Shown here one piece after another: positions 1-64,000 of a stretch of DNA of 64,000 nt (its first letter is position 1; each line of letters opens with the position of its first letter). The position numbers and the translations under genes were made by a program. Source of the DNA: Candidatus Omnitrophota bacterium (GTDB lineage Bacteria; Omnitrophota; Gorgyraeia; Gorgyraeales; Gorgyraeaceae); contig JAUSEX010000040.1 of the NCBI GenBank assembly GCA_030649895.1, positions 16,839 to 80,838 of the forward strand. The letters run 5' to 3'. Below the pieces are notes generated by a model, which saw only the letters and a program-made list of their open reading frames with translations, did no database searches and was not told the DNA's origin.

Positions 1-1
1 C

Positions 2-958
2 GCGTTGTCATATTACAGGAATGTAATGGATAACGATAAACTTATAGAAGTCAATTCTCTGTTTGAAGAGGTGGCGAAGAAAGAAGGATTTTACTCGAGA
101 AAGCTTATGGAGGAAATTGCCGCAAAGGGCTCTATTAAAGAGATAGAAGATGTGCCTGAAAAATATAGAAAGATTTTTGTCACATCGCATGACATAGCTC
201 CCCTGTGGCATATAAGGATGCAGGCGGTGTTCCAGAAATACACTGATAATGCCGTATCAAAGACAGTTAACTTTCCGCACGATGCAGTAAAGGATGACAT
301 AAGAGAAGTATATATGCTGGCTTTTAAATTGGGATGTAAGGGCGTAACCATTTACAGGGATAAATCCAGGGAGGAACAGGTGCTTAATATTAATTCCAAT
401 GACACGGTGAAAAAAGAAGTAAGCGCTGATTCTGCAGTAGAACCCAAAGATAAGAAAAGCGTTGCTCCGAGGCCAAGGCCTGTTGTTACAAACGGCACTA
501 CGACAAAGGTTGCGACGGGATGCGGGAACCTTTATATAACTATAAATGTTGACGATAAGAGCCTGCCTTTTGAAGTATTTATTCAGATGGGCAAGGCTGG
601 CGGATGTGCTGCGAGTCAGCTGGAAGCGATCGGAAGGCTGGTATCTTTGGCACTCCGTTCAGGGGTGGAGAATAGCAAGATAGTAGAGCAATTAAGAGGC
701 ATACGCTGCCCGTCGCCTTCGTGGGAGAAAAGCGGGAGAATTTTTTCCTGCTCTGACGCAATTGCGAGAGTCCTGGAATTAAGGCTTGGTAACGGAAAGA
801 TGCATCATCAGGAAGAAGCCATGGAAAAACATTCTCCTCATACCATGATAGAGGACAAGCTTGGCACGGTGGTGGGGGTGTGCCCTGATTGCGGAGCTGC
901 GTTAAGGCACGAAGAGGGCTGCGTGGTTTGCCGATCCTGCGGATATTCTAAATGTTAA
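2..958 (+). CDS. nrdJ: Ribonucleotide reductase, class II (adenosylcobalamin-dependent), C-terminal fragment; 5' end lies outside the window
   Basis: Motifs typical of the class II RNR C-terminal region ([25 protein letters not shown]) and a C-terminal CxxC...CxxC zinc ribbon; the ORF is open to the window edge. Confidence 0.7.
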
Positions 959-1503
959 AACCGGATTCCTGGATCAAAAAAATGGCTTTAGAGTTTAATA
1001 TGATAAAGCCATTCGAGCCCCGGCAGATTAAAGATAAAAATATTTCATACGGCCTTTCAAGTTATGGTTACGATATAAGGATCGCGGATGAATTTAAAAT
1101 CTTCAAAGGCTTCCGCGATAAAGAAATCTTAGACCCTAAAAATATAAGGCCTGATCTATTTGAAGATTTTAAAGGGGACATTTGCGTAATCCCGTCTAAT
1201 TCATTTATCCTCGCAAGGTCCTTTGAATATTTCAAGATCCCGCCCAATGTCCTTGCGCTTTGCACAGGTAAAAGCACATACGCCAGGATAGGCGTAATAG
1301 TTAACGTTACGCCTCTTGAGCCTTCATGGGAAGGTTATCTTACTATAGCTATAAGTAATACCTCTGATTCTCCGGCAAAAATTTATGCAAACGAAGGTAT
1401 AGCCCAGGTTGTATTTTTCGAATCAGACGAGCAGTGCGACGTCACTTACGCTGACCGCAAAGGCAAATACCAGTCCCAGCAATCCATCACTCTATCCAAA
1501 TAA
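952..1503 (+). CDS. dcd: dCTP deaminase
   Basis: 183 aa with the Dcd/dUTPase-fold signature ([18 protein letters not shown] ... [10 protein letters not shown]); overlaps the nrdJ stop by a few nt. Confidence 0.8.
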
Positions 1504-1544
1504 TCCCAAGTTCAATATTGGCGATTTTTAGTTGTTTTACCGGC

Positions 1545-1573
1545 TTGACAAATAGAAGTTTATTAGGTATACT
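1545..1573 (+). promoter_or_regulatory. Sigma70-type promoter, TTGACA-N17-TATACT
   Basis: Perfect -35 hexamer, a 17-nt spacer, near-consensus -10; lies in the 326-nt intergenic region upstream of the giant ORF. Confidence 0.55.
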
Positions 1574-1641
1574 AATTATAGAGTTTATAAAAGAATTATA
1601 GGTTTTTAAAACAGGGGGTTGGCCATGGGCCTCTGTGATAT

Positions 1642-1672
1642 AAGCCAGGCGGCAAATCCTGGCTTTTTTATT
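1642..1672 (+). terminator. Intrinsic terminator-like hairpin plus T-run (possible attenuator or end of a short sRNA)
   Basis: AAGCCAGG-(8 nt loop)-CCTGGCTT followed by TTTTTTATT, about 70 nt downstream of the consensus promoter. Confidence 0.4.
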
Positions 1673-1828
1673 GTAATCTTTGCTAGTTATACATTTCTCG
1701 GGCATTGTTTCTTATTGAATAGGGCCTCTCTCCCATGGCGAGGATAAGTAAACCTATAACACATACAGAAACATGCCCGGGTTTTTTATATGTTTATATA
1801 TAATTTGTAAACCAAAAGGTGTCATGCA

Positions 1829-4800
1829 GTGTTAAATTATAAGAATAAAATCCCAGTTAAATTAATAGCTTTTATATTAATTCAAGCATTCCTCTTAACA
1901 AGCGTAGCTTGCCCGGAATCTCTCTCTAATAAAGGCACATATAGTTTATATATGCATGGTAAAGATCTCAGGGTGCCTCTTGGTTCTTCTGATAGGATGC
2001 GAGAGGTTTTGAATAAGACAACCTCGCGAGGAGAAATAAGAGAAAAAGGCTCGCCTTTAAACCTGTTAGTATATTTAATTATGCATAAGCACTATGGGGG
2101 AAATTCTATATCTATGAGAGATTTGATAACAGCCAGGATGAATCCAGAAACAGATAAGTCATATGCTAGGAGCACTATTCGTCTTGAGATAAATAGTTTA
2201 AAGAAAATAGGCATGTTGGTGGTTGATGGTGAAGGCTTGGATGCTAGATGCGTATTAAGCGAAAAATTTACGCTTTATGATATGGCAGTTATAAATGAAG
2301 AAACCAAAAAAATAATACAAAGAGAAGGCTTGCAAGGCGAAGAGCTTGGCTTGAATAGGTATACGTTAACTGATTTAAGTGAAGAAGAAATAGGTAAAAT
2401 AAGAACAGCAGTGATAAGAGTCAAAGACAATATCAAAATGTCCAAAGAAGCTTTTAGAAGCCCTGAAAACAAAAGCCCCAGAAGAGTTTCTTATGTAAAA
2501 TATGGAAGGCAAACAAATAGTTTTATTAAGCAGTGCGTAAAAGGGGGTTTAATATTATTATGCGGGTTTATTTTCATACTTTATGCGTATCGTTGGATTG
2601 GGCCATCACAAGAGGCGCTTGATGCATTCGGAGACATCAGCGGTACTCCTGGAATAGTGCGGATGTATCAAGATGACAGGCAGCAGCAGCGTTACGAAGC
2701 AGAGCAAATCATAAAAATGCAAGCTAATGATAAAGATTTTTTGGAGACAAAAGAAACTGCGCGCGTTGAAGCGTTTTTAAAAGGCAATAGATTTGACGCA
2801 ATAAAACGCGCAGCCCAGGTGTTTGATTTAGAGCCGGAACTTATAGCCGGGTTTTTATATGAAGAAGCGATATACCAGGATACTCAAAATAAATTAGAGG
2901 TATTTACGAAAGAAAGCTTTTCCAGGTTGCTCAGTATAGGAGGTCCATACAGAGGTACGCTGGGTATGGGCCAGGTTGGCGTAGACTATATGATGAAAAA
3001 GGAATTTTTAGACTGCTTATTTGATAATATAGATTATTTTTTAACAACAGTTAAATCTGAGAGGGATCTGAAATCATTGCGTGAATTCAGGGATTTCTAT
3101 AAGCCCTGGCGTAGTCCTGGCCAGAATCACGGCGCTTTAATGGCGCATGTTCAAAGCGAACAAGGTTTAATCGTAAGTCTGGCTGATGCAGAAGAAGTAA
3201 ATATATTTGCGACAGGGTTTATTATCAGGGCAATCGCAAATCAGATTGCGGTAGATAATAAAGACGTTACTCTTATACCTAGTATGAATAGATTAAACGG
3301 TAATTCAACAAAGTGGGTTATTGTAGAATATAAAGAGATCCCGAAAGGCATGACTTCATTCGGAGATTTACTAAAGAGATACGGCGCGCCATTTTTAACA
3401 AGTTATTACCCTGCTTTAATGCCAGTCTTTGCTGATGCGCAGCGTTATTCAGGCGGAGATGAGAATTATTCCGCGAGAGGGCTCAGTAAAGTCGGAGCGT
3501 ATGAACAAATGTTAAAATGGGGTGGTTTTAAAAGAACGCCAGATCCTAAAAAATCTTTTGTTGCCCATTTCTCTCTCTATTCCAGAAGCAATAGCCTTAC
3601 CCGAGAAGGCCGTACTGACCAATTCCAGATAGGAGAAACTACCTACACAGTAGGCGAATTTAATAAAGAAGGCATAAACCAGTTAGGAGAGCCTGTAGTT
3701 ATTCCTGACCAGGACGGCCGGAATATTATTTTTACTATCCGCGGCCCGCCTGAAAAAAATAACCTAGCGGAATATCTTAGTAAGGATACATTGCTTCTGC
3801 AAGAGGCTATATTCCGCTCGCAATCCCTTTATAATGGCGGTTTAGATCAAGATATAACTATAATATTAGCTGATAAATACGATTATTTAGCAGGAGACCA
3901 CAGGCAAAATAATCTCATAATCCTGAATGCCTCAGACTTGGAAACTATGCTCCAACAAGATCAGGGCGCAATTCTTGTTTCTGAATTAATAGCCTCTTTA
4001 TTGTCGGAAGAACTTGCTCATGAAAGAGGCGCTGATGGAAAAGCTGAAACAGAAGAGAGACTGGCGCAGGATGGCGCTCATGCTACTAGATACGCTATTA
4101 CTCATAAGCCATATGCCCCTACATTATCGGAGTATATAAGTTTTCTTGAAAAGTATACATTAGAGATAAAAGAAGCTAAAGGATATTTGAGCTATTTGAA
4201 GGTGATGAATAGATATCAGGACATGGAATGGACCAGAAAGTTCTCTAAATTAGTTGCGGAGAGAAACGTATGTGTATTCCATATGGAGAATGCGCTTTCC
4301 AGGCAAATCCTGGACAATCTTTACAATAGATTTTTACAAAAAGGCTATACGAAAAAGGCAGCGGAATTTGCTGTTGGCCGCATTGCTCAGCTTACTATGG
4401 CAGGGGGCCTTGGGAATATAAAAAGGGAATTAGGAGATTCATGGAGTGAAAAAGGTGTTAATCCGAAATCTTTTAATCTGCTTTACGGTAGGTGGATTAA
4501 AGGTGTTGGCAATATAGATCAGTCTCTTGTGGGCACGGTATTAGAAACCATGGGGGATTCCCAGTTTAAATTTAAGACAAAGATTTTTAATAGAGATAAT
4601 GTTAATGAGGAGATAGAGGTAGAGGTAACTATATATAGAGATCCGTTTTCTCCATCAAATTACTGGATATACTGCCCGGAAATATTTGACGGGGCATACC
4701 CTGATAATAAGGTTCATCTTGCGCAGCAGCTTCTTTTGTATCGTAAAGCGAGCTTGGAATATCTATTATATCTCCACTCAAAAGGAGAAATTAAAGATAA

Positions 4801-7800
4801 ATTTTTATTCAGCTTGAGCGAGGTGTATACAGCTTTGTTAATCCCGGATGTAATCGAAGACGAATATAGTAATAACCCTGTTCTTAAAGATATATTTATA
4901 CATCATTATAACCATACTGTTGTAGCTGCCGGCATGCCTAAACTACCTCAGTTTTTATACGACATTTTACATATAAAAGAAAAATATAGAAATTCTGTAG
5001 TGCAGTATGGGGAGATAGTTTTGGCGGATCTTATTGGCCAGGGCTCAGATGAAATAACCGGCTGTTCGATGAAACATACAAAGGTGTTGAGAGAAAATAA
5101 TATGGCGAAATTTAAGGATAAAATATCTGATAATATAACTGAGGCAAATAGCGAGGGTGCGTATATAGATAACTGGCAGGACGAAGAAATGCAGAAAGCT
5201 TACGAAAGATATTTTTTAATGCTTGAGGCGACTGATGATGAAGATTTGTTTAAAAAGTTGGACGAAAATCAAGATATTCGTGAAAGATTTACAAAAGATA
5301 TGCTGCTTGCCAAAGAAAGGCAGAAGCAAGTTTTTAAAGAATGGCAAATTTCTTATGGCATTAAGTTAGAAGATGGGCTTAAGTCAGCGTCCCTTACCAG
5401 GAGAATGGTGCCTTATAAGAGATTAGATGTAATCACTGCTATGCTTGGCATAGGAAGTTATATGAATCAATTGAGGGAATTCAAGATAGGGTTTTTTGTG
5501 GGAGGAAGGCATTTTGATATAGACCAATCAGATTTTGGTATAACCCAGCTAAATGTTATTAATAAGATATCAGAAAGAGAACCAGGGTATATTGCTACGG
5601 TTCCTGATAATACCGACTACCCAGGTTATAATATTTTCAATGCCCATAATATTTATGAAGGGGTAGATGCGACTATCATGCTTTCCGATGAAGATTTAGA
5701 AGCAGGGCCGACAAGTCCCAGTAAGGGCCTGGTGAACGGAGCTATTATAATAGCTACTCCGGATGGAGTCATGTCAGAGCTTTTAATAGATTTTAACGAA
5801 GATTCTGTAAATGGGAATGGCTTTAGAGTAGAGTATTACGATCCAGATATTCAAAATATGGTTAGCGATTTTATAAAAGCAGTTGATCCAATATCTAAAG
5901 AGGAAATCCTTGAAAAAGGAAGGAATGGCAGCACACATTTTGCTTTTAATATTTCAAGAGGAATGGTTTATGCTGAATCTATAGGTTTAAAAGGATTTTT
6001 TGATACACAAAATAGATTATTATTTGACAGGGTGACTATATTCAATGCCCCGGAAGATTATATTAATTATATGCTCTGCTTATTTAATGGCGTGAAAGGG
6101 GCAGAAGAGATTATAGCGTGGCTTACGAACTTGAGAGACAATAAAGAATTAGAAGCGTATGAAAAATATTCAGACGTAAAGTCTTTCTTAATAGAAATAC
6201 TTGGTGCAAGGCGAGAGCCTACCATAAAAACTTTATTTAAGGCATTAAAGGGATTCAATGATGCATGGAACGATCCTGAAAAGAAAAACAGATTATTCTA
6301 CAATGCATTTAAGACAGGGATGCTTAAAGCCAATACCTCAACGCACCAGGGCCCTGGGCTGATAAAACTCTTGGAAGAAGGTTTGGAAAGAAAACAACCT
6401 GAAAAAGCAGCTAAGAGCGCGCTTATAGATTTCTTGGATAGCCATAAGGATATTTTTATTAAGTTTGAAGAAGCGGATTTGGATGTGCAAAAACTTATAG
6501 AAAGAGGCAAGGAATTTACGGTTGTTATGCTTGATGGGGATAGTATCAAGAAACGTAATGAGGCTTTTGGAAAAAGTATTGTGGATTGGATGCTCCTTGA
6601 GATGATAGCCTCATTCCATGAAACCGCTAAATTGCTGGATAAAGGCCCATTTAAGATTAATATGAAAGTTTTTCGAAGAGGTGGAGATGAGTTTGGTTTT
6701 ATTATTCAAGCAGATGGGCTTAATGATTTTGATGTAAAGGCGATTCTTGAAATTGTGCGCATAGGGTTGTTTGCAAAAATAAAGTCTAAATATGGCTTAT
6801 TTATTATTGACGCAGAAGGCTTGGCAGAGGAAGACAGGACTAATATTATAGATGAATTGAAGAAAGAAAGAATAGTCAAGGAGACTGAAGAGGTTGGAAA
6901 TAGCATTAATGTTTTATATGCCAAGGATAAGGAAGGTGGAACAGGTCGCATTAAGGATAAAATAGGCATAGCCAAGGTTACAGAAATAGAAGACGAATTT
7001 ATTCTCACGGGTTCTATAGGCGGCTGTTATGTCAATCAAGCAGTGCAGAATGGCATTAAAAGAGAAAATAAAGAAATAAATTTAAACAGCATAATGGCGG
7101 GTGTTAATTATTCTCTATTAAAGGCAAAAGAGGTTAGCATGATGCCTGGCGAAAGCGGGAGAAGAAAAGGGAATAGGATTTACTTATTTAGCGCCAGAGA
7201 ATCAGGTGAAGTAAGTGCTGAAGAATGGTTCCATGATATAGACAAGGTCTCCTCCTCCAGCATATTTAAAGACAGAGGCAGACAGGAAGAGATGGAGCGA
7301 TTATTTATTGCCAGCGAAATTCCAGAAGATAAGCGGGATAATCAAGTTTCGATTGTCTATAACGAGCAAGCGCTCAGGCGAATGATCCAGAACGATCCGG
7401 TCGGTATACTTATGGCTATTGATGCGCTCTGGGCAAATCCAGAGTTTGATAAAAAGTCTCAAGCAGCCAGTCGGGCAGGAGAAATTCATAAAGCGAGGAG
7501 CTATCTTAAAAATTTCTATAAATTTGGAATGTTAAACGATACGCTTCCGGAAAAGATGTATGATGCGGACTGGGTAATCAAGGTTTTTGGTTATACAATC
7601 AAAGAGGAAATAGAAAAGGTTTTTGGAAGAGGTTTTGAAGTAATAATAGCGCGAGCGCCTCCAGGCCAATCACCTGAAAGATTTTTAATCTGGATTAGGC
7701 CAGCTGAAGAAGAAAAACTTACAATAGATAATTTAGGCGAACTTATTACTGGAATAGCCAGTAAGATCTCAGATGACACTATACTTGAACCTTCCATTGC

Positions 7801-9436
7801 TGTAACAGTAACGCCTATCCAGCGTACCATAGGTCGTACTTTTGAAATCATTGATAATCTGAGCAAATTATATATAAGTTATCCTTCAAATAAAATGGAT
7901 ATAGCTGTGGCAAACAAATTTGAAGGAACTTTTCTTGAAGAAGGCGAGAATGTAAGAATTACTAAAGACGGGCATAGTATTGTTTTTTATGATGGGGGCA
8001 ATGAGCAGGAAACCAGAATACCAAGATTTATTGAATTACAAAGAGTCTATGCCTTAGAGGCGTTGCGAGCTAGTATACCTGAAAGGAAAGAAGTTTACGA
8101 TAGGACGCTCAGGAGGCTTTATGCTGATATTGAGGATATACCGAGAGATTCAGAAGAGGCTAAAAATATTATCCCAGATGGAATAGATTTTAGTGAAGCT
8201 CGGCAGAAAATAATAAATGCAATAAAACACAAAAGAACGCCGGATAAAGCAGCGGCCAGAGGTAATGTTTCTGCAGCAATGTTAAATGACACAATAAGGC
8301 CCTTGCTTGTACTTTTAGAAAATTCGGAATCTGCTTTTGATCTTCATACGCTTCTTGGTTTCTTTCAAGATTTGGAGGCAAATCCAGCCTTATCTGACCC
8401 AGAGGATATGAATTTATTTAGATTAGAAATGGATAAACTTTCAAGCAAAGCAAAAGTAAGAATCGCTTATAATATGGAAATGCTAAAAAATGAAAAGAAT
8501 GCGGATTTTCCTAAGTTGAGGTCAGTTTTTAATATACCTGAATTTTATGAATACGAGATCTTGGCGCAATTAAGCATAATTCCGTATATGGCTACTTATA
8601 CTTCTTCGATAAATGAGATTGCCGCTATAGCTGATAATCGCGGAGGATTTAGATTAGCAGGAAAACCTGTCGAAGAAAACGATGGTTATGTTTTTAGATT
8701 TCTGAAAGACGGGAAAAAATATGAAGTTTTCTTAGCGAAAAATTTTGATTTAAGATTAAGAGATAATTTAGAAGAGCTATTTGTACCCAATAAAAATGTA
8801 AACCCTGTTATGACAAACTTAGACAGTCTTTCTGAGATTTGGTCGATTTTTATAAAGTTTTATTTAATGGCGTTAGGTTTGGAGGAAGAGGATGAATCAG
8901 ACGGAATTGATTTTAATGGAAAAAGTTTAATATTTGTTGGCGCGGAAACCCCGGAAATCCCTTTGCAAATCGCTCGACAATTTCCTCTATCTCGAGTAAT
9001 AGTCGTTAACCCAAAGTGGGAAACAAAAAAAGGCGGCAATATTATTGTGATAGGAGACGAGGTTCAGCAGCTTGCAAAATATAAAGATGAGATTGGAATG
9101 GTAGATTTTGTTTTCTCGTCAGGACTTTTTAACATGGAATGGTCAAGGTTTGTTGTAGATGCTCAGAATGATTCTAAAAGCGTATATGAAAGAATGATGA
9201 GTCCTCTGGTTGAGATTTTATCTCCTGATGGCATAATGATTATTTCTGAGGGCCCAAAAGTGCCATCTATAAAGAGCAAGTTAGAAGAAGCGATCCAAGC
9301 CGTGGGCCTGAGAATTTTTAATGAAGAGATCGACATCGGCAAAGACGGAGGCATATATATTATTCGTAGAGCGAATTTAAGAAATGAGATTTTGGAGCGG
9401 AATGATTCCATACAAGCTGTTCAGTCAGGATTATAA
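1829..9436 (+). CDS. Giant membrane-anchored multidomain protein (2535 aa), function unknown; contains a GGDEF-like palm motif and a C-terminal Rossmann/SAM-MTase-like module
   Basis: Uninterrupted 7.6 kb ORF in 40% GC DNA. GTG start with an AAGGTG SD. N-terminal hydrophobic anchor (aa 9-28) and a second TM (aa 238-258). At nt ~6518-6790 the segment VVMLDGDSIKKRNEAFGKS...FRRGGDEFGFII resembles the GGDEF diguanylate-cyclase core. At nt ~8894-9254 LIFVGAETP...VDFVFSSGLF...LSPDGIMIIS resembles class I MTase motifs I-III but without a glycine-rich loop. Confidence 0.6.
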   Translation: MLNYKNKIPVKLIAFILIQAFLLTSVACPESLSNKGTYSLYMHGKDLRVPLGSSDRMREVLNKTTSRGEIREKGSPLNLLVYLIMHKHYGGNSISMRDLITARMNPETDKSYARSTIRLEINSLKKIGMLVVDGEGLDARCVLSEKFTLYDMAVINEETKKIIQREGLQGEELGLNRYTLTDLSEEEIGKIRTAVIRVKDNIKMSKEAFRSPENKSPRRVSYVKYGRQTNSFIKQCVKGGLILLCGFIFILYAYRWIGPSQEALDAFGDISGTPGIVRMYQDDRQQQRYEAEQIIKMQANDKDFLETKETARVEAFLKGNRFDAIKRAAQVFDLEPELIAGFLYEEAIYQDTQNKLEVFTKESFSRLLSIGGPYRGTLGMGQVGVDYMMKKEFLDCLFDNIDYFLTTVKSERDLKSLREFRDFYKPWRSPGQNHGALMAHVQSEQGLIVSLADAEEVNIFATGFIIRAIANQIAVDNKDVTLIPSMNRLNGNSTKWVIVEYKEIPKGMTSFGDLLKRYGAPFLTSYYPALMPVFADAQRYSGGDENYSARGLSKVGAYEQMLKWGGFKRTPDPKKSFVAHFSLYSRSNSLTREGRTDQFQIGETTYTVGEFNKEGINQLGEPVVIPDQDGRNIIFTIRGPPEKNNLAEYLSKDTLLLQEAIFRSQSLYNGGLDQDITIILADKYDYLAGDHRQNNLIILNASDLETMLQQDQGAILVSELIASLLSEELAHERGADGKAETEERLAQDGAHATRYAITHKPYAPTLSEYISFLEKYTLEIKEAKGYLSYLKVMNRYQDMEWTRKFSKLVAERNVCVFHMENALSRQILDNLYNRFLQKGYTKKAAEFAVGRIAQLTMAGGLGNIKRELGDSWSEKGVNPKSFNLLYGRWIKGVGNIDQSLVGTVLETMGDSQFKFKTKIFNRDNVNEEIEVEVTIYRDPFSPSNYWIYCPEIFDGAYPDNKVHLAQQLLLYRKASLEYLLYLHSKGEIKDKFLFSLSEVYTALLIPDVIEDEYSNNPVLKDIFIHHYNHTVVAAGMPKLPQFLYDILHIKEKYRNSVVQYGEIVLADLIGQGSDEITGCSMKHTKVLRENNMAKFKDKISDNITEANSEGAYIDNWQDEEMQKAYERYFLMLEATDDEDLFKKLDENQDIRERFTKDMLLAKERQKQVFKEWQISYGIKLEDGLKSASLTRRMVPYKRLDVITAMLGIGSYMNQLREFKIGFFVGGRHFDIDQSDFGITQLNVINKISEREPGYIATVPDNTDYPGYNIFNAHNIYEGVDATIMLSDEDLEAGPTSPSKGLVNGAIIIATPDGVMSELLIDFNEDSVNGNGFRVEYYDPDIQNMVSDFIKAVDPISKEEILEKGRNGSTHFAFNISRGMVYAESIGLKGFFDTQNRLLFDRVTIFNAPEDYINYMLCLFNGVKGAEEIIAWLTNLRDNKELEAYEKYSDVKSFLIEILGARREPTIKTLFKALKGFNDAWNDPEKKNRLFYNAFKTGMLKANTSTHQGPGLIKLLEEGLERKQPEKAAKSALIDFLDSHKDIFIKFEEADLDVQKLIERGKEFTVVMLDGDSIKKRNEAFGKSIVDWMLLEMIASFHETAKLLDKGPFKINMKVFRRGGDEFGFIIQADGLNDFDVKAILEIVRIGLFAKIKSKYGLFIIDAEGLAEEDRTNIIDELKKERIVKETEEVGNSINVLYAKDKEGGTGRIKDKIGIAKVTEIEDEFILTGSIGGCYVNQAVQNGIKRENKEINLNSIMAGVNYSLLKAKEVSMMPGESGRRKGNRIYLFSARESGEVSAEEWFHDIDKVSSSSIFKDRGRQEEMERLFIASEIPEDKRDNQVSIVYNEQALRRMIQNDPVGILMAIDALWANPEFDKKSQAASRAGEIHKARSYLKNFYKFGMLNDTLPEKMYDADWVIKVFGYTIKEEIEKVFGRGFEVIIARAPPGQSPERFLIWIRPAEEEKLTIDNLGELITGIASKISDDTILEPSIAVTVTPIQRTIGRTFEIIDNLSKLYISYPSNKMDIAVANKFEGTFLEEGENVRITKDGHSIVFYDGGNEQETRIPRFIELQRVYALEALRASIPERKEVYDRTLRRLYADIEDIPRDSEEAKNIIPDGIDFSEARQKIINAIKHKRTPDKAAARGNVSAAMLNDTIRPLLVLLENSESAFDLHTLLGFFQDLEANPALSDPEDMNLFRLEMDKLSSKAKVRIAYNMEMLKNEKNADFPKLRSVFNIPEFYEYEILAQLSIIPYMATYTSSINEIAAIADNRGGFRLAGKPVEENDGYVFRFLKDGKKYEVFLAKNFDLRLRDNLEELFVPNKNVNPVMTNLDSLSEIWSIFIKFYLMALGLEEEDESDGIDFNGKSLIFVGAETPEIPLQIARQFPLSRVIVVNPKWETKKGGNIIVIGDEVQQLAKYKDEIGMVDFVFSSGLFNMEWSRFVVDAQNDSKSVYERMMSPLVEILSPDGIMIISEGPKVPSIKSKLEEAIQAVGLRIFNEEIDIGKDGGIYIIRRANLRNEILERNDSIQAVQSGL

Positions 9437-9558
9437 AGTTCATGCCGAAGCGAATATTTCTTTTGATTTTTTAAAACCCTTGATGTATAGTAAGGGCATA
9501 TAAAACATTATCAAAAATAAAAATAGAAGTTCGAGATAAATCTGAAAAAGGGAGAGTT

Positions 9559-10317
9559 ATGAACGGCAATATAAGGTTAGTTCTTTTAAGGCACGGGGAG
9601 AGCATCTGGAATAAGGAAAATAAATTTACAGGGTGGACTGATGTGGACCTTTCTGAAAAAGGCATGAGCGAGGCAAAAGAAGCAGGAAAGACCCTTAAGA
9701 AAGAAGGCTACGAGTTTGATGTAGCGTTCACATCTGTTTTAAAAAGGGCGATAAGGACACTGTGGCTTGTTCTGGATGAGATGGATTTAATGTGGATACC
9801 TGTATGTAATTCGTGGCGTTTGAACGAAAGGCATTACGGGGCGTTGCAGGGCCTTAATAAATCAGAAATGGCTCAAAAGTTCGGGGAAGACAAGGTGCTT
9901 ATCTGGAGAAGAAGCTATGATGTTCCGCCAATGGCGCTTGAAAAAGATGATTCGAGATATCCTGGAAATGATCCAAGATATAAAGGCCTTAGCGAAAAAG
10001 ACCTGCCTCTTACAGAGAGTTTAAAGGAAACAGTCGCAAGGGTTGTACCATATTGGAAGGAAGTAATCGCTCCTATGCTAGGGTCCGGCAAAAAGGTTAT
10101 TATAGCTGCGCATGGAAACAGCTTAAGGGCGCTCGTGAAATATCTGGATAATATATCAGAAGAAGAAATAGTGAAATTAAATATACCTACCGGGATCCCG
10201 CTTGTTTATGAGCTCACTAGAAACCTGAAGCCTTTGAAGCGTTATTATCTGGGCGACCAGGAGAAGATACGCGCCGCTATAGCGTCTGTTTCCAACCAGG
10301 GCAAGGCCGGCAAATAA
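9559..10317 (+). CDS. gpmA: 2,3-bisphosphoglycerate-dependent phosphoglycerate mutase
   Basis: [29 protein letters not shown] catalytic-His motif; 252 aa, full-length. Confidence 0.85.
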
Positions 10318-10383
10318 GTTCTTGAAATCATGTTAGTTTGATGTTAAAAGTAAAAAGTAATCGGCTCCCAATATACCACGCCC

Positions 10384-10412
10384 TTGACGATATCGCAATC
10401 ATAGGATATACT
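10384..10412 (+). promoter_or_regulatory. Sigma70-type promoter, TTGACG-N17-TATACT
   Basis: Near-consensus hexamers with a 17-nt spacer, about 140 nt upstream of the membrane-protein gene; the leader contains imperfect inverted repeats. Confidence 0.45.
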
Positions 10413-10550
10413 TTATCTTTTAGAAAATGAAGCTCAATCCTGTCAGGTTGAAACCAGGGATTTTTTGGGCGAAATACAAAGTCCTGAGCTTGTCGAAGGA
10501 CTGAGCCTGCTATTTTTCTGTGGCGGGCGAATGTAGAAAGGGGGGCATAT

Positions 10551-11225
10551 ATGGACTGGAACTTAATTGTAGTTGATCCAGTAAAAGCTATGTTGGTGAG
10601 GGCGGCCACATTTCTACCTACTTTAATAGGTATAATCGTTATACTTATAGTAGGGTGGATTGTAGCAGCGGTCCTGAGAAATGTAGTTGTAAAATTATTG
10701 AAGGTAGTACAGTTTGACGCTGCTAGCGAAAAATCAGGGCTAGCCGATGTCTTAAGAAAGGGAGGCATAAAGAATACTTTTTCGGAATTGATAGGCGGAC
10801 TTGTCTATTGGGTAATAATGCTTTTAGTTTTTATGGCGTCTCTGAATGCGCTTGGTATGACAGTTGTAGCGTCTTTACTGGACAAGGTTATACTTTATAT
10901 ACCGAATGTTATAGCGGCTATTTTTATAATTTCTCTTGGTATATTTTTCGCAAGCACTATAGGCTCCATTGTGATGACCGCTTGCATGAACGCCGGAATG
11001 AAACAGGCAAAGTTAATGAGCCAGGTAACGCAGACTGTAATAGTGATATTTGTGGCGATTATGACGCTAGAGCAGCTGAATATAGCTACCACGATATTGA
11101 ATACAACTATTACGGTAGTGTTAGGAGCCGTAGGATTGGCGTTTGCGCTTGCAGTAGGGCTTGGTTCAAAAGATATTGCCGGGAAGCTTATGCATGATTT
11201 AGTGGAAAAATTGAAAATTAAATAA
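10551..11225 (+). CDS. Polytopic inner-membrane protein (TM-helix repeat type, possibly mechanosensitive-channel related)
   Basis: 224 aa with about 5 predicted TM helices, repeated hydrophobic modules and a K-rich C-terminus; no catalytic motif recognised. Confidence 0.4.
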   Translation: MDWNLIVVDPVKAMLVRAATFLPTLIGIIVILIVGWIVAAVLRNVVVKLLKVVQFDAASEKSGLADVLRKGGIKNTFSELIGGLVYWVIMLLVFMASLNALGMTVVASLLDKVILYIPNVIAAIFIISLGIFFASTIGSIVMTACMNAGMKQAKLMSQVTQTVIVIFVAIMTLEQLNIATTILNTTITVVLGAVGLAFALAVGLGSKDIAGKLMHDLVEKLKIK

Positions 11226-11249
11226 TGTCTTCAAATTAAAGGTTTACAG

Positions 11250-11284
11250 CCCCGCATTCCCGAAAAGGGATGCGGGGTTTTTTA
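11250..11284 (+). terminator. Rho-independent terminator
   Basis: CCCCGCATTCCCG-AAAA-GGGATGCGGGG followed by TTTTTT. Confidence 0.75.
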
Positions 11285-11300
11285 ATGAGCCTGCCTGAAA

Positions 11301-11333
11301 GTGGGCATATCTACTTGCAAATATAGCAAGTAG
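11301..11333 (+). promoter_or_regulatory. Promoter TTGCAA-N17-TATAAT overlapped by the inverted repeat CTACTTGC-N7-GCAAGTAG (candidate operator)
   Basis: The hexamers and spacing are seen directly. The 8-bp perfect IR spans the -35 and spacer. ATG of the GspK-like gene lies 21 nt downstream with no clear SD. Confidence 0.5.
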
Positions 11334-11353
11334 TTTGTATAATAAAATACAAT

Positions 11354-14300
11354 ATGAATAGCGCGAGAGAAGAAAAAGGCATTGCGTTGATACTTGTGGT
11401 AAGCGTCCTGGCTGTCGCAAGCATAATGGCGATATCTTTTGCATTTACCATGAGGCTGGAATTGAAAGCCGCAGCCAATTATCTGGAAGCTACAAGGGCG
11501 TCTTATCTCGCGCAGTCAGGCATCACGTACGCGCAGCAGATTCTAAAAGAAGACTCGAGGGATATAGATAGCTTCGAAGACAAATGGCACACTATCTTTA
11601 CAGGCAGCGATATTGATAACGATGGAGACGGCCAGCCTGATTCAAAATGGATAAATATTTACAATGAGGAAAGCGAGGCCATAGGCAGGTATGCTGTCCT
11701 GGTGAGGGATGAAACCAGTTTTATGGATATAAATATAGCTTATAAGCACAATCTTTCGCTTTTAAAGGTTACGGAAGGCTGGACTCCATATGAGCTGGAC
11801 CTGCAAAAATTTATAAATTCTTCAGGCTTGAAAGATCCAGATAAGGTGTACGAAGATATCGTTAGTTTTAGGTATGGGTCTGATGGCCAGCCGGGCGAGA
11901 TGGGCGCGGACGATAACCAGAATCAAAGGATCCTGGATTCCGATGGCATCGATAATAACTCGAACGGCATCATAGATGAAGCGAGCGAAGGCGTGGATGA
12001 GCCGATGGAATACGAACCGTTTAATCTTCACGGGGACGACAAAGCATTCGAAACGCCTTTCGAAATAAGTAAAATTAAATCGATCGCAAAACAGGAGCTT
12101 TATAAATTGTATCCCTATATAACTACGTATTCGGTTGATAAGAATATAGATGTTCAGGGAAGGTTGAAGGATAATATTAATTCCATGGATAGCCAGACTC
12201 TTGCTGTATTGTTGGAAGACGCCGGCGTAAGCGACCCGTTTCAAAAAGCAGTTAATATTATAGACGCTTGTGACGATGATTTCAGCCAGAGTACCGTACC
12301 AAAATTATACAACAGGCTCGCAGTGATCAATAGAGGCGATACAGGAGACTGGATATGGAAAGGCAGCTGCTATCAGAGCGACGTAAAAGATGGGCAACCT
12401 TTTACGATTACCTGGATCAATCTTCCGGAAGGAGAATATTACATAGGCGTGTTTGGGATAAAAAATGAATTAGTGGGAGATGTTACTGTAAACGGCATGA
12501 CCCAGAATTATGTGAGGGATGGCGAGCTGCTGAGGATAGGGGCTGTCTCGTTTGAGAATAAAATCTTAAATCTTTCCATAAATAACAGCGCAGGGTCGGT
12601 TTGTTATTTTTCTTATCTTGAATTATATCCCAGGCTGGGCCAGCAGAATTTCAACTCGAGCGAGATAAGAGGCGTTGAAGGCATAAGGATAAATGAAATA
12701 ATGGTAAGGCCTGTTATTTCCAGAAGCACTTTTAGCAACCAGGCACCTGGCGGAGACTGGACATGGCAAAATGCATACTATCAGAATAGTCAGCCAAAGG
12801 GCGGAAAAACCGGGGAAGGCGAATGGACCTGGAAGGATGTTCCCAATGGCAAATATTACGCCAGGTTATTTGCGGGCGTAGCCGATCAGGAGATAGGAAA
12901 TGTTGAAATAGGGGGCGTTCATTCGGAAGGGATGAGAGACGGAGATTTGTTTGGCAGCGGAAAAGTTGTTACTGTCTCAGGCGGGAAATTTACTATTAGG
13001 ATTCAGAATCAAAGAGAAACAGGATCTACGTATTTTAAATCTGTAGATTTGAGCCAGCAACCTGACGGAGAATATATAGAGCTTATAAATCTCACTCCCA
13101 GGGACGTGAATCTGAGCGGCTGGACCGTAGAAGGCCCGAGCAAAGAAGGCTGGCCTGCTACTATCCCTCTTGGTACGACAATAGGCCCTCACGAGCACAT
13201 TGCGCTGGCTATTGATAAAGACGATACACAGTCAGGGATAAATAATAACGGTATTTCATTTACATCGATATGGGGTAAAGAAAAATCCACAACTTTGCAT
13301 TTTTTAAGGGTGATAAGCCCTAATTCCGATCTTCTGTCTGACGTTGCTTTTATGGGAGGGAATTTTATAGCGCTTAAAGAACCCATGGGCCATGTCGTGG
13401 ATAAGCAGGAATATTTTAGCGGCAATGCAGCTGATTATAAGGCATTGGAGAAATCAGACCCTAGCTATGTATTGGATTCAAATAATAACGGCATACCTGA
13501 CAACTGGTATGCGTCTACCGCGAAAAAAGGAGCGACGCCCGGCCTGCCTAATGATAATGACGGGATGAGAGAGAAGATAGGAGAAGAGATAATAGAGCAT
13601 TACGATACCGAGGTGAACGCAAAGAACAAGAATTTTTCTTCGATAGGAGAGATTTCATTTGTTTCGCTTGGAACTGAACCATGGAAGAGCATAGCTCCGC
13701 AGGATGTCGCGAAGATTGCGGACAGGCTTACCGTATTCGGGATAAAACTGGAAGCGGAAAATAAAATCGTGAAAGGTTCCGAAGGAAACTGGAAAGTTGT
13801 GCAGAGGGCAGCTCCCTTGACAGACTGGTGCGAAAATGGAAAAGAGGATTCGATCGGCATGTGGAGATGGGAGGCGAAGGATGGCTTGGAAAACGGCTAT
13901 TATAAATTGAAAATATTCGGGGAAGAAGGCGAGGCAATAGCCATATCAATACATCTCGCGGACGATACATGGACGAGTTTTACGCCGGCCCTCACCCCTG
14001 GGCCTGACAAAGGAATAAATTTTGGTAATATAGAAATAGGCACTGGTAGTTCTATAGCTACGCCGAGCGGGGTCCTGGAAATAAAAATAAAGAACAGTTC
14101 GGAGACAGGCGCCGCTCACTTTGATTTTATAAGCTTGGACCCAGTAAATAACCTATACGGCAGGATAAATGTAAATACAGCCTCTAAAAGAGTTTTAGCT
14201 ATTCTACCAGGTATAGATGACGCCATAGCGGATAATATAATTAATAACAGGGTTTTTGGGAATAAAAATAGCCTTTATCTTGGCATAGGCGATCTTATCA

Positions 14301-14470
14301 CCACCCAGGCGTTAGGCTCAACTGATGTGGATAAGAAAAATAGGTTCAGGCAGATTTCGAATCTTATCACAGTCCATTCCGATTGTTATAGGATTATTGT
14401 CACGGGCCAGGCTCTTGAAAAAGGGAAGGTCCTGGCTGAAAAGAAGATCTGGGTGGTGTTTGAGCGTTAA
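11354..14470 (+). CDS. Giant GspK/PilX-like minor pseudopilin with adhesin-like inserts
   Basis: N-terminus GIALILVVSVLAVASIMAISFAF...RLELKAAANYLEATRASYLAQSGI and C-terminus INVNTASKRVLAILPGIDDAIADNII (HhH pair) match the T2SS GspK family. Between them about 800 aa contain DxDxDG Ca-binding-like loops (DIDNDGDGQPD, DSDGIDNNSNG), three GDW(I/T)W...GEYY beta-sandwich-like repeats (nt ~12336-13980) and a lamin-tail-domain-like segment EYIELINLTPRDVNLSGWTVEG (nt ~13069-13230). Confidence 0.6.
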   Translation: MNSAREEKGIALILVVSVLAVASIMAISFAFTMRLELKAAANYLEATRASYLAQSGITYAQQILKEDSRDIDSFEDKWHTIFTGSDIDNDGDGQPDSKWINIYNEESEAIGRYAVLVRDETSFMDINIAYKHNLSLLKVTEGWTPYELDLQKFINSSGLKDPDKVYEDIVSFRYGSDGQPGEMGADDNQNQRILDSDGIDNNSNGIIDEASEGVDEPMEYEPFNLHGDDKAFETPFEISKIKSIAKQELYKLYPYITTYSVDKNIDVQGRLKDNINSMDSQTLAVLLEDAGVSDPFQKAVNIIDACDDDFSQSTVPKLYNRLAVINRGDTGDWIWKGSCYQSDVKDGQPFTITWINLPEGEYYIGVFGIKNELVGDVTVNGMTQNYVRDGELLRIGAVSFENKILNLSINNSAGSVCYFSYLELYPRLGQQNFNSSEIRGVEGIRINEIMVRPVISRSTFSNQAPGGDWTWQNAYYQNSQPKGGKTGEGEWTWKDVPNGKYYARLFAGVADQEIGNVEIGGVHSEGMRDGDLFGSGKVVTVSGGKFTIRIQNQRETGSTYFKSVDLSQQPDGEYIELINLTPRDVNLSGWTVEGPSKEGWPATIPLGTTIGPHEHIALAIDKDDTQSGINNNGISFTSIWGKEKSTTLHFLRVISPNSDLLSDVAFMGGNFIALKEPMGHVVDKQEYFSGNAADYKALEKSDPSYVLDSNNNGIPDNWYASTAKKGATPGLPNDNDGMREKIGEEIIEHYDTEVNAKNKNFSSIGEISFVSLGTEPWKSIAPQDVAKIADRLTVFGIKLEAENKIVKGSEGNWKVVQRAAPLTDWCENGKEDSIGMWRWEAKDGLENGYYKLKIFGEEGEAIAISIHLADDTWTSFTPALTPGPDKGINFGNIEIGTGSSIATPSGVLEIKIKNSSETGAAHFDFISLDPVNNLYGRINVNTASKRVLAILPGIDDAIADNIINNRVFGNKNSLYLGIGDLITTQALGSTDVDKKNRFRQISNLITVHSDCYRIIVTGQALEKGKVLAEKKIWVVFER

Positions 14471-14500
14471 GTAACCGGAAAACTCATAATGTTGATTTGG

Positions 14501-14580
14501 AAAATAGGGAAAATAGGGACAGCGCCCATTTATTATTTATTTTTTATAGCATAAAAATGGGCGCTGTCCCTATTTTAGGA
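14501..14580. repeat. Family B palindromic repeat (copy 1 of 2), also terminator-like
   Basis: AAATAGGGACAGCGCCCATTT - 23 nt AT-rich loop - AAATGGGCGCTGTCCCTATTT, preceded by a GAAAATAGGG duplication; near-identical copy at 56262-56337. Confidence 0.7.
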
Positions 14581-14681
14581 GCTGGCTATTATGTAATGGG
14601 TTGCCTAGCTATTCAAATAGTGCAAGATTGCTCAAGATTATGCTTGATTTTTTTTGCTGACAGGATATAATTAATTTAAAT

Positions 14682-16493
14682 ATGCATAGGATTGAATATA
14701 ATAAAAAATATTTTATTCCAAAGACCGTTTTATTTTTTACAGCGGTCTTTTTTATTTTAGCGGTTGGGATCGCGGCTGCGAGCATAGCTAGCAGTAAAAA
14801 TTATAAATTGCATACAGCCCTGGCAGACGGCGGAGGGGCAAGCGGGGTTTCAAAGAATTACAACTCGGAGAATAGCGTGGGTTACCCGTTAGGCACCAAT
14901 GTTGCTACGGGCGTCAGTTATAAAATATACGGCGGATGGCTTTCCACCAGAAACACCATTCCTGACGTAGGCATATTAACATATAACGATGGCCAGGCTA
15001 CATTTGAAAATCCTCTTACATTGAAATGGGCGGTTACAGATAAAGACAATGATCCTCAGCGTTACTATCAGGTCCAGATCTCTAAAGACAGTTTTGAAAC
15101 AATAGATTTTGATTCAGGTATTGTTAAGACCAATTCCCAGCAATACACCACGCCTATATTGCCCACCACCGAAGGCTATGTAGACTATAAGTGGCGCGTG
15201 AGGGTAAGCGATGGATATGATTATTCAGGATGGGAAACAGCCAGTAGCGGGTTTAAGCTCGCAACGGGAACAATGGATCTGCCTATTATATTGGCTAAGA
15301 CTTCGCCTGGTGGAAGCGATATCCCGTCAAAATTATGGCAGGGATGCGGAGATCCATACATGTCATGGGAATACCCTGTAAAAGGCGTTCAACCTGCTGG
15401 TTACAGTTATGCGTGGGGAGATATGCCGGATAACCAGGCTGATACTCAGGGCACTTCTTACCAGACCCCTTCCGATCTTTTGGGGGATGGCGTCAGGGTG
15501 TTTAATCTTAAGGCTGAGAATTCAGCGGGTAATTGGGGTGAAATAGCTTCTTATGAATTATGGATAGATAGAGGCAGCCCTGTTATAGGTAATTATTCTC
15601 CGGAAAAAGGTTCGCTAATAGCGTCCGATAGGCCTACTATTACCATAGCTGCCAGCGATGATAAAAGCGGTGTGGATCCAAACGCTATTAATATGAAGAT
15701 AAATAAATCCACAGTAGGCGCTGCATATGATGAGAATAGCCAGAGCATTGTATATCTTCCATCTACGCCTCTCAGCGAAGGCAGTAATGTAGTGTCTATT
15801 GAAGTGGCTGACCTTGTGGGCAATAAAACATCCCAGGTTGTCTGGAGTTTTACTGTTGACACAAGGGGCCCGACAGGTTATGTGATAATAAATAACCAGG
15901 ATGCTGTTACTAATTCCGTATATGTCAACCTTGTATTTGGCGCCAGCGACTCTACGACAGATGTGGCAGATATGGTAATCTCGAACGACGGGGTTTTTGA
16001 CAATGAGCAATGGGAGCAGTTTAAAACCAAGAAGGAAAACTGGACGCTGACTCCTATAAGCGGTACCCGCAAGGTTTATGTAAAGTTTAAGGACACGGCA
16101 GGAAATGAATCAGAGGTTTTTAGCGATACGATAGAACTTATAATAATAGCGCCCGATACCATAATCACAAGCGGGCCGAGTTTGTTGACAAAGTCGAAAG
16201 AGGCCCTGTTTACTTTTAAAAGCAGCGTAGAGAATTGTGTATTTAGATGGAAATTTGATGATGATGAATGGTCTGCCTGGTCCAAGGATATTGCCGTATC
16301 CAAAAAAGACCTGAAAAACGGGAATCATTATTTCAAGGTTCAGGCTGCAAAAGATGTTAATAAGAATTCCAAAATAGACATAGACGAAATAGACCCTGTT
16401 CCTGCGGAAAGAACCTGGACCATAAGCGAAACAGGGGTTATAAAGCCGGAACCTGAGAAAAAGAAGCCTTTCAAATTTTGGAAAGAAGAATAA
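14682..16493 (+). CDS. Membrane-anchored surface protein with tandem Ig-like/FN3-like domains
   Basis: N-terminal TM (VLFFTAVFFILAVGIAAASIA) followed by several beta-sandwich segments typical of bacterial Ig-like domains (e.g. ITIAASDDKSGVD...VVSIEVADLVGN...); lies between the GspK-like gene and the pil genes. Confidence 0.5.
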   Translation: MHRIEYNKKYFIPKTVLFFTAVFFILAVGIAAASIASSKNYKLHTALADGGGASGVSKNYNSENSVGYPLGTNVATGVSYKIYGGWLSTRNTIPDVGILTYNDGQATFENPLTLKWAVTDKDNDPQRYYQVQISKDSFETIDFDSGIVKTNSQQYTTPILPTTEGYVDYKWRVRVSDGYDYSGWETASSGFKLATGTMDLPIILAKTSPGGSDIPSKLWQGCGDPYMSWEYPVKGVQPAGYSYAWGDMPDNQADTQGTSYQTPSDLLGDGVRVFNLKAENSAGNWGEIASYELWIDRGSPVIGNYSPEKGSLIASDRPTITIAASDDKSGVDPNAINMKINKSTVGAAYDENSQSIVYLPSTPLSEGSNVVSIEVADLVGNKTSQVVWSFTVDTRGPTGYVIINNQDAVTNSVYVNLVFGASDSTTDVADMVISNDGVFDNEQWEQFKTKKENWTLTPISGTRKVYVKFKDTAGNESEVFSDTIELIIIAPDTIITSGPSLLTKSKEALFTFKSSVENCVFRWKFDDDEWSAWSKDIAVSKKDLKNGNHYFKVQAAKDVNKNSKIDIDEIDPVPAERTWTISETGVIKPEPEKKKPFKFWKEE

Positions 16494-16525
16494 TCTAACC
16501 TGTTTATTTTCAAGTAGTTACCTTC

Positions 16526-16556
16526 AGTCTTCAGCTTTCAGCCTTCAGCTTTTTCC
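16526..16556. repeat. Short tandem CTTCAG(C/T) repeats
   Basis: CTTCAGTCTTCAGCTTTCAGCCTTCAGCTTT; the related GGCTGAAGG/CCTTCAGCC motif recurs at 37736-37762 and 55803-55833. Confidence 0.5.
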
Positions 16557-16566
16557 AGTGCTACCC

Positions 16567-16595
16567 TTGACAAATACTATCAGATAGTATATAGT
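16567..16595 (+). promoter_or_regulatory. Promoter TTGACA-N17-TATAGT with the palindrome ACTATCAGATAGT in the spacer (candidate operator)
   Basis: Hexamers and spacing seen directly; the 13-bp perfect palindrome sits inside the spacer, upstream of merR-pilM. Confidence 0.5.
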
Positions 16596-16744
16596 TATAC
16601 CACTCTATATCAAATAGAGATAAGATATTGTTCTATTTTTACAGGTTGGGCAAGACAATAAGATTTTGAAGGCCGAATTAACAAAAAGTTCGGCCTGAGT
16701 CGTCTAAGGGGCTAAACATGTTATTGAATAGTGAGGTGGTATAT

Positions 16745-16930
16745 ATGAAAGAAAAATATTATTCCGCAGAAACTGCGGCGCAGTTTCTTGGCATATCTAA
16801 GCAGACTCTTATAAGATATGAAAACAAGAGATTGTTTCCAGCGGCCAGAAGAAATACCCTTAATGGCTGGCGGGAATACACGGAAGACGATATTAAAAAA
16901 CTCAGGGCTATAATGGGAAGGACCAGGTAA
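16745..16930 (+). CDS. MerR-family HTH transcriptional regulator (short)
   Basis: YSAETAAQFLGISKQTLIRYENKRLFPAARR-NGWREYTEDDIKKL is a MerR-type HTH. GAGGTGG SD 6 nt before the ATG at 16745 (the ORF-track start at 16718 is less likely). Its stop abuts the pilM start. Confidence 0.6.
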   Translation: MKEKYYSAETAAQFLGISKQTLIRYENKRLFPAARRNTLNGWREYTEDDIKKLRAIMGRTR

Positions 16931-18457
16931 ATGGCCAAGTTCAAGGCAAGTTCAATAGCCTTAGATATAGGCGCTCATTTTATAAAGCTTGTTGAGCTTA
17001 AAAAAGAGAAGGATAGTATTGTGCTGACCAAAATCGGCTTAAAAGAAATCCCGAGAGATTTGAAGCTCGACAGGGATAAAACTATCAGTTCGCTTATCTC
17101 CGCATTATTATTGGAGAATCATATAAAGCCGAATCCTGTAAACATATCTATAAGCGGCCAGTCTGTTTTTGTAAGATTCGTAAAGTTGTTGCAGGTAAAA
17201 GAGGATAAATTAAAACAGACTATGAAATTTGAAGCGCAAAACCAGATACCTTTCAGCATGAATGAGGTCATGTGGGACTGGTCTCTGCTGGATAACGACA
17301 AAAATTCATCCAGAAAGGCAGTCATAGTTGCGATAAAAAAAAATCTGGTAGAAGAGATTATTTCAAAACTCAATTCCGTTAAATTATCTGCCGGGTTGAT
17401 AGATGTGGCTCCTATAAGCGTGTATAACTGTATGATATTTAACGAAGACTTTAATGTCCAGGGGTTGGGAGCCATACTTGACATAGGCGCGAAATCCACC
17501 AATTTCATTATATTTAATAAAGGTAATATATGGATAAGAAGTTTTCCTATAGCTGGAGAGAGGATCGAGGAGGCTAAAGAGCATGGCGTAGAGGAGCTTC
17601 TGGCAGAGGTGGAGAGATCCCTGGAGTATTATTTTATGCAGGCAGGAGAAGACGCCCCGCAGGAAAAAAAGATAACCCAGCTTTTCCTGACAGGCGGCGG
17701 AAGCGTTATGGAAAATATAGAAGCATCGCTTGTTTCTAAATTTAGCGTAAAACCTCAGATTATGGATCCTTTTAGAAAATTAAGGGTATCTAAAGATGTA
17801 TATCAAAAACTCCAGGTATGCGGACCTAAGAATCAATTTTCTACGGTTGTGGGCGTGGCGCTGAGGGGCATGACTGGTCTGAAGATAGAGGTAAATTTTC
17901 TGAAAGAAATAGCTTTGGAAAAGAAATCCTCGTTCCGGAAACGTTTTTATGCTGGCCTTTCAATGGCCACAGGCGCGCTGGTGCTTATAAGCTTTTCCAT
18001 TTTTATGCGCCAGGATTACTATATAAAAAAGATCAAGCTTGATAAAGCGGAAGACATGATAGGGATATACAGGACCTATGAGCCGAAGATAAAGAATATA
18101 CAGGAAGAGGAAAATATTTTAAGAGGGGAAATAGATACCTTATATCAAACAGCCTTTTCCAGGGCTATATGGCTCGGGATATTTAAGGCTATTTCAGAGA
18201 TACTCCCCAAGGATGTCTGGGTTACGGATTTATCGGGAATCATCTCTATAGAAAAGAGCGGGCTTGGGAGAATGGATATGAACGGGAAAGCTCTGTCTTA
18301 TCAATCAGTTAATAATTTCGTGTCGAGCCTTAAGGCGTTGCCGAGCTTTAGCGATGTGCGGCCTGTATCGTCTTCCGTGGAAAACGACAAAGATACAGGG
18401 GAAGAAATAGTTAAATTCAGCATCACCATGGATGTTGTTTTATTGACGAATCAGTAG
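16931..18457 (+). CDS. pilMN: Type IV pilus assembly protein PilM-PilN fusion
   Basis: N-terminal actin-like ATPase fold of PilM (ALDIGAHFIKLVELKK...), a central TM helix (AGLSMATGALVLISFSIFM), then a PilN-like periplasmic region; 508 aa. Confidence 0.6.
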   Translation: MAKFKASSIALDIGAHFIKLVELKKEKDSIVLTKIGLKEIPRDLKLDRDKTISSLISALLLENHIKPNPVNISISGQSVFVRFVKLLQVKEDKLKQTMKFEAQNQIPFSMNEVMWDWSLLDNDKNSSRKAVIVAIKKNLVEEIISKLNSVKLSAGLIDVAPISVYNCMIFNEDFNVQGLGAILDIGAKSTNFIIFNKGNIWIRSFPIAGERIEEAKEHGVEELLAEVERSLEYYFMQAGEDAPQEKKITQLFLTGGGSVMENIEASLVSKFSVKPQIMDPFRKLRVSKDVYQKLQVCGPKNQFSTVVGVALRGMTGLKIEVNFLKEIALEKKSSFRKRFYAGLSMATGALVLISFSIFMRQDYYIKKIKLDKAEDMIGIYRTYEPKIKNIQEEENILRGEIDTLYQTAFSRAIWLGIFKAISEILPKDVWVTDLSGIISIEKSGLGRMDMNGKALSYQSVNNFVSSLKALPSFSDVRPVSSSVENDKDTGEEIVKFSITMDVVLLTNQ

Positions 18458-18497
18458 GGGGCAGGCGCGCCTGTTCTCTACAAGGGTATGGTGCGAG

Positions 18498-19259
18498 ATG
18501 TTAAAACCCGGCAGAGAAAAAATTATTCTGAAACAGGGGCTTATAATACTTGCTGTTTTGGCGGGTATTTATATATTTTTCCTTAGCCCGTTTCTTAAGG
18601 AAGGCCGCTCAATAATGGACGAAGAGCTGGAGCGAAAGATAAGCGAAATGAAAAGATTTATTACGCTTACCGGGACAGTGCCTTCAAAGGAAAGCTTTAC
18701 CAGGATGGAGAAGGACAGAGAGTCCCTGGAAGAAAAATTTTCCAGCCTGGTGAATTTTATAGATCCGAATAAGGCGAGGTTTTCTGAAAAAAATACGGAG
18801 GCAGGGCTTTATTTTATAGAAAAACTTCATTCTACGATGAAAAAATTCGAAATAGACGCAGGGTCCAAAACCGTGAAGCTTCCAGAGAACCTTGGTTTTG
18901 GGGATGGCCTTCCAAAGGACGCCATAGTGCCTGTGCTTCTGAGGCAGCTTGAGATAGTGGAGTTTACCGTAGACGCGCTTTTAAAAAGCAATAGCTCGGA
19001 TATTTATAATCTGAAACCGCTTAAGCCTATTGAATACATAGAGCCTATTTCAAAGAAACTTTTTTATACTGAACTGCCTATCCAGATTTCCATAAAAACA
19101 ACAACTGACGCGTTTACGAATCTTTTGCTGGAGCTTAAGAACGCCAGCCCAGTAATCAACGTAAAAGAATTGCATGTTAAGAGCGTCGAACCTGGTTCAG
19201 GAGAATTGGAGATAAGCCTGGTATTAAGCAGCCTTATGGTCACGAGGAAAGAGAAATGA
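18498..19259 (+). CDS. pilO: PilO/GspM-like pilus assembly protein
   Basis: Single N-terminal TM, coiled coil, then a ferredoxin-like periplasmic region; placement after pilMN. Confidence 0.45.
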   Translation: MLKPGREKIILKQGLIILAVLAGIYIFFLSPFLKEGRSIMDEELERKISEMKRFITLTGTVPSKESFTRMEKDRESLEEKFSSLVNFIDPNKARFSEKNTEAGLYFIEKLHSTMKKFEIDAGSKTVKLPENLGFGDGLPKDAIVPVLLRQLEIVEFTVDALLKSNSSDIYNLKPLKPIEYIEPISKKLFYTELPIQISIKTTTDAFTNLLLELKNASPVINVKELHVKSVEPGSGELEISLVLSSLMVTRKEK

Positions 19260-19864
19260 TTATAAAGGAAAAAATTATATTCCTGGCTCTTTTACCTGTG
19301 TTAGTAGCCACCATAGCGATAGGCATCAATACGCAGGAAAATAAAAAGAGATCAACGGACGAGTTTCTAAAGGATATTGAATCCGTGACAGAAAAGGCCA
19401 AGGCCAAAAAAAAGGTGGCCAAGGATAGTTGGGATATTGACGGGTTGAAGAAGCAGGAAACAATGGAGGATTATCTGGCCCTTGCGGAAAGAAATATCTT
19501 CTTCAGGCCTGTTTCTGAAGTCAGAAAGGAAATCCAGAGGGATATCGTGTCTTTAAAGGAAGAAGAGCCGAAGAAACCTTTGTTTGTCTATAAAGGCAGG
19601 ATGACGATGGGGGCCAGGATTATAGTTATTATAGAGGATCAGAATACAAGCAAAAGTTTCTCCGTTAAAGAAGGGGATTCAGCGGGCGATTTTACAGTCG
19701 TCAGCATAGGCGAAAAAGAAATATTGCTCAGGAAAAACGACGGAGAAGAAATTATTATTTCTACTGTCAAGGAAGAGAAAAAAGAAGAAAGGAAAGATGC
19801 TGAGGGTGGTCGTGATCGCTCCATGCAGACAGATTGGTCAGAGGGCATAGATGAAAAGAAATAA
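19256..19864 (+). CDS. pilP: PilP-like lipoprotein/pilotin-type component
   Basis: N-terminal TM/signal, a low-complexity linker and a C-terminal beta domain (GDSAGDFTVVSIGEKEILLRKNDGEEIII) resembling PilP; overlaps both neighbours. Confidence 0.4.
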   Translation: MIIKEKIIFLALLPVLVATIAIGINTQENKKRSTDEFLKDIESVTEKAKAKKKVAKDSWDIDGLKKQETMEDYLALAERNIFFRPVSEVRKEIQRDIVSLKEEEPKKPLFVYKGRMTMGARIIVIIEDQNTSKSFSVKEGDSAGDFTVVSIGEKEILLRKNDGEEIIISTVKEEKKEERKDAEGGRDRSMQTDWSEGIDEKK

Positions 19865-22346
19865 GGGATTCTACTGTGTATCATTTATAATGGCTGTATT
19901 CATGGCGCTGGAGTGCCTGCCTTCCGTGGTTTTTGCGTCAGTGGACCCTTCTCTCTCAAGGACTGTTGTTGCGTCAAAGGTCAACCTTAGGAAATATTTT
20001 GAAGAGGCTATGTCCATGTTTGAATCAGGCAAATACAGGGAAGCTATTATGATATTTGAGAAATTGATTGAAACAGAGAAAGATGATAACCAATCGTATT
20101 TTACGCCTTTCGCGGAGATTTATATTGAAAAATCCAAAGCCCGCATGACAGAGTTGATGATCATGGAAGAAAAGAAATGGGAAAAGATGAAAAAAGACGT
20201 GGTGGGAGAGGCAGAGGCCCTGGCCAGGAAAGAAAGCGATAGGATCGTTCAGGAAGAGCAAGAAAAGAAAAGGGCGCTATTGGATTCAAGGAAAAAAGAA
20301 GTGTATGAAAAAGAGCAGAATATAAAGTCTACGTTTGACAAGGCAGTGGCATTTTACAAGTCCAAGGATTATCCTTTCAGTATAGTGGAGTTCAAGAAGG
20401 TAAAAGAGATGGATCCCGGCAGTCTGCTTGCCAGCCAGGCAGATTCTTATATACGCAATATGCAGCAGGAAATAAAGAAAAATCAGGAGAAGGTGCTTCT
20501 TGTGAAGATGGAAGAGGCAAGGCGCGCCAAGCTGGACATGGAAAGGGAAGCAGAACTCAATAGAGTAGAGCTGGCCAGAAAAGAAAAACAAAAAGAGGCG
20601 CTCAGGATGATGTTTGAGCGCAGGTTAAAGATCAAAGAAGCCAGGGACAGAGTGGCCAAGCTGGCGGATTCGATGGACAGCATAATAGGCAATATCAGGG
20701 AAAAAAGATTTGACGCGGCAGAGGCCCTGGTGGATAACGCAATGCAGGAATTTCCTGAAAATGAAAAATTTAAAGAGATATTGCATTATATAGATATGCA
20801 GAAACTGAAAGCCGAAGAGATTGCACTGAAGAAAGCCCGGGAGCTGACAGAAGAAAGGATGATGCTGGATGTTGCGAGAAAACATATACTGCCGGAAGAA
20901 AAAACAGCTAAGCTGGAAAACGAAAAAAAAATAAAGCCTATCATAAAAATCCCTGAGATAAGGAAGCGGTTAAAAATACCCATAAGCGTTGATTTTAAAG
21001 ACGTGGAGCTGGATTATGTTCTGGGTTTCCTGTCGGATACGACAGGTGTGAACATAGTGCCTTCAACGGAAATAGATATGGCTGATAAAAAAGTGAGCAT
21101 GAGGATAAAAGACATGCCTCTCGAAGAGGCGTTGAGGTATATATTGAAATCCCAGGACCTGGTTTACAGGATAGAAGAAGACGCTGTATGGGTGGCTACA
21201 AAGGATGAGATCTCTAACGAAAAGATAGACACGAGGGTATATTTTTTAAGCCAGGGCATAGGCAGATTTGCTGAGTTCGCGACCCAGTCTTCATCAATCG
21301 GGGAGACGGGAGAGAGCAAATCCAGCCCCGCTGCCTCTTCAGAAGTAAAGACTGTTAAAGATATCCTGGATAATGCGGTTGAATGGCCTAAGGACTCAAA
21401 ATTGACGCTTGATGAACGCACCGGCGCGCTTATAATAAGCAACACGCCGTCAAACCTGGAAACCATAGAGAATCTTTTATATAATCTGGATATAACTCCC
21501 ATGCAGGTTTTGATTGAGGCCAGATTTTTGGAAGTCAAGGTGAGCGACCTGGACGATATAGGGGTTGAGTGGAAACTGAATGGCATATGGGCTATGGATA
21601 AAAACAGGGCTGGAAATGATGTATATGGGGTTAGCCAAAATAGCGGGGTGGATTTTTCGAATTTCAGCCGCTCAGACGAAGGGTTTAACCTTACGTATCA
21701 GGGCATATTGAGTAATCCGCAGTTTCAGGCAGCGATGCACGCGCTTCAGGAAAAGCAGAATGTAAAAACATTATCCGCGCCAAGGATAACCACTCTTAAC
21801 AATCAGACAGCCACGATAGAAATAGTTGACGAATATATATATCCTACGAGATATGAAGCGAGTCTTGTCCAGTACGACATAAACGGGGATGGGGATTTCA
21901 ATGACGCCGGAGAGACGGAATGGGTGAACGTGCCGCAAGATTTTGTGACGAGAAACGTGGGTATACTTTTGCATGTTAAACCAAGCGTGGGAGCGGACAA
22001 AAAGAGCATCACGCTTGCGTTAACCCCTGAAGTCAGCGAAGACGCTGGGACTTTCACGTATTCTGGAAATGTCAGTATACCTAATTTTACTACCAGGAAC
22101 CTGAGCACAAGCGTAATGGTTAAAGATGGCGAGACAATAGTGCTTGGCGGGCTTATAAAAGAGACGAATACAACTGTGAAGACAAAGGTTCCGGTGCTTG
22201 GCAATATACCTTTTGTAGGCGGATTATTCAGAAAGAACACTGATTCCAAAGAAAGAAGGAATCTTTTAATATTCGTTACCGCCACTATTACAAACAAAGA
22301 AGAGAATAAAGTCGCAAGCGTTGAGACCCTGGAAGAGGGTTTTTAA
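19851..22346 (+). CDS. pilQ: Secretin (PilQ/GspD family) with a ~400-aa N-terminal coiled-coil/TPR-like extension
   Basis: Signal peptide; long K/E-rich helical region; secretin N-domain (IPISVDFKDVELDYVLGFLSD...); C-terminal secretin core (VLIEARFLEVKVSDLDDIGVEW ... TIVLGGLIKE ... VPVLGNIPFVGGLFRK ... RNLLIFVTATI). Confidence 0.75.
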   Translation: MKRNKGFYCVSFIMAVFMALECLPSVVFASVDPSLSRTVVASKVNLRKYFEEAMSMFESGKYREAIMIFEKLIETEKDDNQSYFTPFAEIYIEKSKARMTELMIMEEKKWEKMKKDVVGEAEALARKESDRIVQEEQEKKRALLDSRKKEVYEKEQNIKSTFDKAVAFYKSKDYPFSIVEFKKVKEMDPGSLLASQADSYIRNMQQEIKKNQEKVLLVKMEEARRAKLDMEREAELNRVELARKEKQKEALRMMFERRLKIKEARDRVAKLADSMDSIIGNIREKRFDAAEALVDNAMQEFPENEKFKEILHYIDMQKLKAEEIALKKARELTEERMMLDVARKHILPEEKTAKLENEKKIKPIIKIPEIRKRLKIPISVDFKDVELDYVLGFLSDTTGVNIVPSTEIDMADKKVSMRIKDMPLEEALRYILKSQDLVYRIEEDAVWVATKDEISNEKIDTRVYFLSQGIGRFAEFATQSSSIGETGESKSSPAASSEVKTVKDILDNAVEWPKDSKLTLDERTGALIISNTPSNLETIENLLYNLDITPMQVLIEARFLEVKVSDLDDIGVEWKLNGIWAMDKNRAGNDVYGVSQNSGVDFSNFSRSDEGFNLTYQGILSNPQFQAAMHALQEKQNVKTLSAPRITTLNNQTATIEIVDEYIYPTRYEASLVQYDINGDGDFNDAGETEWVNVPQDFVTRNVGILLHVKPSVGADKKSITLALTPEVSEDAGTFTYSGNVSIPNFTTRNLSTSVMVKDGETIVLGGLIKETNTTVKTKVPVLGNIPFVGGLFRKNTDSKERRNLLIFVTATITNKEENKVASVETLEEGF

Positions 22347-22355
22347 AACAGTAAA

Positions 22356-23864
22356 ATGGCCATGAATTTTATGATACGTATATTGTTATGCATAGTCTTA
22401 TTTTTAAGCCCCGGAGCTTGTTTTGCTTATGAGATGAAGTCTGTCAAGGGAGACAGCAGCGTCACCAGCGATAAGTCTAGCATTGTAGAAATCCCTGAGA
22501 TAAGAAAAAAGCTCAAGACGCCAATAACAGTGGACTTTATGGATGTGGGCCTTGACTATGTCATGGATTTTTTATCAGAGGCCACAGACGTTAATATAAT
22601 ACCAGGCAGCGGGGTAAAGCTTTCAGAAAAAAAGGTTACCATGAAGGTTAAAGATATGCCTCTGGAGAGCCTTTTGAAATATATATTCAGAAATCAGGGG
22701 CTTATATACAGGATTGAGAAAAATGCCGTATGGGTGGATACGATAGATAACATGGATAATGAAACTTCTGAGACCAGGATGTATTTTTTGGATCAGGGCC
22801 TTGCCATGTTCACGGAATTCAGCGGCGGCTCAGGCGAAGGAGGCGCTGCTATATCAAAAATAAAAACCATAAAGGACATACTTGAAAATGCGGTAGTATG
22901 GCCTTCTGATTCTAAGATCAACCTGGATGAACGCACCAGCGCTTTGATAGTGACAAATACGCCGTCCAATCTTAAGATTATAGAAGACATATTATATAAT
23001 CTGGATATCGATGCTACTCAGATCCTGGTGGAAGCGAGATTTGTTGAGGTAAACATCACTGACCTCAGCGAGTTAGGGGTGAATCTATCGTTGGACGGCC
23101 CGTGGGCCATAAATAAACAAGAAGTCAGCGGCACTGAAAATGGCGCGATTACTCAGGTAGGCTCGTCAAGCGGTTCAAGATTTTCAACATTTACAGGTTC
23201 GCCGGACGAAGGGCTGAACCTTACATATCAAGGTATATTGACAAGGCCGCAGTTTTCCGTAGTGCTGCACGCGCTTGATAAAAAGACAAATATAAAAACG
23301 CTTTCCGCTCCAAAAATAACTACATTGAATAATCAGACCGCTACCATAGAGATAGCCGATGAGTTTGTGTATCCTACGCGATATGAGCCGACCCTTGTAA
23401 AAGAGGATTTGAACGGAGACGAAGATTTTCTGGATACTGTAAATGGCGTCAAAGAGACTCGTTTTGTGAACGTGCCCCAGGGTTTTCAAACAAGGCCTAT
23501 CGGGATTTTATTGCATGTAACCCCGAGCGCTGGCAAAGATAAGGAGACGATAACATTAACCCTTAACCCTGAAGTCAGCGAGGCTACAGCCGATGCATTT
23601 CAATATAGCGGAGAAGTTAAGCTACCTAAATTTACCACCAGGAACCTCAGCACTAATATAGCTGTGCAAAACGGGGATACCGTGGTCCTGGGAGGGCTCA
23701 TAAAAGAATCAAGGACAAACACAAGGACAAAGGTGCCTTTTTTAGGGGACATACCTATATTGGGCATGCTTTTTAAGAAGGATTCGGACGGCACGACAAG
23801 AAAAAATCTTTTGATATTTGTCACAGCTACTATCTTGAGCCCGGAAGGAGAGAAGTTAAAATGA
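22356..23864 (+). CDS. Second secretin paralog (PilQ/GspD family), no N-terminal extension
   Basis: Signal peptide and secretin N-domain alignable with the first secretin (IPEIRKKLKTPITVDFMDVGLDYVMDFLSE vs IPEIRKRLKIPISVDFKDVELDYVLGFLSD), then the secretin core (ILVEARFVEVNITDLSELGV ... VVLGGLIKE ... VPFLGDIPILGMLFKK). Confidence 0.75.
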   Translation: MAMNFMIRILLCIVLFLSPGACFAYEMKSVKGDSSVTSDKSSIVEIPEIRKKLKTPITVDFMDVGLDYVMDFLSEATDVNIIPGSGVKLSEKKVTMKVKDMPLESLLKYIFRNQGLIYRIEKNAVWVDTIDNMDNETSETRMYFLDQGLAMFTEFSGGSGEGGAAISKIKTIKDILENAVVWPSDSKINLDERTSALIVTNTPSNLKIIEDILYNLDIDATQILVEARFVEVNITDLSELGVNLSLDGPWAINKQEVSGTENGAITQVGSSSGSRFSTFTGSPDEGLNLTYQGILTRPQFSVVLHALDKKTNIKTLSAPKITTLNNQTATIEIADEFVYPTRYEPTLVKEDLNGDEDFLDTVNGVKETRFVNVPQGFQTRPIGILLHVTPSAGKDKETITLTLNPEVSEATADAFQYSGEVKLPKFTTRNLSTNIAVQNGDTVVLGGLIKESRTNTRTKVPFLGDIPILGMLFKKDSDGTTRKNLLIFVTATILSPEGEKLK

Positions 23865-24862
23865 GCATAAAAAATATTAAAGACGTGGCAAGGGAAGCCG
23901 GCGTGTCAATAGCTACTGTCTCAAGAGTTGTAAATAAATTAGGGTCTGTAAAAAAATATAACAAGGATAAGGTGGAGCTGGCTATTAAGAAATTAAAATT
24001 CAGGCCCAATATGAGCGCCCAGCGCCTTGCGTCAAAACATAACAATAATATAATAGGCCTTGTCATACCCAGATACACTGATATATTTCATTCGTTTTAC
24101 GCTCTTCAGATATTGCAGGGCGTAGGGGTTGAGGTGGAACGCATGAAGATGGACTTGTTGCTGCACGTTACCAACGGAAGCTCGTTTTTAAATATCTCCA
24201 GCGTGGAGGGAGTGATATTTTCTGATATTATAGGCAATGAGGATCAGGTAGATGGGGTGATCGAGGCAGGGCTTCCATGCGTTATAATGAATTATGACAC
24301 CAAAGATCTTCCTGTAACATGTATATCAATAGACAATTTTAACGCAGCCAGCAACGCGATTAATTATCTTGTAAAATTAGGGCATTCCAGGATAGCTACT
24401 ATTACAGGCGCCCTGAAGACGCAAGTGGCGATAGACAGGTTAAATGGTTATTTGACAGCGCTGGAAAAAAATAAGATCGATAAGAAAAAGGATTATATAA
24501 AATACGGAGATTTCGGAAGAGAATCCGCGCGGACCCTGACAAAGGATCTTATAAAGATGAAGTGCCCGCCTACCGCGATATTTGCCGCGAGCGATGAGAT
24601 GGCGGTAGGGGCTATGCAGGTATGTTTGGAAAACGGCGTCAGCGTGCCGGGAGATATGTCAATTATAGGATTTGACGATAACCCGCTGGCGCTGAGTTAC
24701 AGCCCTTTGCCTCTTACGACCATAAGACAGCCTTTGCATAAAATGGCCTTGATTGCCACGCAGACGCTTAACCAGATTATCCAGAAAAAAATAAGATCTA
24801 ATAAAAGAATTGTGCTCTCTACGGAGCTGGTGGAAAGAAGTTCCTGCCGGGCGTTGGCTTGA
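23861..24862 (+). CDS. LacI-family transcriptional regulator
   Basis: N-terminal HTH IKDVAREAGVSIATVSRVVNK plus a periplasmic-binding-protein-like sugar-binding fold; 333 aa. Confidence 0.75.
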   Translation: MSIKNIKDVAREAGVSIATVSRVVNKLGSVKKYNKDKVELAIKKLKFRPNMSAQRLASKHNNNIIGLVIPRYTDIFHSFYALQILQGVGVEVERMKMDLLLHVTNGSSFLNISSVEGVIFSDIIGNEDQVDGVIEAGLPCVIMNYDTKDLPVTCISIDNFNAASNAINYLVKLGHSRIATITGALKTQVAIDRLNGYLTALEKNKIDKKKDYIKYGDFGRESARTLTKDLIKMKCPPTAIFAASDEMAVGAMQVCLENGVSVPGDMSIIGFDDNPLALSYSPLPLTTIRQPLHKMALIATQTLNQIIQKKIRSNKRIVLSTELVERSSCRALA

Positions 24863-24918
24863 TAATAATCGCGGAACCACGCGGAAGCCATGCTTAAATT
24901 TCGCATGGTTTCGCGATT
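24863..24918. repeat. Family C repeat (copy 1 of 2): TAATAATCGCGGAACCACGCGGAAGCC...TTTCGCGATT hairpin, terminator-like
   Basis: Begins at the lacI stop (TGA) TAATAATCGCGG. Arms AATCGCGGAACCA/TGGTTTCGCGATT. The 26-nt 5' half is nearly identical to 51766-51791. Confidence 0.6.
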
Positions 24919-24934
24919 GACAAAAGGGGCAATT

Positions 24935-25177
24935 ATGTTAAAAAAGGCTTTTATGTTTTTTATAGGATTTCTATGCGCTTGGATTATTTTTTCGATGGGA
25001 ATAAAAAAAGGCGTATGTCAGGTAAACACGCCGTCTAATATTTATTTTTCCGGGGATAGCACTAATATCTATTTTTTTGACAAGGACGAATTTAAGATAT
25101 ATAAGTACAATACGCAAGGCAAACTAACCCGCACCTATACAGTCAAAGAATTAGGAAAAGACTTTCTGTTGAAATAA
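24935..25177 (+). CDS. Small hypothetical membrane protein
   Basis: AAAAGGGG SD then ATG; one TM (FMFFIGFLCAWIIFSMG). The ORF-track start at 24890 lies inside the family C repeat and is probably an artefact. Confidence 0.3.
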   Translation: MLKKAFMFFIGFLCAWIIFSMGIKKGVCQVNTPSNIYFSGDSTNIYFFDKDEFKIYKYNTQGKLTRTYTVKELGKDFLLK

Positions 25178-25178
25178 C

Positions 25179-26450
25179 GTGTTTCATTTACTCGTATCAG
25201 ATAAATCAGGCAAGATATTCGATATTCCAGAGCTGGAAGCCGCAGGGATGAAGGCAGGTCATTTTTTCAAGCCCGACAGAGAAGAATTTATTAAACTTCC
25301 GGAAGCCAGCAAACTTTTTATGCTGCCTGAAAGAATACCTGTGGGATACGATAGTATTAGCGGAAAATGCAGGGCGCTGGAAAATTATTTTGCGGTAGCC
25401 GCGTTTATAGCGCCGGGATTTACAGGCACTTATAGCGCTGCTCATGAACTTATCCGACTCCGTGAGTCGCCGTACGGCGACTCACGGAGTCGGAATAAGG
25501 CGCTCCCGCTTTTCTGTTACACCGCAGCTGGTTTTTATAAAGGGGATATCTATGTTGCTGCAGTCAGGGTAGACAGGTCAAGCAGGCATGATCCGAGACT
25601 CATAAATATCAAACTCGTAGCTAAAAATATAATAAAAATAAAAAAGTTATTTCCCGCTAACAGGCTTATCAGGCATCTAGAAGGCTGCGCTATGATCCAT
25701 GGCTGTCCAGGCGCGCAGAATTTTTTCTTATCAAGAGAGGAATGCCCTTTACCCGTATCTCCTTCCTGCAACGCAAGCTGCGCAGGATGTATCTCATTAA
25801 AGACGCAGCCAAGGATAAAATTTACGCCTTCTCCGGAAGAAATAGCAGAGACAGCTTTATTTTATATTCGTAATGTTACAGCAGGGGGCGGTCGCAACCG
25901 CCCCCTGCTTAGTTTCGGCCAGGGATGCGAAGGCGAACCTTTGATGGAGGCTGATTTAATTGAAAAATCAATAAGGTTGATCAGAGGCAAAACCGATAAG
26001 GGCGCTATAAATATCAATACAAACGCCTCTAGGCATGAGGCGATAGCCAGGCTGTTTGATGCGGGGCTGGATAGCATCAGGGTCAGCATGAATAGCGCCA
26101 GGAAAGAATATTACGAAAGGTATTATAAACCCAGGGGGTATGGTTTTGAGGATGTATTATCGTCTATAAGAATAGCTAAACAGAAAAAAGGTTTTGTGTC
26201 AATTAATTATTTAACTATGCCTGGGTTTACGGATTCTGAGGATGAATTTGCAGCGTTTAAGAAATTTATAGAGGCTTACAGGATAGATATGATCCAATGG
26301 CGCAACCTGAATTTTGACCCTCTTCATTACTTTAAGATCATGAAATACTATGGCCGGCCTTCTGCCATGATAGGCGTCAGGCAATTGATAGTCTCCCTGA
26401 AAAAATCTTTCCCCGCCCTCAAGATGGGCTACTATAACCCGTTTTTATAA
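25179..26450 (+). CDS. Radical SAM domain protein carrying an in-frame palindromic repeat insertion
   Basis: CxxxCxxC motif (SPSCNASCAGCISL) and a TIM-barrel-like downstream region. The family A palindrome at 25453-25494 is read in-frame as IRLRESPYGDSRSRN. Confidence 0.6.
   Translation: MFHLLVSDKSGKIFDIPELEAAGMKAGHFFKPDREEFIKLPEASKLFMLPERIPVGYDSISGKCRALENYFAVAAFIAPGFTGTYSAAHELIRLRESPYGDSRSRNKALPLFCYTAAGFYKGDIYVAAVRVDRSSRHDPRLINIKLVAKNIIKIKKLFPANRLIRHLEGCAMIHGCPGAQNFFLSREECPLPVSPSCNASCAGCISLKTQPRIKFTPSPEEIAETALFYIRNVTAGGGRNRPLLSFGQGCEGEPLMEADLIEKSIRLIRGKTDKGAININTNASRHEAIARLFDAGLDSIRVSMNSARKEYYERYYKPRGYGFEDVLSSIRIAKQKKGFVSINYLTMPGFTDSEDEFAAFKKFIEAYRIDMIQWRNLNFDPLHYFKIMKYYGRPSAMIGVRQLIVSLKKSFPALKMGYYNPFL
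25449..25498. repeat. Family A palindromic element (copy 1 of 4), inside a CDS
   Basis: 42-nt perfect palindrome TCCGACTCCGTGAGTCGCCG-TA-CGGCGACTCACGGAGTCGGA with TTAT/ATAA flanks. Confidence 0.85.
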
Positions 26451-26509
26451 AAAGCTATTATTATATTAATTGATTTTTCCATATATATAATGTTATAATC
26501 TAGAGACAT

Positions 26510-27451
26510 ATGAAAAAACTAGCTATAGTTGCTATATTTATATTATGCGTGATGGCTGGGCCTGCGTTTGGGTATTGGATATGGACTCCTGAGAACGGCA
26601 AGTGGGAGAACCCTAAACATGCTGCCAAGGACACCCCTGAAGATCAGATGATGTACGCTAAAGAGCTTTACGAGGCTAAAAATACCAAAGATGCGCTCAG
26701 AGAGTTTAAGAAATTATTAAAATATTACCCTCTTTCAAAAGAAGCGCCTACGGCGCAGTATTATGTGGGTTGCATAATGGAAGACATGGATAATTTTTAC
26801 GAGGCATTCAAGGCGTACCAGAAGGTTATAGACACCTATCCTTATACTGAATTGGTAGACGATGTAATAGAAAGGGAATATAAAATAGCCGATGCGTTCT
26901 TTTCAGGCAAAAAGATAAAGATTGTAGGTAAATGGCAGATGCCCGCAAAAGACAAGGCGATAGAAATATTTAAGGCAGTGGCTGACAATGCGCCGTACGG
27001 CAAGTACGCAGACATTGCCAGGTTTAAGGCTGGGATGGCGTATAAAGATATCCAGGATTATGATAGCGCTATACTTATGTTTAAGGATCTAATAGACAGG
27101 TACCCGAATAGCCCTGTAATTGACAAGGCGAGGTTTCAGATGGCAGAATGCTCCAAGCTTTTATCTGTAAAGCCGGAATATGACCAGACTCCCACTAATC
27201 TTGCGCGTAAAGAATTTGAGGATTTTTTAGATAAACATCCTGATAGCGTTATGGCGCCTGACGCCAGGCAGGTTGTGGATAAGCTAAAGTCGCGGGAAGC
27301 GGAAAACGCATATGAAACAGGTAAATTTTATGAAGCGCGTAAAGCGCCTGAAAGCGCTATAATATACTATAAAGATATAATTCAAAATTACCCAGATACG
27401 GAATGGGTAAAAAAAGCGCAGGAGAGGCTTAATGAACTGGAAAAGAAATAA
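26510..27451 (+). CDS. bamD: TPR-repeat outer-membrane assembly factor, BamD/YfiO-like
   Basis: Signal peptide, then TPR-like helical repeats with recurring ...YP(N/Y)(S/T)... repeat ends as in BamD; no lipobox Cys. Confidence 0.45.
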   Translation: MKKLAIVAIFILCVMAGPAFGYWIWTPENGKWENPKHAAKDTPEDQMMYAKELYEAKNTKDALREFKKLLKYYPLSKEAPTAQYYVGCIMEDMDNFYEAFKAYQKVIDTYPYTELVDDVIEREYKIADAFFSGKKIKIVGKWQMPAKDKAIEIFKAVADNAPYGKYADIARFKAGMAYKDIQDYDSAILMFKDLIDRYPNSPVIDKARFQMAECSKLLSVKPEYDQTPTNLARKEFEDFLDKHPDSVMAPDARQVVDKLKSREAENAYETGKFYEARKAPESAIIYYKDIIQNYPDTEWVKKAQERLNELEKK

Positions 27452-28037
27452 AGCTTTATTGTTTAAGCGGGTCTGTCGAAGACAGTTTTGCCGAGAACTT
27501 CTCGACCTTGCTCGAGGTTTATTATTAGTTATATTTTTGCTTGCTTTCGCAGGCTGCGGCTATACCGCAAAGACTATCTTCCCGAATAATATAAAGACGG
27601 TCCATGTGGATATGTTCAAAAATAATATAGATATAACCAAAGAGGTCAGCGCAAAGGATAACTACGAGGTCTACAGGCCAAACCTGGAAATGGATTTGAG
27701 GGACGTGATCGTGAACAGGATTTTTCTAGACGGTAATTTTAAAGTGGCTGATAAAGATTCCGCAGACGCGGTGTTGGAAGGCGAGATCCTGCAATACAGA
27801 AAAGATCCATTGAGGTATCAGGATGAGGTTGCGCAGGAATACCGGATTAGCCTTATATGCGATGTTAAGCTGATAAACCAAAAAGACTCTTCTATTTTAT
27901 TTGAAGAAGAAAATATAACAGGCGATACCACATATTTTACAACCGGCGCTCTTCAGAAAACAGAGACATCCGCTCTGAATGACGCGATGCTGGACCTTGC
28001 AAGGCGGGTCGTTAACAAGATCATAGAAAATTGGTAG
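27432..28037 (+). CDS. lptE: LPS-assembly lipoprotein LptE-like
   Basis: Signal peptide with lipobox (LLAFAGCGY); size and position immediately upstream of holA as in the conserved lptE-holA arrangement. The true start may be internal. Confidence 0.5.
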   Translation: MNWKRNKALLFKRVCRRQFCRELLDLARGLLLVIFLLAFAGCGYTAKTIFPNNIKTVHVDMFKNNIDITKEVSAKDNYEVYRPNLEMDLRDVIVNRIFLDGNFKVADKDSADAVLEGEILQYRKDPLRYQDEVAQEYRISLICDVKLINQKDSSILFEEENITGDTTYFTTGALQKTETSALNDAMLDLARRVVNKIIENW

Positions 28038-28137
28038 AATACAAGCCCAAGATTAAAAACTTTGTTTTTGAGTTTTGGTCTTCACCTTTTTACTTTCGAT
28101 CTTTTACTTAACAAGTTTACTTATCATTTAATTTTAT

Positions 28138-29103
28138 ATGCCCACCAAAGAGCTTACCTCGTATCTTTTCTTAGGGGAAGAGGATTTCTTAAAAGAGACA
28201 GAGCTTAAAAAATTAAAGTCCAGATTCCTGGAAAACTCCACCAGGGATTTGAACTATAATGTCTTTTACGCGAAAGACAAAGACTTCAAACTTAAAGAGG
28301 CGCTGGATATCCTGAACACGACGCCTTTCGTATCTCCCAAAAGGTTTGTGATCTTGAAAGACACTGACAGCCTTTCCGCCAGCGATAAAGAATCAGTGCT
28401 TTTTTATCTGAAGAATCCCAAAGAAAGCTCTATTTTTATAATAGATTCAAAATCATCCAAGATAAAAGAAGGGTTTATGTTAGAGGCGTCCAAGCTCACA
28501 AAGCTTATACGCTCCGACAGGCTTATGGATTCTGAAATCAATGCCTGGATTTTAAAGAGAACCCTGGCGGCCGGGAAGAAAATAAGCGTTGAAGCCGTTA
28601 ACCTGATAAAAGAAAATCTCCCCAATGATTTGAACATACTTTGTTCCAGCGTAGACACCCTTATTCTATACGCAGGCAAAAGGCCTGATATAACAAAACA
28701 GGATGTTGAGAAGATAATATACGTCGCGCCTCTTAAAACCAGTTTTGACCTGCTGGACGCTATAGAAAAAAAAGACGTGAAAAAGGCCATGAATATTTTT
28801 GCAAGTATCCAGAAATACAAAAGAAGGGAAACAGAGCTTTTGTTGGGGCTTTTATCCTGGCAGTTCAGGATGCTATTGAGAGTGAAGGAACTTCTTAAAA
28901 TAAGAAATAAACCGGAGATACAGAAAGAATTAAACCTGTATAGCTCGAAGTTTGATCAGATTGCGCGTTACGCAGCCAGGTTTAAAAGGCAGGAGATAGT
29001 CAGGGTTTTAGATGAGATATTAAAGGCGGACAGCGATATCAAGACAGGGGAGTCGTTGCCTAAGTTTGCGCTGGAGAAATTAATATTTAAGATGTGCTTA
29101 TGA
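28138..29103 (+). CDS. holA: DNA polymerase III delta subunit
   Basis: 321 aa with an N-terminal Rossmann-like delta fold (YLFLGEEDFLKETELKKLKSRF ... VFYAKDKDF) and C-terminal helical domains. Confidence 0.7.
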   Translation: MPTKELTSYLFLGEEDFLKETELKKLKSRFLENSTRDLNYNVFYAKDKDFKLKEALDILNTTPFVSPKRFVILKDTDSLSASDKESVLFYLKNPKESSIFIIDSKSSKIKEGFMLEASKLTKLIRSDRLMDSEINAWILKRTLAAGKKISVEAVNLIKENLPNDLNILCSSVDTLILYAGKRPDITKQDVEKIIYVAPLKTSFDLLDAIEKKDVKKAMNIFASIQKYKRRETELLLGLLSWQFRMLLRVKELLKIRNKPEIQKELNLYSSKFDQIARYAARFKRQEIVRVLDEILKADSDIKTGESLPKFALEKLIFKMCL

Positions 29104-29126
29104 TCGGCGCCACGTCCCGGTCGCAG

Positions 29127-29387
29127 CTATGCAACTTTTAATTTTTTCATCAAGCGGGAAATTTTACGTGAGGCGGTATTTTTAGGGATAATGCCTTTTG
29201 ATTGCGCCTTGTCAAGCTGGGATATCAGATAGGCGAGTTGTTTTTTAGCCTCTTCCGTTTTCTTGGAAGAGATAAGGTCTAAAAATTTCTTCGTCTCTGT
29301 CTTGAGCTCGGATTTTACGGATTGGTTGCGTAGGCCCCTTTTGGCGCTTTGTTTTATATCTTTATAAGATGCGTGTAAAATTGGCAT
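29127..29387 (-). CDS. rpsT: 30S ribosomal protein S20
   Basis: MPILHASYKDIKQSAKRGLRNQ...ISRLMKKLK matches S20. The ORF-track start (29423) adds 12 aa not found in S20. Confidence 0.85.
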   Translation of the reverse strand: MPILHASYKDIKQSAKRGLRNQSVKSELKTETKKFLDLISSKKTEEAKKQLAYLISQLDKAQSKGIIPKNTASRKISRLMKKLKVA

Positions 29388-29526
29388 ATATTGCTCCTTT
29401 TTGTGTGAAGAATAAAATAACATATGCTGTTAATTATGTCAAGGGATAATAGTTGCGTTATATTTCTTTCTGGTAGGCTGCCTGTCAAAAGAGCAATAAA
29501 GAAGCAGCGCAGGAAAGCATTGCATA

Positions 29527-31044
29527 ATGTCTAAAAAACATATTATAAAATCAGCCGGGACGATAGGGTTCGCCACAGTGATAAGCAGGGTGCTGGGCTT
29601 TGTGAGGGATATTATCATTGCCAGGTATTTTGGCACAGCCAGGTATGCCGAGGCTTTTGTAGTCGCGTTCCGTATACCGAATATGTTAAGAGATCTGGTG
29701 GGAGAAGGCGCCACGAATGCGGCTTTTGTGCCTGTCTTAAGCGAATATGCGGTGAAGAAAAAAGAAGAGTTCTGGGAACTGGCCAATGTTATATTAAATC
29801 TGTTGCTTGTGACGCTTTCCGCTATAACCGTTGCCGGCATTTTTGCTTCGCCATGGATTGTCAGATTTATGGCCCCGGGTTTTTTGGATGATCCTGAAAA
29901 ATTCGCAATAACAGTAAAGCTGACGCGCCTGATGTTCCCTTATATACTTCTTATCGGCCTGACTGCTTACACAATGGGCGTATTGAATTCTCTAAAGCAT
30001 TTTTCAGCGCCTGCGTTCGGGCCGTGTCTCCTTAATATAGCGATAATAATATGCGCGATCATTTGGGGTGAAAGCGTGATGGGCCTAGTGAGCGGCGTTT
30101 TAATAGGCGGGATACTGCAGCTTGCGGTACAGATACCGGTCTTATATAAAAAAGGTTTCAAGTTTTCGTTTGCAATAAAATTAAACCACCCGGCTGCAAA
30201 TAAAATAGGGACCCTGATGTTGCCACGCGTTATCGGCTCATGCATGTATCAGTTAAACCTGTTTATAAACACTATTTTAGCGTCTTTATCCGGCGTGGTG
30301 GGTTCAGGAGGGGTTGCGGCGCTTTATTATGCAAACAGGATTTTCCAATTTCCTCTGGCCATATTCGGGATTGCAATAGCTCAGGCAGCATTGCCTACCA
30401 TGTCCAGAGAGGCGCTGGAAAAAGAACCGGATAAATTAAAGCTCACGCTTTCTTTTTCATTAAGGGTTATAAATTTTATTATTATTCCAGCCTCAATCGG
30501 TCTTATAGTTCTGGCGGTTCCAATAACGAAAACCTTGTTTGAAAGAGGAAAGTTTGACCAATATTCAACTTTAATTACAGCTAATGCGCTTGTCTTTTAT
30601 TCCATAGGCCTTTTCAGTTATTCCGGGATAAAGATACTTGTAAGTTGTTTTTATTCTCTGCAGGATACGCTTACTCCGGTAAAGATTGCAGGCGCATCGC
30701 TTCTCCTGAATATAGCGCTTAATCTGGCGCTGATGTTTCCTTTAAAGATAGGCGGGTTGGCGCTCGCCGCCTCTATTTCCGGGATTTTTAATTTTTTAGC
30801 GCTTTTTTTTATATTAAGAAATAAGATAGGGCCTCTGGATGGCCGCAGGATACTGAATTCTTTTCTAAAGGTGCTATTGGCAAGCCTGGCAATGGCCGCG
30901 GTTATTTATATATGCGCTTTTAAAATAAACCTGAACCTTTTTATTGTGATATTAATAGCTATGCTAAGCTATGTCGGCGCAACGTTTATTTTTGATGTAA
31001 AAGAGGCGAAGGAATTTTTGTCATGGGCGTCAACGAGAAAATGA
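29527..31044 (+). CDS. murJ: Lipid II flippase MurJ/MviN
   Basis: GFATVISRVLGFVRDIIIARYFGTARYAEAFVVAFRIPNMLRDLVGEGA is the MurJ N-terminal signature; 505 aa polytopic. Confidence 0.85.
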   Translation: MSKKHIIKSAGTIGFATVISRVLGFVRDIIIARYFGTARYAEAFVVAFRIPNMLRDLVGEGATNAAFVPVLSEYAVKKKEEFWELANVILNLLLVTLSAITVAGIFASPWIVRFMAPGFLDDPEKFAITVKLTRLMFPYILLIGLTAYTMGVLNSLKHFSAPAFGPCLLNIAIIICAIIWGESVMGLVSGVLIGGILQLAVQIPVLYKKGFKFSFAIKLNHPAANKIGTLMLPRVIGSCMYQLNLFINTILASLSGVVGSGGVAALYYANRIFQFPLAIFGIAIAQAALPTMSREALEKEPDKLKLTLSFSLRVINFIIIPASIGLIVLAVPITKTLFERGKFDQYSTLITANALVFYSIGLFSYSGIKILVSCFYSLQDTLTPVKIAGASLLLNIALNLALMFPLKIGGLALAASISGIFNFLALFFILRNKIGPLDGRRILNSFLKVLLASLAMAAVIYICAFKINLNLFIVILIAMLSYVGATFIFDVKEAKEFLSWASTRK

Positions 31045-32336
31045 AGCTCCGCGGGTTAAAACCTTCAATTTCCTGTAGCGAATGTATAAAAGATATCCCG
31101 CACCTCCCAGGGGTTTATATTATGAAGGATGCTTCCGGAGAGGCCATTTATATAGGCAAGGCCAAAGACCTTTTTAAAAGGGTGTCCAGCTATTTTCAGG
31201 AATCAAGGCCCAGGACGGCAAAGCTTATATCGTTGTTGGAGAAAGTAAAAGGCCTGGATTACGTGGTTACCGGTTCGGAAGAAGAGGCTCTTATATATGA
31301 AGCGAGCCTGATAAAGGAGAAAAAACCGAGATATAATGTTGAATTAAAAGACGACAAGACCTTCCCTTTTTTAAAAATTGGATTAAACGAAAAGTTCCCG
31401 AGGCTTACCATAACAAGAAAAAAAATAGACGATGGTTCTAGGTACTTTGGGCCTTATACAAAGGTGGGGCTTTTAAGAAACGCTGTAGGCATATTGAAGA
31501 ATATATTTCCTATGCGAATCTGCAAGAGAATGCCCGGCGAGGTATGCCTGGCTTACCATATAGGGCAATGCATGGGCCCGTGCGTGAATAAAGTGGATGA
31601 AGAATCATATAGCGCAATAGTCAGGCAGCTGATTTTATTTCTGGAAGGCAAAAAAACAATATTGATACAGGAATTAACGGACAATATGAAAAGGTTTGCC
31701 GATAAAAAAGATTTTGAGCGGGCTGCAATCATGCGCAACAGGCTGTCAGCCCTTTTGGAGGTATCTGACAGAAAAACAGCCGATTATAGCTCGTGGGGGA
31801 ATGTCGCTTTAAAATTAAAGAAAATCCTGAAGTTAGCTAGCCTGCCGCTAAGGATAGAGGCGTTTGACGTTTCGAATATATCCGGCAAAGAAGCTACTGG
31901 TTCGATGGTTTATTTTAATAACGGCGTGCCGGATAAATCAAATTACAGAAAATTCAGGATAAAAAACGTAAAAGGCGTTGATGATTACGCTATGATGAAA
32001 GAGATTGTCCGCAGAAGGTATAAAAGATTAAAGGAAGAGAACGTAAAATTTCCGGATCTTGTTATAATAGACGGCGGAAAAGGCCATTTGGCCGCAGCGC
32101 ATGAGGAGCTTCTGAAATTAAATCTTAGCCATGTGCCTGTAATAGGCATCGCCAAGCAGGAGGAAAAGATATATACGCTCGATTCATCAAAGCCGCTTGA
32201 TATAAACAGAGACTCGGAGATGTTGCATTTTATACAAAGCGTAAGGGACGAGGCGCACAGGTTTGCGTTGAAGTATCACCACGTTCTTCGCCACAACAAC
32301 TTTACAAATTCCGACTTCGCGAGTCGCCGCAGGTAG
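31041..32336 (+). CDS. uvrC: Excinuclease ABC subunit C, C-terminally short form (no HhH tail)
   Basis: GIY-YIG domain (GVYIMKDASGEAIYIGKAKDLFKRVSSYF), UVR motif, RNase H-like endonuclease region up to DEAHRFA. The gene then ends with a 10-aa tail (TNSDFASRRR) encoded by a family A palindrome; the ~130-aa (HhH)2 region is absent. ATGA overlap with the murJ stop. Confidence 0.7.
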   Translation: MKLRGLKPSISCSECIKDIPHLPGVYIMKDASGEAIYIGKAKDLFKRVSSYFQESRPRTAKLISLLEKVKGLDYVVTGSEEEALIYEASLIKEKKPRYNVELKDDKTFPFLKIGLNEKFPRLTITRKKIDDGSRYFGPYTKVGLLRNAVGILKNIFPMRICKRMPGEVCLAYHIGQCMGPCVNKVDEESYSAIVRQLILFLEGKKTILIQELTDNMKRFADKKDFERAAIMRNRLSALLEVSDRKTADYSSWGNVALKLKKILKLASLPLRIEAFDVSNISGKEATGSMVYFNNGVPDKSNYRKFRIKNVKGVDDYAMMKEIVRRRYKRLKEENVKFPDLVIIDGGKGHLAAAHEELLKLNLSHVPVIGIAKQEEKIYTLDSSKPLDINRDSEMLHFIQSVRDEAHRFALKYHHVLRHNNFTNSDFASRRR

Positions 32337-32354
32337 GCGACTCACGGAGTCGGA
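32310..32354. repeat. Family A palindromic element (copy 2 of 4), spanning the uvrC stop codon
   Basis: TCCGACTTCGCGAGTCGCC-GCAGGTA-GGCGACTCACGGAGTCGGA; the two arm mismatches are C/T transitions compatible with G-U pairing in RNA. Confidence 0.8.
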
Positions 32355-32365
32355 TAGGTACGATA

Positions 32366-32665
32366 ATGGCAAAAGAATTGACACTTTTTGAAGAAAAGGT
32401 ATATACTGTGGTAAAGAAAATACCTTTCGGAGAGGTGAGGTCCTATGCGTGGGTAGCTAAAAAGGCCGGAAGGCCGGCAGCTGCCAGGGCAGTAGGCAAC
32501 GCCCTTAATAAAAATCCCTTTCCTGTTGCAGTCCCATGCCACAGGGTGGTGCATTCAGACGGCTCTATTGGAGAATACGCATTTGGCTGGGATTTGAAAA
32601 GTAGATTATTGGAGACAGAGGATGCTTTCAGAAATAAAGGTAAAATTAAAAGACGCAGAAATTAA
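32366..32665 (+). CDS. ogt: Methylated-DNA-protein-cysteine methyltransferase
   Basis: PCHRVV active-site motif and a winged-helix DNA-binding region; 99 aa. Confidence 0.8.
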
Positions 32666-33719
32666 ACTAACGGATTTAAAGCTGTATCTGAGCGTAGATA
32701 AGAACGAAATCAGGCTTAAAGAATTAGAAACTCAGCTTGCGAATCCGGGTTTCTGGGATGACCAGGAGAAATCGAGGCCTGTTATCCAGGAGTTAAAAGC
32801 GGCGCGCGCCATACTGGATCCTTATTTTGAAGTCAGGAAAGAACTTGATGAGCTTGGGGAGCTGGCTGTTGTGCTTGATGAAGAGGACAAAGGTTCGATA
32901 AGAGAGGTTTTGGAAGCCCTGGACAGGCTAGCTAAAAAATTGGAAGCCCTGGAATTTAAAAGCCTTTTAAACAGTGAAAGCGATATGAGCAATGCTATCG
33001 TCAGCATACATTCAGGCGCAGGCGGGACTGAGTCCTGCGATTGGGCCAGTATGCTTTTAAGGATGTATTCGATGTGGGCTGAAAAAAAAGGTTATAAGAT
33101 TGAAATGATTGATATGCTGCAGGGCGAAGAGGCGGGCTTGAAAAGCGTGGATCTTATAATAACAGGGCCTTATGCGTACGGGTATCTTAAGTCGGAAAAA
33201 GGTGTGCATAGGCTTGTCAGGATTTCCCCTTTTGACTCTAATAAAAGGCGGCATACGTCTTTCGCGTCCGTGGATGTTATCCCGGAAATTGCAGACGATA
33301 TAGTGATAGAGATAAATGAAACGGATTTAAAGATCGATACTTACAGGGCAGGAGGCAAGGGCGGGCAGAATGTAAACAAATTGGAAACCGCGGTCAGGAT
33401 TACGCATGTTCCTACGGGTATCGTTGTGCAGTGCCAGAAGGAAAGGTCTCAGTTTAAAAATAAAACCCTTGCGATGAAGGTGTTGAAGGCAAAGCTTTAC
33501 GAACTGAAGATGGATGAAAAGAAAAAAGAACTGGAAAAAGAATACGCCAAGAAACAGAAGATAGAATGGGGAAGCCAGATACGCTCGTATGTTATGCACC
33601 CGTATTCAATGATAAAGGACCACAGGACCGAACACGAGACGTCTAACGTTGATGCGGTAATGAGCGGCGAGTTGGACGAATTTATGGAAACATTTTTAAA
33701 ATGGAAGGTAAACAACTAG
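32622..33719 (+). CDS. prfB: Peptide chain release factor 2
   Basis: SPF tripeptide ([15 protein letters not shown]), GGQ motif ([11 protein letters not shown]). The contiguous ORF needs no programmed +1 frameshift. 44-nt overlap with the ogt 3' end. Confidence 0.85.
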
Positions 33720-33758
33720 AAAACCAGTAATTTAACGGCCCCTAACGCGCCGAAATAT

Positions 33759-36533
33759 ATGATTAATTGGATATTGAGCAAGTTTATAGGAACGCAGAAT
33801 GAACGTGAGATCAAAAGGCTGAAACCTCTGGTAGATAAGATAAATTCTTTCGAACCGCAGGTTCAGAAACTTCCTGACTCAGAACTGCGCCGGAAAACAG
33901 ATGAGTTTCGCAAAAGGCTGGCGGGCGGGGAGACTGTAGACGATATTTTACCCGAAGCTTTCAGCGTAGTGCGGGAGGTATCGAAGCGCACAGTCCGCAT
34001 GAGACATTTCGATAACCAGCTTATCGGCGGCATAGTATTGCATCAGGGAAAAATCAGCGAGATGGCGACGGGAGAAGGAAAAACCCTGGTCGCGACTCTG
34101 CCCGCTTATCTAAATGCCTTGAGCGGGAAAGGCGTTCATATAATAACCGTTAATGATTATCTTGCGCACAGGGACAGAGACTGGATGGGCCCGATATATG
34201 AATTTTTGGGGCTTACGGTAGGGGTTATACAGCATGATATGGATCCGCAGCTGAGGCAGATTGCCTATGGAAGCGACATTACTTACGGTACGAATAATGA
34301 ATATGGTTTTGACTATCTAAGGGACAACATGGTTGTCAGGAAAGAGGAGATGGTCCAGCGCGAATTGAATTATGCGATCGTGGACGAGGTAGACAGCATT
34401 CTTATAGACGAGGCGCGTACCCCGCTTATTATCTCAGGGCCTTCGGACGAGTCCACTGATAAGTATTATATTTGCGATAAAATCGTGCCGAGACTCAAAG
34501 GACGGATTATTTTAGAAAAAGATGAGATAGACGCAAAATTTAAAGGCATAGACCTGTCAAAAGGCTATGATTACATTGTAGATGAAAAAGCGAACACGGC
34601 GCATCTTACGGAAGACGGAGAGATTAAAGCGGCTAAAATGCTCGGCGTGGATAACATGCATGATATAGCTACCATGGAATACCGTCATCACATGATCCAG
34701 GCCTTGAAGGCTCATAATCTTTTTGATAAGGATGTAGATTATGTCGTAAAAGACGGCGAGGTTATTATCGTGGATGAATTTACGGGCCGCTTGATGCCGG
34801 GGAGAAGATGGTCCGATGGCCTTCATCAGGCGATAGAGGCAAAAGAAGGGATGAAAATAGAGAGAGAAAATCAGACGCTTGCCACAATCACATTTCAGAA
34901 TTATTTCAGGATGTATAAAAAACTCGCTGGCATGACAGGCACTGCAATGACAGAGGCCGGAGAATTCAGCCACATTTATAAATTGGATACAGTCTCGATA
35001 CCTACTAACAGGCCTTTAATAAGATTAAATCATCCGGATGTTATTTATAAAACGGAAAAAGAAAAATTTAACGCAGCGTGTAACGAGATAGAGGAACTAT
35101 ATAAGAAGGGAAGGCCGGTTCTGGTGGGGACTATCTCAATAGAAAAGTCAGAACGCATGAGCTCTATTTTAAAAAGGCGCGGGATCCCGCATAATGTCTT
35201 AAATGCAAAATATCACGAGATGGAAGCGACTATCGTGGCTCAGGCGGGAAGGCTGGGCGGGGTTACCATTGCCACGAATATGGCGGGCCGCGGGACAGAT
35301 ATTTTACTCGGCGGAAATCCCGAATTCATGGTCAATGACTGGATGAAGGCAAAAGGCGTGGGGCCTAAAGACGTGAGCCTGGAGGAGCGCGAGAAATGGC
35401 TGGTTGAGGCGAGAGAAAAAGTAAAAGAAGAACACGACAAGGTTGTGGGCTTGAGCGGGCTGCATATCATGGGAACCGAACGCCATGAATCCCGTCGCGT
35501 GGACAATCAGCTACGAGGCCGTTCAGGCAGGCAGGGCGATCCGGGCTCGTCTAAATTTTATATATCTTTAGAGGATGACCTGATGCGGCTTTTTGGGTCG
35601 GACAGGATCTCTTCGATTTATGACAGGCTTGGCATAGAAGAGGGCCAGGATATCCAGCACCCTCTTATAAGCAGGGCTATCGAGGTTGCCCAGAAAAGGG
35701 TTGAGCAGCATAATTTTGATATTCGTAAACATGTGCTTGAATATGATAACGTGATGAATAAACAGAGAGAGGTTATTTACGAAGAGAGAAAAAAAATTCT
35801 GACGGGCGATAATGCCAGAGAGCATATTTATGAGATAGTAGAAGAAGTCCTGGATGATGCGATAGTTACTTATATGAATCCTGATATGCACAAGGCTGAT
35901 TGGAAATATGCGGAATTCAATGAGTGGCTCTGGTCAAAGTTCAATATAAGGATACAGGATATGGAAGAAATAACGGAAGGAAAAGATTCCGAAGCTATCC
36001 TGGACTATTTTATAGAAATAGTAAAGTCAGCATACGTGGAAAAAGAAAAAAATATGCCGCCTGGTTTAATGACGCATATTGAAAAGATGATCATGCTGCA
36101 GGTTATTGACACAAAATGGAAAGACCATCTTCACGCAATGGATATCCTCAGGGAAGGGATAGGCCTCAGGGCGTATGGCCAGCGCGACCCGCTCATAGAG
36201 TATCAGCACGAAGGCTATGACATGTTTATGGCAATGATAGAAAGCGTAAAACATGAGACGATAGAATTTTTATTTAAGGTTCAGGCGGCGAGAGAAGAAA
36301 GTCCTATAAGAGGCGTGTTCCAGTCTTTGCCGCGGGAATTTATAAAGTCAGAAGCAGCCCCGATGTCTAAAATTCCTGCGCCCCAGGTGCAAAGAGGAGA
36401 GGATTTTAAGGAAGGGCTTAACGAAGAACGCCCGTCGGTGGAACAGTATAAACGTTCTGAGTTAAAAGTTGGCCGTAATGACCCATGCACGTGCGGCAGC
36501 GGCAAAAAATATAAAAAATGCTGTGGGAAATAA
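33759..36533 (+). CDS. secA: Preprotein translocase ATPase SecA
   Basis: 924 aa; SecA N-terminal motor motifs and a C-terminal zinc-binding [15 protein letters not shown]. Confidence 0.95.
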
Positions 36534-36542
36534 TTTTACCTG

Positions 36543-36586
36543 TCCGACTCCTTGAGTCGCCCCTCATGGCGACTCAAGGAGTCGGA
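36543..36586. repeat. Family A palindromic element (copy 3 of 4), secA-lnt intergenic
   Basis: TCCGACTCCTTGAGTCGCC-CCTCAT-GGCGACTCAAGGAGTCGGA; a CGTG to CTTG change in one arm is mirrored by CACG to CAAG in the other. Confidence 0.85.
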
Positions 36587-36596
36587 TATAGGTCAT

Positions 36597-38075
36597 ATGC
36601 CACTTTTAATACTTTCTGCGATACTATTAATTCTTTCTTTCCCGAATTTTAATCTCAGTTTTTTTGCCTATATCGGTTTTGTCCCTCTTTTTTTTGCAAT
36701 AGAAAACAAATCTCCAAAAAAGGCATTTTTCATTTCCTATGTTTTTGGGTTTATTTTTTATCTGGGGACTTTATATTGGCTGTATCATGTGACAACCGTC
36801 GGGCTTATTAGCCTTTGTTTATATTTGGCGTTATATTTCGGAGCGTTTGGATTTATTCTTCGAGCGAGGTCGAGAAGAATAAATTGGATAGCTCTCGATT
36901 CTGCGCCTTCGGCGTCGCGCTTGAGCAGTAGTATTAATTTTCTGCTTATTCCTGTTATATGGGTTATTCTCGAATATATTCAGGCAAATATTCCAATTAT
37001 GGGTTTTGGCTGGGCGTTGCTGGGATATTCGCAGTATAGAAATTTGCCCCTGATTCAAATAGCTGATTTTTCAGGAGTGTATGGCGTTTCATTTGTAATA
37101 ATGATGGTGAATGTAGCAATTTGGCATGTCATTGCGAGATTGCGCGTTCGCTTCGCTCAGCGTAAACTCCACAGTTGGAGTAATCCCGTTAAAAAGGTTG
37201 CTTCGTCGTCCTTCGGCCTTCTCGCGGCGACAGGTTTAGTTTTGATGGCTGTATACAGTTACGGATTTTTTAAGCTAAACGAAAACCATGAGTCTGACTC
37301 AATAAAAATTTCAGTTGTACAGGGCAATATCCCGCAAGAGCTTAAATGGGATCCGGAGGCTCAGGATATGATAATTGAAAAATACGCTGCTCTTACAAAA
37401 ATGGCAGCGCTGGATAATCCTGATTTAATAGTCTGGCCAGAGACGTCTTTCCCAGGATTTTTTGAGATAGACAAAGATCTGACCGATAAGGTTTTAAGTT
37501 TGGCTAGGGAGATAAAAATTCCACTTTTACTGGGAGTTAATACGGAGAAGGATGAAAAATATTTCAATAGCGCAGCGCTGGTTTCAGAAGATGGCAGAAT
37601 GACAGATAAATACGATAAAATTCATTTAGTCCCATTCGGAGAATATGTCCCATTTTCGAATAGATTTTCAGCGTTGCATAAGCTAGTACTGGGTGAGCTT
37701 GGAGAATTTACTCCGGGAAAGGAATTTAAGTCCTTTAGCCTTCAGCCTTTAGCCTTCAGCCAAGCTGTTAAATTCTCCGCCTTAATTTGCTTTGAGGATA
37801 TTTTTCCGGAAATTTCTAAAGAGTTTGTTAAAAATGGAGCCAGGTTCCTGGTTGTTATTACGAATGACGCATGGTATGGTAGAAGCGGGGCAGCGTACCA
37901 GCACGCAGCGTGTTCAGTTTTTAGAGCTATTGAAAATAGAGTCCCTGTAGTAAGATGCGCCAATACAGGTTATTCCTGTTTTATAGACCCCAGAGGCAGA
38001 ATTTACGATAGCGTAGAAGAGAAATCGACCAACCTGTTTATCTCCGGCTACAAAACCTCAACTTGCCGGTTCTAG
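36597..38075 (+). CDS. lnt: Apolipoprotein N-acyltransferase
   Basis: N-terminal polytopic membrane domain plus a CN-hydrolase domain (KISVVQGNIPQELKWDPE...ICFEDIFPE). The start is moved to the first ATG after the repeat; the ORF-track TTG start at 36552 reads through the palindrome. Confidence 0.75.
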   Translation: MPLLILSAILLILSFPNFNLSFFAYIGFVPLFFAIENKSPKKAFFISYVFGFIFYLGTLYWLYHVTTVGLISLCLYLALYFGAFGFILRARSRRINWIALDSAPSASRLSSSINFLLIPVIWVILEYIQANIPIMGFGWALLGYSQYRNLPLIQIADFSGVYGVSFVIMMVNVAIWHVIARLRVRFAQRKLHSWSNPVKKVASSSFGLLAATGLVLMAVYSYGFFKLNENHESDSIKISVVQGNIPQELKWDPEAQDMIIEKYAALTKMAALDNPDLIVWPETSFPGFFEIDKDLTDKVLSLAREIKIPLLLGVNTEKDEKYFNSAALVSEDGRMTDKYDKIHLVPFGEYVPFSNRFSALHKLVLGELGEFTPGKEFKSFSLQPLAFSQAVKFSALICFEDIFPEISKEFVKNGARFLVVITNDAWYGRSGAAYQHAACSVFRAIENRVPVVRCANTGYSCFIDPRGRIYDSVEEKSTNLFISGYKTSTCRF

Positions 38076-38202
38076 TTTTAATAGAGATTTATTTCTGAAA
38101 AAAAATAGTTATTGGAAATATGTTGACATGATGTTTCAACATAGATATAATCTACTTTCTTTTAAATTAATTTTACTAAACTTTTCAGAAAGGAGAATTG
38201 GC

Positions 38203-38334
38203 GTGGCTAGGTTTAAGTTGTACTTTCTTATATTTGCCTGTCTGGTTATTTCTATAGCTTTTTCAGGTTGCGGAACTATAAAGGGGATAGGTAATGATAT
38301 TAGCGTGATAGGAGGCATATTGAATAGGGTTTAA
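38203..38334 (+). CDS. Entericidin-like small lipoprotein
   Basis: AGGAG SD then GTG; signal peptide with lipobox FSGCGTIKGIGNDISVIGG matching the entericidin EcnA/B pattern GC-T--G-G-DI---G. Confidence 0.45.
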   Translation: MARFKLYFLIFACLVISIAFSGCGTIKGIGNDISVIGGILNRV

Positions 38335-38507
38335 ATGCGAATCTAAGAGCAAGATATGTAATGGTAAAAAATAGAAGGCCTTGTCTTTTTTATCCCAAAC
38401 TATAAAATTTCAGTCGTAAATATTAAGTAAGCATTTATCTAAAACAGCTTTATGGACCAATAATGTTGATTCATAGAGCTGTTTGCTAGTCTTCCCGCCT
38501 AATTATA

Positions 38508-38537
38508 TTGACACCTATATAGCATATAATATATAAT
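38508..38537 (+). promoter_or_regulatory. Promoter TTGACA-N18-TATAAT upstream of lysS
   Basis: Hexamers seen directly about 25 nt upstream of the lysS SD. Confidence 0.4.
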
Positions 38538-38560
38538 TAAACAAAAACAGGGAGTTGGTC

Positions 38561-40003
38561 ATGGAAGAGATGAATGAGTATATGCAGCAGCGCATTGATA
38601 AGTTAAATGCTCTCAAGGAGATAGGCGCTGAGGCATACGGCAGAAGGTTTGATAAGCCTCTCAGCATAGAAGCAATGCTTAAAGATGCCAAAGAAGGCGA
38701 TCCTGTTCAGACAGCAGGCCGCATTACTGCTTTAAGGGAACATGGAAAATCCAGCTTTATAGACCTTAGAGATTCAAGCGAAAGGATTCAGGTCTATATC
38801 AAGGTTGATACAATAGGCAAAGATACATACGCTAATATATTTAAAAGATTAGATATAGGGGATATATTGGGCGTTAAGGGAAAGTTCTTTAAGACCCACA
38901 CAGGCCAAATTACCATAAATGCGGAAGAAATCACTATTCTTGCCAAAGGCCTGAGGCCTTTGCCTGAAAAATGGCATGGCCTGAAGGATGTAGATACCAG
39001 GTACAGACAGAGATATGTGGATTTGATAGTAAACGAAGAGGTGCGCAAGGTTTTTCAGGTTCGCAGCCGAGTTATTTCTAAAATAAGGGAGATGCTTGAT
39101 AAAAAGGGATTTATGGAGGTTGAAACGCCTATGATGCAGTCAATGGCAGGAGGCGCCGCAGGAGATCCTTTTAAGACGCATCACAATGCCCTTGATATTG
39201 ATTTATATTTGCGCCTGGCCCCGGAATTATATTTAAAAAGATTGCTGGTGGGCGGGTTTGATAAGGTTTACGAGCTCAATAGAAATTTCAGGAACGAAGG
39301 TATTTCAATAAGGCATAATCCTGAATTTACTATGATAGAAATATATCAGGCTTATTCTGATTGTGACGGCATGATGCAGCTTACAGAAGAGATTTTTAAT
39401 TTTGTTGCGAACGAAGTCCTCGGAACCAATAAGATAAAATACGGGGAAGAGCTTATTGACCTGACTCCGCCCTGGCCAAGATGGTCATTTGCTGAAGAGA
39501 TAAAAAGGAAATTTGACATAAATCCGGACGATTCTTCCGAGGCGTGGATAAAAAAGCTTAAGGCCAAAGGCGTAGATTTTAAGGCCAAGGATATTACGCG
39601 GTCTCAGATAGCCAATATTATCACAGAAATGCTGGAGCCTGAAACAGGGGACAGGCCTATCTTTGTAGTGGATTTATTTGCCGAGCTATGCCCTCTGGCA
39701 AAAAGAAAAAAAGATAGCCCGCTTTTAACAGACAGGTTTGAGCTTTTCATGGGCGGAATGGAGATCGCAAATGCGTATTCGGAATTAAACGACCCTATAG
39801 AGCAGAAAAAAAGATTTGAAGAGCAGCTGATAGGGCAGGAAGGCGTAAAGAAAATAGACGAGGATTTCGTAAGGGCTCTTGAATACGGGATGCCGCCGGC
39901 AGGCGGGCTTGGGATAGGTATAGACAGAATGATAATGCTTTTAGCAAACCAGCCGTCTATACGGGATGTAATTTTATTTCCGCAGCTTAAACCGGAAGCA
40001 TAA
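38561..40003 (+). CDS. lysS: Lysyl-tRNA synthetase, class II
   Basis: N-terminal OB anticodon-binding domain and class II catalytic motifs (e.g. GMPPAGGLGIGIDRMIMLL); GGGAG SD before the ATG at 38561. Confidence 0.9.
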   Translation: MEEMNEYMQQRIDKLNALKEIGAEAYGRRFDKPLSIEAMLKDAKEGDPVQTAGRITALREHGKSSFIDLRDSSERIQVYIKVDTIGKDTYANIFKRLDIGDILGVKGKFFKTHTGQITINAEEITILAKGLRPLPEKWHGLKDVDTRYRQRYVDLIVNEEVRKVFQVRSRVISKIREMLDKKGFMEVETPMMQSMAGGAAGDPFKTHHNALDIDLYLRLAPELYLKRLLVGGFDKVYELNRNFRNEGISIRHNPEFTMIEIYQAYSDCDGMMQLTEEIFNFVANEVLGTNKIKYGEELIDLTPPWPRWSFAEEIKRKFDINPDDSSEAWIKKLKAKGVDFKAKDITRSQIANIITEMLEPETGDRPIFVVDLFAELCPLAKRKKDSPLLTDRFELFMGGMEIANAYSELNDPIEQKKRFEEQLIGQEGVKKIDEDFVRALEYGMPPAGGLGIGIDRMIMLLANQPSIRDVILFPQLKPEA

Positions 40004-40017
40004 CGTAGAGGCAAGGT

Positions 40018-41199
40018 ATGTCATATGAACTGTGGATTAGTTTTAGATATCTGATTTCAAGGCGCAAGGAAAAATTTATTTCCATTATAAGTCTTATATC
40101 AATAATGGGCGTAGCTTTGGGCGTGACAGCGCTTATTGTGGTGTTGGCTGTAATGAGCGGCTTTGACAAAGACCTTCGCGAAAAGATAGTCGGCACAAAT
40201 TCGCATATAATAATTGAAAAAGAAGGCGGGATAACTGATTATAACGCGGTTATAAGCGAGATAAATAAGATACCGCATGTAAAAGCGAGTTCCCCTTTTA
40301 TAAATGGCCAGGCTTTGATAAGGCGGGACGAGCAGGTCCTGGGGCTGATATTGCGAGGCATAGACCCTGCAAGAGAAAAAGACGTCACTAACATACAAAA
40401 ATACCTGGAATCAGGCACATTAGAGCTTAAGAAAGACACAGTCATGATAGGTAAAGAGCTTTCTTTAAGGCTGGGTTTAAAGATAGGGGAGATTATCTCT
40501 CTTGTTTCCGCCGCAGACCCTCAGCCGAAGAGCTTCAAGGTAACAGGTATATTTAATTCAGGCATGTTTGAATACGATATGAACCTTATATTTACAAATC
40601 TTGAAGGCGCTCAAGCATTTTATGCCACAGGTGATGTAGCGGGCGGCATAGGCGTAAGGGTAGATGACGTAAACAGCGCAGATCGCATAAAAAAGGATGT
40701 CCAGGAAAAAATAGGTTTTGATTACTGGGTGAGAAGCTGGTCTGAACTCAACAAAAATCTGTTTAGCGCGCTGAAGCTTGAGAAGATAACTATGTTTATA
40801 ATACTCGCGCTTATCGTGGTGGTGGCGTGTTTCAATATAGCCAGCACTCTTATAATGATGGTAATGGAAAAGACAAAAGATATAGGAATACTTAAATCAA
40901 TAGGCGTTGACAATAGCGGCATAAGAAGGATATTTATGCTGGATGGCTTTCTGATAGGTTTTGCAGGGACTGTCATAGGCGCTATAGGGGGTTTTGGCCT
41001 GTGTTATTTATTAAAGACGTACCAGTTTATAAAACTGCCGAAAGATATTTATTATATAGACAGATTGCCTGTTAATCTGGAGCTGTCGGATTCAATAACA
41101 GTTATAGCTGCGGCAGTGCTTATAAGTTTGTTATCAACGCTTTACCCTTCATGGCAGGCGGCAAAAATGGAGCCGGTAGAAGCGTTAAGATATGAATAA
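40018..41199 (+). CDS. lolE: Lipoprotein-releasing system permease LolC/E (FtsX family)
   Basis: MSYELWISFRYLISRRKEKFISIISLISIMGVALGVTALIVVLAVMSGF is the LolC/E N-terminus; MacB-like periplasmic domain and FtsX C-terminal TMs. Confidence 0.8.
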   Translation: MSYELWISFRYLISRRKEKFISIISLISIMGVALGVTALIVVLAVMSGFDKDLREKIVGTNSHIIIEKEGGITDYNAVISEINKIPHVKASSPFINGQALIRRDEQVLGLILRGIDPAREKDVTNIQKYLESGTLELKKDTVMIGKELSLRLGLKIGEIISLVSAADPQPKSFKVTGIFNSGMFEYDMNLIFTNLEGAQAFYATGDVAGGIGVRVDDVNSADRIKKDVQEKIGFDYWVRSWSELNKNLFSALKLEKITMFIILALIVVVACFNIASTLIMMVMEKTKDIGILKSIGVDNSGIRRIFMLDGFLIGFAGTVIGAIGGFGLCYLLKTYQFIKLPKDIYYIDRLPVNLELSDSITVIAAAVLISLLSTLYPSWQAAKMEPVEALRYE

Positions 41200-41226
41200 A
41201 TAGCGTTTAACGTAGAGCGTATAGTT

Positions 41227-41260
41227 TTTCTATCCGCTATCCGCTATACGCTATACGCTA
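41227..41260. repeat. Tandem heptamer repeat (CTATCCG x2, CTATACG x2)
   Basis: CTATCCGCTATCCGCTATACGCTATACGCTA in the lolE-lolD intergenic region. Confidence 0.6.
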
Positions 41261-41265
41261 ATATT

Positions 41266-41940
41266 ATGCTACGGGCTGATAATGTTCATAAGATATATAA
41301 AGACGGAAAAAAAGAGCTGCATGTTTTAAAAGGGGTCAGCTTAGAAATAAGGAAAGACGAGATAATAGCTATAGTAGGCCCTTCCGGGGCGGGCAAATCA
41401 ACGCTTTTGCATATACTGGGAGGCATAGACAAACCAAGCTCGGGCAAGGTATTTCTGGACAATTCTGATTTTTACAGCCTGGATGACGTTAAAAGGGCGA
41501 GGTTTAGAAATCAGAAGATAGGGTTTGTATTTCAGTTTTATCATTTGTTGCCGGAATTTACTGCATTGGAAAATGTAATGCTGCCGGCGTTGATAAAGAT
41601 TAAGGAAACCGGGGGCAAAAGGCCCGTGGTAAAAAACAGAGCTGAAGTTTTGCTGGAAGATGTTGGACTGGAAAAGAGGATGCATCACAGGCCTGGCGAA
41701 CTTTCAGGAGGGGAACAGCAAAGGGTTGCGATAGCAAGGGCGCTCGTAAATAATCCAAAGGCGCTATTGTGCGACGAGCCAACAGGCAACCTGGATTCTG
41801 AAATGGGCCAGGAGATATTGAACATACTGTTCAATTTGAATAAAAAACATAAGACTGCAATCGTGATCGTCACTCACGACAAAGAAATAGCAAAAAAGGC
41901 GCATAAGATAATAGAAATGAAAGACGGAAAAATACTTTGA
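41266..41940 (+). CDS. lolD: Lipoprotein-releasing system ATP-binding protein
   Basis: Walker A GPSGAGKST, ABC signature LSGGEQQRVAIARAL, Walker B LLCDEPTGNLD; 224 aa. Confidence 0.85.
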   Translation: MLRADNVHKIYKDGKKELHVLKGVSLEIRKDEIIAIVGPSGAGKSTLLHILGGIDKPSSGKVFLDNSDFYSLDDVKRARFRNQKIGFVFQFYHLLPEFTALENVMLPALIKIKETGGKRPVVKNRAEVLLEDVGLEKRMHHRPGELSGGEQQRVAIARALVNNPKALLCDEPTGNLDSEMGQEILNILFNLNKKHKTAIVIVTHDKEIAKKAHKIIEMKDGKIL

Positions 41941-41977
41941 AAACAGTGTGCCAAAACATTTTGTTAGCGGAGGGAAC

Positions 41978-42850
41978 ATGTCATTGAAAATTTATATCAA
42001 CGGCGAATATTTTGAAAAAGATCAGGCAAAGGTTTCTGTTTTTGACCATGGGCTTTTGTACGGCGACGGGGTGTTTGAAGGCATCCGCTCGTACAGCAGG
42101 CTTGTATTTAAGCTCAAGGAGCACATAGATAGGCTTTATGAATCAAGCCAGGGTATCATGCTTACGATCCCGCTTTCAAAAGAAGAAATGATAAAGGCGG
42201 TTGTGGCCACTCTTAAATTAAATGAACTGGAGAATGCATATATCAGGCTCATAGTTACAAGAGGCGTGGGGGACCTGGGATTGGACCCTAGAAAATGCAA
42301 GAACGCCTCTGTCATTATTATTACGGATAATATCAAGCTTTATCCGGAAAAGATGTACAAGGAAGGCCTGAGCATTATTACAGTGCCTACTCCAAGAAAT
42401 ATCCCCGAGGCGTTAAACCCTCAGATTAAATCCTTGAACTATCTCAATAATATCCTCGCTAAGATAGAGGCCTTGAATTCAGGGTACGAAGAGGCATTGA
42501 TGTTTACTGCCCATGGATATGTGGCAGAATGCACTGGAGATAATATTTTTATTATAAAAGATAATAATCTGATCACGCCTCCCGCCTTTCTCGGTATACT
42601 CAAGGGCATTACAAGGGCGTGCGTCATGGATATTGCAAGAAAGGCCGGTATGACGGTCAAAGAAGAAGTTATTACGCGGCATAGTATTTTCACGGCTGAC
42701 GAATGTTTTCTTACAGGCACGGCAGCGGAGATTATTCCTGTTGTGACCGTGGATAAGAGGGTTATCGGAAATAAAGAGCCTGGAAAAATTACTCTGAGCC
42801 TGATGAAAGAATTCAAGAAGGTCACAAAGATAGACGGCGTAAAATATTGA
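41978..42850 (+). CDS. ilvE: Class IV aminotransferase (branched-chain amino acid or D-amino acid aminotransferase)
   Basis: Fold-type IV PLP enzyme motifs (LLYGDGVFEGIRSY ... EALMFTAHGYVAECTGDNIF ... LTGTAAEIIPV); start set at the internal ATG 41978. Confidence 0.7.
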   Translation: MSLKIYINGEYFEKDQAKVSVFDHGLLYGDGVFEGIRSYSRLVFKLKEHIDRLYESSQGIMLTIPLSKEEMIKAVVATLKLNELENAYIRLIVTRGVGDLGLDPRKCKNASVIIITDNIKLYPEKMYKEGLSIITVPTPRNIPEALNPQIKSLNYLNNILAKIEALNSGYEEALMFTAHGYVAECTGDNIFIIKDNNLITPPAFLGILKGITRACVMDIARKAGMTVKEEVITRHSIFTADECFLTGTAAEIIPVVTVDKRVIGNKEPGKITLSLMKEFKKVTKIDGVKY

Positions 42851-42929
42851 TTTAAGTAAAAAGGCAAAACCTGGACCCAAAATTTAAAAAAACCGAGATT
42901 TTTACTTTTAAATTTAATAAGGGGGTTTT

Positions 42930-43433
42930 ATGTTGTGTAACATATGCGCTAAGAATCAGGCCACTGTTCATCTTACAGAGATAATAGACGACCAGATAAC
43001 AGAGCTGCATCTGTGCGAGGAGTGCGCCCAGAAAAAAGGCGCGCAGATGGAAAGCCATTTCGGGCTGTCTGATTTACTGGCTGGCCTGGCAGATCTTGGC
43101 ACGCAGTTCTCTAAGACTAAGACAGAGGCGGTAAAGGTTAAATGCCACAAGTGCGGCCTTACCTATGAAGATTTTAAAAAGGTTGGAAGGCTTGGCTGCG
43201 GCGAATGCTATAATGCCTTTAAGGAGGCGCTTGTGCCTCTTTTAAAAAGGATACACGGTTCAACGCAGCATTACGGCAAATCTCCCAAGAAGATAGCTAA
43301 GGTGATAAAAGCGAAGAACGATCTGGAGACATTAAAAGAAAAACTCCAGAAGGCGATACAGAAAGAAGATTTTGAAGAAGCCGCTAAACTGCGCGATAAG
43401 ATAAGGGAAGCGGATAAAAAGAATAATAAATAA
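42930..43433 (+). CDS. mcsA: McsA-like protein (zinc-finger plus UVR domain)
   Basis: Paired CxxC zinc-finger-like motifs and a C-terminal UVR motif (LQKAIQKEDFEEAAKLRDKI); located directly upstream of mcsB-clpC. Confidence 0.7.
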   Translation: MLCNICAKNQATVHLTEIIDDQITELHLCEECAQKKGAQMESHFGLSDLLAGLADLGTQFSKTKTEAVKVKCHKCGLTYEDFKKVGRLGCGECYNAFKEALVPLLKRIHGSTQHYGKSPKKIAKVIKAKNDLETLKEKLQKAIQKEDFEEAAKLRDKIREADKKNNK

Positions 43434-43445
43434 GAGGGAGAAATT

Positions 43446-44495
43446 ATGACGTTAGATGACCTGTTGAATAATACGGGAGAGTGGATCAGGTGTACGGGGC
43501 CTGCCTGCGATATAGTAATGTCTTCTCGCGTCAGGCTGGCGAGAAACCTTGCTAATTATCCTTTTTCGCATTGGGCCAGCAAAAAAGAGCAGGAAGCCGT
43601 GCTGGAGGCCTCTAAGCAAAGCATATTTTCTATTAAGAGGTTGAAGGATTCATTGTTTCTGGAAATAGGAAAACTGGATCCGATAGACAAGCAATTTCTT
43701 GTGGAAAGGCATCTTATGAGCAAGGAGCATATGGTGGATTCGGAAAACAAAGGCTTATCTGTCGGCCAGGACGAGGTCCTAAGTATAATGATAAACGAAG
43801 AAGACCACCTGCGCATGCAGGTCATGAAATCAGGTTTCAATCTGAAAGAGGCGTGGCAGATATTGGATGAAATAGACACCGAGCTTGGCAATTCTCTGGA
43901 CTTTGCGTACTCCGTGGATTTTGGTTATCTGACAGCCTGTCCGACAAACACAGGCACGGGCATGAGGGCGTCTGTGATGCTGCATCTCCCTTCGCTTGTT
44001 ATGACAAAACAGATCGGAAAGGTGCTTCAGGCGATTACGAAGCTGAGTTTGACTGCGCGTGGCCTGTATGGAGAAGGCACGGAGGCAACCGGCAATTTTT
44101 TTCAGATATCCAATCAGGTTTCTTTGGGCCATAAAGAAGAGGATATAATTGATAACATAGACAGGATTATAAAACAGATAGTGGATCACGAACAGAACGC
44201 CAGGGAAACGCTTCTTGCGCAAAATAGAGAGGCCCTGGAAGACAGGATCTGGCGGGCGTACGGCACATTGAAGAGCGCGCATATAATAACCAGCACGGAG
44301 ACCATAGACCTTCTTTCGCTGGCAAGGTTAGGCGTTGACTTAGGGGTCGTAAAACAGGCAGACAGGACGCTTATAAACGAACTTTTTGTGATAACTCAGC
44401 CTGCGCATCTTCAGAAATTGGAAAAGAAAAAACTTACACCTAACCAGAGGGACGTTAAAAGGGCGGAGATTATCAGAGAAAAATTAGGAAAATAA
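43446..44495 (+). CDS. mcsB: Protein-arginine kinase (phosphagen kinase family)
   Basis: Phosphagen kinase active-site block CPTNTGTGMRASVMLHLP; 349 aa. Confidence 0.85.
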   Translation: MTLDDLLNNTGEWIRCTGPACDIVMSSRVRLARNLANYPFSHWASKKEQEAVLEASKQSIFSIKRLKDSLFLEIGKLDPIDKQFLVERHLMSKEHMVDSENKGLSVGQDEVLSIMINEEDHLRMQVMKSGFNLKEAWQILDEIDTELGNSLDFAYSVDFGYLTACPTNTGTGMRASVMLHLPSLVMTKQIGKVLQAITKLSLTARGLYGEGTEATGNFFQISNQVSLGHKEEDIIDNIDRIIKQIVDHEQNARETLLAQNREALEDRIWRAYGTLKSAHIITSTETIDLLSLARLGVDLGVVKQADRTLINELFVITQPAHLQKLEKKKLTPNQRDVKRAEIIREKLGK

Positions 44496-44514
44496 TAAAT
44501 AGGAGGAGCTAGTC

Positions 44515-46983
44515 ATGTTCAACAGGTTTACGGAACGCGCCAGAAAAGTAATATTATTGGCAAAAGAGGAGGCAAAAAGGTTTAACCACGATTATATAGG
44601 CACGGAGCATATATTGCTCGGCCTTTTAAGCGAAGGCGAAGGCGTGGCTGCGGTTGTTTTGCAGAAAATGGGATTGAACCTGCAGCAGATACGCATGGAG
44701 ATAGAAAAGATAGTAAAGCCAGGCGCCCCGATGGTTGTGTCAGGCGACATACCGTTTACTCCTACGGCTAAAAAGGTTATAGAGCTCTCGAACGAAGAAG
44801 CCAGATCCCTGGGCCATAATTACATAGGCACGGAACATATTTTGCTGGGGCTTATAAGAGAAGGCGAAGGCGTTGCGTCCCAGGTGCTGGTAAATCTCGG
44901 GCTCGACCTGAATAAGGTCAGGGAAGGGATAGCCGAACTTTTGGGTTCCAATATACAGCCGGGTTTCAGCGCGCCTCAACAAGGCCAGGGCCATGGACAA
45001 GGCGCTGGCGGCCATACTGCTACGCAGCAGAGACCGGGTTCCAAAACTCCTGCGCTTGACGCATTCGGTAGAAACCTTACTCAGCTTGCGCGTGATAATA
45101 AATTAGATCCTGTCATAGGAAGGGAGAATGAGATAGAAAGGGTTATCCAGATACTTTCAAGGCGCACAAAAAATAACCCTGTTCTTTTAGGCGAGGCAGG
45201 CGTTGGGAAAACAGCTATAGTGGAAGGCCTAGCGCAGAAGATAGTAAAAGGAGATATTCCTGAAGTGTTAAAAGATAAAAAGGTGATAATCCTGGACTTG
45301 GCGCTCATGGTGGCAGGCACGAAATACAGGGGCCAGTTTGAAGAGAGAATAAAAGCTGTGATGGACGAGATAAAAAGGTCTGAAAATGTAATGATTTTTA
45401 TTGACGAATTACACACGCTGGTAGGAGCGGGCGGCGCAGAAGGCGCCATAGACGCCTCCAATATATTGAAACCCGCGCTTTCAAGAGGAGAGATACAGTG
45501 CATAGGCGCTACAACCCTTGATGAATACAGGAAGCACATAGAAAAGGACGCTGCGCTTGAAAGGCGTTTTCAGACAATCATGGTGGATCCGCCTAGCGTT
45601 GATGAAACAATTGAGATACTGAAAGGCCTCAGGGATAGATATGAGGCGCATCACAGGGTTGAGATTACGGATTCCGCAGTAGAGGCTGCGGCAAAATTTT
45701 CAGACAGGTATATTGCTGGAAGATTTTTGCCTGACAAGGCTATAGATCTTATAGATGAAGCAGGCGCAAAGGCCAGGCTTTCCATCATGACCGCGCCTAA
45801 AGAAATAAAAGACATGGAAAGCGATATAGAGAATATCCATAAAGAAAAAGATTCCGCTATAAAAAACCAGGATTTTGAAAAGGCGGCCAACTTGAGAGAC
45901 GAGGAAAAAAAGGCCCGCGTGAAACTTGATAAAACGCGCGAAGAATGGAAAAAATCCAGGATGGAGGCGAGGCCAAAGGTTGACGAGGAAATGATCGCGA
46001 ATATAGTTTCAAAATGGACAGGCATACCCATCTTCAGGCTCGAGGAAAAGGAATCCGAAAGGCTCATGAAGATGGAAGAAGAACTGCACAAAAGAATCAT
46101 AGGCCAGGACGAATCTATAAGCGCTATTGCGCACGCGGTCAGGAGGTCGCGCGCAGGCATAAAGAATCCAAAGAGGCCCATAGGCTCTTTTATATTTCTC
46201 GGGCCTACGGGCGTAGGCAAGACCCATTTAGGAAGAGTGCTTGCGGAATTCATGTTTGGCGACGAGAATGCGCTTATACAGCTCGATATGTCTGAATACA
46301 TGGAAAAGTTTAACGTGTCAAGGCTCGTAGGGGCTCCTCCGGGGTATGTAGGCTATGAAGAAGGAGGGCAGCTTACGGAAAAAGTAAGGCGCAGGCCTTA
46401 TTCAGTAGTGCTTTTAGACGAGATAGAAAAGGCGCATCCTGATGTATTTAACATATTGCTTCAGGTTCTGGAAGATGGGCGTCTTACAGACAGTTTCGGC
46501 AGAAAAGTAGACTTTAGAAATACCGTACTTATAATGACGTCGAATGTCGGAGCGGATATATTCAGGAAGCAAGGTTCGCTTGGTTTTAAATCAGAATCCA
46601 AAGAGGTGACTTACAAGGATATGAAAGAAAGGCTCCTGGAGCAGGTCAAGAAAACATTCAAACCGGAATTTCTAAACAGGATTGACGATACTATAGTATT
46701 TCATCCGCTTACAAAAGATGACCTCTATAAAATTATAGAGATAGAGATGAAAGAGGTGATCGGCAGATTAAAAGAGCAGGCCGTGGATATAAGCCTTGAT
46801 CAGTCGGCAAAAGACTTTTTGATAGAACAAGGTTTTGACCCTGTTTTCGGGGCCAGGCCTTTAAAGCGCACTATACAGAGGTTTTTGGAAGATCCGCTGG
46901 CAGAAGAGATTATTTCAAAGCGTCTTGTAAAAGGAAAACCTGTAAAAGTAACTGCTGAGGATGGAAAGCTGATATTTAAGTAA
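44515..46983 (+). CDS. clpC: ATP-dependent Clp protease ATP-binding subunit ClpC
   Basis: Two Clp_N repeats, two AAA+ modules with Walker A (GEAGVGKT, GPTGVGKT) and an intervening UVR motif; 822 aa. Confidence 0.9.
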   Translation: MFNRFTERARKVILLAKEEAKRFNHDYIGTEHILLGLLSEGEGVAAVVLQKMGLNLQQIRMEIEKIVKPGAPMVVSGDIPFTPTAKKVIELSNEEARSLGHNYIGTEHILLGLIREGEGVASQVLVNLGLDLNKVREGIAELLGSNIQPGFSAPQQGQGHGQGAGGHTATQQRPGSKTPALDAFGRNLTQLARDNKLDPVIGRENEIERVIQILSRRTKNNPVLLGEAGVGKTAIVEGLAQKIVKGDIPEVLKDKKVIILDLALMVAGTKYRGQFEERIKAVMDEIKRSENVMIFIDELHTLVGAGGAEGAIDASNILKPALSRGEIQCIGATTLDEYRKHIEKDAALERRFQTIMVDPPSVDETIEILKGLRDRYEAHHRVEITDSAVEAAAKFSDRYIAGRFLPDKAIDLIDEAGAKARLSIMTAPKEIKDMESDIENIHKEKDSAIKNQDFEKAANLRDEEKKARVKLDKTREEWKKSRMEARPKVDEEMIANIVSKWTGIPIFRLEEKESERLMKMEEELHKRIIGQDESISAIAHAVRRSRAGIKNPKRPIGSFIFLGPTGVGKTHLGRVLAEFMFGDENALIQLDMSEYMEKFNVSRLVGAPPGYVGYEEGGQLTEKVRRRPYSVVLLDEIEKAHPDVFNILLQVLEDGRLTDSFGRKVDFRNTVLIMTSNVGADIFRKQGSLGFKSESKEVTYKDMKERLLEQVKKTFKPEFLNRIDDTIVFHPLTKDDLYKIIEIEMKEVIGRLKEQAVDISLDQSAKDFLIEQGFDPVFGARPLKRTIQRFLEDPLAEEIISKRLVKGKPVKVTAEDGKLIFK

Positions 46984-47007
46984 CTGTATCATAGGATAGA
47001 CTTTAAC

Positions 47008-48000
47008 TTGCCAAAACGTTCGAAAGTTATAATAGTGGTTACAGCGTTAGTTTTTGTTGTCATCCCGACTGCGCCTGCTCTGGATCTTGGAATAGATAAG
47101 GCGATCTCTTTAGATTTTTATTTTTTTGACAGCAAGAGATTGGTTTCAGAGTTAAAAATAGACAATCTGGATATCAAAGGCGCTGCGCTTTCCGGTAAAT
47201 TTATTTTAAAGGCAAAGGTTCTGAAAGATAATGGCCTGACGGGAAAAATATATTCCGGAGACATGACCATGAATTCAAGCGCCTTGCCGGAGTTAAAAAT
47301 ATTTTTTAAAATTACAAAAGATAAACTGAGGATCTATTCCCTGAATTTCGGAAAAGCCTATCGCTTAAGAGGGACAATAGGCTTGAAAGAGCCTTTTGAA
47401 ACAAACGCGTATTTTGAAATACTCAGGGCGAATCTCAGGGATATGGCGTTGATATTAAAGGCCAAAAGGCCTGATGTCGTGACAGGGATTATGAACGGGC
47501 TTTTTAGTATAAAAGGTCCGCTGGCTAATCTTGAATCAAGCGGTTTTATAGGCGGCAGATCCGGGAAAATAGGGCCTATCTGGTATGATTCCGCTGATAT
47601 AAGAATCCATGGCGCCGGACCTATAATAAATATAGTGAATTCCAGGATCAGGCAGGCTCAGGCCACCTTTACGATGGAAGGCTATATAGACCTGAGGAGC
47701 ATGGCGGGTTCCAACCCGTTGGATTATATAAAATTGAAATCCGATATGAAGACTATAGTCTGGGACGGATGGGATATCAGCAAAGACGGATCTGACAGCC
47801 TTAAGATGGTAAAAGAGATAGGAGAAAAGGTATCAGTCGGGTTCAGGACATTTGCCAGGGAAGAATTGCCGCCTTATCAGAAAAGGGACAAGCTGGATGA
47901 AATGAGCCTGGAATATAAGCTGGATAACGGCCAGATGTTTCAGATGAAATTAAAAGAAAACGAAGAATTTTTTGGCATTGAGCATAAAAAAAGGTTTTAA
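47008..48000 (+). CDS. Exported hypothetical protein (TTG start)
   Basis: N-terminal signal/TM (VIIVVTALVFVVIPTAPA) and a beta-rich body; immediately upstream of mlaE, possibly lipid-transport associated. Confidence 0.35.
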   Translation: MPKRSKVIIVVTALVFVVIPTAPALDLGIDKAISLDFYFFDSKRLVSELKIDNLDIKGAALSGKFILKAKVLKDNGLTGKIYSGDMTMNSSALPELKIFFKITKDKLRIYSLNFGKAYRLRGTIGLKEPFETNAYFEILRANLRDMALILKAKRPDVVTGIMNGLFSIKGPLANLESSGFIGGRSGKIGPIWYDSADIRIHGAGPIINIVNSRIRQAQATFTMEGYIDLRSMAGSNPLDYIKLKSDMKTIVWDGWDISKDGSDSLKMVKEIGEKVSVGFRTFAREELPPYQKRDKLDEMSLEYKLDNGQMFQMKLKENEEFFGIEHKKRF

Positions 48001-48009
48001 GGAGTTTTT

Positions 48010-48792
48010 ATGAGAGAGTGGATAAACAGCCTTGGAATAAAAGCCCTGAATTTTTTTATTTATATAGGCGGTATTTTTAATCTGATGGTTAGCACTGTCT
48101 TTCAGGCATTAATCCCGCCTTTCAGAAAAAAAGAATGGGTTATTCAGATGTATAAGATAGGCGTCATGAGTTTTCCTATAGTTTTCCTGGTGGCATTTTT
48201 TACAGGCATGGTGCTGGCGCTTCAAAGCGCGTATCAATTGACAAAGATGAACGCGCAGATGTATATATCAAGCCTTGTCGCGCTTTCCATGCTGCGGGAA
48301 CTAGGGCCTGTTTTAACGGCGCTGGTAATTGCCGGAAGGGTAGGGGCCAGCATTACAGCTGAACTCGGGACGATGAAGGTGAGCGAACAGATAGACGCCC
48401 TGAGGACTCTTGCTGCAAACCCTGTTAAGTATCTTGTTGTGCCTAGATTTCTTGCGTTGTGCATAATGCTTCCCTTGCTGACGATTTATGCTGATTTTAT
48501 AGGCATAATAGGCGGTTACATGATAGGCGTTTATAAACTTTTGATAGGTTCTACGATATACTGGAAAATGACATTCGACACGCTTGCGTTCAAAGATATA
48601 TTTACAGGGCTTTTCAAGTCATTTATATTCGCGGTAATTATATGCGTAGTTGCGTGCTATGAAGGTTTTGTTACGGAAGGCGGGGCTGAAGGCGTAGGGA
48701 AGGCTACGACGCGCTCTGTTGTCATATCGTTTATTTTAGTAATTGCGGCTGATTGTCTTTTCACGGCGTTGTTTTATTTTATATTTCCATGA
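48010..48792 (+). CDS. mlaE: Phospholipid ABC transporter permease MlaE
   Basis: MlaE/YrbE family block ELGPVLTALVIAGRVGASITAELGTMKVSEQIDAL; 260 aa, about 5 TMs. Confidence 0.85.
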   Translation: MREWINSLGIKALNFFIYIGGIFNLMVSTVFQALIPPFRKKEWVIQMYKIGVMSFPIVFLVAFFTGMVLALQSAYQLTKMNAQMYISSLVALSMLRELGPVLTALVIAGRVGASITAELGTMKVSEQIDALRTLAANPVKYLVVPRFLALCIMLPLLTIYADFIGIIGGYMIGVYKLLIGSTIYWKMTFDTLAFKDIFTGLFKSFIFAVIICVVACYEGFVTEGGAEGVGKATTRSVVISFILVIAADCLFTALFYFIFP

Positions 48793-49289
48793 GAATATTA
48801 GGGATCGATCCAGGGCTTGCGATTACAGGTTACGGACTTATAGATTCATGTGGAAACGATGTCAGATTAATGGAGGCCGGGATTATAAGGTCTAACGTAA
48901 AAGATAAAATGGAAAGACGCCTGGCGAGTATTTATAAAAAGGTTATGAACTTGATAAAAGATACGGCTCCGGAGGCAGTGGTGCTGGAAGATCTTTATTC
49001 GCATTACAAACATCCGAAGACTTCTATATTAATGGGCCACGCGCGCGGCGCGATATGCCTTGCGGTAGAGCATCAAAACGTTTCGCTGGTTAATTACCCT
49101 ACTACGAAAATAAAAAAGGCGATTACCGGACACGGCAGGGCTTCAAAAGAACAGATACAGAGGACTGTTACAAGTTTATTGGGATTAAAAAAGCCGCCTG
49201 AGCCGGTTGATGTTACAGACGCGCTGGCTTTAGCTATTACGCACGCCAATATATGGAGACATAGAAATGATTTGCAGGATTTCAGGTAA
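48789..49289 (+). CDS. ruvC: Holliday junction resolvase RuvC
   Basis: MRILGIDPGLAITGYGLID N-terminus with the catalytic Asp; ATGA overlap with the mlaE stop. Confidence 0.85.
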   Translation: MRILGIDPGLAITGYGLIDSCGNDVRLMEAGIIRSNVKDKMERRLASIYKKVMNLIKDTAPEAVVLEDLYSHYKHPKTSILMGHARGAICLAVEHQNVSLVNYPTTKIKKAITGHGRASKEQIQRTVTSLLGLKKPPEPVDVTDALALAITHANIWRHRNDLQDFR

Positions 49290-49896
49290 ATTAGTAGAGA
49301 AGAGAGAGGATTCAATAGTGCTGGATGTTAACGGGATATGTTATGAAGTACTTGTCCCCGGCGCTGTGATGCAATGCATGGGAAGCGCCGCGCAGCTTAA
49401 CGGGACTGTTTCCCTTATTACGTTTCATTATTTTCAACTGGAGCCGTCAAAAGGATTTCAGTGCCTGATAGGCTTTATGAATGAGATAGAAAAAGAATTT
49501 TTTGAAAAATTCATAACAGTTTCCGGTATTGGCCCAAAGGCTGCTGTAAGGGCGCTGAAGATGCCTATATCCATGATTGCCAGGGCAATTGATATGGCGG
49601 ATGTGCCTTTTCTGAAATCTTTGCCTGGAATCGGAGAGCAGAGGGCGAGGGAAATCGTGGCGAAACTTCAGGGCAAGGTTGGAAAATTCGGGCTTATGCA
49701 GGATACAAGAACCGGGGCTGAAGCCTTTACGGGAAAACACGATATACAGGAAGAGGCAATGGGCGTTTTATCGCAGCTTCAGTATAAAAAAAATGAAGCC
49801 AAGAGCATGCTGGACGAGGCGTTGACGCGCAATCCTGGAATAGAGACGGCGGAAGATCTGCTGAACGAAGTCTATAAGCAGAAGTCGAAAAAATAG
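49267..49896 (+). CDS. ruvA: Holliday junction DNA helicase RuvA
   Basis: OB fold N-terminus, HhH pair (FITVSGIGPKAA ... LKSLPGIGEQRAREIV), C-terminal RuvB-interaction domain. Confidence 0.85.
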   Translation: MICRISGKLVEKREDSIVLDVNGICYEVLVPGAVMQCMGSAAQLNGTVSLITFHYFQLEPSKGFQCLIGFMNEIEKEFFEKFITVSGIGPKAAVRALKMPISMIARAIDMADVPFLKSLPGIGEQRAREIVAKLQGKVGKFGLMQDTRTGAEAFTGKHDIQEEAMGVLSQLQYKKNEAKSMLDEALTRNPGIETAEDLLNEVYKQKSKK

Positions 49897-49914
49897 GAGA
49901 GCTATCAGAAGTTA

Positions 49915-49941
49915 CAGGGAACGGTTTAAAACCGTTCCCTG
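49915..49941 (+). promoter_or_regulatory. Perfect 13-bp stem hairpin between ruvA and ruvB
   Basis: CAGGGAACGGTTT-A-AAACCGTTCCCTG; no T-run follows; ruvB ATG 18 nt downstream. Confidence 0.4.
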
Positions 49942-49958
49942 CGGCCTGTAAAAAACTT

Positions 49959-50999
49959 ATGGATATAAAGCCTAAAGACGATAGAGAGCGGTTAATCATC
50001 GGCCAGGAAGCAGAGGAAGAAGCGGTGTTTAATATATCGCTCCGGCCTGAGAGTTTAAAACATTTTGTAGGCCAGAAACATGTAATTGATAATGTTAATA
50101 TCGCGATAAAGGCGGCTAAGAAAAGAAAGGAAGGGCTTGAGCATATTTTACTTTCCGGGCCCCCTGGGCTAGGCAAGACTACGCTTGCTCATATAATAAG
50201 CCATGAGATGGATTCCAAGATTACCGCCACGTCAGGCCCTGCAATAGAGAGGGCCGGGGATCTCATAGGCATCCTTACTAATCTCGGCGAGGGCGATATA
50301 CTTTTTATTGACGAGATACACAGGCTTTCAAAGGTCGTGGAGGAGTTCATATATCCAGCAATGGAAAATTATCAGATAGATTTTCTTATAGATAAAGGCC
50401 CTTACGCGAAGACTATAAAGTTTAACCTGAAAAGATTTACGCTTATCGGAGCTACAACCCGCGCAGGATTATTGAGCGCGCCTTTAAGGGGCAGGTTCGG
50501 TATGTTTTACCACCTTGAGTTTTACGAGGCGGAGGACCTCGTGAAAATAATAGAGCGGTCTAGCGAGCTTTTAAGCATACCTCTTGATAAAGACGCAGCC
50601 TGGGAGATCGCCAGTCGTTCGCGAGGCACGCCCCGCGTAGCCAACAGGCTATTGAGAAGGGTCAGGGATTACAGCGAAGTGAATGGCAATAAGAAGATAG
50701 ATAAAGAGATTGCCATAGCGGGCCTTGCGTCTCACAGGATAGATAGCGCGGGACTGGACGATATAGACAGGAAAGTCATAAAGGCGATAATCGATTTTTA
50801 CGACGGCGGGCCAGTGGGCATCGAATCTCTTGCGGCAACCTTGAATGAAGAGAGCGATACTATAGTGGATGTGGTGGAGCCGTTTTTATTGAAGATAGGA
50901 TTTCTGAAACGTACGCCAAGAGGCAGGGAAGTTACGAAACTGGCGTATGATCATTTGAAGATAGCGTATAAGAAAGAGAGCCAAAAAGAGCTGTTTTAA
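49959..50999 (+). CDS. ruvB: Holliday junction DNA helicase RuvB
   Basis: AAA+ Walker A GPPGLGKTTLA, Walker B ILFIDEIHRL, C-terminal winged helix. Confidence 0.95.
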   Translation: MDIKPKDDRERLIIGQEAEEEAVFNISLRPESLKHFVGQKHVIDNVNIAIKAAKKRKEGLEHILLSGPPGLGKTTLAHIISHEMDSKITATSGPAIERAGDLIGILTNLGEGDILFIDEIHRLSKVVEEFIYPAMENYQIDFLIDKGPYAKTIKFNLKRFTLIGATTRAGLLSAPLRGRFGMFYHLEFYEAEDLVKIIERSSELLSIPLDKDAAWEIASRSRGTPRVANRLLRRVRDYSEVNGNKKIDKEIAIAGLASHRIDSAGLDDIDRKVIKAIIDFYDGGPVGIESLAATLNEESDTIVDVVEPFLLKIGFLKRTPRGREVTKLAYDHLKIAYKKESQKELF

Positions 51000-51000
51000 A

Positions 51001-51768
51001 ATGGCGTCATTCAAAGCTATGATAGAAATTATAAATCTTTCCAAGTCATTTGCCAGGTCAAAAGTTTTGGATAGCCTGAACCTTATCATAAATTCAGGCG
51101 AGATTATTGTTATAATAGGCCGCTCAGGCTGCGGCAAGAGCGTGCTTCTGAAGCACATAATAGGTCTCATGAGGCCTGACACGGGCCAGGTCATTGTAGA
51201 CGGGAATGACATGACAAGGCTTGAAGAACATGAGATGGATAAGATCAGGCTGAGTTTTGGCATGCTTTTTCAGGGCGCGGCCTTATTTGATTCCATGACA
51301 GTGGGCGAAAACGTGGGGTTTACATTGAGAGAGCATACTGATACGCCTGAAAAAGATATTCAGAAAAAGGTGGCTACTTCTCTGGAGCTTGTAGGGCTGA
51401 AGGGCATAGAAAAGCTTATGCCAGCTGAACTGAGCGGAGGTATGAAAAAAAGGGTGGGGCTCGCGCGCGCGATTTGCAATAATCCAAAAATTATATTATA
51501 CGATGAGCCTACCACGGGATTGGACCCGATAATGGCTGATGCTATAAACGAGCTCATTGTAGATTTGAATAATAAATTGAAAGTGACGTCCATAGTGGTT
51601 ACCCATGATATGGTTAGCGCTTTTAAAATAGCTGACAGGATTGCGATGTTATACAAAGGAAAGATTATAACAATAGGCACCCCTGATAATATTAAGGGCA
51701 CAAAAGATCCTATAGTGAAACAATTTATAACGGGGGCGGCAAAGGGCCCGATAACTGAAGATGCGTAA
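51001..51768 (+). CDS. mlaF: Phospholipid ABC transporter ATP-binding protein MlaF
   Basis: Walker A GRSGCGKS, signature LSGGMKKRVGLARA, Walker B ILYDEPTTGLD. Confidence 0.85.
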   Translation: MASFKAMIEIINLSKSFARSKVLDSLNLIINSGEIIVIIGRSGCGKSVLLKHIIGLMRPDTGQVIVDGNDMTRLEEHEMDKIRLSFGMLFQGAALFDSMTVGENVGFTLREHTDTPEKDIQKKVATSLELVGLKGIEKLMPAELSGGMKKRVGLARAICNNPKIILYDEPTTGLDPIMADAINELIVDLNNKLKVTSIVVTHDMVSAFKIADRIAMLYKGKIITIGTPDNIKGTKDPIVKQFITGAAKGPITEDA

Positions 51769-51806
51769 TAATCGCGGAACTATGCGGAAGCGTAATTTCG
51801 CGATAG
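51766..51806. repeat. Family C repeat (copy 2 of 2)
   Basis: TAATAATCGCGGAACTATGCGGAAGCGTAATTTCGCGATA begins with the mlaF stop codon; the 5' half matches 24863-24888 at 24 of 26 positions. Confidence 0.6.
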
Positions 51807-51830
51807 CATGCAATATAAGGAGGTAGCCAA

Positions 51831-52562
51831 ATGCTTACAAAGATGAATTTTGAGTTGAAGGTGGGCATATTTATTTTCATAGGGATAGTGATACTTTCTG
51901 TAATAGTATTTTCTATAGGAAATTTTTACAGCGTTAAGCGCGGATATAACATGAATGTGGTTTTCAGTTTTGCGAACGGTATCGGCGTAGGCGCGCCCGT
52001 GCGTTATTCAGGGGTACAGGTGGGAGAGGTGCAGGATATAAAGGTTTATTTTGACGAAAAGGAAAATAAACCTCTTGTCAGGTTAAATATCTGGGTGTCC
52101 CAGAATACCTGGATTAATGAAAACGCAAATGCGTCTATCAATACGCTCGGGCTTTTAGGAGAAAAATATCTGGAAATATTTCCAGGCACCAGGGATACGA
52201 GGCTTTTGCAGAAGGGCGATACATTGAGAGGAAACGACCCGGTGTCCACGGAAGAACTCACCAGATCCACAAAAGAACTTATAGAAAAATTAGGAATCCT
52301 TACGGAGTCCGTTAATAAGATTGCAGGAGACGAGGCCCTGAGAGCGTCTTTAAAAAATATTTTTAGCAATATGGAGGCGTTGAGCGGAGACCTGAGGGAT
52401 TTTTTATCTTACGCAAAGCAGGGCAAGGGCACGGTCGGAAGGCTTATGTCGGATGACACACTGTACAAACATATTGATGAGATGATCCTTGATATAAAAG
52501 AGCATCCTTGGAAACTTTTATTCAAGCCGTCTGAGCCAAGAGATAGCAAGAAAAAGAGATAG
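51831..52562 (+). CDS. mlaD: MCE-domain phospholipid transport protein MlaD
   Basis: N-terminal TM anchor (VGIFIFIGIVILSVIVFSIG) and MCE domain (VVFSFANGIGVGAPVRYSGVQVGEV). Confidence 0.8.
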   Translation: MLTKMNFELKVGIFIFIGIVILSVIVFSIGNFYSVKRGYNMNVVFSFANGIGVGAPVRYSGVQVGEVQDIKVYFDEKENKPLVRLNIWVSQNTWINENANASINTLGLLGEKYLEIFPGTRDTRLLQKGDTLRGNDPVSTEELTRSTKELIEKLGILTESVNKIAGDEALRASLKNIFSNMEALSGDLRDFLSYAKQGKGTVGRLMSDDTLYKHIDEMILDIKEHPWKLLFKPSEPRDSKKKR

Positions 52563-52572
52563 GAGAAACGAA

Positions 52573-53589
52573 ATGACTCTAATATTTATACGTATTTTTT
52601 TTGTTGTACTTAGCGTGATAATAGGTTTTCAGATAGGTTCTTTTGTCCAGGTAGGCGGGGCTGATTTCAGCGTGCTTGGCGCATTGATAGGTTTTTTAAT
52701 AGCGGCGCTTATAATTATTCTTGAATTCACGATGAGGAAGGTTTCAGTGAGAGGGCTTTCGTCAGCTGTCTTCGGGCTGCTCTTTGGGCTGATAATGGCG
52801 AAGCTGGTATCCGACACCCTGGCGCTTATCTCCCTGGACAAGAATATGGTGTATTCCTTGCGCGTTGTCCTGACGCTTATATTCTGCTATCTTGGCATGA
52901 TCATGGCAATGCGCGGCAGGGACGAGTTCAATATAATAGTCCCCTATGTCAAATTTTCAAGACAGGACCAGAAGGATGAAATGATACTTCTGGATACAAG
53001 CGTTATTATAGACGGCAGGATTGCGGATATATGCAAGACAGGTTTTCTGGACGGGAAATTTATAGTACCGCGGTTTGTATTAAAGGAATTGCAGCAGATA
53101 GCTGATTCTGCGGATTCCCTTAAGCGGGAAAGGGGCAGGAGAGGCCTGGATATACTGGGTAAACTCCAGAAAAATACTAACATAGATGTTAAGATACACA
53201 ATGACGATTTTCCCGATATAAAAGAGGTCGATCTGAAGCTTGTAAAGCTCGCCAAGGTGCTTAGCGCGAAGATATTTACAAACGACTATAACCTGAATAA
53301 GGTTTCAGAAATACAGGGTATAAGGGTTTTAAATGTAAATGAACTTGCGAATGCCCTGAGGCCAGTGGTCCTTCCGGGAGAAATAATCGAGACGAGGCTT
53401 ATCAAAGAAGGTAAGGAGTATAACCAGGGAGTCGGGTATCTGGAAGACGGCACAATGATAGTCGTGGATAACGGCAGGAGATTGATAGGCCAGAACGTAA
53501 ATTTGGTAGTAGGCAGCGTGCTCCAGACAGCAGCCGGCAGGATGATATTTGGAAAATTACCAGACGATAACAAGAGAAATAATAAATGA
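52573..53589 (+). CDS. yacL: PIN and TRAM domain membrane protein YacL-like
   Basis: N-terminal TMs, PIN domain (ILLDTSVIIDGRI), C-terminal TRAM domain (GEIIETRLIKEGKEYNQGVGYLEDGTMIVVDNG); conserved upstream position relative to ispD-ispF. Confidence 0.75.
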   Translation: MTLIFIRIFFVVLSVIIGFQIGSFVQVGGADFSVLGALIGFLIAALIIILEFTMRKVSVRGLSSAVFGLLFGLIMAKLVSDTLALISLDKNMVYSLRVVLTLIFCYLGMIMAMRGRDEFNIIVPYVKFSRQDQKDEMILLDTSVIIDGRIADICKTGFLDGKFIVPRFVLKELQQIADSADSLKRERGRRGLDILGKLQKNTNIDVKIHNDDFPDIKEVDLKLVKLAKVLSAKIFTNDYNLNKVSEIQGIRVLNVNELANALRPVVLPGEIIETRLIKEGKEYNQGVGYLEDGTMIVVDNGRRLIGQNVNLVVGSVLQTAAGRMIFGKLPDDNKRNNK

Positions 53590-54272
53590 GAGTAGCAGCT
53601 ATTGTCCCTGCAGCAGGCGTAGGCGCCAGATTAAAATCAAGGATACAAAAACCTTATATAGATCTTTGCGCTAAGCCGATACTTGCCCACACCTTAATAG
53701 CGCTTTCCGGAAATAAAAATATTGCCGAAATACTGGTAGCTGTAGAAAAAAACAAAGTAAATAAAGCTCAAAGAGAAATAATAAAAAGATACGGCATTAA
53801 AAAAACAAGGCTGGTAATAGGCGGCAAGGAGCGCAGCGATTCTGTTTATAATGCGTTAAAGGCCGTTTCAAAAAACGTAGATTATATTTTAATCCACGAT
53901 GGCATAAGGCCTTTTATCACAGATAAGCTTATCGAAGCCCTGTTGAAAGAGGTATCCAGGTCCGGCGCAGTAATCGCAGCTGTGCCCGTGAAACCTACTT
54001 TGAAATTTGTAGGCCGGGGCGGGCTTATCAAGAGCACCCCTTCCAGAAAATATTTCTGGGAGGCGCAAACGCCCCAGGTTTTCAGGAGAAGCCTCATAGA
54101 AAAGGCGTACCGGATAGCCAGGCAGAAAAATATTAAAGCCACGGATGATTCCATGCTTGTGGAAAAAATAGGCGCGAAGACGAAGATTGTCATGGGCTCT
54201 TACAGTAATATAAAAATTACCACAAAAGAGGATTTAGAGTTGGCGAAAATAATTATTAAAAGACATAGATGA
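53586..54272 (+). CDS. ispD: 2-C-methyl-D-erythritol 4-phosphate cytidylyltransferase
   Basis: MRVAAIVPAAGVGARLKS nucleotide-binding N-terminus; 228 aa. Confidence 0.85.
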   Translation: MRVAAIVPAAGVGARLKSRIQKPYIDLCAKPILAHTLIALSGNKNIAEILVAVEKNKVNKAQREIIKRYGIKKTRLVIGGKERSDSVYNALKAVSKNVDYILIHDGIRPFITDKLIEALLKEVSRSGAVIAAVPVKPTLKFVGRGGLIKSTPSRKYFWEAQTPQVFRRSLIEKAYRIARQKNIKATDDSMLVEKIGAKTKIVMGSYSNIKITTKEDLELAKIIIKRHR

Positions 54273-54279
54273 GGTGTTT

Positions 54280-54747
54280 ATGCGAGTAGGCATCGGTTAT
54301 GATATTCACAGGCTTGTGGAAGGCAAGCCGCTTATGCTGGGAGGCGTTGAGATACCGCATATAAAAGGGTTGGAAGGGCATTCTGACGGAGATGCGCTTC
54401 TCCACGCAATATGCGACGCGATTTTAGGGGCAGCTGGCCTGGATGACATAGGCTATCAATTTCCCGTGAATGATAACAGGTATTTAAATATATCAAGTTT
54501 AGAGCTTTTAAAAGAGGTTTCAGAAAAAATAAATAAGAAAGGCTTCAAGGTGGAATATGTGGATTCCGTGATTATACTGGAAGAGCCAAAGATAGCGCCT
54601 TTCAAGGATAATATGAAAAGAGAGATTGCGGCTGCGCTGGGCATCGGCGTTGATGTCATAAGCGTAAAAGCCACTACCCAGGAGGGCGTTGGCGCGATAG
54701 GAAGAGGCGAAGCGCTCGCAGCGTACGCAGTCGCGTGCCTGGTTTAA
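54280..54747 (+). CDS. ispF: 2-C-methyl-D-erythritol 2,4-cyclodiphosphate synthase
   Basis: MRVGIGYDIHRL ... GHSDGDALLHAICDAILGA zinc-binding motifs; GAGGTG SD then ATG at 54280. Confidence 0.9.
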   Translation: MRVGIGYDIHRLVEGKPLMLGGVEIPHIKGLEGHSDGDALLHAICDAILGAAGLDDIGYQFPVNDNRYLNISSLELLKEVSEKINKKGFKVEYVDSVIILEEPKIAPFKDNMKREIAAALGIGVDVISVKATTQEGVGAIGRGEALAAYAVACLV

Positions 54748-54750
54748 CCT

Positions 54751-54794
54751 ATCCGACTCCGTGAGTCGCCGTGCACGGCGACTCACGGAGTCGG
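54751..54794. repeat. Family A palindromic element (copy 4 of 4), ispF-cysS intergenic
   Basis: 44-nt perfect palindrome TCCGACTCCGTGAGTCGCCGTGCACGGCGACTCACGGAGTCGGA, followed by a GGAGG SD and the cysS GTG. Confidence 0.85.
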
Positions 54795-54806
54795 ATGGAG
54801 GTTTGC

Positions 54807-56225
54807 GTGAGTATAAAGATATATAACACCCTTACAAGAAAAAAAGAAGAATTCCAGCCTATTAAAAAAGGCGAGGTTGGCATGTATGTCTGCGGGCCCA
54901 CTGTTTACGATGTTCCGCATATAGGACACGCTAGAAGCGCTTATGCGTTTGATGTTGTCCGCCGTTATTTTATATATAGAGGATACAAGGTTAAATTTGT
55001 CAGGAACGTGACAGATGTAGACGATAAAATAATAAATAAGGCAAAAGAGGAATTCAAGGGAGAGGATTTGAACGGCGCGATAAAAAAAGTTTCCGATAAA
55101 TACCTTAAGGTCTATCACGAGTATATGAAAAAGCTCGGGATCATGAGCCCTGACAGAGAGCCCAAGGCCACAGAATATATAGAAAAGATGATAGATTTTA
55201 TAAAGATATTGATTGAGCGCGAAGTGGCTTATGCGTCTGGCGGCGATGTGTATTTTGAGGTGCGGAAAGTCAATGGTTATGGAAAATTATCTAACCAGAG
55301 CTTCGAGATGCTGGAATCAGGCGCAAGGATCGTTTCCGGGGAGAACAAGAAAGACCAGCTGGATTTTGCCTTATGGAAGTCTGCAAAAGAGGGCGAGTCT
55401 TCGTGGCAAAGCCCTTGGGGAAACGGCAGGCCGGGATGGCACATAGAATGCTCGGTAATGAGTTCTGATATTTTAGGGGGAGAGTTTGACATACACGGAG
55501 GAGGCATAGACCTGGTTTTTCCTCATCACGAAAATGAAGTTGCGCAGTCAGAAGGCGCAGGCAATAAATTCGCGCGTTACTGGATACATAACGGCCTTTT
55601 GACTATCAATAAAGAAAAGATGGCCAAGTCGCTCGGGAATTTTATTACCATGGAAGAAGTGTTAAAAAAGTATTCTCCCGACGCGCTCAAGCTTTTATTT
55701 TTAAAAACACATTATGCGCATCCGGTAGATTTTTCTTGGGAAAGAATGGAAGAGGCGAAGAAAGCGGTGGAGAGATTTAAGATACTATTTGATAAGATAG
55801 GTAGGCTCAAGGCTGAAGGCTCAAGGCTGAAGGCAGATTTCATGGAGCCCAGAGACTTAAACCTGGAGCCGGATATTAATTCTTTTCGCGTAAAATTTGA
55901 AAGCGCAATGGATGATGATTTCAATACAGCGGAGGCGCTGGCGGCGTTGTTTGATCTGGTGACATATATAAACAAGCAGGCGCCAGGGTCGAGTTATGCA
56001 AAAGATATTCTGATCGAGCTGGGGAAGGTATTCGGATTATTTGAGCATAAGGCCGAAGGCATAGATTCTTCAAAAAAAGCAGAGATAGAAAATCTTATTA
56101 ACTTAAGAAACGCGGCAAGAAAAAATAAAGATTTTAAAGAAGCTGACAGGATAAGGGATAAACTGAGCGATATAGGGATTGCAATAGAGGATCAGAAAGG
56201 CGAAACAACCTGGAGATTGAAATAA
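54807..56225 (+). CDS. cysS: Cysteinyl-tRNA synthetase
   Basis: HIGH motif (VPHIGHARS), KMSKS-type motif (KMAKSLGN), zinc-binding Cys. Start assigned to the GTG at 54807 after a GGAGG SD; the ORF-track start at 54771 lies inside the palindrome. Confidence 0.9.
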   Translation: MSIKIYNTLTRKKEEFQPIKKGEVGMYVCGPTVYDVPHIGHARSAYAFDVVRRYFIYRGYKVKFVRNVTDVDDKIINKAKEEFKGEDLNGAIKKVSDKYLKVYHEYMKKLGIMSPDREPKATEYIEKMIDFIKILIEREVAYASGGDVYFEVRKVNGYGKLSNQSFEMLESGARIVSGENKKDQLDFALWKSAKEGESSWQSPWGNGRPGWHIECSVMSSDILGGEFDIHGGGIDLVFPHHENEVAQSEGAGNKFARYWIHNGLLTINKEKMAKSLGNFITMEEVLKKYSPDALKLLFLKTHYAHPVDFSWERMEEAKKAVERFKILFDKIGRLKAEGSRLKADFMEPRDLNLEPDINSFRVKFESAMDDDFNTAEALAALFDLVTYINKQAPGSSYAKDILIELGKVFGLFEHKAEGIDSSKKAEIENLINLRNAARKNKDFKEADRIRDKLSDIGIAIEDQKGETTWRLK

Positions 56226-56261
56226 ATAATCCCTGGGCAGGCCTTAAAGAAAAGCGTTACC

Positions 56262-56337
56262 AGGAAAATAGGGACAGCGACCATTTTTTGTTGTCCTTTG
56301 TTTTTTAATTTTAAAAAAATGGTCGCTGTCCCTATAT
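56262..56337. repeat. Family B palindromic repeat (copy 2 of 2)
   Basis: AAAATAGGGACAGCGACCATTTT - 28 nt AT-rich loop - AAAATGGTCGCTGTCCCTAT; compare 14501-14580. Confidence 0.7.
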
Positions 56338-56459
56338 ACCAGAAATTTTTATGTCGTCAAGACTACTTTCGGTATAAAAAATTAGCCGTAAACCGTAGCG
56401 GACGGCAAAACTATTTCAGCGCCGAATGGCCCAAGCCCGCTCCAGAACATAGGAGCTAC

Positions 56460-57080
56460 ATGTTGAAACGCGGATTATTCATAACATTCGAAGGGCCCGA
56501 AGGAAGCGGGAAGACAACGCACGCTAAGTTGCTGTGCGAATTTTTGCGCAAAAAGGGTTTTAGGGTTTTGCATACGCGCGAACCAGGTGGCACATCGATA
56601 AGCGAGAAGATACGCAAAATTCTTCTGGACCCCAAAAATAAAGGCATGGATGTGGGATGCGAAATGCTTCTGTATATGGCAGCCAGGGCTCAAATAGTAG
56701 AACAGGAAATTTTACCGGCGCTTGAACAGGGCAGGATAGTTGTATGCGACAGGTTTACAGACGCTACCCTCGCTTATCAGGGATATGCCGGAGGCATGAG
56801 CCTGAAAGTGATAGAAAACATAGCGGGTATTGTCACAAAAGGACTTAAGCCCGACATTACATTTTTGCTGGATATAGACGCCAGGCTGGGGCTTTTAAGG
56901 GCCGGCAGGTCCAAAGACAGGATGGAGAGAAAATCCATCTTTTATCATAATAAAGTAAGAAACGGCTATCTTTCTATTGCAAGAAAAGAACCCGGGAGAG
57001 TAAAAGCGCTGTCTTCAACCGGCGAAATAAACGTGACTCAGGAAGAGATCAGAAAGGCTGCTCTAAAGATATGCCGCTAA
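56460..57080 (+). CDS. tmk: Thymidylate kinase
   Basis: FITFEGPEGSGKTT P-loop, DRF motif (CDRFTDATLAYQG); start set at the ATG at 56460; the upstream ORF extension runs through repeat B. Confidence 0.85.
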   Translation: MLKRGLFITFEGPEGSGKTTHAKLLCEFLRKKGFRVLHTREPGGTSISEKIRKILLDPKNKGMDVGCEMLLYMAARAQIVEQEILPALEQGRIVVCDRFTDATLAYQGYAGGMSLKVIENIAGIVTKGLKPDITFLLDIDARLGLLRAGRSKDRMERKSIFYHNKVRNGYLSIARKEPGRVKALSSTGEINVTQEEIRKAALKICR

Positions 57081-58042
57081 GAGATATAATAGGCCAGGAC
57101 AACGCTATAAGGATATTAAAAAGCATGCTCGGCAAGGAAGATATAAACGGCGCATATCTTTTTTCAGGGCCCAAGGGCGTGGGAAAGCGTACCGCCGGCG
57201 TAGAGTTTGCCAAGGCTATAAATTGCGCTAAATTAGAGCCGGATGCGTGCGGAGAATGCGTTTCATGCAGCAAAATAGATTCTATGAATCACCCTGATCT
57301 GTTTATTATACAGAAAGAGGAAGAATCCCGTTTTATCAAGATAGACATGATAAGGGATATTATCTATCAGGCGAGCCTGAAACCGTATGAGGCCAGGAAA
57401 AAGATTTTTATAATAGCTGAAGCGGAGGATATGAACGAGGAATCGCAGAATGCGCTTCTAAAGATACTGGAAGAACCCCGCGAGAACCAGATATTTATAT
57501 TGACCACTTCGCGCGTTTCCGGAATATTGCCTACGGTTTTTTCCAGATGCAAGGCTGTGAAGTTCAATCTTTTGAGCCAGGCCGGGATTCAGGAGATTCT
57601 CATAGGGAGAAAAGGTTTTAATGAGGAAGAAGCGGTTTTATTTTCGCATATGGCCCTTGGCAGCCCGGGCAGGGCGATAGCCTTTAAAGAAAACGATGAA
57701 ATCAGTGAGCGCGACAGGATGTTGAACGACTTCTTTTTTAGAAAGCGGGCGATATTCAGAGAAGAGGTATGCGACGAGAGAAAATATAACGACCTGGACG
57801 AGTCGCTTGGCATGCTTTTGTCCTGGTACAGGGATTTATTGGTCTCAAAATTTACAGAAGACAGGGATATCTTCCTGAATGTAGACAGGATAGAAGAGAT
57901 ATTTTCTTATTCTGCTAGATTTTCCGCAGATAAGCTTGAGAGGGATATATCCAGCGTTATGAAGGCTATAAATTATTTAAGAAGAAACGTAAATCCAAAG
58001 ATGGCGCTTTTTAATATGGCGCTTGAGCTAGAAAGGCAATAA
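57071..58042 (+). CDS. holB: DNA polymerase III delta-prime subunit
   Basis: AAA+-like fold with GPKGVGKRT and the zinc module CGECVSC; conserved position after tmk. Confidence 0.8.
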   Translation: MPLRDIIGQDNAIRILKSMLGKEDINGAYLFSGPKGVGKRTAGVEFAKAINCAKLEPDACGECVSCSKIDSMNHPDLFIIQKEEESRFIKIDMIRDIIYQASLKPYEARKKIFIIAEAEDMNEESQNALLKILEEPRENQIFILTTSRVSGILPTVFSRCKAVKFNLLSQAGIQEILIGRKGFNEEEAVLFSHMALGSPGRAIAFKENDEISERDRMLNDFFFRKRAIFREEVCDERKYNDLDESLGMLLSWYRDLLVSKFTEDRDIFLNVDRIEEIFSYSARFSADKLERDISSVMKAINYLRRNVNPKMALFNMALELERQ

Positions 58043-58044
58043 CT

Positions 58045-58830
58045 ATGCGCGGAATTATAGAGGTAAGGATAAGGGAATCCGGAAATATAGTATTTTATGA
58101 TTCAAATGGCTTGCAGGCAAAGGTGGGCGGTTATGTGATAATAGACGCTGAAAGAGGCCAGGATTACGCTCAGGTTATAGGTATCCCCGAAAAGATCTCG
58201 GAGGCGGAGCCTAAAGGGCCTTTAAAGAAAATAATACGCGTCGCTACCCAGGAAGACGTAAATCAGATAAATGATAACAAGAAACGCACGAAAGATACAT
58301 TCCAGATATGCGCGAAGAAGATACAGGAACACAAGCTGGAAATGAAGCTTATTGACGCCGAGTATTCTTTTGACGGCACGAAGCTAATTTTTTATTTTAC
58401 TTCCGAAGACAGGGTGGATTTCAGGGAACTCGTAAAGGATCTGGCGCATGTCTTCAAGGTCAGGATAGAGCTGAAGCAGATAGGCGTCAGGGATGAGGCA
58501 AGGATGCTGGGCGGGTTCGGGCATTGCGGGCGGGCTCTATGCTGCGCCAGTTTTTTAAAAGGTTTTGACGCGGTTACCATAAGGATGGCGAAAGAGCAAA
58601 ATCTGTCTTTGAATCCTACCAAGATTTCAGGCGTGTGCGGAAGGCTTATGTGCTGTCTTTCTTACGAATACGAGAGTTATAAAAAATATCTGAAAGGCCT
58701 TCCGAAAGAAGGAGAGAAAATAACGTTACCTGAGGGAAAAGGCAAGGTTGTAAGCGTGAATGCGTTAAAACGCAAGGTCATGGTAGAGCTTGAAGAAGGA
58801 AAACACATAGAACTGGATTACAATAAATGA
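58045..58830 (+). CDS. ricT: PSP1 domain protein (RicT/YaaT-like)
   Basis: PSP1 C-terminal conserved region (KLIFYFTSEDRVDFRELVKDLAHVFKVRIELKQIG) and a Cys cluster (GHCGRALCC ... GRLMCC). Confidence 0.75.
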   Translation: MRGIIEVRIRESGNIVFYDSNGLQAKVGGYVIIDAERGQDYAQVIGIPEKISEAEPKGPLKKIIRVATQEDVNQINDNKKRTKDTFQICAKKIQEHKLEMKLIDAEYSFDGTKLIFYFTSEDRVDFRELVKDLAHVFKVRIELKQIGVRDEARMLGGFGHCGRALCCASFLKGFDAVTIRMAKEQNLSLNPTKISGVCGRLMCCLSYEYESYKKYLKGLPKEGEKITLPEGKGKVVSVNALKRKVMVELEEGKHIELDYNK

Positions 58831-60365
58831 AAAAATTTTATATAACAACGCCTTTATATTATGTAAACAGCGTTCCTCATATAGGGCATTCTTATACAAA
58901 TATTGCCTGCGATACGCTCGCGAGATACAAAAGGCTTATGGGGGACGAGGTCTTATTTGTCACGGGTACTGACGAGCATGGCCAGAAGATAAAAGACGCG
59001 GCGCAGGCGAAAGGCCTGGAGCCCAAGGAGTTTGTTGACACCATAGTGCCGATTTTCCTGGGGCTATGGAAAAAACTGGAAATAGATTATACTGATTTTA
59101 TTCGCACGACAGAACCAAGGCATGAGAAAGTGGTAAAAGAAATATTGGAGATGTTTCATGAAAAAGGGGATTTGTATGAAGGCGAATACAGCGGCTGGTA
59201 TTGCACTCCATGCGAAAGCTTCTGGATAGAAACGCAGCTTATAGACGGAAATTGCCCGGACTGTCAGAGAAAAGTTGAACATATAAAAGAAAGGAATTTT
59301 TTCTTTAAGCTTTCGAAATATCAGGATTGGCTCATAGATTATATAAAATCGCACGATGATTTTATATTGCCTGCAATGCGGCGCAACGAGATGCTCGGTT
59401 TTTTAAAAAATCCTTTGAGCGATCTATGCGTATCCAGGCCGAAATCAAGGCTATCGTGGGGCATAGAAATACCTTTCAGCAAAGATCATGTTACGTACGT
59501 GTGGTTTGACGCCCTGATAAATTATATAAGCGTGTGCGGATACGGAAGCGATACTGAAAAGTTCAATAAATTTTGGCCGGCTGACGTGCATATGATCGGA
59601 AAAGATATCTTAAGGATGCATGCGGTCAATTGGCCTATTATGCTTCACACTGCAGGATTAGAACTGCCAAAGACAATCTTTGCGCATGGCTGGTGGAAGA
59701 TAGGCGGCGACAAGATGTCCAAGTCAAAAGGCAATGTTGTAAATCCCATCGAGATGGTTGATAAATACGGGGTGGATGCGTACAGATTTTTTCTTCTAAA
59801 AGAGGTTCAGTTTGGGGCGGATGGGTCATTTTCAGAAGAGGCGTTGATTTCTAGGATCAATAGCGATCTCGCAAATGACCTGGGGAACCTTTTGCATAGG
59901 ACCTTAGCGATGGTAGAGAAGTATTTTTCCGGCGTCGTGCCGGAAAGAAGAGACCTGAAACATTCAGATGAAGTTACGAAAGCGCTTATCGATAAAGCCG
60001 GGACTCTTGGTCCTGAAATAATAAAAGGCATGGATAATATGGATTTTAGCTACTCCCTCAACGGTATATGGGGTTTGATAAGCACGGCAAATAAATTTAT
60101 AGAGCAGAAAGCGCCGTGGAAATTATCAAAAGAAAACAAACAGGATGAACTGAAAGACATGATGTATGATCTATGCGGGGTCCTTAGCATGGTGGCAGTG
60201 GCATTGGCGCCGTTTATGCCCGACACATCGGTTAAAATAGCGGGGCAGCTCGGCCTTAAGGGTATAGAAAAAATGAATTTTAATGATTTAAAATGGGGCG
60301 TACTTAAATCAGGTACGAAGATTAACAAGGCTGCGCCTCTTTTTCCCAGGATCGAAACAACCTGA
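58827..60365 (+). CDS. metG: Methionyl-tRNA synthetase (short form)
   Basis: HIGH (PHIGHSYT), zinc knuckle (CTPCESF ... CPDCQ), KMSKS (KMSKSKGN). Confidence 0.9.
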   Translation: MKKFYITTPLYYVNSVPHIGHSYTNIACDTLARYKRLMGDEVLFVTGTDEHGQKIKDAAQAKGLEPKEFVDTIVPIFLGLWKKLEIDYTDFIRTTEPRHEKVVKEILEMFHEKGDLYEGEYSGWYCTPCESFWIETQLIDGNCPDCQRKVEHIKERNFFFKLSKYQDWLIDYIKSHDDFILPAMRRNEMLGFLKNPLSDLCVSRPKSRLSWGIEIPFSKDHVTYVWFDALINYISVCGYGSDTEKFNKFWPADVHMIGKDILRMHAVNWPIMLHTAGLELPKTIFAHGWWKIGGDKMSKSKGNVVNPIEMVDKYGVDAYRFFLLKEVQFGADGSFSEEALISRINSDLANDLGNLLHRTLAMVEKYFSGVVPERRDLKHSDEVTKALIDKAGTLGPEIIKGMDNMDFSYSLNGIWGLISTANKFIEQKAPWKLSKENKQDELKDMMYDLCGVLSMVAVALAPFMPDTSVKIAGQLGLKGIEKMNFNDLKWGVLKSGTKINKAAPLFPRIETT

Positions 60366-60423
60366 GGATCAGCATCGTTGTTTTTCCGGTTGTCTGAAAG
60401 CTTGCACAAAAGGAGTTGGAATA

Positions 60424-61581
60424 ATGAAACAAATATATCTGGATCATAACGCCACAACGCCGGTACGTAAAGAAGTTTTGGAAGCAATGATGCCTTATTT
60501 TTCCGAAGATTACGGAAATGCCTCGAGCGTATATTCAATGGGCCAGAGGGCGAGGCAGGCGGTAGATAAAGCGAGGGAAACTATAGGTAATGCGCTGGGC
60601 ACAGAAGCTACTGATATTATTTTTACTTCAGGGGGCACAGAGTCAAATAATTTTGCCATAAAAGGCGTTGCAATGGCGAATCTGAATAGGGGAAGGCATG
60701 TGATAACGTCTAGCACGGAGCATCTGGCTGTTTTAGAGCCCTGCAGGTTCATAGAAAAGGAATTAGGTTTCGATGTTACGTATCTTCCTGTGGATAAATA
60801 CGGTTTAGTCGATATCAATAAATTAAAAGAGGCTATAAGAAAAGATACGGTTCTCATATCTATAATGTTTGCCAATAATGAGACAGGTACGGTTCAGCCT
60901 GTAAAAGAGATCGCTAAAATAGCCCGCGAGAATAAAATATATTTTCATACAGATGCTGTGCAGGTCCTGGGTAAGATACCTATAGACGTAGAAGACCTGG
61001 GGATCGATATGTGTTCTTTTTCAGGGCATAAGGTTTACGCCCCAAAAGGCATAGGCGCGATGTATCTCAGGAAAGGCGTCAAGATAGCCCCTTTTCAGCA
61101 TGGCGGACATCATGAGAGAAATAAAAGGGCAGGCACGGAAAACGTGCCGGGCATTGTAGGTTTCGCAAAAGCCGTTGAAATAGCCGGAAGGGATATGAAA
61201 AAGAACGATATCCATATAAAGAGGCTCGCAGAAAAGATGTGGGATGGATTGAATAAGGCGCTTAAGGAAATATATCTTAATGGCCATACTGAAAACAGTC
61301 TTTCCAGCACGCTTAATATAAGTTTTAAATATATAGAAGGCGAATCAATGGTGTTGAATTTTGACATGAAAGGCATATTCGCTTCAACAGGCTCTGCCTG
61401 CACCTCCGGGTCTTTAGAGCCTTCGCGTGTATTGACAGCCATGGGCGTTCCTCCTGAGCTGGCTCAAGGGTCTGTAAGGTTTTCTTTTGGATACGAGAAC
61501 ACAGAAGAAGACGTAGATTATTGCCTGGCTGAAATCCCTCCTGTAGTGGAAAGGCTCAGGAAAATGTCTCCTTTATGCTGA
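60424..61581 (+). CDS. iscS: Cysteine desulfurase (NifS/IscS family, class V aminotransferase)
   Basis: PLP-binding Lys in SFSGHKVYAPKG, active-site Cys loop STGSACTSG; 385 aa. Confidence 0.8.
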   Translation: MKQIYLDHNATTPVRKEVLEAMMPYFSEDYGNASSVYSMGQRARQAVDKARETIGNALGTEATDIIFTSGGTESNNFAIKGVAMANLNRGRHVITSSTEHLAVLEPCRFIEKELGFDVTYLPVDKYGLVDINKLKEAIRKDTVLISIMFANNETGTVQPVKEIAKIARENKIYFHTDAVQVLGKIPIDVEDLGIDMCSFSGHKVYAPKGIGAMYLRKGVKIAPFQHGGHHERNKRAGTENVPGIVGFAKAVEIAGRDMKKNDIHIKRLAEKMWDGLNKALKEIYLNGHTENSLSSTLNISFKYIEGESMVLNFDMKGIFASTGSACTSGSLEPSRVLTAMGVPPELAQGSVRFSFGYENTEEDVDYCLAEIPPVVERLRKMSPLC

Positions 61582-62345
61582 TAGATACCCATTGCCATCT
61601 GGATTTTAAAGATTTTAATGATGACAGGCCTGTTGTTTTAAAGCGCGCCAGGGATGGCGGGGTGGGTATTATTATAAATGTCGGATCCAGTCTGGAAGGG
61701 ACAGCCAGGTCTGTGGAGATCGCCAATGAGAACGATTTTATTTATGCGGCTGTCGGCATACATCCCCACGAAGCTGATAGCGTAAGCGAGAAAGATTTTA
61801 AGCTTTTTTCCGGGTTTCTTGACAAGCCGAAGGTTGTGGCAATAGGCGAAATCGGACTGGATTATTATAAAAATATCTCATCCAGGGAAAATCAAAAGAA
61901 ATTATTTACCAGGCTTCTCGAGACTGCAAAAGGCGCAGGCCTGCCTTTAATAATACACAACCGCGATTCCCATCAGGACATGATCGATATTTTAAAAGAT
62001 GTCATGGGTAGTTCAGTGAGCGGAGCGATGCATTGTTTTTCGGGAGATGAAAATTTTTTAAAGATATGCCTGGATATGGGATTTTTTATATCCTTTACCT
62101 GTAATATTACATATAAAAATGCCAATAAGCTTAAAGAGACAGTCAGGTTGGTTCCAATGGACAGGCTTCTTATTGAGACAGATGCCCCGTTTCTGGCCCC
62201 GCAGGATTTCAGGGGCAAGCGTAACGAACCTGTCCATGTTAAGTATGTCGCGGAAGAGGTTGCAAAGATAAAGGGGATTAGTTTCGAGAAGGTTGCAGGC
62301 GTAACTACAGAAAATGCCAGGCGGTTATTCAAGATAAACGCTTAA
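61575..62345 (+). CDS. tatD: TatD family metal-dependent DNase
   Basis: LIDTHCHLDF N-terminus and later His/Asp metal ligands (IHNRDSHQDM, ETDAPFL). Confidence 0.85.
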   Translation: MLIDTHCHLDFKDFNDDRPVVLKRARDGGVGIIINVGSSLEGTARSVEIANENDFIYAAVGIHPHEADSVSEKDFKLFSGFLDKPKVVAIGEIGLDYYKNISSRENQKKLFTRLLETAKGAGLPLIIHNRDSHQDMIDILKDVMGSSVSGAMHCFSGDENFLKICLDMGFFISFTCNITYKNANKLKETVRLVPMDRLLIETDAPFLAPQDFRGKRNEPVHVKYVAEEVAKIKGISFEKVAGVTTENARRLFKINA

Positions 62346-62455
62346 AGCTGTTTTTCGACGAAGTCTATCCAGAGAGAAGCCGATGGGGCTCGAGCAACAT
62401 GTCCTGGGATTGTCGAAGGATATTCTTCGAGCGAATGAGTCGGAAAGACAAGATT

Positions 62456-63484
62456 ATGTCAAATTTTCTTAGGCGCGAACGCGCATATATCTGGATGGCA
62501 ATTTTTATATTAAGCGTCAATCTTCTCGGTATAGGGCATGCGCGCGGAAAAAATTTAAAGGCCAGGAAAAACATATCCTCAATGTCTTTTAAAGACATGG
62601 GCGTTACAGAGGAAAAGATAAAACTATTCCTTGAATCAGAAAGGCCAGGCGCGAAATTTTTTAGATACGGGTTTTTCGCCGGGGTTTTTATGCTTTTGGG
62701 AGGGGCGGTGACGAATCTAATCCTTCTTTTAGGGAGGAAGAAAATAGTCCTTGAAAAAAATCCGGATAAAATATCCGTATCGTGGGGGATAGCGGATGTG
62801 CTAAGGGTGGCTGTTGTAGTGATTTTTTCAGGGTATATGCTGGGGGCGTCAAGCAGCGCGCTTTCGAACCTATTTCATTTTAACATTGACGCTAATCTGG
62901 GCATGATACTGGGCACGTTTTCTATGGATATGATTGCGGGCGCAGCGATATTGTATTTTGTCCTGATAAAATACAAGGAGAGATTGTCCAGCCTCGGCGT
63001 TATGGGAGCCGGTTTTTATAAAAATGTCTTATCCGGGCTTACCGCTTATGTATTTATATTTCCTGTTTTAGTGGCAGTCCTTATTTTATCGATGATGCTA
63101 CTGAACGCAATAGGATATAAATTTCCAGCGCAGCCCGTATTTGATATGTTTTTAGAAGAAAAAAGAAGCAATGTGATTTTATTTTTAACGGTATTTGTAT
63201 CCATCCTGGGCCCTATTATAGAAGAAGTATTTTTCAGGGGATTTTTGTATAGCGCCGCAAGGAAGCGTTTTGGCGTATTGTCCGGGGCGTTGCTCAGCGC
63301 GGTTTTGTTTAGCATACTGCATACAAATATCGCGGGTTTTATCCCGATTATGATACTGGGGATCCTGATGGCGTTTTTATATGAAACGACGGGATCTCTA
63401 ATAGCGCCTATAACCGTTCATATAGTCCATAATTCGATTATAGTGGGTTTTGTATTTTTTATAAAACAGGTTATTCGCGGTTGA
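62456..63484 (+). CDS. CPBP-family intramembrane metalloprotease (CAAX protease/Abi)
   Basis: EEVFFRGFLYSAARKRFG (EExxxR motif) and later histidine (FSILHTNIA) motifs within a polytopic membrane protein; start chosen at the third in-frame ATG, which is uncertain (the ORF opens at 62399). Confidence 0.6.
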   Translation: MSNFLRRERAYIWMAIFILSVNLLGIGHARGKNLKARKNISSMSFKDMGVTEEKIKLFLESERPGAKFFRYGFFAGVFMLLGGAVTNLILLLGRKKIVLEKNPDKISVSWGIADVLRVAVVVIFSGYMLGASSSALSNLFHFNIDANLGMILGTFSMDMIAGAAILYFVLIKYKERLSSLGVMGAGFYKNVLSGLTAYVFIFPVLVAVLILSMMLLNAIGYKFPAQPVFDMFLEEKRSNVILFLTVFVSILGPIIEEVFFRGFLYSAARKRFGVLSGALLSAVLFSILHTNIAGFIPIMILGILMAFLYETTGSLIAPITVHIVHNSIIVGFVFFIKQVIRG

Positions 63485-63491
63485 GTGAGAG

Positions 63492-64000
63492 ATGAAGACA
63501 AAGGTCAGCATTGTAAAATGCAGGAGTTACGATATAGATGAAGTTCAAAAGGCTGTAAGCAGGGCTTTTGATCTTTTGGGAGGGATAGGGGCCTTTATAA
63601 AAAAAGGCGAACGCGCGCTTATTAAACCTAATATGCTTTCAGCCCGTTTGCCTAAGGACGGGGTATGTACGCACCTGGAAGTAATAAGAGCTGTTGTCAG
63701 ATTAGTCAGAGATTGCGGCGCAGTGGCTTTTATAGGAGATAATCCCGGAGGTTCAATGAGCCCCCTGGCAGTATACGAGGGCGCCGGCTTGAAGGCTCTT
63801 GCAAGCGAAGAAGGCGTGGAGTTAAAAGAAACAAAAGGCGTAAAGATAATAAACGGCGTCCCTATAGCAGCTTATATTTTTGAATGCGATAAAATAATAA
63901 ATCTGCCTAAAATGAAGACTCATAGCCTGATGGGGCTTACGGGGGCGGTTAAAAATATGTACGGCGCTTGCGCAGGACTTCATAAAAGCGAATTGCATAA
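63492..64000 (+). CDS. DUF362-family protein (putative Fe-S protein), 3' end outside the window
   Basis: MKTKVSIVKCRSYD...ALIKPNMLSARLPKDGVCTHLEVIRAVV is the characteristic DUF362 N-terminus; the ORF is open to the window end. Confidence 0.5.
   Translation, partial: MKTKVSIVKCRSYDIDEVQKAVSRAFDLLGGIGAFIKKGERALIKPNMLSARLPKDGVCTHLEVIRAVVRLVRDCGAVAFIGDNPGGSMSPLAVYEGAGLKALASEEGVELKETKGVKIINGVPIAAYIFECDKIINLPKMKTHSLMGLTGAVKNMYGACAGLHKSELH

Follow-up and report, generated by a model that had tools for sequence, protein, structure and literature searches.

Mosaic long proteins with GT, MTase, peptidase and GGDEF domains have been described in Omnitrophota, where they are encoded beside type II secretion-like genes (10.1101/2023.11.21.568195; 10.64898/2026.06.07.730766). 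These Archaeovorin-type proteins (West-Roberts et al. 2023) are membrane-associated, their domains are very divergent from standard families, and many of these domains become visible only through structure prediction. A predatory or episymbiotic lifestyle is believed to depend on them, but their size and divergence put them out of reach of direct study. The protein analyzed here is a small relative of this class. It comes from the same phylum and combines GT-type, methyltransferase, peptidase-like and GGDEF domains, and type IV pilus/type II secretion-like genes, a secretin included, lie 2–13 kb downstream of its ORF. In contrast to the published proteins of over 10–30 kaa, which have numerous transmembrane regions and a SecA-DEAD domain, it has only 2535 aa, being ten- to fifty-fold smaller, and two hydrophobic segments; Pfam detected no SecA-DEAD, C39 or S8 domain in it. 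The earlier note on this DNA had considered such giant proteins essentially uncharacterised, an overstatement in view of the two reports above. Term searches of both reports returned neither the 5′ RNA/leader cassette nor the hypervariable dcd–gpmA locus described below, and the 2026 preprint (10.64898/2026.06.07.730766) contained no mention of a riboswitch.

The window, a stretch of 64,000 nucleotides from a Candidatus Omnitrophota bacterium (GCA_030649895.1 JAUSEX010000040.1:16839-80838), carries the giant ORF at 1829..9436 on the + strand, as are all modules and 5′ features discussed below. The ORF starts with GTG, encodes 2535 aa and runs as a single uninterrupted frame between a dCTP-deaminase gene (dcd, 952–1503) and a histidine-phosphatase/gpmA-type gene (9559–10317), as had been claimed. 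The NCBI entry (MDO8603202.1) has 2440 aa and begins at Met96, so that the conserved leader is lost from the record; the homologue alignments begin at residue 1 of the longer product. NCBI names the protein a ‘glycogen/starch/alpha-glucan phosphorylase’, and Pfam and NCBIfam profiles detect a carbohydrate-phosphorylase region at aa 1054–1328. The earlier note had overlooked this GT35 domain, and its descriptions of the protein as being of unknown function, with more than 80% of it free of assignable motifs, have to be revised. PADLOC returned no defence-system match.

The ORF represents a real gene, whose product is a mosaic anchored in the membrane and built of at least eight modules that fold independently. 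Their order is leader, M1, Arg-Arg motif with helix 2, Tse3/SLT-like (M2), degenerate zincin (M3), GT35 (M4), GGDEF (M5), pseudo-GGDEF (M6), helical/beta (M7) and MTase-like (M8). An assembly chimera or a sequencing artefact could fuse unrelated genes into one ORF, and several observations would suit it: the source is a metagenome-assembled genome, the GC content of the gene departs from that of its flanks (37.6% vs. 43%), and the modules are found elsewhere in other combinations. However, homologues span aa 1–2535 module by module, and the leader–M1–TM–M2–M3–GT35–GGDEF order is repeated on an independent contig (P0002/L003). M2–M3–GT35 also occurs in P0006, M3–GT35 in P0010 and P0028, and GGDEF–M6 is contiguous in P0005, P0006 and P0007, leaving M6–M7 and M7–M8 as the only module junctions with no counterpart in another protein. 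The identical protein is present on a 104.6-kb NCBI contig, and the flanks are syntenic in related genomes. An artefactual fusion is thus extremely improbable.

In this genome, the giant gene is the allele of a single orthologous locus that is shared within an Omnitrophota clade. The order RNR, dcd, promoter, leader RNA, leader peptide, variable body and gpmA is conserved, and giant orthologues were found at the same place in related genomes, with the surrounding synteny kept in L002 and L003. The flanking genes share 84–96% amino-acid identity with those of the related genomes (RNR 96%, dcd 88–89%, gpmA 84–85%); the corresponding values are 88–91% for an MscS-like gene and 84% for a 1038-aa protein, the latter in L002 only. 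In contrast, the giant protein is 42–46% identical to the relatives’ alleles in most shared modules. The alleles at this locus measure 1759 aa, 2016+334 aa, 2949 aa and about 3800 aa and differ in module content, and in that of L003 the reading frame is broken. The 5′ end is constant across the alleles, comprising the promoter, the structured leader RNA and a conserved 55-aa leader peptide. Judged from these comparisons, the body of the gene appears to evolve rapidly and to be under diversification. A full-length word-indexed protein search yielded four proteins and an M2+M3 profile search six more; an exhaustive representative search with aa 1336–2535 against 1.84 billion proteins found 28, with no canonical GGDEF protein among them. 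In the contig search, the alignment query retrieved three loci and the single-protein query none. Fast divergence of the giant gene could alternatively mean relaxed constraint.

The earlier note had assigned the ORF its own consensus promoter and leader, and both were recovered. A sigma-70-type promoter-like site, TTGACA-17-TATACT (1545..1573), agrees with the consensus at 11 of 12 positions and is kept in those related loci that reach far enough upstream. It is followed by a conserved structured 5′ leader RNA (1580..1790). The terminator-like hairpin 1 (1642–1665) has a U-run after it, as does the long closing stem, in which 1697–1713 pairs with about 1766–1781 around the invariant loop UAUUGAAUAGGGCCUCUCUCCCAUGGCG (1712–1740). 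Aligning 14 distinct copies gave eight compensatory pairs, as compared with 2.3 ± 1.0 in shuffles (0/500) and 0–3 in slid controls. The support for the structure comes from this covariation and not from single-sequence folding, where the stability was not above that of shuffles (z −1.3). For the segment 1400–2000, Rfam gave no match, and ARAGORN found no tRNA or tmRNA. The nucleotide identity of the leader RNA to the related loci is 82–89%, that of dcd 75–86% and that of third codon positions 62–70%. The RNA and the leader peptide co-occur in 15/15 cases, which we had counted as independent associations; this reading was dropped, because RNR–dcd is present at all loci whose upstream DNA extends far enough. 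The loci appear to represent one and the same orthologous site, so the co-occurrence counts as orthology and not as repeated association.

The N-terminal leader peptide (aa 1–58, 1829..2002) consists of a Lys-rich start, hydrophobic segment 1, C/Y-PES and LRVP. It is common to at least 13 differently built relatives and was detected in 15/15 of the related loci whose sequence continues downstream (leader HMM, E 1e-12 to 1e-32). It occurs once within the window, and its profile returned one match, of 65 aa, from a 5.8-billion protein set. The adjoining M1 (aa 59–215, 2003..2473) is common to P0002 and P0005, and its PDB profile search gave nothing significant. A winged-helix DNA-binding domain, proposed for M1 by eye, was supported by neither the Pfam nor the PDB profile; the best match was a SAM domain at E 0.55.

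M4 (aa 801–1530, 4229..6418) is a GT35 alpha-glucan phosphorylase homologue. Its own PF00343 score is 23.5 bits, under the gathering score of 27, and its TIGR02094 (‘more_P_ylases’) match has E 9e-7 at a score of 28 with a cut-off of 191.7. With the M4 family profile, 48/48 PDB matches were glycogen or alpha-glucan phosphorylases (best E 6e-22). GGLG (859–862) and YNHT (1027–1030) are kept as in GlgP/MalP, and EAGPTSPSK1299 is aligned to EASGTSNMK, which places K1299 at the NMK lysine of the phosphorylases as the candidate PLP lysine. Unlike GlgP/MalP, M4 sits inside a 2535-aa membrane protein and has an insert of about 120 aa near its C-terminus (aa ~1340–1460). The L002 allele has a more canonical DUF3417+Phosphorylase version in the same position. 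By its conserved residues, M4 looks catalytically intact.

M5 (aa 1545–1810, 6461..7258) is a GGDEF domain with an intact signature. A palm module of this type had been placed at nt 6518–6790 and proved to be a true homologue: 37 of the 39 PDB matches of the family profile are GGDEF cyclases (best E 5.6e-6), and, on sequence grounds, the core (aa 1569–1622) is homologous to diguanylate cyclases. D1569, N1577 and D1586 are aligned to the DID, ND and GD positions of DgcR; DGDS spans aa 1569–1572 (nt 6533–6544), and GGDEF lies at aa 1618–1622 (nt 6680–6694) within RRGGDEF (1616–1622). In the PF00990 search that the earlier note had recommended, M5 itself scored 18.6 bits and did not reach the gathering score of 23.8, whereas its homologue P0006 cleared it with 34.9 bits. 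Many GGDEF domains, but not all, carry an RxxD inhibitory site five residues before GGDEF. This I-site is absent from M5, which reads KINM at aa 1609–1612. M5 further differs from PleD, DgcZ, WspR and DgcR by an insert of about 80 aa ahead of the last strands and by directly preceding a motif-less GGDEF-fold partner. Its retained signature residues make M5, too, look catalytically intact.

A single palm module had been implied, but the structure prediction points to this second, cryptic GGDEF-fold domain, M6 (aa 1811–2139, 7259..8245; core aa ~1860–2011). The AF2 model of the core has a pLDDT of about 75–93, the predicted palm fold is superposable on GGDEF domains, and the Foldseek matches include 3ezu. 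Sequence profiles returned nothing for M6, hhalign against M5 gave a probability of 0.2, and there was no PDB sequence match. The signature hairpin ARAPPGQSPERF, assigned from the order of secondary-structure elements, contains no GG[DE]EF. We take the layout of the active/degenerate pair to be comparable, by analogy, to that of class III cyclase C1/C2 or of the two Cas10 Palm domains. Among c-di-GMP enzymes, such a tandem of an active-type and a motif-less GGDEF fold, housed in a GT-B/SLT-like protein, is architecturally unusual.

The remaining modules are more distant from described families. M2 (aa 284–568, 2678..3532) is a Tse3/SLT-like candidate muramidase with the candidate catalytic residue Glu346. 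Tse3 (PA3484) is a type VI secreted muramidase of SLT fold, whose catalytic residues include Glu250 (PMC3792639). Among the PDB matches of M2, it ranked first and was the only consistent one, taking all six best places in the family-profile search at an E of about 0.09, which by itself is not statistically significant. In this alignment, E346 stands opposite Tse3 E250 and Q382 opposite Q280, and three motifs are collinear (LIAGFLYEE with LIGAIILAE250, LGMGQV with IGLGQ280V, and NIFAT); four of five homologues have N instead of Q at the Q382 position. The SLT-like string comprises LYEE (aa 343–346) and GMGQV (aa 379–383), i.e., nt 2855–2977. The Pfam SLT profile gave no match to M2 at E up to 10. 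The AF2 model of aa 259–800 has a mean pLDDT of only 60, with much of M2 below 50, and no lysozyme-like entries appeared among its top 50 Foldseek matches. The SLT resemblance suggested earlier therefore stands in a weak form, through the Tse3 matches and the aligned catalytic Glu; the Pfam profile and the low-confidence model did not bear it out. In contrast to Tse3, M2 has no T6SS context and lies inside a longer protein, following a twin-arginine-like helix.

M3 (aa 575–800, 3551..4228), likewise overlooked in the earlier note, is predicted to resemble the M1-family zinc aminopeptidase (thermolysin-like zincin) domain at the level of the fold. Its top 50 PDB matches in Foldseek were all M1-family zinc aminopeptidases (E 0.04–0.3, about 150–200 columns, probability 0.25–1.0, mostly ≥0.9), and the model has a pLDDT of 65–89. 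No HExxH was found. EELAH (aa 727–731), assigned by eye, presumably takes its place, which is HELAH in M1 enzymes; the homologues read EKLVH, EKLAH and EELAY. The first zinc-ligand His is thus replaced with Glu, and in relatives the catalytic Glu with Lys or the second His with Tyr. Given these replacements in the metal site, M3 is probably not a metalloprotease.

M7 (aa 2148–2320, 8270..8788) was modeled by AF2 as a helical bundle with a small beta-sheet (pLDDT about 80–94). It recurs in six other proteins and had no distinct match in the Foldseek lists. For M8 (aa 2321–2535, 8789..9433), the earlier note had proposed an MTase-like Rossmann fold devoid of GxGxG, and the predicted structure agrees: it is a seven-stranded Rossmann-type, class I methyltransferase-like fold at aa ~2360–2535. 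The MTase profile search recommended for the ORF was negative, with no significant MTase-family match to M8 in Pfam and PDB sequence searches. The MTase-like string (nt 8936–9130) contains VGAET (2370–2374), VVNP (2392–2395) and FSSGLF (2429–2434). In the alignment of ten family members, VG-x-ET..P, V-NP and FSSGLF are invariant and replace motif I, GxGxG, and the acidic residue ending beta-2, which serve SAM binding. Compared with class I SAM-dependent MTases (fibrillarin, FtsJ, Kmr, small-molecule O-MTases), M8 thus has VGAET as motif I and Asn-Pro after beta-2, and it constitutes a small family of its own. The only link to MTase profiles is a bridging relative, ORF334 of L003, with ILDVGYG and a weak Methyltransf_23 match (E 6e-4).

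Canonical motifs are thus lost in three modules (EELAH for HExxH, APPGQSPE for GGDEF and VGAET for GxGxG). Together with the sub-threshold PF00343 and PF00990 scores of the protein itself, the low GC content and the frame break in the L003 allele, this would be compatible with a largely decayed fusion. Here, the locus would gather and shuffle domain fragments under relaxed selection, most modules would be inactive, and only the anchoring 5′ part, perhaps with the phosphorylase, would matter. We find this quite unlikely. The degenerate modules keep invariant motifs of their own in distant relatives (FSSGLF with VG-x-ET, ARAPPG-SP and ILADKYDYLAGDH), which indicates purifying selection; the 7.6-kb ORF remains open at 37.6% GC, and the catalytic residues of GGDEF and GT35 are kept.

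The Kyte–Doolittle profile has just two hydrophobic peaks, at aa ~8–30 and ~236–258, in line with the two anchors (aa 9–28 and 238–258) claimed earlier. Segment 2 is preceded by an Arg-Arg motif, as delineated by hydropathy and the homologue alignment (aa 217–258, 2477..2602). In the Tat consensus, S/T-R-R-x-F-L-K stands at the N-terminus of an exported protein, ahead of a mildly hydrophobic stretch. In the giant protein, the RR motif is internal and reads SPRRVSYVK, with no preceding Met; the protein showed no secretion signal of any described type. In the homologues, the internal motif is MPRRTFLK or MTRRRFVK, and segment 2 reads twin-arginine-like, MPRRTFLK being followed by an Ala/Gly-rich stretch. 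The flanks of helix 2 carry net charges of +5 on the N-terminal and −2 on the C-terminal side, and the residues before the first segment are Lys-rich; the orientation signals of the two helices disagree. In relatives, CheR-type MTase, HATPase and metallophosphatase domains lie on either side of the second helix, and in P0005 and L007 the CheR-type MTase is located between the two helices. As GGDEF needs GTP and these domains flank helix 2, some nucleotide-dependent module would be extracellular in any two-helix topology.

One arrangement that we hold possible, though on balance doubtful, is a cytoplasm-facing, membrane-tethered enzyme hub. The leader helix would run from N-in to C-out and helix 2 would return, bringing aa 259–2535 to the cell’s own cytoplasmic face. 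GT35 would turn over storage glucan and the GGDEF pair would supply or sense local c-di-GMP, with the SLT-like and zincin-like parts reduced to remnants that bind glycan or have a structural role. The cofactor-dependent modules (GTP, PLP/phosphate, perhaps SAM) would then reside in the compartment that supplies their cofactors. The two hydrophobic segments, with Lys-rich residues ahead of the first, and the NCBI name are consistent with this, and the 2026 preprint considers sugar-metabolism and signalling modules compatible with an inner-membrane-anchored cytoplasmic arrangement (10.64898/2026.06.07.730766). However, the strong positive charge ahead of helix 2 points to the opposite orientation, as does the twin-arginine-like motif of the homologues; the CheR-type MTase of P0005 and L007 would be periplasmic, and the muramidase-like domain would have no obvious cytoplasmic substrate. 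A housekeeping role would also leave the 42–46% identity and the module turnover unexplained next to flanks conserved at 84–96%. To the cytoplasm-facing hub we prefer an envelope effector directed at a host or prey.

The best explanation as a whole, to which we give nearly an even chance, is a mosaic gene encoding an envelope-associated toolbox for a host- or prey-dependent lifestyle. The leader and the RR-flanked helix would anchor the protein in the membrane, and the SLT-like module may contact the glycan of cell walls. The GT35 module, in which GGLG/YNHT and the PLP lysine are kept, would phosphorolyse alpha-1,4-glucan. M5, which has the complete set of catalytic and guanine-binding residues but lacks the I-site, could make c-di-GMP once two copies come together. 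Binding, regulation or scaffolding may be the task of the pseudo-GGDEF, pseudo-zincin and MTase-like modules, whose canonical catalytic motifs are lost. The 5′ leader RNA with its two terminator-like hairpins would gate expression, and rapid diversification of the body is what one would expect of a protein in contact with a biotic partner. On the side of an envelope or partner link are the +5/−2 charges around helix 2, RRTFLK in the homologues and the downstream pilus/secretion-like genes; on the other side are the GTP-needing GGDEF domain, the conflicting helix charges, the weak Tse3 match and the sub-threshold Phosphorylase and GGDEF Pfam scores.

A bolder version of the envelope effector, which we regard as rather unlikely in its full form, makes the dcd–gpmA locus a polymorphic prey- or host-directed effector. 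The constant 5′ cassette would control expression and export, the interchangeable body would deliver enzymes, and the leader RNA would be dedicated to very long genes, as a riboswitch or as an element of processive antitermination. If this were true, the body would carry its cargo into or onto the partner: an SLT-like wall breaker and a glycogen phosphorylase mobilising the partner’s storage glucan. The GGDEF/pseudo-GGDEF pair would make a cyclic dinucleotide in the partner’s cytoplasm, and the leader RNA with two terminator hairpins would be a new structured class.

For the mosaic giant proteins of Omnitrophota, a 2.5-kaa relative offers a member that is expressible in pieces and in which most modules are now fold-assigned. 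Since GT35 and GGDEF are apparently catalytically intact, their activities are testable. The conserved frame of the locus represents a natural experiment in domain shuffling, with flanks of 84–96% identity around a body of 42–46% and modules exchanged from genome to genome. As constant elements, the promoter, the leader RNA and the leader peptide provide a handle on the regulation and targeting of such genes.

The giant ORF occupies positions 1829..9436 of the forward strand as one uninterrupted reading frame of 2535 codons with a GTG start, confirming the single 7.6-kb frame between dcd and gpmA described in the earlier note. Its 5' neighbours are the 3' end of a ribonucleotide reductase (RNR) gene and a dCTP deaminase gene (dcd). 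On the 3' side stand a histidine-phosphatase (gpmA-type) gene, an MscS-like gene and the gene of a 1038-aa LTD/T2SS-K-like protein; PilM/N-type genes and a secretin are also found downstream. The GTG at 1829 is supported as the start codon, because the relatives align from residue 1. NCBI record MDO8603202.1 (the identical protein, 2440 aa, on a 104.6-kb MAG contig of 'Candidatus Omnitrophota bacterium'), named glycogen/starch/alpha-glucan phosphorylase, has its start placed at Met96, which cuts off the conserved leader and the first hydrophobic helix (window 1829-2113). Hydropathy yielded exactly two strong hydrophobic segments (aa ~8-30 and ~236-258), bearing out the two anchors proposed earlier, and the three motif strings quoted with them (GGDEF-like, MTase-like and SLT-like) were all located at their places.

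Relatives of the protein are few. Only 4 came up in a word-indexed search among 5.8 billion proteins, and a profile search with M2 and M3, two of the eight modules (M1-M8, all on the forward strand), gave six further ones. Exhaustive HMMER comparison of aa 1336-2535 with 1.84 billion cluster representatives found 28 proteins only, each matching in part, over one or two modules, with no standard GGDEF protein among them. Pairwise and iterative comparisons showed that the modules recur in relatives in other orders and combinations.

The neighbourhood of the giant gene was found again in 2 GTDB genomes (L002 and L003) and 13 metagenome contigs. Between the window and L002/L003, the frame regions (window 5-1503 and 9559-14470) have amino acid identities of 96% for RNR, 88-89% for dcd, 84-85% for gpmA and 88-91% for the MscS-like protein, and for the 1038-aa protein the figure in L002 is 84%. 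The body of the giant gene evolves fast: the protein enclosed by dcd and gpmA shows 42-46% identity in most shared modules (M1 49%, GGDEF region 33%), and its module composition varies from genome to genome. The L002 allele (1759 aa) has DUF3417 and a Phosphorylase domain of more canonical type. L007 carries an allele of 2949 aa like the homologous protein P0005, with CheR, HATPase, metallophosphatase and MTase domains, and L008 and L010-L012 carry alleles of about 3800 aa like the homologue P0004. The L003 allele (2016+334 aa) has a frame break, due either to a sequencing error or to a real frameshift, where the homologue P0015 is continuous. Its 334-aa ORF (L003 14665-15669), overlapping at 14671 with the stop of the 2016-aa ORF, carries the sequence onward to a terminal MTase-like domain whose motif I (ILDVGYG) is more canonical.

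The GC content of the giant gene is 37.6% versus 43% in the flanks (5 points lower). Diversifying selection, or frequent exchange of alleles, would be expected to leave such a divergent giant gene between conserved flanks. Of the module junctions in the window protein, most recur on independent contigs, the exceptions being M6-M7 and M7-M8 (near nt 8250 and 8790). This recurrence and the hypervariable-locus pattern argue against the assembly chimera that the earlier note had considered, and an artefact is in our judgment a most improbable, minor alternative.

The 5' cassette of the locus is constant. A near-consensus promoter-like site (TTGACA-17-TATACT, 1545-1573, forward strand, 11/12 consensus positions) precedes a terminator-like hairpin (1642-1665, same strand) followed by a U-run, in agreement with the promoter and leader noticed before. 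The 280 nt on the 5' side of the ORF are conserved at the DNA level, and a search with an exact 23-mer taken from them brought up 13 metagenome contigs. Wherever a locus extends far enough downstream (15 loci), the next ORF begins with the leader peptide. RNR-dcd is present at every locus that reaches far enough upstream; these loci therefore seem to represent a single orthologous locus rather than separate associations. A structured RNA of ~210 nt in the 1545-1790 region is kept in 15 related loci. Its closing stem (1697-1713 paired with ~1766-1781, forward strand) encloses an invariant 28-nt loop and is followed by a U-run. An alignment of 14 distinct copies supports two helices with a U-run after each, with 8 compensatory pairs as compared with 2.3 +/- 1.0 in shuffled alignments (0/500) and 0-3 in slid controls. 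At the nucleotide level the leader RNA is 82-89% identical, more than the adjacent dcd gene (75-86%) or third codon positions (62-70%), and Rfam gave no match. We regard it as a candidate for a new leader that regulates the giant gene in cis, as an attenuator, a riboswitch or an antiterminator. With a strong promoter on one side and a 7.6-kb gene on the other, the pair of terminator-like hairpins suggests that control is by attenuation or antitermination. The segment GCCAUGGG (window 1622-1634) is complementary to CCCAUGGC in the invariant loop (1722-1740), with 8 possible pairs, and GGGCCUCU occurs in both. This complementarity could reflect an alternative pairing or a pseudoknot; both segments are invariant in the sample and so offer no covariation.

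The cassette continues into the protein. The leader peptide (~55 residues; 1829-2002, forward strand, aa 1-58) combines a Lys-rich start, a 20-residue hydrophobic helix, C/Y-PES and LRVP in the pattern ML(N/S)..K..K(L/I)I..L.Q.FL.TS..(Y/C)PES...LRVP, and is common to at least 13 differently built relatives. C-terminal tails are also alike in many relatives (window 9416-9433): ..AVQSGL, ..AAQSGL, ..ATQQSL and ..AIQQSL, with ..SARQSL, ..A(A/T)RDDL and ..IREKL as further similar forms. Leader peptide and tails could be targeting or processing signals.

M4 (aa 801-1530) is a homologue of GT35 alpha-glucan phosphorylases, a domain overlooked in the earlier note. Its own scores are sub-threshold (PF00343, 23.5 bits versus 27; TIGR02094, E 9e-7). 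In the PDB the family profile had 48 matches, all 48 to glycogen, starch or maltodextrin phosphorylases (best E 6e-22). EAGPTSPSK1299 aligns with EASGTSNMK, the pyridoxal-phosphate lysine position, and the module also has the motifs GGLG (aa 859-862) and YNHT (aa 1027-1030). Near the C-terminal end, an insert of ~120 aa (window 5846-6208, aa ~1340-1460) is common to the homologues P0010, P0022 and P0025, and has three copies in the 3796-aa P0030.

M5 (aa 1545-1810) is the GGDEF-like palm module seen before. On its own it scores 18.6 against a Pfam threshold of 23.8, which its homologue P0006 exceeds (34.9 bits). Of the 39 PDB matches of the family profile, 37 are GGDEF diguanylate cyclases (best E 5.6e-6). 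The partial HMM match is due to an insert of ~80 residues. In the alignment, D1569, N1577, D1586 and RRGGDEF (1616-1622) fall on the positions for metal binding, guanine binding and the signature; the RxxD inhibitory site is absent. M6 (aa 1811-2139) has no sequence similarity to any solved structure or to M5. Modelled without M5, it adopts a GGDEF fold, which makes it a second, cryptic GGDEF-fold domain, its signature hairpin being read as ARAPPGQSPERF from the order of secondary-structure elements. M7 (aa 2148-2320) was modelled with confidence as a helical bundle with a small sheet, with no recognisable relative.

For M8 (aa 2321-2535), the earlier proposal of an MTase-like region lacking GxGxG holds at the level of a fold relative of class I MTases; Pfam and PDB profiles gave no match. 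Its family-invariant motifs VG-x-ET..P, V-NP and FSSGLF stand in for GxGxG and the acidic beta-2 residue, which makes canonical SAM binding doubtful. The C-terminal part of the L003 allele is a distant M8 relative that keeps ILDVGYG and has a weak Methyltransf_23 match.

Toward the N-terminal end, M1 (aa 59-215) received no assignment. M2 (aa 284-568; model poor) is a Tse3/SLT-like candidate. The six best PDB matches of its family profile were all Tse3 (E about 0.09), an SLT-fold type VI muramidase of Pseudomonas aeruginosa (catalytic residues from PMC3792639). At this weak match level three motifs are collinear, E346 aligning with the catalytic Glu250 and Q382 with Gln280. The SLT idea of the earlier note is weakly supported by this; Pfam gave no match for M2. 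M3 (aa 575-800) has a weaker model (mean pLDDT 60 for aa 259-800, 65-89 in the M3 part), for which the top 50 Foldseek matches were all M1-family zinc aminopeptidases (E 0.04-0.3). Judged by eye, not by residue-level superposition, the helix EELAHE is read as occupying the place of HExxH. The relatives have EKLVH, EKLAH or EELAY there, which points to a degenerate zincin fold. Segments resembling M3 by eye have an intact HExxH in P0004 (~aa 2920-2960, GLAHELRHEAG), P0016 (~aa 265-325, GLEHELRHEAG) and P0007 (~aa 270-300, GLEHELYHEAL), so active zincin forms of M3 may exist in these sister proteins.

The GT35 and first GGDEF modules belong, as divergent members, to well-known families. M6, M3 and M8 resemble GGDEF domains, zincins and class I MTases, respectively, in fold but lack the motifs that define these groups. 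We hold this identity layer of the explanation with high confidence. Catalytic residues are kept in GT35 and M5, and canonical motifs are lost in M3, M6 and M8; that the protein is mostly a decayed fusion seems to us an improbable, minor alternative. By its organism, mosaic content and neighbourhood, the giant protein groups with the Archaeovorin-type multi-enzyme long proteins of Omnitrophota, but it differs in size and in having neither many TM segments nor SecA-DEAD. Term searches of two papers on these long proteins (10.1101/2023.11.21.568195; 10.64898/2026.06.07.730766) found no tandem active/degenerate GGDEF pair, no single hypervariable dcd-gpmA locus and no conserved promoter/leader RNA/leader-peptide cassette.

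Unlike the module identities, the function of the giant protein is something we infer, and topology is the main difficulty. Hydrophobic segment 2 (helix 2) has a charge of +5 on its N-flank and -2 on the other, and relatives carry a twin-arginine-like MPRRTFLK... there. If these features govern, aa 259-2535 would lie outside the cell, which fits a muramidase-like domain; the Lys residues before the leader helix indicate that it too should insert N-in. GGDEF needs GTP, and nucleotide-dependent domains of relatives flank helix 2 on both sides. A cytoplasm-facing hub for glucan and c-di-GMP is a possible reading, which we rate as somewhat less probable than an envelope-associated one.

A T4P/T2SS-like gene cluster (11354-22346) lies in synteny 2-13 kb 3' of the giant gene. 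It comprises the 1038-aa LTD plus T2SS-K-like protein, a 603-aa Ig-like protein, a 508-aa ORF matching PilM and PilN, a T2SS-M-like gene and an 831-aa secretin; the 1038-aa gene is conserved in L002 too. In a published account, larger Omnitrophota giant proteins are read as prey-adhesion and wall-digestion factors adjoining T2SS-like genes (10.1101/2023.11.21.568195). Given this reading, the hypervariability, the SLT/Tse3-like module and the downstream secretin/pilus genes, we tentatively favour, over the cytoplasm-facing hub, that the giant protein may be an envelope-associated toolbox directed at a partner organism.

What the first reader, a model, noticed from the sequence alone, without database searches (positions are those of the whole stretch)
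11354..14470. 1038-aa GspK-like minor pseudopilin bearing adhesin-type inserts (Ca-binding loops, triple beta-sandwich repeat, lamin-tail domain)
Canonical GspK/PilX-type minor pseudopilins are about 300-350 aa. This protein keeps the GspK N-terminal hydrophobic segment and the C-terminal ININTAS-type HhH pair, but inserts about 700 aa containing DxDxDG motifs (DIDNDGDGQPD, DSDGIDNNSNG), three internal repeats with the pattern GDW(I/T)W ... P(E/N)G(E/K)YY ... (nt 12336-13980) and an LTD-like block EYIELINLTPRDVNLSGWTVEG. In bacteria LTD domains are typically found on extracellular nucleases and DNA- or surface-binding proteins. A tip-located pseudopilin with binding domains would make this a pilus-tip adhesin, possibly for prey or host or DNA attachment. 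It is co-localised with an Ig-domain surface protein and the pil genes.
Basis: partly seen in the sequence, partly recalled or inferred. Interest (0 to 1): 0.75.

Follow-up and report, generated by a model that had tools for sequence, protein, structure and literature searches.

The report
Oversized pilus-tip protein with binding domains
This gene from an uncultured Omnitrophota bacterium encodes a GspK-type pilus-tip subunit three times the usual size, with four extra beta-sandwich domains that probably let the filament tip bind a target; it is a new layout of a known design, with no tested function.

Summary
ORF 11354-14470 (+) encodes a 1038-aa protein, 100% identical to an NCBI Omnitrophota MAG protein auto-named "lamin tail domain-containing protein".

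**GspK identity**
- The AlphaFold2 model is confident (pLDDT 91, pTM 0.87).
- The N-terminus is a pilin-type signal with Leu, not Glu, at +5, the mark of the apical subunit.
- In relatives the gene directly follows GspJ-type prepilin genes.

**Inserted block**
- About 620 aa (aa 312-932) sit inside the helical alpha-domain.
- One jelly roll is nested inside the lamin-tail domain.
- At sequence level the jelly-roll domain is confined to this family.

- At least one of the three calcium-type loops (aa 195-221) aligns with GspK's own acidic motif rather than being a graft.
- The protein is very acidic (pI 4.7), which argues against DNA binding.
- The window holds no major pilin, ATPase, platform protein or prepilin peptidase.

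A tip binding head is the best reading, but it is inferred. This is a new variant of the known "modular minor pilin" kind.

The parts
11248..11279 (+). Intrinsic-terminator-like hairpin ending the upstream MscS-like gene
   Evidence: 13-bp stem with 8 GC pairs, followed by a T run.
11315..11343 (+). Promoter-like site (TTGCAA-17-TATAAT) just upstream of the ATG
   Evidence: 10 of 12 consensus matches. This is a consensus match only. The -10 hexamer ends 10 nt before the start codon.
11354..14470 (+). Gene for the 1038-aa GspK-family modular minor pilin
   Evidence: 100% identical to P0001, an NCBI Omnitrophota MAG protein. AF2 model pLDDT 91, pTM 0.87.
11354..11551 (+). Pilin-type signal (…EEKG|IALILVV…) and long N-terminal alpha1 helix, aa 1-66; Leu, not Glu, at +5
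   Evidence: NCBIfam GspK profile positions 1-76 match aa 7-78. The model has a helix at aa 5-66. Gly9 is present in 61 of 70 members and Leu14 in 61 of 70.
11552..11713 (+). First strands of the pilin beta-sheet, with DxDxDG loop 1 (aa 86-96)
   Evidence: Strands at aa 83-119. The loop columns are conserved family-wide. The loop is a gap relative to E. coli K-12 GspK.
11714..12286 (+). Helical alpha-domain, first part (aa 121-311), with the acidic calcium-type loops at aa 173-221 and HhH/SAM-like units
   Evidence: Helices at aa 150-306. hhalign to K-12 GspK covers residues 1-246 of GspK in its best register. D186, D187, D197, D200, N201, D208, E212 and E219 are conserved in at least 90% of members.
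12287..12673 (+). Jelly-roll repeat R1 (aa 312-440)
   Evidence: hhalign R1-R2 E=7e-35. All-beta in the model. Present only in the roughly 1035-aa Omnitrophota members.
12674..12712 (+). Lamin-tail domain strand A (GVEGIRINEIMVRP, aa 440-453), split from the rest of the LTD
   Evidence: G440, E442 and E448 are invariant. Joining this strand to aa 570-705 raises the LTD score from 36.2 to 46.4 bits and moves the profile start from position 16 to 7.
12713..13063 (+). Jelly-roll repeat R2 (aa 454-570), nested inside the LTD
   Evidence: Absent in P0095 and P0091, where the LTD is contiguous.
13064..13453 (+). Lamin-tail domain, strands B onward (aa 571-700)
13454..13738 (+). Connecting segment (aa 701-795) with a third DxNxNG-type loop (aa 708-716) and short helices; possibly a GspK alpha-domain HhH unit
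   Evidence: Its assignment to a canonical GspK element is ambiguous.
13739..14149 (+). Jelly-roll repeat R3 (aa 796-932)
   Evidence: hhalign to R1 E=2e-12 and to R2 E=5e-13. Present in all members except the GspK+LTD-only forms.
14150..14368 (+). Last HhH/SAM-like unit of the GspK alpha-domain (RINVNTAS…, aa 933-1005)
   Evidence: Pfam HHH_3 27.4 bits and T2SSK 23.2 bits. The family profile matches PDB GspK 5vtm_X here.
14369..14467 (+). C-terminal beta-hairpin (aa 1006-1038) that completes the pilin sheet in cis
   Evidence: Strands at aa 1011-1022 and 1025-1037. R1038 is nearly invariant. GspK supplies this strand in cis (PMC13533445).
14682..16493 (+). 603-aa membrane-anchored Ig-domain (Big_13) protein, a conserved downstream partner
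   Evidence: Pfam Big_13 41.4 bits. An ortholog sits directly downstream in L003, L004, L006 and L007.
16718..16930 (+). 70-aa MerR/HTH_17-type regulator ORF
   Evidence: A 68-aa equivalent sits at the same place in L003.
16931..18457 (+). PilM-PilN fusion (GspL-like assembly-platform protein)
   Evidence: Pfam PilM_2 110.9 bits and PilN 40.1 bits. NCBIfam Amuc_1101 family E=5e-68, below cut-off.
18498..19259 (+). PilO/GspM-like protein
   Evidence: Weak T2SSM_b and PilO hits. GspM and Amuc_1100 families, below cut-off.
19256..19864 (+). GspC/PilP-like protein (weak assignment)
   Evidence: NCBIfam GspC_delta E=1.6e-5, below cut-off. No Pfam hit.
19851..22346 (+). Secretin, 831 aa, with an N-terminal TPR extension
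   Evidence: Pfam Secretin 143 bits, STN and Secretin_N.
22356..23864 (+). Second, paralogous secretin, 502 aa
   Evidence: NCBIfam secretin families. 57% identical to the first secretin over 468 aa.

Best explanation
The gene encodes the apical minor pilin (GspK/PilK/PilX class) of a type IV filament machine in an Omnitrophota bacterium. A four-domain binding head has been built into that pilin.

Shown:
- The protein has the GspK fold: pilin module, helical alpha-domain and a C-terminal beta-hairpin.
- It has a pilin-type N-terminus without Glu at +5.
- It heads an operon with a PilM-N fusion, PilO/GspM-like and GspC-like proteins and two secretins.
- In relatives it sits directly after GspJ-type prepilin genes.
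- About 620 aa inside the alpha-domain form a lamin-tail Ig-like domain and three homologous, family-specific jelly rolls with a CBM6/35/36-like fold. One jelly roll is nested in the lamin-tail domain.

Inferred mechanism:
1. After membrane insertion and cleavage after Gly9, the protein joins GspI- and GspJ-like minor pilins, encoded elsewhere in this genome, to prime filament assembly. It therefore ends up at the very tip.
2. The alpha-domain caps the tip, so the inserted head points away from the cell.
3. Conserved acidic loops probably stabilise the head with calcium.
4. The head most likely binds a surface ligand, such as envelope glycans or matrix of a partner or host cell. In this role it would stand in for a PilY1-type adhesin.

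I put the GspK-family identity at about 0.9 and the adhesin function at about 0.5.
For: Fold:
- The model is confident: pLDDT 91, pTM 0.87.

Sequence:
- NCBIfam GspK E=1.2e-17 at the N-terminus. T2SSK and HHH_3 match at aa 937-981.
- Gly at -1 and Leu at +5 are each present in 61 of 70 members. PilK homologs invariably lack Glu+5 and are apical (PMC13533445).

Synteny:
- L001 and L004 carry T2SSF, a small prepilin and T2SSJ immediately before this gene, then PilMN, PilO and a secretin (a clear Secretin-domain protein in L001; in L004 a 739-aa gene with only weak secretin similarity).
- One to five G|F(T/S)LxE prepilin genes lie upstream in L002, L008, L011, L014 and L019-21.

Head:
- Repeats E=7e-35 to 2e-12.
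- Nesting shown by in-silico excision, +10 bits.

Modular build-up across relatives: GspK+LTD only, then +R2+R3, then +R1.

Precedent:
- Modular pilins carry lectin or vWA modules (PMC8179133).
- PilK homologs in systems without PilY1 carry large insertions: ComZ, V. cholerae and CpaL, the last with an adhesin domain.
- No PilY1 was seen in the window or in the flanks of the four relative loci that carried Pfam annotation.
- Omnitrophota are mostly ultra-small and predicted to be host-dependent, with type IV pili proposed for attachment (PMC10066038).
Against: - No ligand or binding site has been identified. The CBM-like fold is a generic jelly roll, and no CBM profile matches at sequence level.
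- The curated GspK cut-offs are not reached: 64 against 130 bits (NCBIfam) and 23.2 against 24.2 bits (Pfam).
- The window has no major pilin, GspE/PilB/PilT, GspF/PilC, prepilin peptidase or other prepilin. Whether the filament leaves the cell is therefore unknown.
- The PilM-N fusion, GspM-like, GspC-like and GspJ/GspK set looks as much like a T2SS, whose endopilus stays periplasmic.
- The head domains are not notably more variable than the pilin core: mean pairwise identity 0.47-0.57 against 0.57-0.67. There is no clear sign of receptor-driven diversification.
- Calcium binding is supported only at motif level.
- Tip geometry comes from a monomer model plus published GspK structures, not from a modelled complex.
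Confidence: 0.5

Rival explanations
1. T2SS endopilus tip. The machine is a type II secretion system. The enlarged GspK stays in the periplasm or secretin vestibule, and its head docks cargo or gates the unusual double secretin. The cargo could be a very large exoprotein such as the 2535-aa ORF 2 kb upstream.
For: - The component set is T2SS-like: GspK, plus GspJ and T2SSF in relatives; a PilM-N fusion, which is the GspL architecture; and GspM-like and GspC-like hits.
- Sources already name family members GspK or PulK.
- Two tandem secretins are present.
- Omnitrophota giant proteins are reported to be flanked by T2SS/T4P genes in 13 of 14 cases (bioRxiv 10.64898/2026.06.07.730766). A 2535-aa ORF lies at 1829-9436.
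Against: - No known T2SS GspK carries binding modules.
- The secretins score best against the Amuc_1098 'type IV pilus' family and about equally against GspD and PilQ, all below cut-off.
- Published analysis classifies these Omnitrophota loci as T4aP (PMC10066038).
- A head of about 70 kDa built from lectin-like and Ig-like domains is more typical of surface exposure.
Confidence: 0.25
2. DNA receptor of a competence-type pilus. The HhH units, with or without the LTD, capture extracellular DNA at the filament tip, as ComZ does in Thermus.
For: - HHH_3/ComEA-type matches at aa 937-993.
- LTDs occur on extracellular nucleases such as ExeM.
- ComZ-type PilK homologs with large inserts bind DNA.
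Against: - The HhH/SAM-like units are native to every GspK, and no DNA-binding role for them in GspK emerged from the papers read here.
- The protein has pI 4.7 and net charge -50. The LTD family median is -12.5 and the HhH unit is about 0.
- The ExeM LTD is dispensable for extracellular DNA degradation in vivo, and its role is unresolved.
- No comEC, comEA or dprA gene lies next to the locus.
Confidence: 0.1
3. Not a filament subunit. This would be a GspK-derived, membrane-anchored envelope protein whose pilin module is a relic and which acts independently of pilus assembly.
For: - In this genome's clade the gene is detached from gspI, gspJ and gspF. It follows an MscS-like gene behind its own terminator and promoter-like site.
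- The curated GspK cut-offs are not met.
Against: - The pilin module, Gly -1, the hydrophobic alpha1 helix and the C-terminal hairpin are the best-conserved parts: identity 0.61-0.67.
- The gene is still co-oriented with pilMN, pilO and the secretins in all four loci of the clade that extend far enough.
- More distant relatives keep it directly behind prepilin genes.
Confidence: 0.05

Closest known systems
T2SS minor pseudopilin GspK / XcpX (PDB 3CI0, 5VTM)
   Same: - No Glu at +5.
- An acidic calcium-type motif is present.
- In relatives the gene lies directly after gspJ.
   Different: - Three times longer (1038 against 327 aa).
- About 620 aa of LTD plus three jelly rolls are inserted in the alpha-domain.
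- Extra DxDxDG loops.
- Below the curated family cut-offs.
- Partnered with a PilM-N fusion and two secretins rather than GspL and a single GspD.
Modular minor pilins (S. sanguinis PilB with a vWA module and PilC with a lectin module; ETEC CofB)
   Same: A functional binding module is carried on a pilin module for display on the filament. Carbohydrate-binding modules are common among the 264 recorded architectures (PMC8179133).
   Different: - There the module is fused C-terminally through a linker. Here it is inserted inside the alpha-domain, and one domain is nested in another.
- The carrier is a GspK-type pilin without a recognisable N_methyl motif, so that survey would not have captured it.
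PilK-family proteins with large insertions in systems lacking PilY1 (Thermus ComZ, V. cholerae PilX, Caulobacter Tad CpaL)
   Same: An apical minor pilin with a large insert, proposed to combine the priming and adhesin roles, with the C-terminal strand donated in cis (PMC13533445).
   Different: - Those inserts lie between the sheet and the donor strand and have other folds: a beta-solenoid in ComZ and an adhesin domain in CpaL.
- None has an LTD or CBM-like repeats.
PilC/PilY1 tip adhesins
   Same: A large tip-located binding protein of similar size (about 1000 aa), calcium-dependent, needed with the minor pilins to start the filament.
   Different: PilY1 is not a pilin. It has a beta-propeller and docks by donating a strand to PilK in trans. 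Here the adhesin-like part and PilK are one polypeptide, and there is no propeller.
Verru_Chthon cassette protein A (TIGR02600)
   Same: A large (about 1300 aa) GspK-like protein of PVC-group bacteria, encoded with prepilin-type proteins. The N-terminal 63 aa match (E=8e-7).
   Different: Only the N-terminal helix matches: 27 bits against a cut-off of 332. It is not a member.
CBM6 / CBM35 / CBM36 carbohydrate-binding modules
   Different: - No sequence-profile match.
- The repeat family is found only in these GspK-like proteins.
- Ligand-site residues were not assessed.
Bacterial LTD-bearing exoproteins (for example Shewanella ExeM)
   Same: A secreted or envelope protein with a Pfam LTD.
   Different: No nuclease or hydrolase domain. 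The LTD is internal and is interrupted by another domain. The LTD's function is unresolved even in ExeM.

Membership tests
GspK / PilK / PilX class of apical minor pilins | Pilin-type (class III) N-terminus: short polar leader ending in Gly, then a hydrophobic alpha1 helix | tested here: met
   MNSAREEKG|IALILVVSVLAV. Gly9 is present in 61 of 70 members. The model has a helix at aa 5-66.
GspK / PilK / PilX class of apical minor pilins | No Glu at position +5 of the mature protein | tested here: met
   Position +5 is Leu14, present in 61 of 70 members. The criterion is from PMC13533445.
GspK / PilK / PilX class of apical minor pilins | GspK three-dimensional fold (pilin sheet plus inserted alpha-domain) | tested here: met
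   [not shown]
GspK / PilK / PilX class of apical minor pilins | C-terminal beta-strand completing the pilin sheet in cis | tested here: met
   The model has strands at aa 1011-1022 and 1025-1037. The C-terminal ...ER is conserved. This rests on the model only.
GspK / PilK / PilX class of apical minor pilins | Score above the curated family cut-offs (NCBIfam NF037980, Pfam PF03934) | tested here: not met
   64.4 bits against 130, and 23.2 bits against 24.2. Relatives pass PF03934: P0115 43.1 bits and P0124 29.8 bits. The shortfall fits a profile interrupted by a 620-aa insert.
GspK / PilK / PilX class of apical minor pilins | Encoded next to GspI- and GspJ-type minor pilins | tested here: inconclusive
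   Not in this window: there is no other prepilin ORF in 64 kb. It is the case in relatives L001, L004, L002, L008, L011 and L014.
GspK / PilK / PilX class of apical minor pilins | Forms the tip complex with GspI and GspJ and primes filament assembly | not testable with these tools
   Needs multimer modelling or experiment.
Lamin tail domain (Pfam PF00932) | Profile score above the gathering cut-off | tested here: met
   40.8 bits against 34.3 in the native protein. The score rises to 46.4 bits after in-silico removal of R2.
Lamin tail domain (Pfam PF00932) | Ig-like lamin-tail fold | tested here: met
   [not shown]
CBM6/35/36-type carbohydrate-binding modules | Beta-jelly-roll fold | tested here: met
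   [not shown]
CBM6/35/36-type carbohydrate-binding modules | Sequence membership in a CBM family | tested here: not met
   No CBM profile at E<=1. The repeat profile finds only this protein family among 1.84 billion representatives.
CBM6/35/36-type carbohydrate-binding modules | Carbohydrate binding and conserved ligand-site residues | not testable with these tools
A binding assay is needed.
Verru_Chthon cassette protein A (TIGR02600) | Full-length profile match above cut-off | tested here: not met
   27.3 bits against 332.3, covering aa 9-71 only.
ComEA-type HhH DNA-binding proteins | HhH repeat region match | tested here: inconclusive
   HHH_3 27.4 bits against 27. comE TIGR01259 14.9 bits against 152. 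The same motif belongs to the GspK alpha-domain (5vtm_X matches the same residues). The net charge argues against DNA binding.
Calcium-binding GspK sites | Conserved acidic loops coordinating Ca2+ | tested here: inconclusive
   DxDxDG-like motifs at aa 86, 200 and 708. The columns for the loops at aa 86-96 and 173-221 are almost invariant; the aa 708-716 loop is less conserved and is absent in about 20 of 70 members. The K-12 GspK acidic motif aligns to aa 197-221 in the best register. No calcium-domain profile hit. Metal binding was not tested.

The most novel reading that the evidence does not exclude
In these ultra-small, probably host-dependent bacteria the filament has no separate PilY1-type adhesin. 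Instead the priming pilin itself evolved into the host-recognition device. It became a calcium-stiffened array of three family-specific lectin-like jelly rolls plus a lamin-tail domain, built up stepwise by nested insertion and duplication: first GspK+LTD, then +R2+R3, then +R1. This head, possibly together with the conserved Ig-domain neighbour and a hetero-oligomeric double secretin, would decide which partner cells an Omnitrophota cell can attach to. That would make partner or host choice readable from sequence.
Probability: 0.3. Interest if true: 0.65.

Novelty: new variant of a known kind. Interest (0 to 1): 0.45.

Why it matters
Omnitrophota are abundant, uncultured and mostly ultra-small bacteria. 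Their predicted dependence on other cells has no known molecular basis. Type IV pili have been proposed as the attachment device, but no adhesin has been named.

This protein family is a concrete, testable candidate for that adhesin. It is conserved at about 1035 aa across many Omnitrophota, and simpler forms occur in Chlamydiota, Brocadiaceae, Aerophobetes and Ratteibacteria MAGs.

It also bears on type IV filament biology:
- It is a clear case of adhesin-like modules inserted into the GspK alpha-domain rather than fused to a pilin end.
- One domain is nested inside another.
- A graded series of relatives shows the order of acquisition.
- It fits the recent proposal that systems without PilY1 enlarge their PilK homolog.

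The three repeats define a domain family that has no Pfam model.

If the function turns out to be ordinary tip adhesion, the result is a useful annotation rather than a new principle.

Tried and rejected
1. I tried to reach the rest of the source contig (104.6 kb) to look for gspE, gspF, gspG, gspO and pilT. Exact-protein look-ups for two window proteins and for P0001 were not on record. The genome-contig scan returned only relatives at 78% identity or less.
2. Foldseek against afdb50 was unavailable.
3. The giant hits of the repeat profile (P0099, 4922 aa; P0113, 3747 aa) looked like a link to giant adhesins. I rejected this. They match only profile positions 21-63, a generic PxGxY hairpin shared with SpaA, CarboxypepD_reg and SdrD_B domains.
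4. Membership in Verru_Chthon cassette protein A was rejected. Larger GspK-like relatives are not members either.
5. I tried to map exactly which canonical GspK element each helical segment corresponds to. hhalign against E. coli K-12 GspK gives a 77-84% hit over the N-terminal half. There is also a second, low-probability register, because the HhH units repeat. I therefore state only that the insert lies within the alpha-domain, before the last HhH unit.
6. The family profile against PDB sequences found only the HhH unit. The fold search was needed to see GspK.
7. The weak hit of the Ig neighbour to the CPR pilus protein PamT (E=0.002, 17.7 bits against a cut-off of 240) is treated as noise.
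8. The DNA-receptor reading was considered and ranked low on charge and context.
9. Per-domain divergence gave no clear sign of a fast-evolving receptor-binding domain.
10. The literature searches found no paper describing a GspK with an LTD.

Full report

Yes. An ATG-initiated ORF runs from 11354 to 14470 on the + strand and encodes 1038 aa. A strong terminator-like hairpin (11248-11279) closes the upstream MscS-like gene. A TTGCAA-17-TATAAT site at 11315-11343 precedes the ATG, so the gene appears to open a transcription unit.

The protein is 100% identical to an NCBI protein from a Candidatus Omnitrophota MAG, auto-named "lamin tail domain-containing protein". About 50 full-length homologs of roughly 1035 aa (37-85% identity) come from Omnitrophota metagenomes. 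Some are auto-named GspK or PulK. It is therefore a real, conserved gene and not a chimera.

**2. The GspK frame**

- *Sequence.* The NCBIfam GspK model matches in two stretches (E=1.2e-17, best at aa 7-78) but scores 64 bits against a cut-off of 130. Pfam T2SSK matches aa 938-981 at 23.2 bits, just under its cut-off of 24.2. HHH_3 reaches its cut-off. Against PDB sequences the family profile finds only the HhH unit, including XcpX 5vtm_X.
- *N-terminus.* It reads EEKG|IALILVV. Gly at -1 and Leu at +5 are each present in 61 of 70 family members. Absence of Glu+5 is the hallmark of the apical PilK/GspK subunit (PMC13533445).
- *C-terminus.* The model ends in a beta-hairpin (aa 1011-1037). This corresponds to the strand that GspK supplies in cis.
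- *Size.* E. coli K-12 GspK is 327 aa.

**3. The inserted head**

Secondary structure and profile comparisons divide the protein as follows:

| Segment | Residues |
|---|---|
| alpha1 helix | 5-66 |
| Pilin strands | 83-119 |
| Helical alpha-domain, part 1 | 121-311 |
| Jelly roll R1 | 312-440 |
| LTD strand A | 441-453 |
| Jelly roll R2 | 454-570 |
| LTD strands B onward | 571-700 |
| Connecting segment | 701-795 |
| Jelly roll R3 | 796-932 |
| Last HhH unit | 933-1005 |
| C-terminal hairpin | 1006-1038 |

- *Repeats.* The three jelly rolls are homologous. R1-R2 gives E=7e-35, R1-R3 gives 2e-12 and R2-R3 gives 5e-13. None resembles the LTD.
The invariant stretch GVEGIRINEIMV (aa 440-451) is the LTD's first strand. 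When R2 is removed in silico and that strand is joined to aa 570-705, the LTD score rises from 36.2 to 46.4 bits and the match extends from profile position 16 back to 7. In relatives without R2 (P0095, Brocadiaceae) the LTD is contiguous and follows the T2SSK_1st region directly.
- *Position.* The whole 620-aa block lies inside the GspK alpha-domain, upstream of the last HhH unit.

**4. Calcium-type loops**

DxDxDG-like motifs lie at aa 86, 200 and 708. The columns of the loops at aa 86-96 and 173-221 are almost invariant across all 70 members, including distant ones. The aa 708-716 loop is less conserved and is missing in about 20 members. No calcium-binding profile matches, so this is motif-level evidence.

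The loops are not all grafts. GspK natively has two calcium sites and XcpX a third (PMC6211770). In the best hhalign register, the K-12 GspK acidic stretch DYIDVDDSPRFHGAEDSFY falls on aa 197-221. The aa 86-96 loop is an insertion relative to K-12 GspK.

**5. How the family was built**

Domain occupancy across the alignment gives a graded series:
- GspK+LTD only: P0095 and P0091, 776-808 aa.
- GspK+LTD with a K/E-rich helical insert at the R2 position: P0086-89.
- GspK+LTD+R2+R3: P0073-85, plus the Chlamydiae MAG protein P0090.
- The full R1+R2+R3 form: about 48 Omnitrophota members.

The LTD insertion is therefore old. The site between LTD strands A and B has been used at least twice. R1 is the latest duplication.

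A profile of the three repeats, searched against 1.84 billion representative proteins, found only 67 hits (23 at E<=1e-10). All eight full-domain hits checked with Pfam, apart from one 238-aa fragment with no Pfam hit at all, carry LTD, T2SSK or HHH_3, so they are members or fragments of this family. Two giant proteins matched only a generic hairpin motif. At sequence level the repeat is a family-specific domain without a Pfam model.

**6. Context**

In the window the gene is followed, on the same strand, by:
- a 603-aa membrane-anchored Big_13 Ig protein;
- a 70-aa MerR/HTH ORF;
- a PilM-PilN fusion;
- a PilO/GspM-like protein;
- a weak GspC-like protein;
- two paralogous secretins, 57% identical.

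Everything else in the 64 kb is housekeeping. No other ORF has a pilin-type N-terminus. There is no GspE/PilB/PilT, GspF/PilC, prepilin peptidase or PilY1.

Relatives fill the gap:
- In L001 and L004 the order is T2SSF, small prepilin, T2SSJ, this gene, (Ig protein), PilMN, PilO/Amuc_1100-like, then a secretin (clear in L001; in L004 the 739-aa gene at that position has only weak secretin similarity).
- In L002, L008, L011 and L014, two to five canonical G|F(T/S)LxE prepilin genes lie a short distance upstream.
- In the window's own clade (L003, L006, L007) the gene has been separated from them and follows an MscS-like gene.
- L003 carries a second cluster 10 kb upstream with T2SSE, T2SSF, T2SSG, two small prepilins, a 398-aa PilX_N protein, PilMN and PilO, but no secretin.

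The genome-contig scan also found relatives in Aerophobetes, Ratteibacteria and Hydrogenedentota MAGs. It found still larger GspK-like genes (1150-2130 aa) preceded by prepilin genes.

**7. Most likely mechanism**

*Shown:* a GspK-fold apical pilin with a four-domain beta-sandwich head, in a filament-assembly and secretin operon.

*Inferred:*
1. The protein is cleaved after Gly9.
2. It nucleates the tip complex with GspI- and GspJ-like pilins.
3. It stays at the tip.
4. The alpha-domain caps the tip in the solved GspIJK complexes, so the head points outward.

The CBM-like and Ig-like folds suggest binding of a surface ligand, most plausibly glycans of a partner cell envelope or matrix. The precedent of modular pilins carrying lectin or vWA modules points the same way (PMC8179133). 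So does the precedent of enlarged PilK homologs in systems without PilY1 (ComZ, CpaL; PMC13533445). This fits the proposed attachment role of type IV pili in host-dependent Omnitrophota (PMC10066038).

I put the identity at about 0.9 and the adhesin function at about 0.5.

**8. Rivals**

- *T2SS endopilus tip, about 0.25.* The head would dock cargo or gate the double secretin. The component set is T2SS-like. Omnitrophota giant proteins are reported next to T2SS/T4P genes, and a 2535-aa ORF lies 2 kb upstream.
- *DNA receptor, about 0.1.* This is weakened by the strongly acidic protein (pI 4.7, net -50, LTD family median -12.5). The HhH units are native to GspK. The ExeM LTD is dispensable for extracellular DNA degradation in vivo.
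- *Relic pilin no longer in a filament, about 0.05.* The pilin parts are the best conserved.

**9. Comparison with known families, and novelty**

The protein works like, and by fold belongs to, the GspK/PilK class, although it misses the curated sequence cut-offs. It is not a member of Verru_Chthon cassette protein A (27 against 332 bits). Its repeats share the CBM6/35 fold but belong to no CBM sequence family.

The general principle of a binding module displayed on a minor pilin is established. Databases already auto-label family members as LTD or GspK proteins. None of the literature searches or papers read mentions a GspK with an LTD.

I rate it a new variant of a known kind, with interest 0.45. 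It would be useful to pilus specialists and to those working on Omnitrophota lifestyle, but it is not surprising in principle.

**10. Limits**

- No coordinates were available for site mapping.
- No multimer modelling was possible.
- The source contig beyond the window could not be retrieved.
- afdb50 was unavailable.
- The mapping of individual helical segments onto canonical GspK is ambiguous because the HhH units repeat.

Noticed in passing
window 19851-22346 and 22356-23864: Two tandem paralogous secretin genes, 57% identical over 468 aa. The first has an extra N-terminal TPR region of about 360 aa. The pair is conserved in relatives L003 and L007. A hetero-oligomeric or alternative secretin would be unusual.
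   Followed up: partly
window 1829-9436: A 2535-aa ORF with no Pfam hit above cut-off (weak Phosphorylase and GGDEF matches only) lies 2 kb upstream of the operon. A 2026 preprint reports that 13 of 14 Omnitrophota giant proteins are flanked by T2SS/T4P genes.
   Followed up: no
window 14682-16493: The 603-aa Big_13 Ig-domain protein has an N-terminal membrane anchor. It is a conserved immediate downstream partner of the GspK-LTD gene in the window, L003, L004, L006 and L007. Its role is unknown. It has a weak sub-threshold hit to the CPR pilus protein PamT.
   Followed up: partly
window 16718-16930: A 70-aa MerR/HTH_17-type ORF sits between the Ig gene and pilMN. A 68-aa equivalent lies at the same position in L003, and HTH_17 genes also lie upstream of T2SSF in L001. 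It may be a dedicated regulator.
   Followed up: partly
L003 1-7716 versus 10001-22497: The 65%-identical relative has two adjacent half-systems. One has T2SSE, T2SSF, T2SSG, two small prepilins, a 398-aa PilX_N protein, PilMN and PilO, but no secretin. The other has GspK-LTD, Ig, PilMN, PilO, a GspC-like protein and two secretins, but no ATPase, platform protein or major pilin. They may share parts or give two alternative tips.
   Followed up: no
P0086-P0089 (for example L002 10001-12307): In these 727-768-aa relatives the same insertion point inside the LTD (between strands A and B) carries a K/E-rich helical segment instead of a jelly roll. The site looks like a recurrent insertion hot-spot.
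   Followed up: partly
window 11338-11356: The -10 hexamer of the promoter-like site ends 10 nt before the ATG, which leaves no room for a Shine-Dalgarno sequence. The mRNA may be leaderless or near-leaderless, or the real promoter may lie elsewhere.
   Followed up: no
L012 920-5407, L016 9911-13363, L019 9272-14542, L020 4578-10763, L021 8813-15202: Even larger GspK-like genes (1150-2130 aa) occur in other uncultured lineages, including a Hydrogenedentota MAG. In L019-L021 they directly follow canonical prepilin genes. None reaches the TIGR02600 cut-off.
   Followed up: partly
window 47008-48000: A 330-aa ORF between clpB and mlaE has no Pfam match.
   Followed up: no

What the first reader, a model, noticed from the sequence alone, without database searches (positions are those of the whole stretch)
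19851..23864. Two tandem paralogous secretins, the first with a ~400-aa coiled-coil/TPR N-terminal extension
The adjacent genes 19851-22346 and 22356-23864 each encode a signal peptide, a secretin N-domain and a C-terminal secretin core. Their N-domains align residue for residue (IPEIRK(R/K)LK-PI(S/T)VDF-DV-LDYV--FLS), so this is a tandem duplication. Only the first carries a long K/E-rich helical extension. Possibilities are a hetero-oligomeric channel, two channels for different substrates (pilus vs secreted effector), or one copy acting as an outer cap. Tandem secretin pairs within one pil operon are unusual.
Basis: seen in the sequence. Interest (0 to 1): 0.55.

Follow-up and report, generated by a model that had tools for sequence, protein, structure and literature searches.

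The report
Conserved long/short tandem secretin pair
An uncultured Omnitrophota bacterium encodes, at the end of a pilus-assembly operon, two adjacent copies of the outer-membrane pore protein secretin, one with a long helical arm and one without; relatives always keep both, which hints at a pore built from two different subunits, something not described for bacteria.

Summary
ORFs 19851-22346 (831 aa, "SecL") and 22356-23864 (502 aa, "SecS") are 57% identical over 468 aa, covering the N0, N1 and secretin domains. Outgroup secretins reach 32% at most.

The window is a Candidatus Omnitrophota MAG. In all 47 related loci that could be assessed, the long and short genes sit in the same order. In most fully resolved loci they overlap by 4 nt or lie 1-4 nt apart. 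The pair also persists in one lineage where it is detached from pilMNOP.

Both copies are under strong purifying selection (dN/dS 0.04-0.11). In the main clade they form two separate groups (bootstrap 99 and 100 of 100).

The extension is about 330 aa, not 400. It consists of two clearly homologous TPR-like modules, plus a possible third, separated by 64-86-residue charged helices. It is ancestral, not added: five outgroup loci, including Akkermansia-type Amuc_1098 clusters, carry one long secretin, four of them with Pfam TPR hits. The short copy is therefore a duplicate that lost the arm.

The function is inferred, not shown. The most likely reading is that both are pore subunits of one type IV filament machine, probably co-assembling. 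Two separate pores remain a serious rival. This is a new variant of a known kind.

The parts
11248..11343 (+). Likely operon boundary: a terminator-like hairpin (11248-11279) followed by a promoter-like site (11315-11343), just upstream of the first gene of the cluster.
   Evidence: Consensus scan: 13-bp stem with 8 GC pairs plus a T-run; TTGCAA-17-TATAAT. This is a pattern match only.
11354..14470 (+). GspK-like giant minor pseudopilin (1038 aa) with a lamin-tail domain.
   Evidence: NCBIfam T2SS_GspK N-terminus, E=1e-17. Pfam LTD, HHH_3 and T2SSK. N-terminus KGIALILVVSVLAV. Conserved in synteny.
14682..16493 (+). 603-aa protein with Ig-like domains and an N-terminal hydrophobic helix. Conserved member of the cluster.
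   Evidence: Pfam Big_13 and Ig_Rha78A_N. Orthologues lie in the same position in related loci.
16931..18457 (+). PilM-PilN fusion protein (508 aa).
   Evidence: Pfam PilM_2 at 8e-32 and PilN at 4e-10. NCBIfam Amuc_1101_fam at 5e-68, below cutoff.
18498..19259 (+). PilO/GspM-like protein (253 aa).
   Evidence: Weak Pfam PilO and T2SSM_b hits. NCBIfam GspM and Amuc_1100_fam hits are weak. Position is conserved.
19256..19864 (+). PilP/GspC-like protein (202 aa). Its C-terminal beta-rich segment resembles the HR domain that binds secretin N0.
   Evidence: NCBIfam GspC_delta at 1.6e-5, below cutoff. Sequence read. Position is conserved. The HR assignment is an inference.
19851..22346 (+). SecL: the long secretin, 831 aa. 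Signal peptide, ~330-aa TPR/charged-helix extension, N0 (STN), N1 (Secretin_N) and secretin core.
   Evidence: 100% identical to NCBI MAG protein Q7O04_05135. Orthologues are 57-87% identical across Omnitrophota.
19938..20939 (+). N-terminal extension of SecL (aa 30-363). TPR-like modules lie at aa ~43-100, ~155-210 and, more weakly, ~279-320. They are separated by long K/E-rich helices (H85-170, H220-283, H306-345).
   Evidence: AF2 model, pLDDT 80. hhalign of module 1 against module 2 gives E=1e-12. TPR matches. Only weak fold matches to BamD and other TPR proteins, TM 0.14. dN/dS 0.09-0.18.
20946..22292 (+). Part of SecL shared with SecS: N0 (aa ~366-456), N1 (aa ~498-552) and secretin domain (Pfam aa 631-814).
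22356..23864 (+). SecS: the short secretin, 502 aa. Signal peptide (aa 1-24), N0 (aa ~45-135), N1 (aa ~171-222) and secretin core (Pfam aa 306-494). No extension and no lipobox.
   Evidence: AF2 model. Best PDB fold match is V. cholerae competence-pilus PilQ 6W6M, E=2.5e-20. Orthologues are 66-89% identical.
22347..22355 (+). 9-nt spacer between the SecL stop codon and the SecS start codon. No terminator-like site lies between the genes.
   Evidence: In most fully resolved related loci the two genes overlap by 4 nt or are 1-4 nt apart; the full range is -11 to +177 nt.
23861..24862 (+). LacI-family regulator. Its start codon overlaps the SecS stop codon (ATGA). It follows the pair in most pair-bearing loci, including the L026 and L052-L059 divergent groups; no LacI was found next to the pair in L024 or L025.
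   Evidence: Pfam LacI and Peripla_BP_3. Synteny.

Best explanation
SecL and SecS are the two products of an old tandem duplication of a PVC/Omnitrophota-type secretin. That ancestor had a TPR-like N-terminal arm followed by N0, N1 and the secretin core. The downstream copy lost the arm.

Both copies are functional pore-forming subunits. They are transcribed together, and probably translationally coupled, at the end of a gspK-like / pilMN / pilO / pilP-like operon. Both keep the same N0 entry segment (PEIRKxLxxPIxVDF), so both can dock on the same inner-membrane platform.

I think they serve one type IV filament machine as a two-subunit outer-membrane conduit, most likely a mixed (hetero-oligomeric) secretin ring in which only the SecL protomers carry periplasmic TPR/long-helix arms. 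Those arms would act in scaffolding, spacing or assembly, as pilotins or BamD do.

Shown: paralogy, conservation of the pair, purifying selection on both copies, domain anatomy, and the ancestral state of the long form. Inferred: co-assembly and the role of the arm.
For: Paralogy:
- 57% identity over N0, N1 and core.

The pair is the conserved unit:
- 25 of 25 assessable genome loci and 22 of 22 assessable metagenome loci have long followed by short in the same order.
- In most fully resolved loci the genes overlap by 4 nt or lie 1-4 nt apart.
- In L024 the pair stays together although its neighbours are an ABC-transporter cluster rather than pilMNOP.

Both copies are constrained alike:
- Mean identity between orthologues is 0.77 for SecL and 0.75 for SecS, while within-genome paralogue identity is 0.50-0.57.
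- dN/dS is 0.04-0.10 for SecL and 0.05-0.11 for SecS.
- The two orthogroups have bootstrap support of 99 and 100 out of 100.

Operon structure:
- No terminator-like site lies between the two genes, and the operon holds a single PilMN, PilO and PilP-like gene set.

The long form is ancestral and sufficient on its own:
- Single long secretins close the homologous operons of P0078, P0085, P0090, P0088 and P0081. Pfam TPR hits were recorded on all but P0081.
- Akkermansia PilQ is an outer-membrane protein with an N-terminal three-TPR BamD-like domain (PMC4960237).

General knowledge (my inference): co-expressed paralogues of a homo-oligomeric ring protein co-assemble by default unless they evolve insulation against each other.
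Against: - There is no direct evidence of physical interaction. The tools give no multimer prediction.
- A residual rate-correlation test gave r=0.42 for SecL core versus SecS. That is only third of 28 gene pairs and below an unrelated pair (LacI-PilO, 0.60), so it is not distinctive.
- 40 sites are fixed differently in the two orthogroups. This pattern would also fit insulation into two separate homomeric rings.
- Relatives manage with a homomeric long secretin, some with much longer arms (1033-1632 aa). Steric thinning of the arms is therefore not required.
- Deep phylogeny is unresolved. The L026 long and short copies group together (96 of 100), and P0078 groups weakly with SecS (60 of 100). 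A single origin of the pair is therefore likely, on the basis of the largely shared SecL-SecS-LacI synteny, but not proven.
Confidence: 0.45

Rival explanations
1. Two separate homo-oligomeric pores. SecL (with arms) and SecS (without) each form their own ring and serve different tasks or substrates, for example pilus extrusion versus DNA uptake or protein export. They share the operon only for co-regulation.
For: - Every characterised bacterial secretin is described as an oligomer of a single polypeptide (review PMC10128026).
- 40 orthogroup-specific fixed differences are spread over N0, N1 and the core.
- The paralogues differ in loop lengths in the secretin domain.
- The rate-covariation signal is not distinctive.
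- Omnitrophota genomes are reported to encode several type IV filament systems, T4aP and Tad (PMC10066038).
Against: - The pair never separates in 47 of 47 loci, and it stays together even when detached from pilMNOP.
- The genes are tightly spaced or overlapping, which suggests fixed co-production.
- Only one PilMN, PilO and PilP-like set accompanies the pair.
- The N0 entry segment that should dock on the platform is conserved in both copies.
Confidence: 0.35
2. SecL is mainly an assembly or scaffolding factor for SecS, in effect a secretin-derived pilotin. Its TPR arm chaperones or anchors the SecS ring, and its own barrel contributes little.
For: - The TPR arm gives weak matches to BamD (NCBIfam OM_YfiO; Foldseek 5efr and 3qky at E~3e-3).
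- Ottman et al. likened the Akkermansia PilQ N-domain to pilotins (PMC4960237).
- No separate pilotin gene was seen in the operon.
Against: - The SecL secretin core is at least as conserved as that of SecS (dN/dS 0.04-0.10; Pfam 143 bits).
- In outgroups the long form is the only secretin and so must itself be the pore.
- SecL has no lipobox, whereas pilotins are lipoproteins.
- The fold matches are generic TPR matches with TM ~0.14.
Confidence: 0.1
3. One copy is redundant or decaying, a recent duplicate on its way to loss.
For: One related locus (L018) has SecL split into two ORFs.
Against: - The split is a single-base frameshift in a linker. The downstream sequence is fully conserved, so it is most likely an assembly error or a very recent event.
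- Both copies are kept in every assessable locus across lineages down to 43-53% identity.
- dN/dS is about 0.05-0.1 for both.
- The two orthogroups are old and distinct.
Confidence: 0.03

Closest known systems
Akkermansia muciniphila PilQ / Amuc_1098 family (cluster Amuc_1098-1102)
   Same: - SecL shares the architecture: an N-terminal TPR (BamD-like) region followed by a secretin.
- It shares the operon logic: PilM-like (Amuc_1101), an Amuc_1100-like protein, one more protein, then the secretin last.
- Amuc_1098_fam is the top NCBIfam hit for both SecL and SecS.
- Related operons are seen in L028, L029 and L031.
- The TPR N-domain and outer-membrane location of Amuc_1098 were shown by Ottman 2016.
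   Different: - Scores are far below the equivalog cutoff (215 and 223 bits against 750).
- Identity is about 26-27%.
- Akkermansia-type loci have one secretin, whereas here there is a second, arm-less paralogue.
- The Omnitrophota arm is built of TPR-like modules alternating with very long charged helices.
Type IVa pilus secretin PilQ (e.g. V. cholerae competence-pilus PilQ, PDB 6W6M)
   Same: - The N0 - one N-domain - secretin layout is shared.
- 6W6M is the only solved secretin whose sequence match to SecS runs from N0 to the C-terminus (SecS 52-493).
- 6W6M is the best Foldseek hit for the SecS model, E=2.5e-20.
- The partners are PilM, PilN, PilO and a PilP-like protein.
   Different: - There are no AMIN domains.
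- The TIGR02515 scores (194 and 192 bits) are below the cutoff of 284.
- The minor pseudopilin in the operon is GspK-like, i.e. T2SS-type.
- PilQ systems have a single secretin gene.
Mitochondrial T2SS-derived system (miT2SS) with GspD and its paralogue GspDL
   Same: This is the only case I found in which a secretin pore is proposed to be built from more than one secretin-type polypeptide (review PMC10128026).
   Different: - It is eukaryotic and organellar.
- Its proteins are truncated to the C-domain, with the N-domains encoded separately.
- There is no tandem operon arrangement.
- Co-assembly is unproven there as well.
TPR pilotins and assembly lipoproteins (PilF/PilW/Tgl, TadD, BamD) acting on secretins
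   Same: A TPR-containing periplasmic element is associated with secretin biogenesis. The SecL arm gives weak BamD and TPR matches.
   Different: - Those are separate outer-membrane lipoproteins with compact TPR superhelices.
- The SecL arm is fused N-terminal to N0 and is not lipidated.
- It is interrupted by 64-86-residue helices.
- TM-scores to solved TPR proteins are ~0.14.

Membership tests
Secretin superfamily (Pfam PF00263) | C-terminal secretin domain scoring above the Pfam gathering threshold. | tested here: met
   SecL scores 143.4 bits and SecS 141.2 bits against a cutoff of 27.5. Both cover profile positions 1-168 of 169.
Secretin superfamily | Periplasmic N0 (STN) domain plus a KH-like N-domain upstream of the core. 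| tested here: met
   SecL: STN 31.1 bits (cutoff 28.4) and Secretin_N 28.6 bits (cutoff 28.2). SecL is above the cutoff for both; SecS is below it for both, with STN at 22.5 and Secretin_N at 21.7 bits. SecS nevertheless aligns residue for residue with SecL, and its AF2 model shows N0 at 48-134 and N1 at 172-216.
Secretin superfamily | Formation of 12-15-mer, detergent-resistant outer-membrane rings. | not testable with these tools
   Needs biochemistry, cryo-EM or multimer modelling.
T4aP secretin PilQ (NCBIfam TIGR02515) | Score above the family cutoff. | tested here: not met
   194.2 and 191.5 bits against a cutoff of 284.35.
T4aP secretin PilQ | N-terminal AMIN domain(s) in the classical proteobacterial form. 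| tested here: not met
   No AMIN hit in either protein. SecL has a TPR/helical arm instead, and SecS has nothing before N0.
T4aP secretin PilQ | Encoded with pilM, pilN, pilO and pilP. | tested here: met
   A PilM-PilN fusion, a PilO-like and a PilP/GspC-like gene lie directly upstream. The latter two hits are weak.
T2SS secretin GspD (NCBIfam TIGR02517) | Score above cutoff, an N0-N1-N2-N3 array and a C-terminal S-domain. | tested here: not met
   203 and 210 bits against a cutoff of 351. Only one N-domain lies between N0 and the core, and the proteins end a few residues after the core.
Amuc_1098 family (NCBIfam NF042912, equivalog) | Score above the equivalog cutoff. | tested here: not met
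   215 and 223 bits against a cutoff of 750. It is still the best-scoring NCBIfam family for both proteins.
Amuc_1098 family | N-terminal TPR region fused to the secretin, as the last gene after the PilM-like and Amuc_1100-like genes. | tested here: met
   Met for SecL and not for SecS, which lacks the arm. Homologous single-secretin operons appear.
Pilotin-type TPR lipoproteins (PilF/PilW/Tgl/BamD) | Lipobox with a conserved Cys and a compact TPR superhelix. | tested here: not met
   The consensus of the SecL orthologue signal region has no conserved Cys, only a conserved FASVD cleavage-type site. In SecS the signal-peptide Cys is not conserved either. Foldseek TM is 0.14 to BamD.
Hetero-oligomeric ring of paralogous subunits (concept) | Physical co-assembly of both paralogues in one ring. 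| not testable with these tools
   Support is indirect only: strict co-occurrence and tight gene spacing. The rate-covariation test was inconclusive.

The most novel reading that the evidence does not exclude
The Omnitrophota pair forms an obligate hetero-oligomeric secretin ring, the first heteromeric bacterial secretin. Arm-bearing SecL and arm-less SecS protomers would alternate or mix at a fixed ratio. The number of periplasmic TPR/long-helix arms per pore would then be set genetically by a duplication that became entrenched.
Probability: 0.35. Interest if true: 0.8.

Novelty: new variant of a known kind. Interest (0 to 1): 0.55.

Why it matters
Secretins are the outer-membrane gates of type II and type III secretion, type IV pili and filamentous phage export. 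They are treated as rings of a single polypeptide.

A lineage in which two diverged secretin paralogues are always encoded side by side, both under strong constraint, provides a natural test of two questions. Can a secretin ring be heteromeric? And what do N-terminal TPR arms, shared with the abundant Akkermansia PilQ, contribute?

Omnitrophota are ultra-small, probably host-dependent bacteria in which pili and secretion are thought to be central to their lifestyle. The design of their outer-membrane conduit therefore bears on how they attach to or attack partners.

If the two proteins simply form two separate pores, the finding is a modest comparative-genomics note.

Tried and rejected
1. Lipoprotein ("liposecretin") idea for SecS. 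The Cys in its signal peptide is not conserved, while a signal-peptidase-I-type site (F/Y)A|YE is. Rejected.

2. Pseudogene idea. The only broken copy (L018) has a 1-nt frameshift with intact downstream sequence, and dN/dS is low for both genes. Rejected.

3. Rate-covariation (mirror-tree residuals) across 14 genomes and 8 protein segments. SecL core versus SecS gave r=0.42, third of 28 pairs and below LacI-PilO (0.60). Inconclusive.

5. Homology searches with the arm alone. The word-indexed search returned only fragments. The exhaustive phmmer search gave 45 hits: SecL orthologues, variable-length TPR-secretin fusions (899-1632 aa) and generic TPR proteins. No informative stand-alone homologue was found.

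6. Timing of the duplication. The NJ bootstrap resolves the two main orthogroups but not the divergent lineages or P0078.

7. Mapping the D-x-N-G-D-G-D-F loop onto a solved secretin gate. A sub-sequence search of the PDB found nothing.

8. A linker-fused AF2 "dimer". Not attempted, because the tool returns no inter-chain confidence and would model any two secretin protomers side by side.

9. Literature. Five searches on this question found no report of tandem or heteromeric bacterial secretins or of Omnitrophota secretins. The library lacks most subscription papers.
Full report
**What is there.**

On the + strand, ORF 19851-22346 encodes an 831-aa protein (SecL). After a 9-nt spacer, ORF 22356-23864 encodes a 502-aa protein (SecS).

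BLASTP aligns SecL 364-821 with SecS 43-501 at 57% identity and 74% positives, E=0. Both proteins carry Pfam STN (N0), Secretin_N and Secretin domains. The Secretin domain scores 143 and 141 bits against a cutoff of 27.5.

The paralogy therefore covers all periplasmic and membrane domains, not only the generic core. Secretins from outside this group are 23-32% identical. The one correction is that the extension is ~330 aa, not ~400.

**Source and context.**

SecL is 100% identical to a protein of a Candidatus Omnitrophota MAG, on a contig of 104,598 bp. The two secretins end a co-oriented cluster:
- a GspK-like giant minor pseudopilin (11354-14470);
- a 603-aa Ig-domain protein (14682-16493);
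- a PilM-PilN fusion (16931-18457);
- a PilO/GspM-like protein (18498-19259);
- a PilP/GspC-like protein (19256-19864);
- SecL and SecS;
- a LacI-family regulator whose start codon overlaps the SecS stop codon.

A terminator-like hairpin and a promoter-like site precede the cluster, and no terminator-like site separates SecL from SecS. These are consensus matches only. No pilin, ATPase or platform gene lies in the window; the rest is housekeeping.

**Is the pair conserved?**

Both proteins have many orthologues in Omnitrophota: SecL at 57-87% identity and 815-900 aa, SecS at 66-89% and ~500 aa. Adjacent NCBI locus tags link them in several MAGs.

I fetched 26 loci from species-representative genomes and 31 from metagenomes and annotated them with my own ORF and BLASTP script. 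Wherever the contig reaches far enough, a long secretin is followed directly by a short one. This holds for 25 of 25 genome loci and 22 of 22 metagenome loci, with some overlap between the two collections. In most fully resolved loci the genes overlap by 4 nt or are separated by 1-4 nt; the full range is -11 to +177 nt.

The result includes divergent lineages at 43-53% identity (L024-L026, L052-L059). In L024 the pair stays together although its neighbours are an ABC-transporter cluster, not pilMNOP. The pair itself is therefore the conserved unit.

**Are both copies functional?**

- Over the shared region, orthologues are on average 77% (SecL) and 75% (SecS) identical, while paralogues within a genome are 50-57% identical.
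- Nei-Gojobori dN/dS across ten genome pairs is 0.04-0.10 for the SecL core, 0.05-0.11 for SecS and 0.09-0.18 for the arm.
- Forty aligned sites are fixed differently in the two orthogroups.
- In an NJ tree the main-clade SecL and SecS groups are supported by 99 and 100 of 100 bootstraps.
- The single split SecL (L018) results from a 1-nt frameshift in a linker, with intact sequence downstream.

**Which form is ancestral?**

Five more distant loci have a single long secretin at the end of a PilM / Amuc_1100-like / x / secretin operon. These are P0078 (1033 aa, Omnitrophota-like), P0085, P0090, P0088 and P0081. Pfam TPR hits were recorded on four of the five secretins, all but P0081. None has a second secretin.

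Akkermansia PilQ (Amuc_1098) was described in 2016 as an abundant outer-membrane secretin with an N-terminal BamD-like domain of three TPRs (PMC4960237). Amuc_1098_fam is the best NCBIfam match for both proteins here, though far below its cutoff.

At the 40 switch sites, the single secretin P0078 has the SecL state 18 times and the SecS state 12 times. The most economical scenario is a tandem duplication of a long TPR-secretin, followed by loss of the arm in the downstream copy. The SecL-SecS-LacI order, shared by most pair-bearing groups (the main clade, L026 and L052-L059, though no LacI was found beside L024 or L025), argues for one origin. The deep nodes are unresolved, however: the L026 long and short copies group together at 96 of 100, and P0078 groups with SecS at 60 of 100.

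**Anatomy of the arm.**

An AF2 model of residues 1-380, built with 40 aligned sequences and reaching pLDDT 80, is entirely helical. It contains short helix pairs alternating with very long helices: H85-170, H220-283 and H306-345.

Profile comparison shows that aa ~43-100 and ~155-210 are homologous TPR-like modules (E=1e-12). A third module at ~279-320 is weak. P0078 carries four or five such modules. Other relatives have arms that bring the protein to 899-1632 aa.

Fold search finds only generic TPR proteins, with BamD on top, at TM ~0.14. SecL lacks a lipobox.

**Anatomy of the shared part.**

The SecS model (pLDDT 64) shows N0 at 48-134, one KH-like N-domain at 172-216 and the secretin domain at 222-493. 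The best solved relative is the V. cholerae competence-pilus PilQ 6W6M, both by sequence (match covering SecS 52-493) and by fold (E=2.5e-20).

The proteins are PilQ-like in layout. They fall below the PilQ, GspD and Amuc_1098 family cutoffs, and they lack AMIN domains and an S-domain.

**How it most likely works.**

Shown: two constrained, co-located secretin paralogues; one platform gene set; a conserved N0 entry segment in both.

Inferred: both are pore subunits of one type IV filament machine. Co-expressed paralogues of a ring protein co-assemble unless insulated from each other, and the pair never separates. I therefore favour a mixed ring in which only SecL protomers carry arms (confidence 0.45).

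The main rival is two separate homomeric pores (0.35). It fits the single-polypeptide paradigm (PMC10128026) and the 40 switch sites. A pilotin-like role for SecL (0.10) is weakened by its fully conserved core and by outgroups in which the long form is the only secretin. Decay of one copy (0.03) is contradicted.

My rate-covariation test could not discriminate between these readings, and no multimer prediction was available.

**Novelty.**

TPR-secretins and PilQ-like operons are known. A strictly conserved long/short tandem secretin pair is not mentioned in the Omnitrophota papers I read or in my other searches on this question. The only multi-paralogue secretin proposal I found is the mitochondrial GspD/GspDL system. 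I rate this a new variant of a known kind, with interest 0.55.

Noticed in passing
window 1829-9436 (+): A giant ORF of 2535 aa with an N-terminal hydrophobic segment. Pfam gives only weak hits (glycogen phosphorylase-like, GGDEF). It lies ~2 kb upstream of the pilus/secretion cluster. A 2026 preprint reports that Omnitrophota giant proteins are typically flanked by T2SS/T4P genes.
   Followed up: partly
window 23861-24862 (+); related loci L001-L023, L026, L032-L059: A LacI-family regulator gene starts inside the SecS stop codon (ATGA). It follows the secretin pair in most pair-bearing loci, including the L026 and L052-L059 divergent groups (46-49% identity) but not L024 or L025. It is absent next to the single secretin of P0078. 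What a sugar-type repressor does at the end of a pilus operon is unexplained.
   Followed up: partly
window SecL aa 676-688 (21876-21914) and SecS aa 351-361 (23406-23438): A conserved acidic loop: DINGDGDF(D/N)DAGE in SecL and DLNGD(G/E)DFLDT in SecS. It resembles DxNxDGxxD calcium-binding loops. It sits at the tip of the first long beta-hairpin of the secretin domain in the AF2 model and is an insertion relative to XcpQ (alignment). It is nearly invariant in SecL orthologues and 4 aa longer in SecS.
   Followed up: partly
whole window 1-64000: All ORFs that were assigned a function lie on the + strand. GC skew is positive in every 2-kb bin (0.10-0.26), so the cumulative skew rises monotonically. 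This indicates extreme co-orientation of genes with one replication arm.
   Followed up: no
window 16931-18457 (+): PilM and PilN are fused into one 508-aa protein (PilM_2 at aa 11-212, PilN at aa 417-501). The fusion is conserved in all related loci and in the Akkermansia-type Amuc_1101 family.
   Followed up: no
window 11354-14470 (+): The GspK-like minor pseudopilin is unusually large (1038 aa). It contains a lamin-tail domain and has a weak N-terminal match to Verru_Chthon cassette protein A.
   Followed up: no
L018 8853-8991: In one related MAG, SecL is split into 497-aa and 383-aa ORFs by a single-base frameshift at the GRFA|EF linker. The downstream sequence is intact, so this is probably an assembly error.
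   Followed up: yes
window 42930-46983 (+): A UVR-motif protein, an ATP:guanido phosphotransferase and a ClpC-type AAA+ protein lie in a row. This resembles the McsA-McsB-ClpC protein-arginine-kinase module that I know mainly from Firmicutes.
   Followed up: no
window 24890-26450 (+): A small 95-aa membrane-anchored ORF and a radical-SAM enzyme follow the LacI gene. Both are conserved in synteny in the closer relatives. Their function is unknown.
   Followed up: no
L026 15-3737; L024/L025: In L026 the long and short secretins group with each other (96 of 100 bootstraps) rather than with the SecL and SecS orthogroups, although they are only 51% identical. This could reflect an independent duplication, old gene conversion or a tree artefact. 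It is unresolved.
   Followed up: partly
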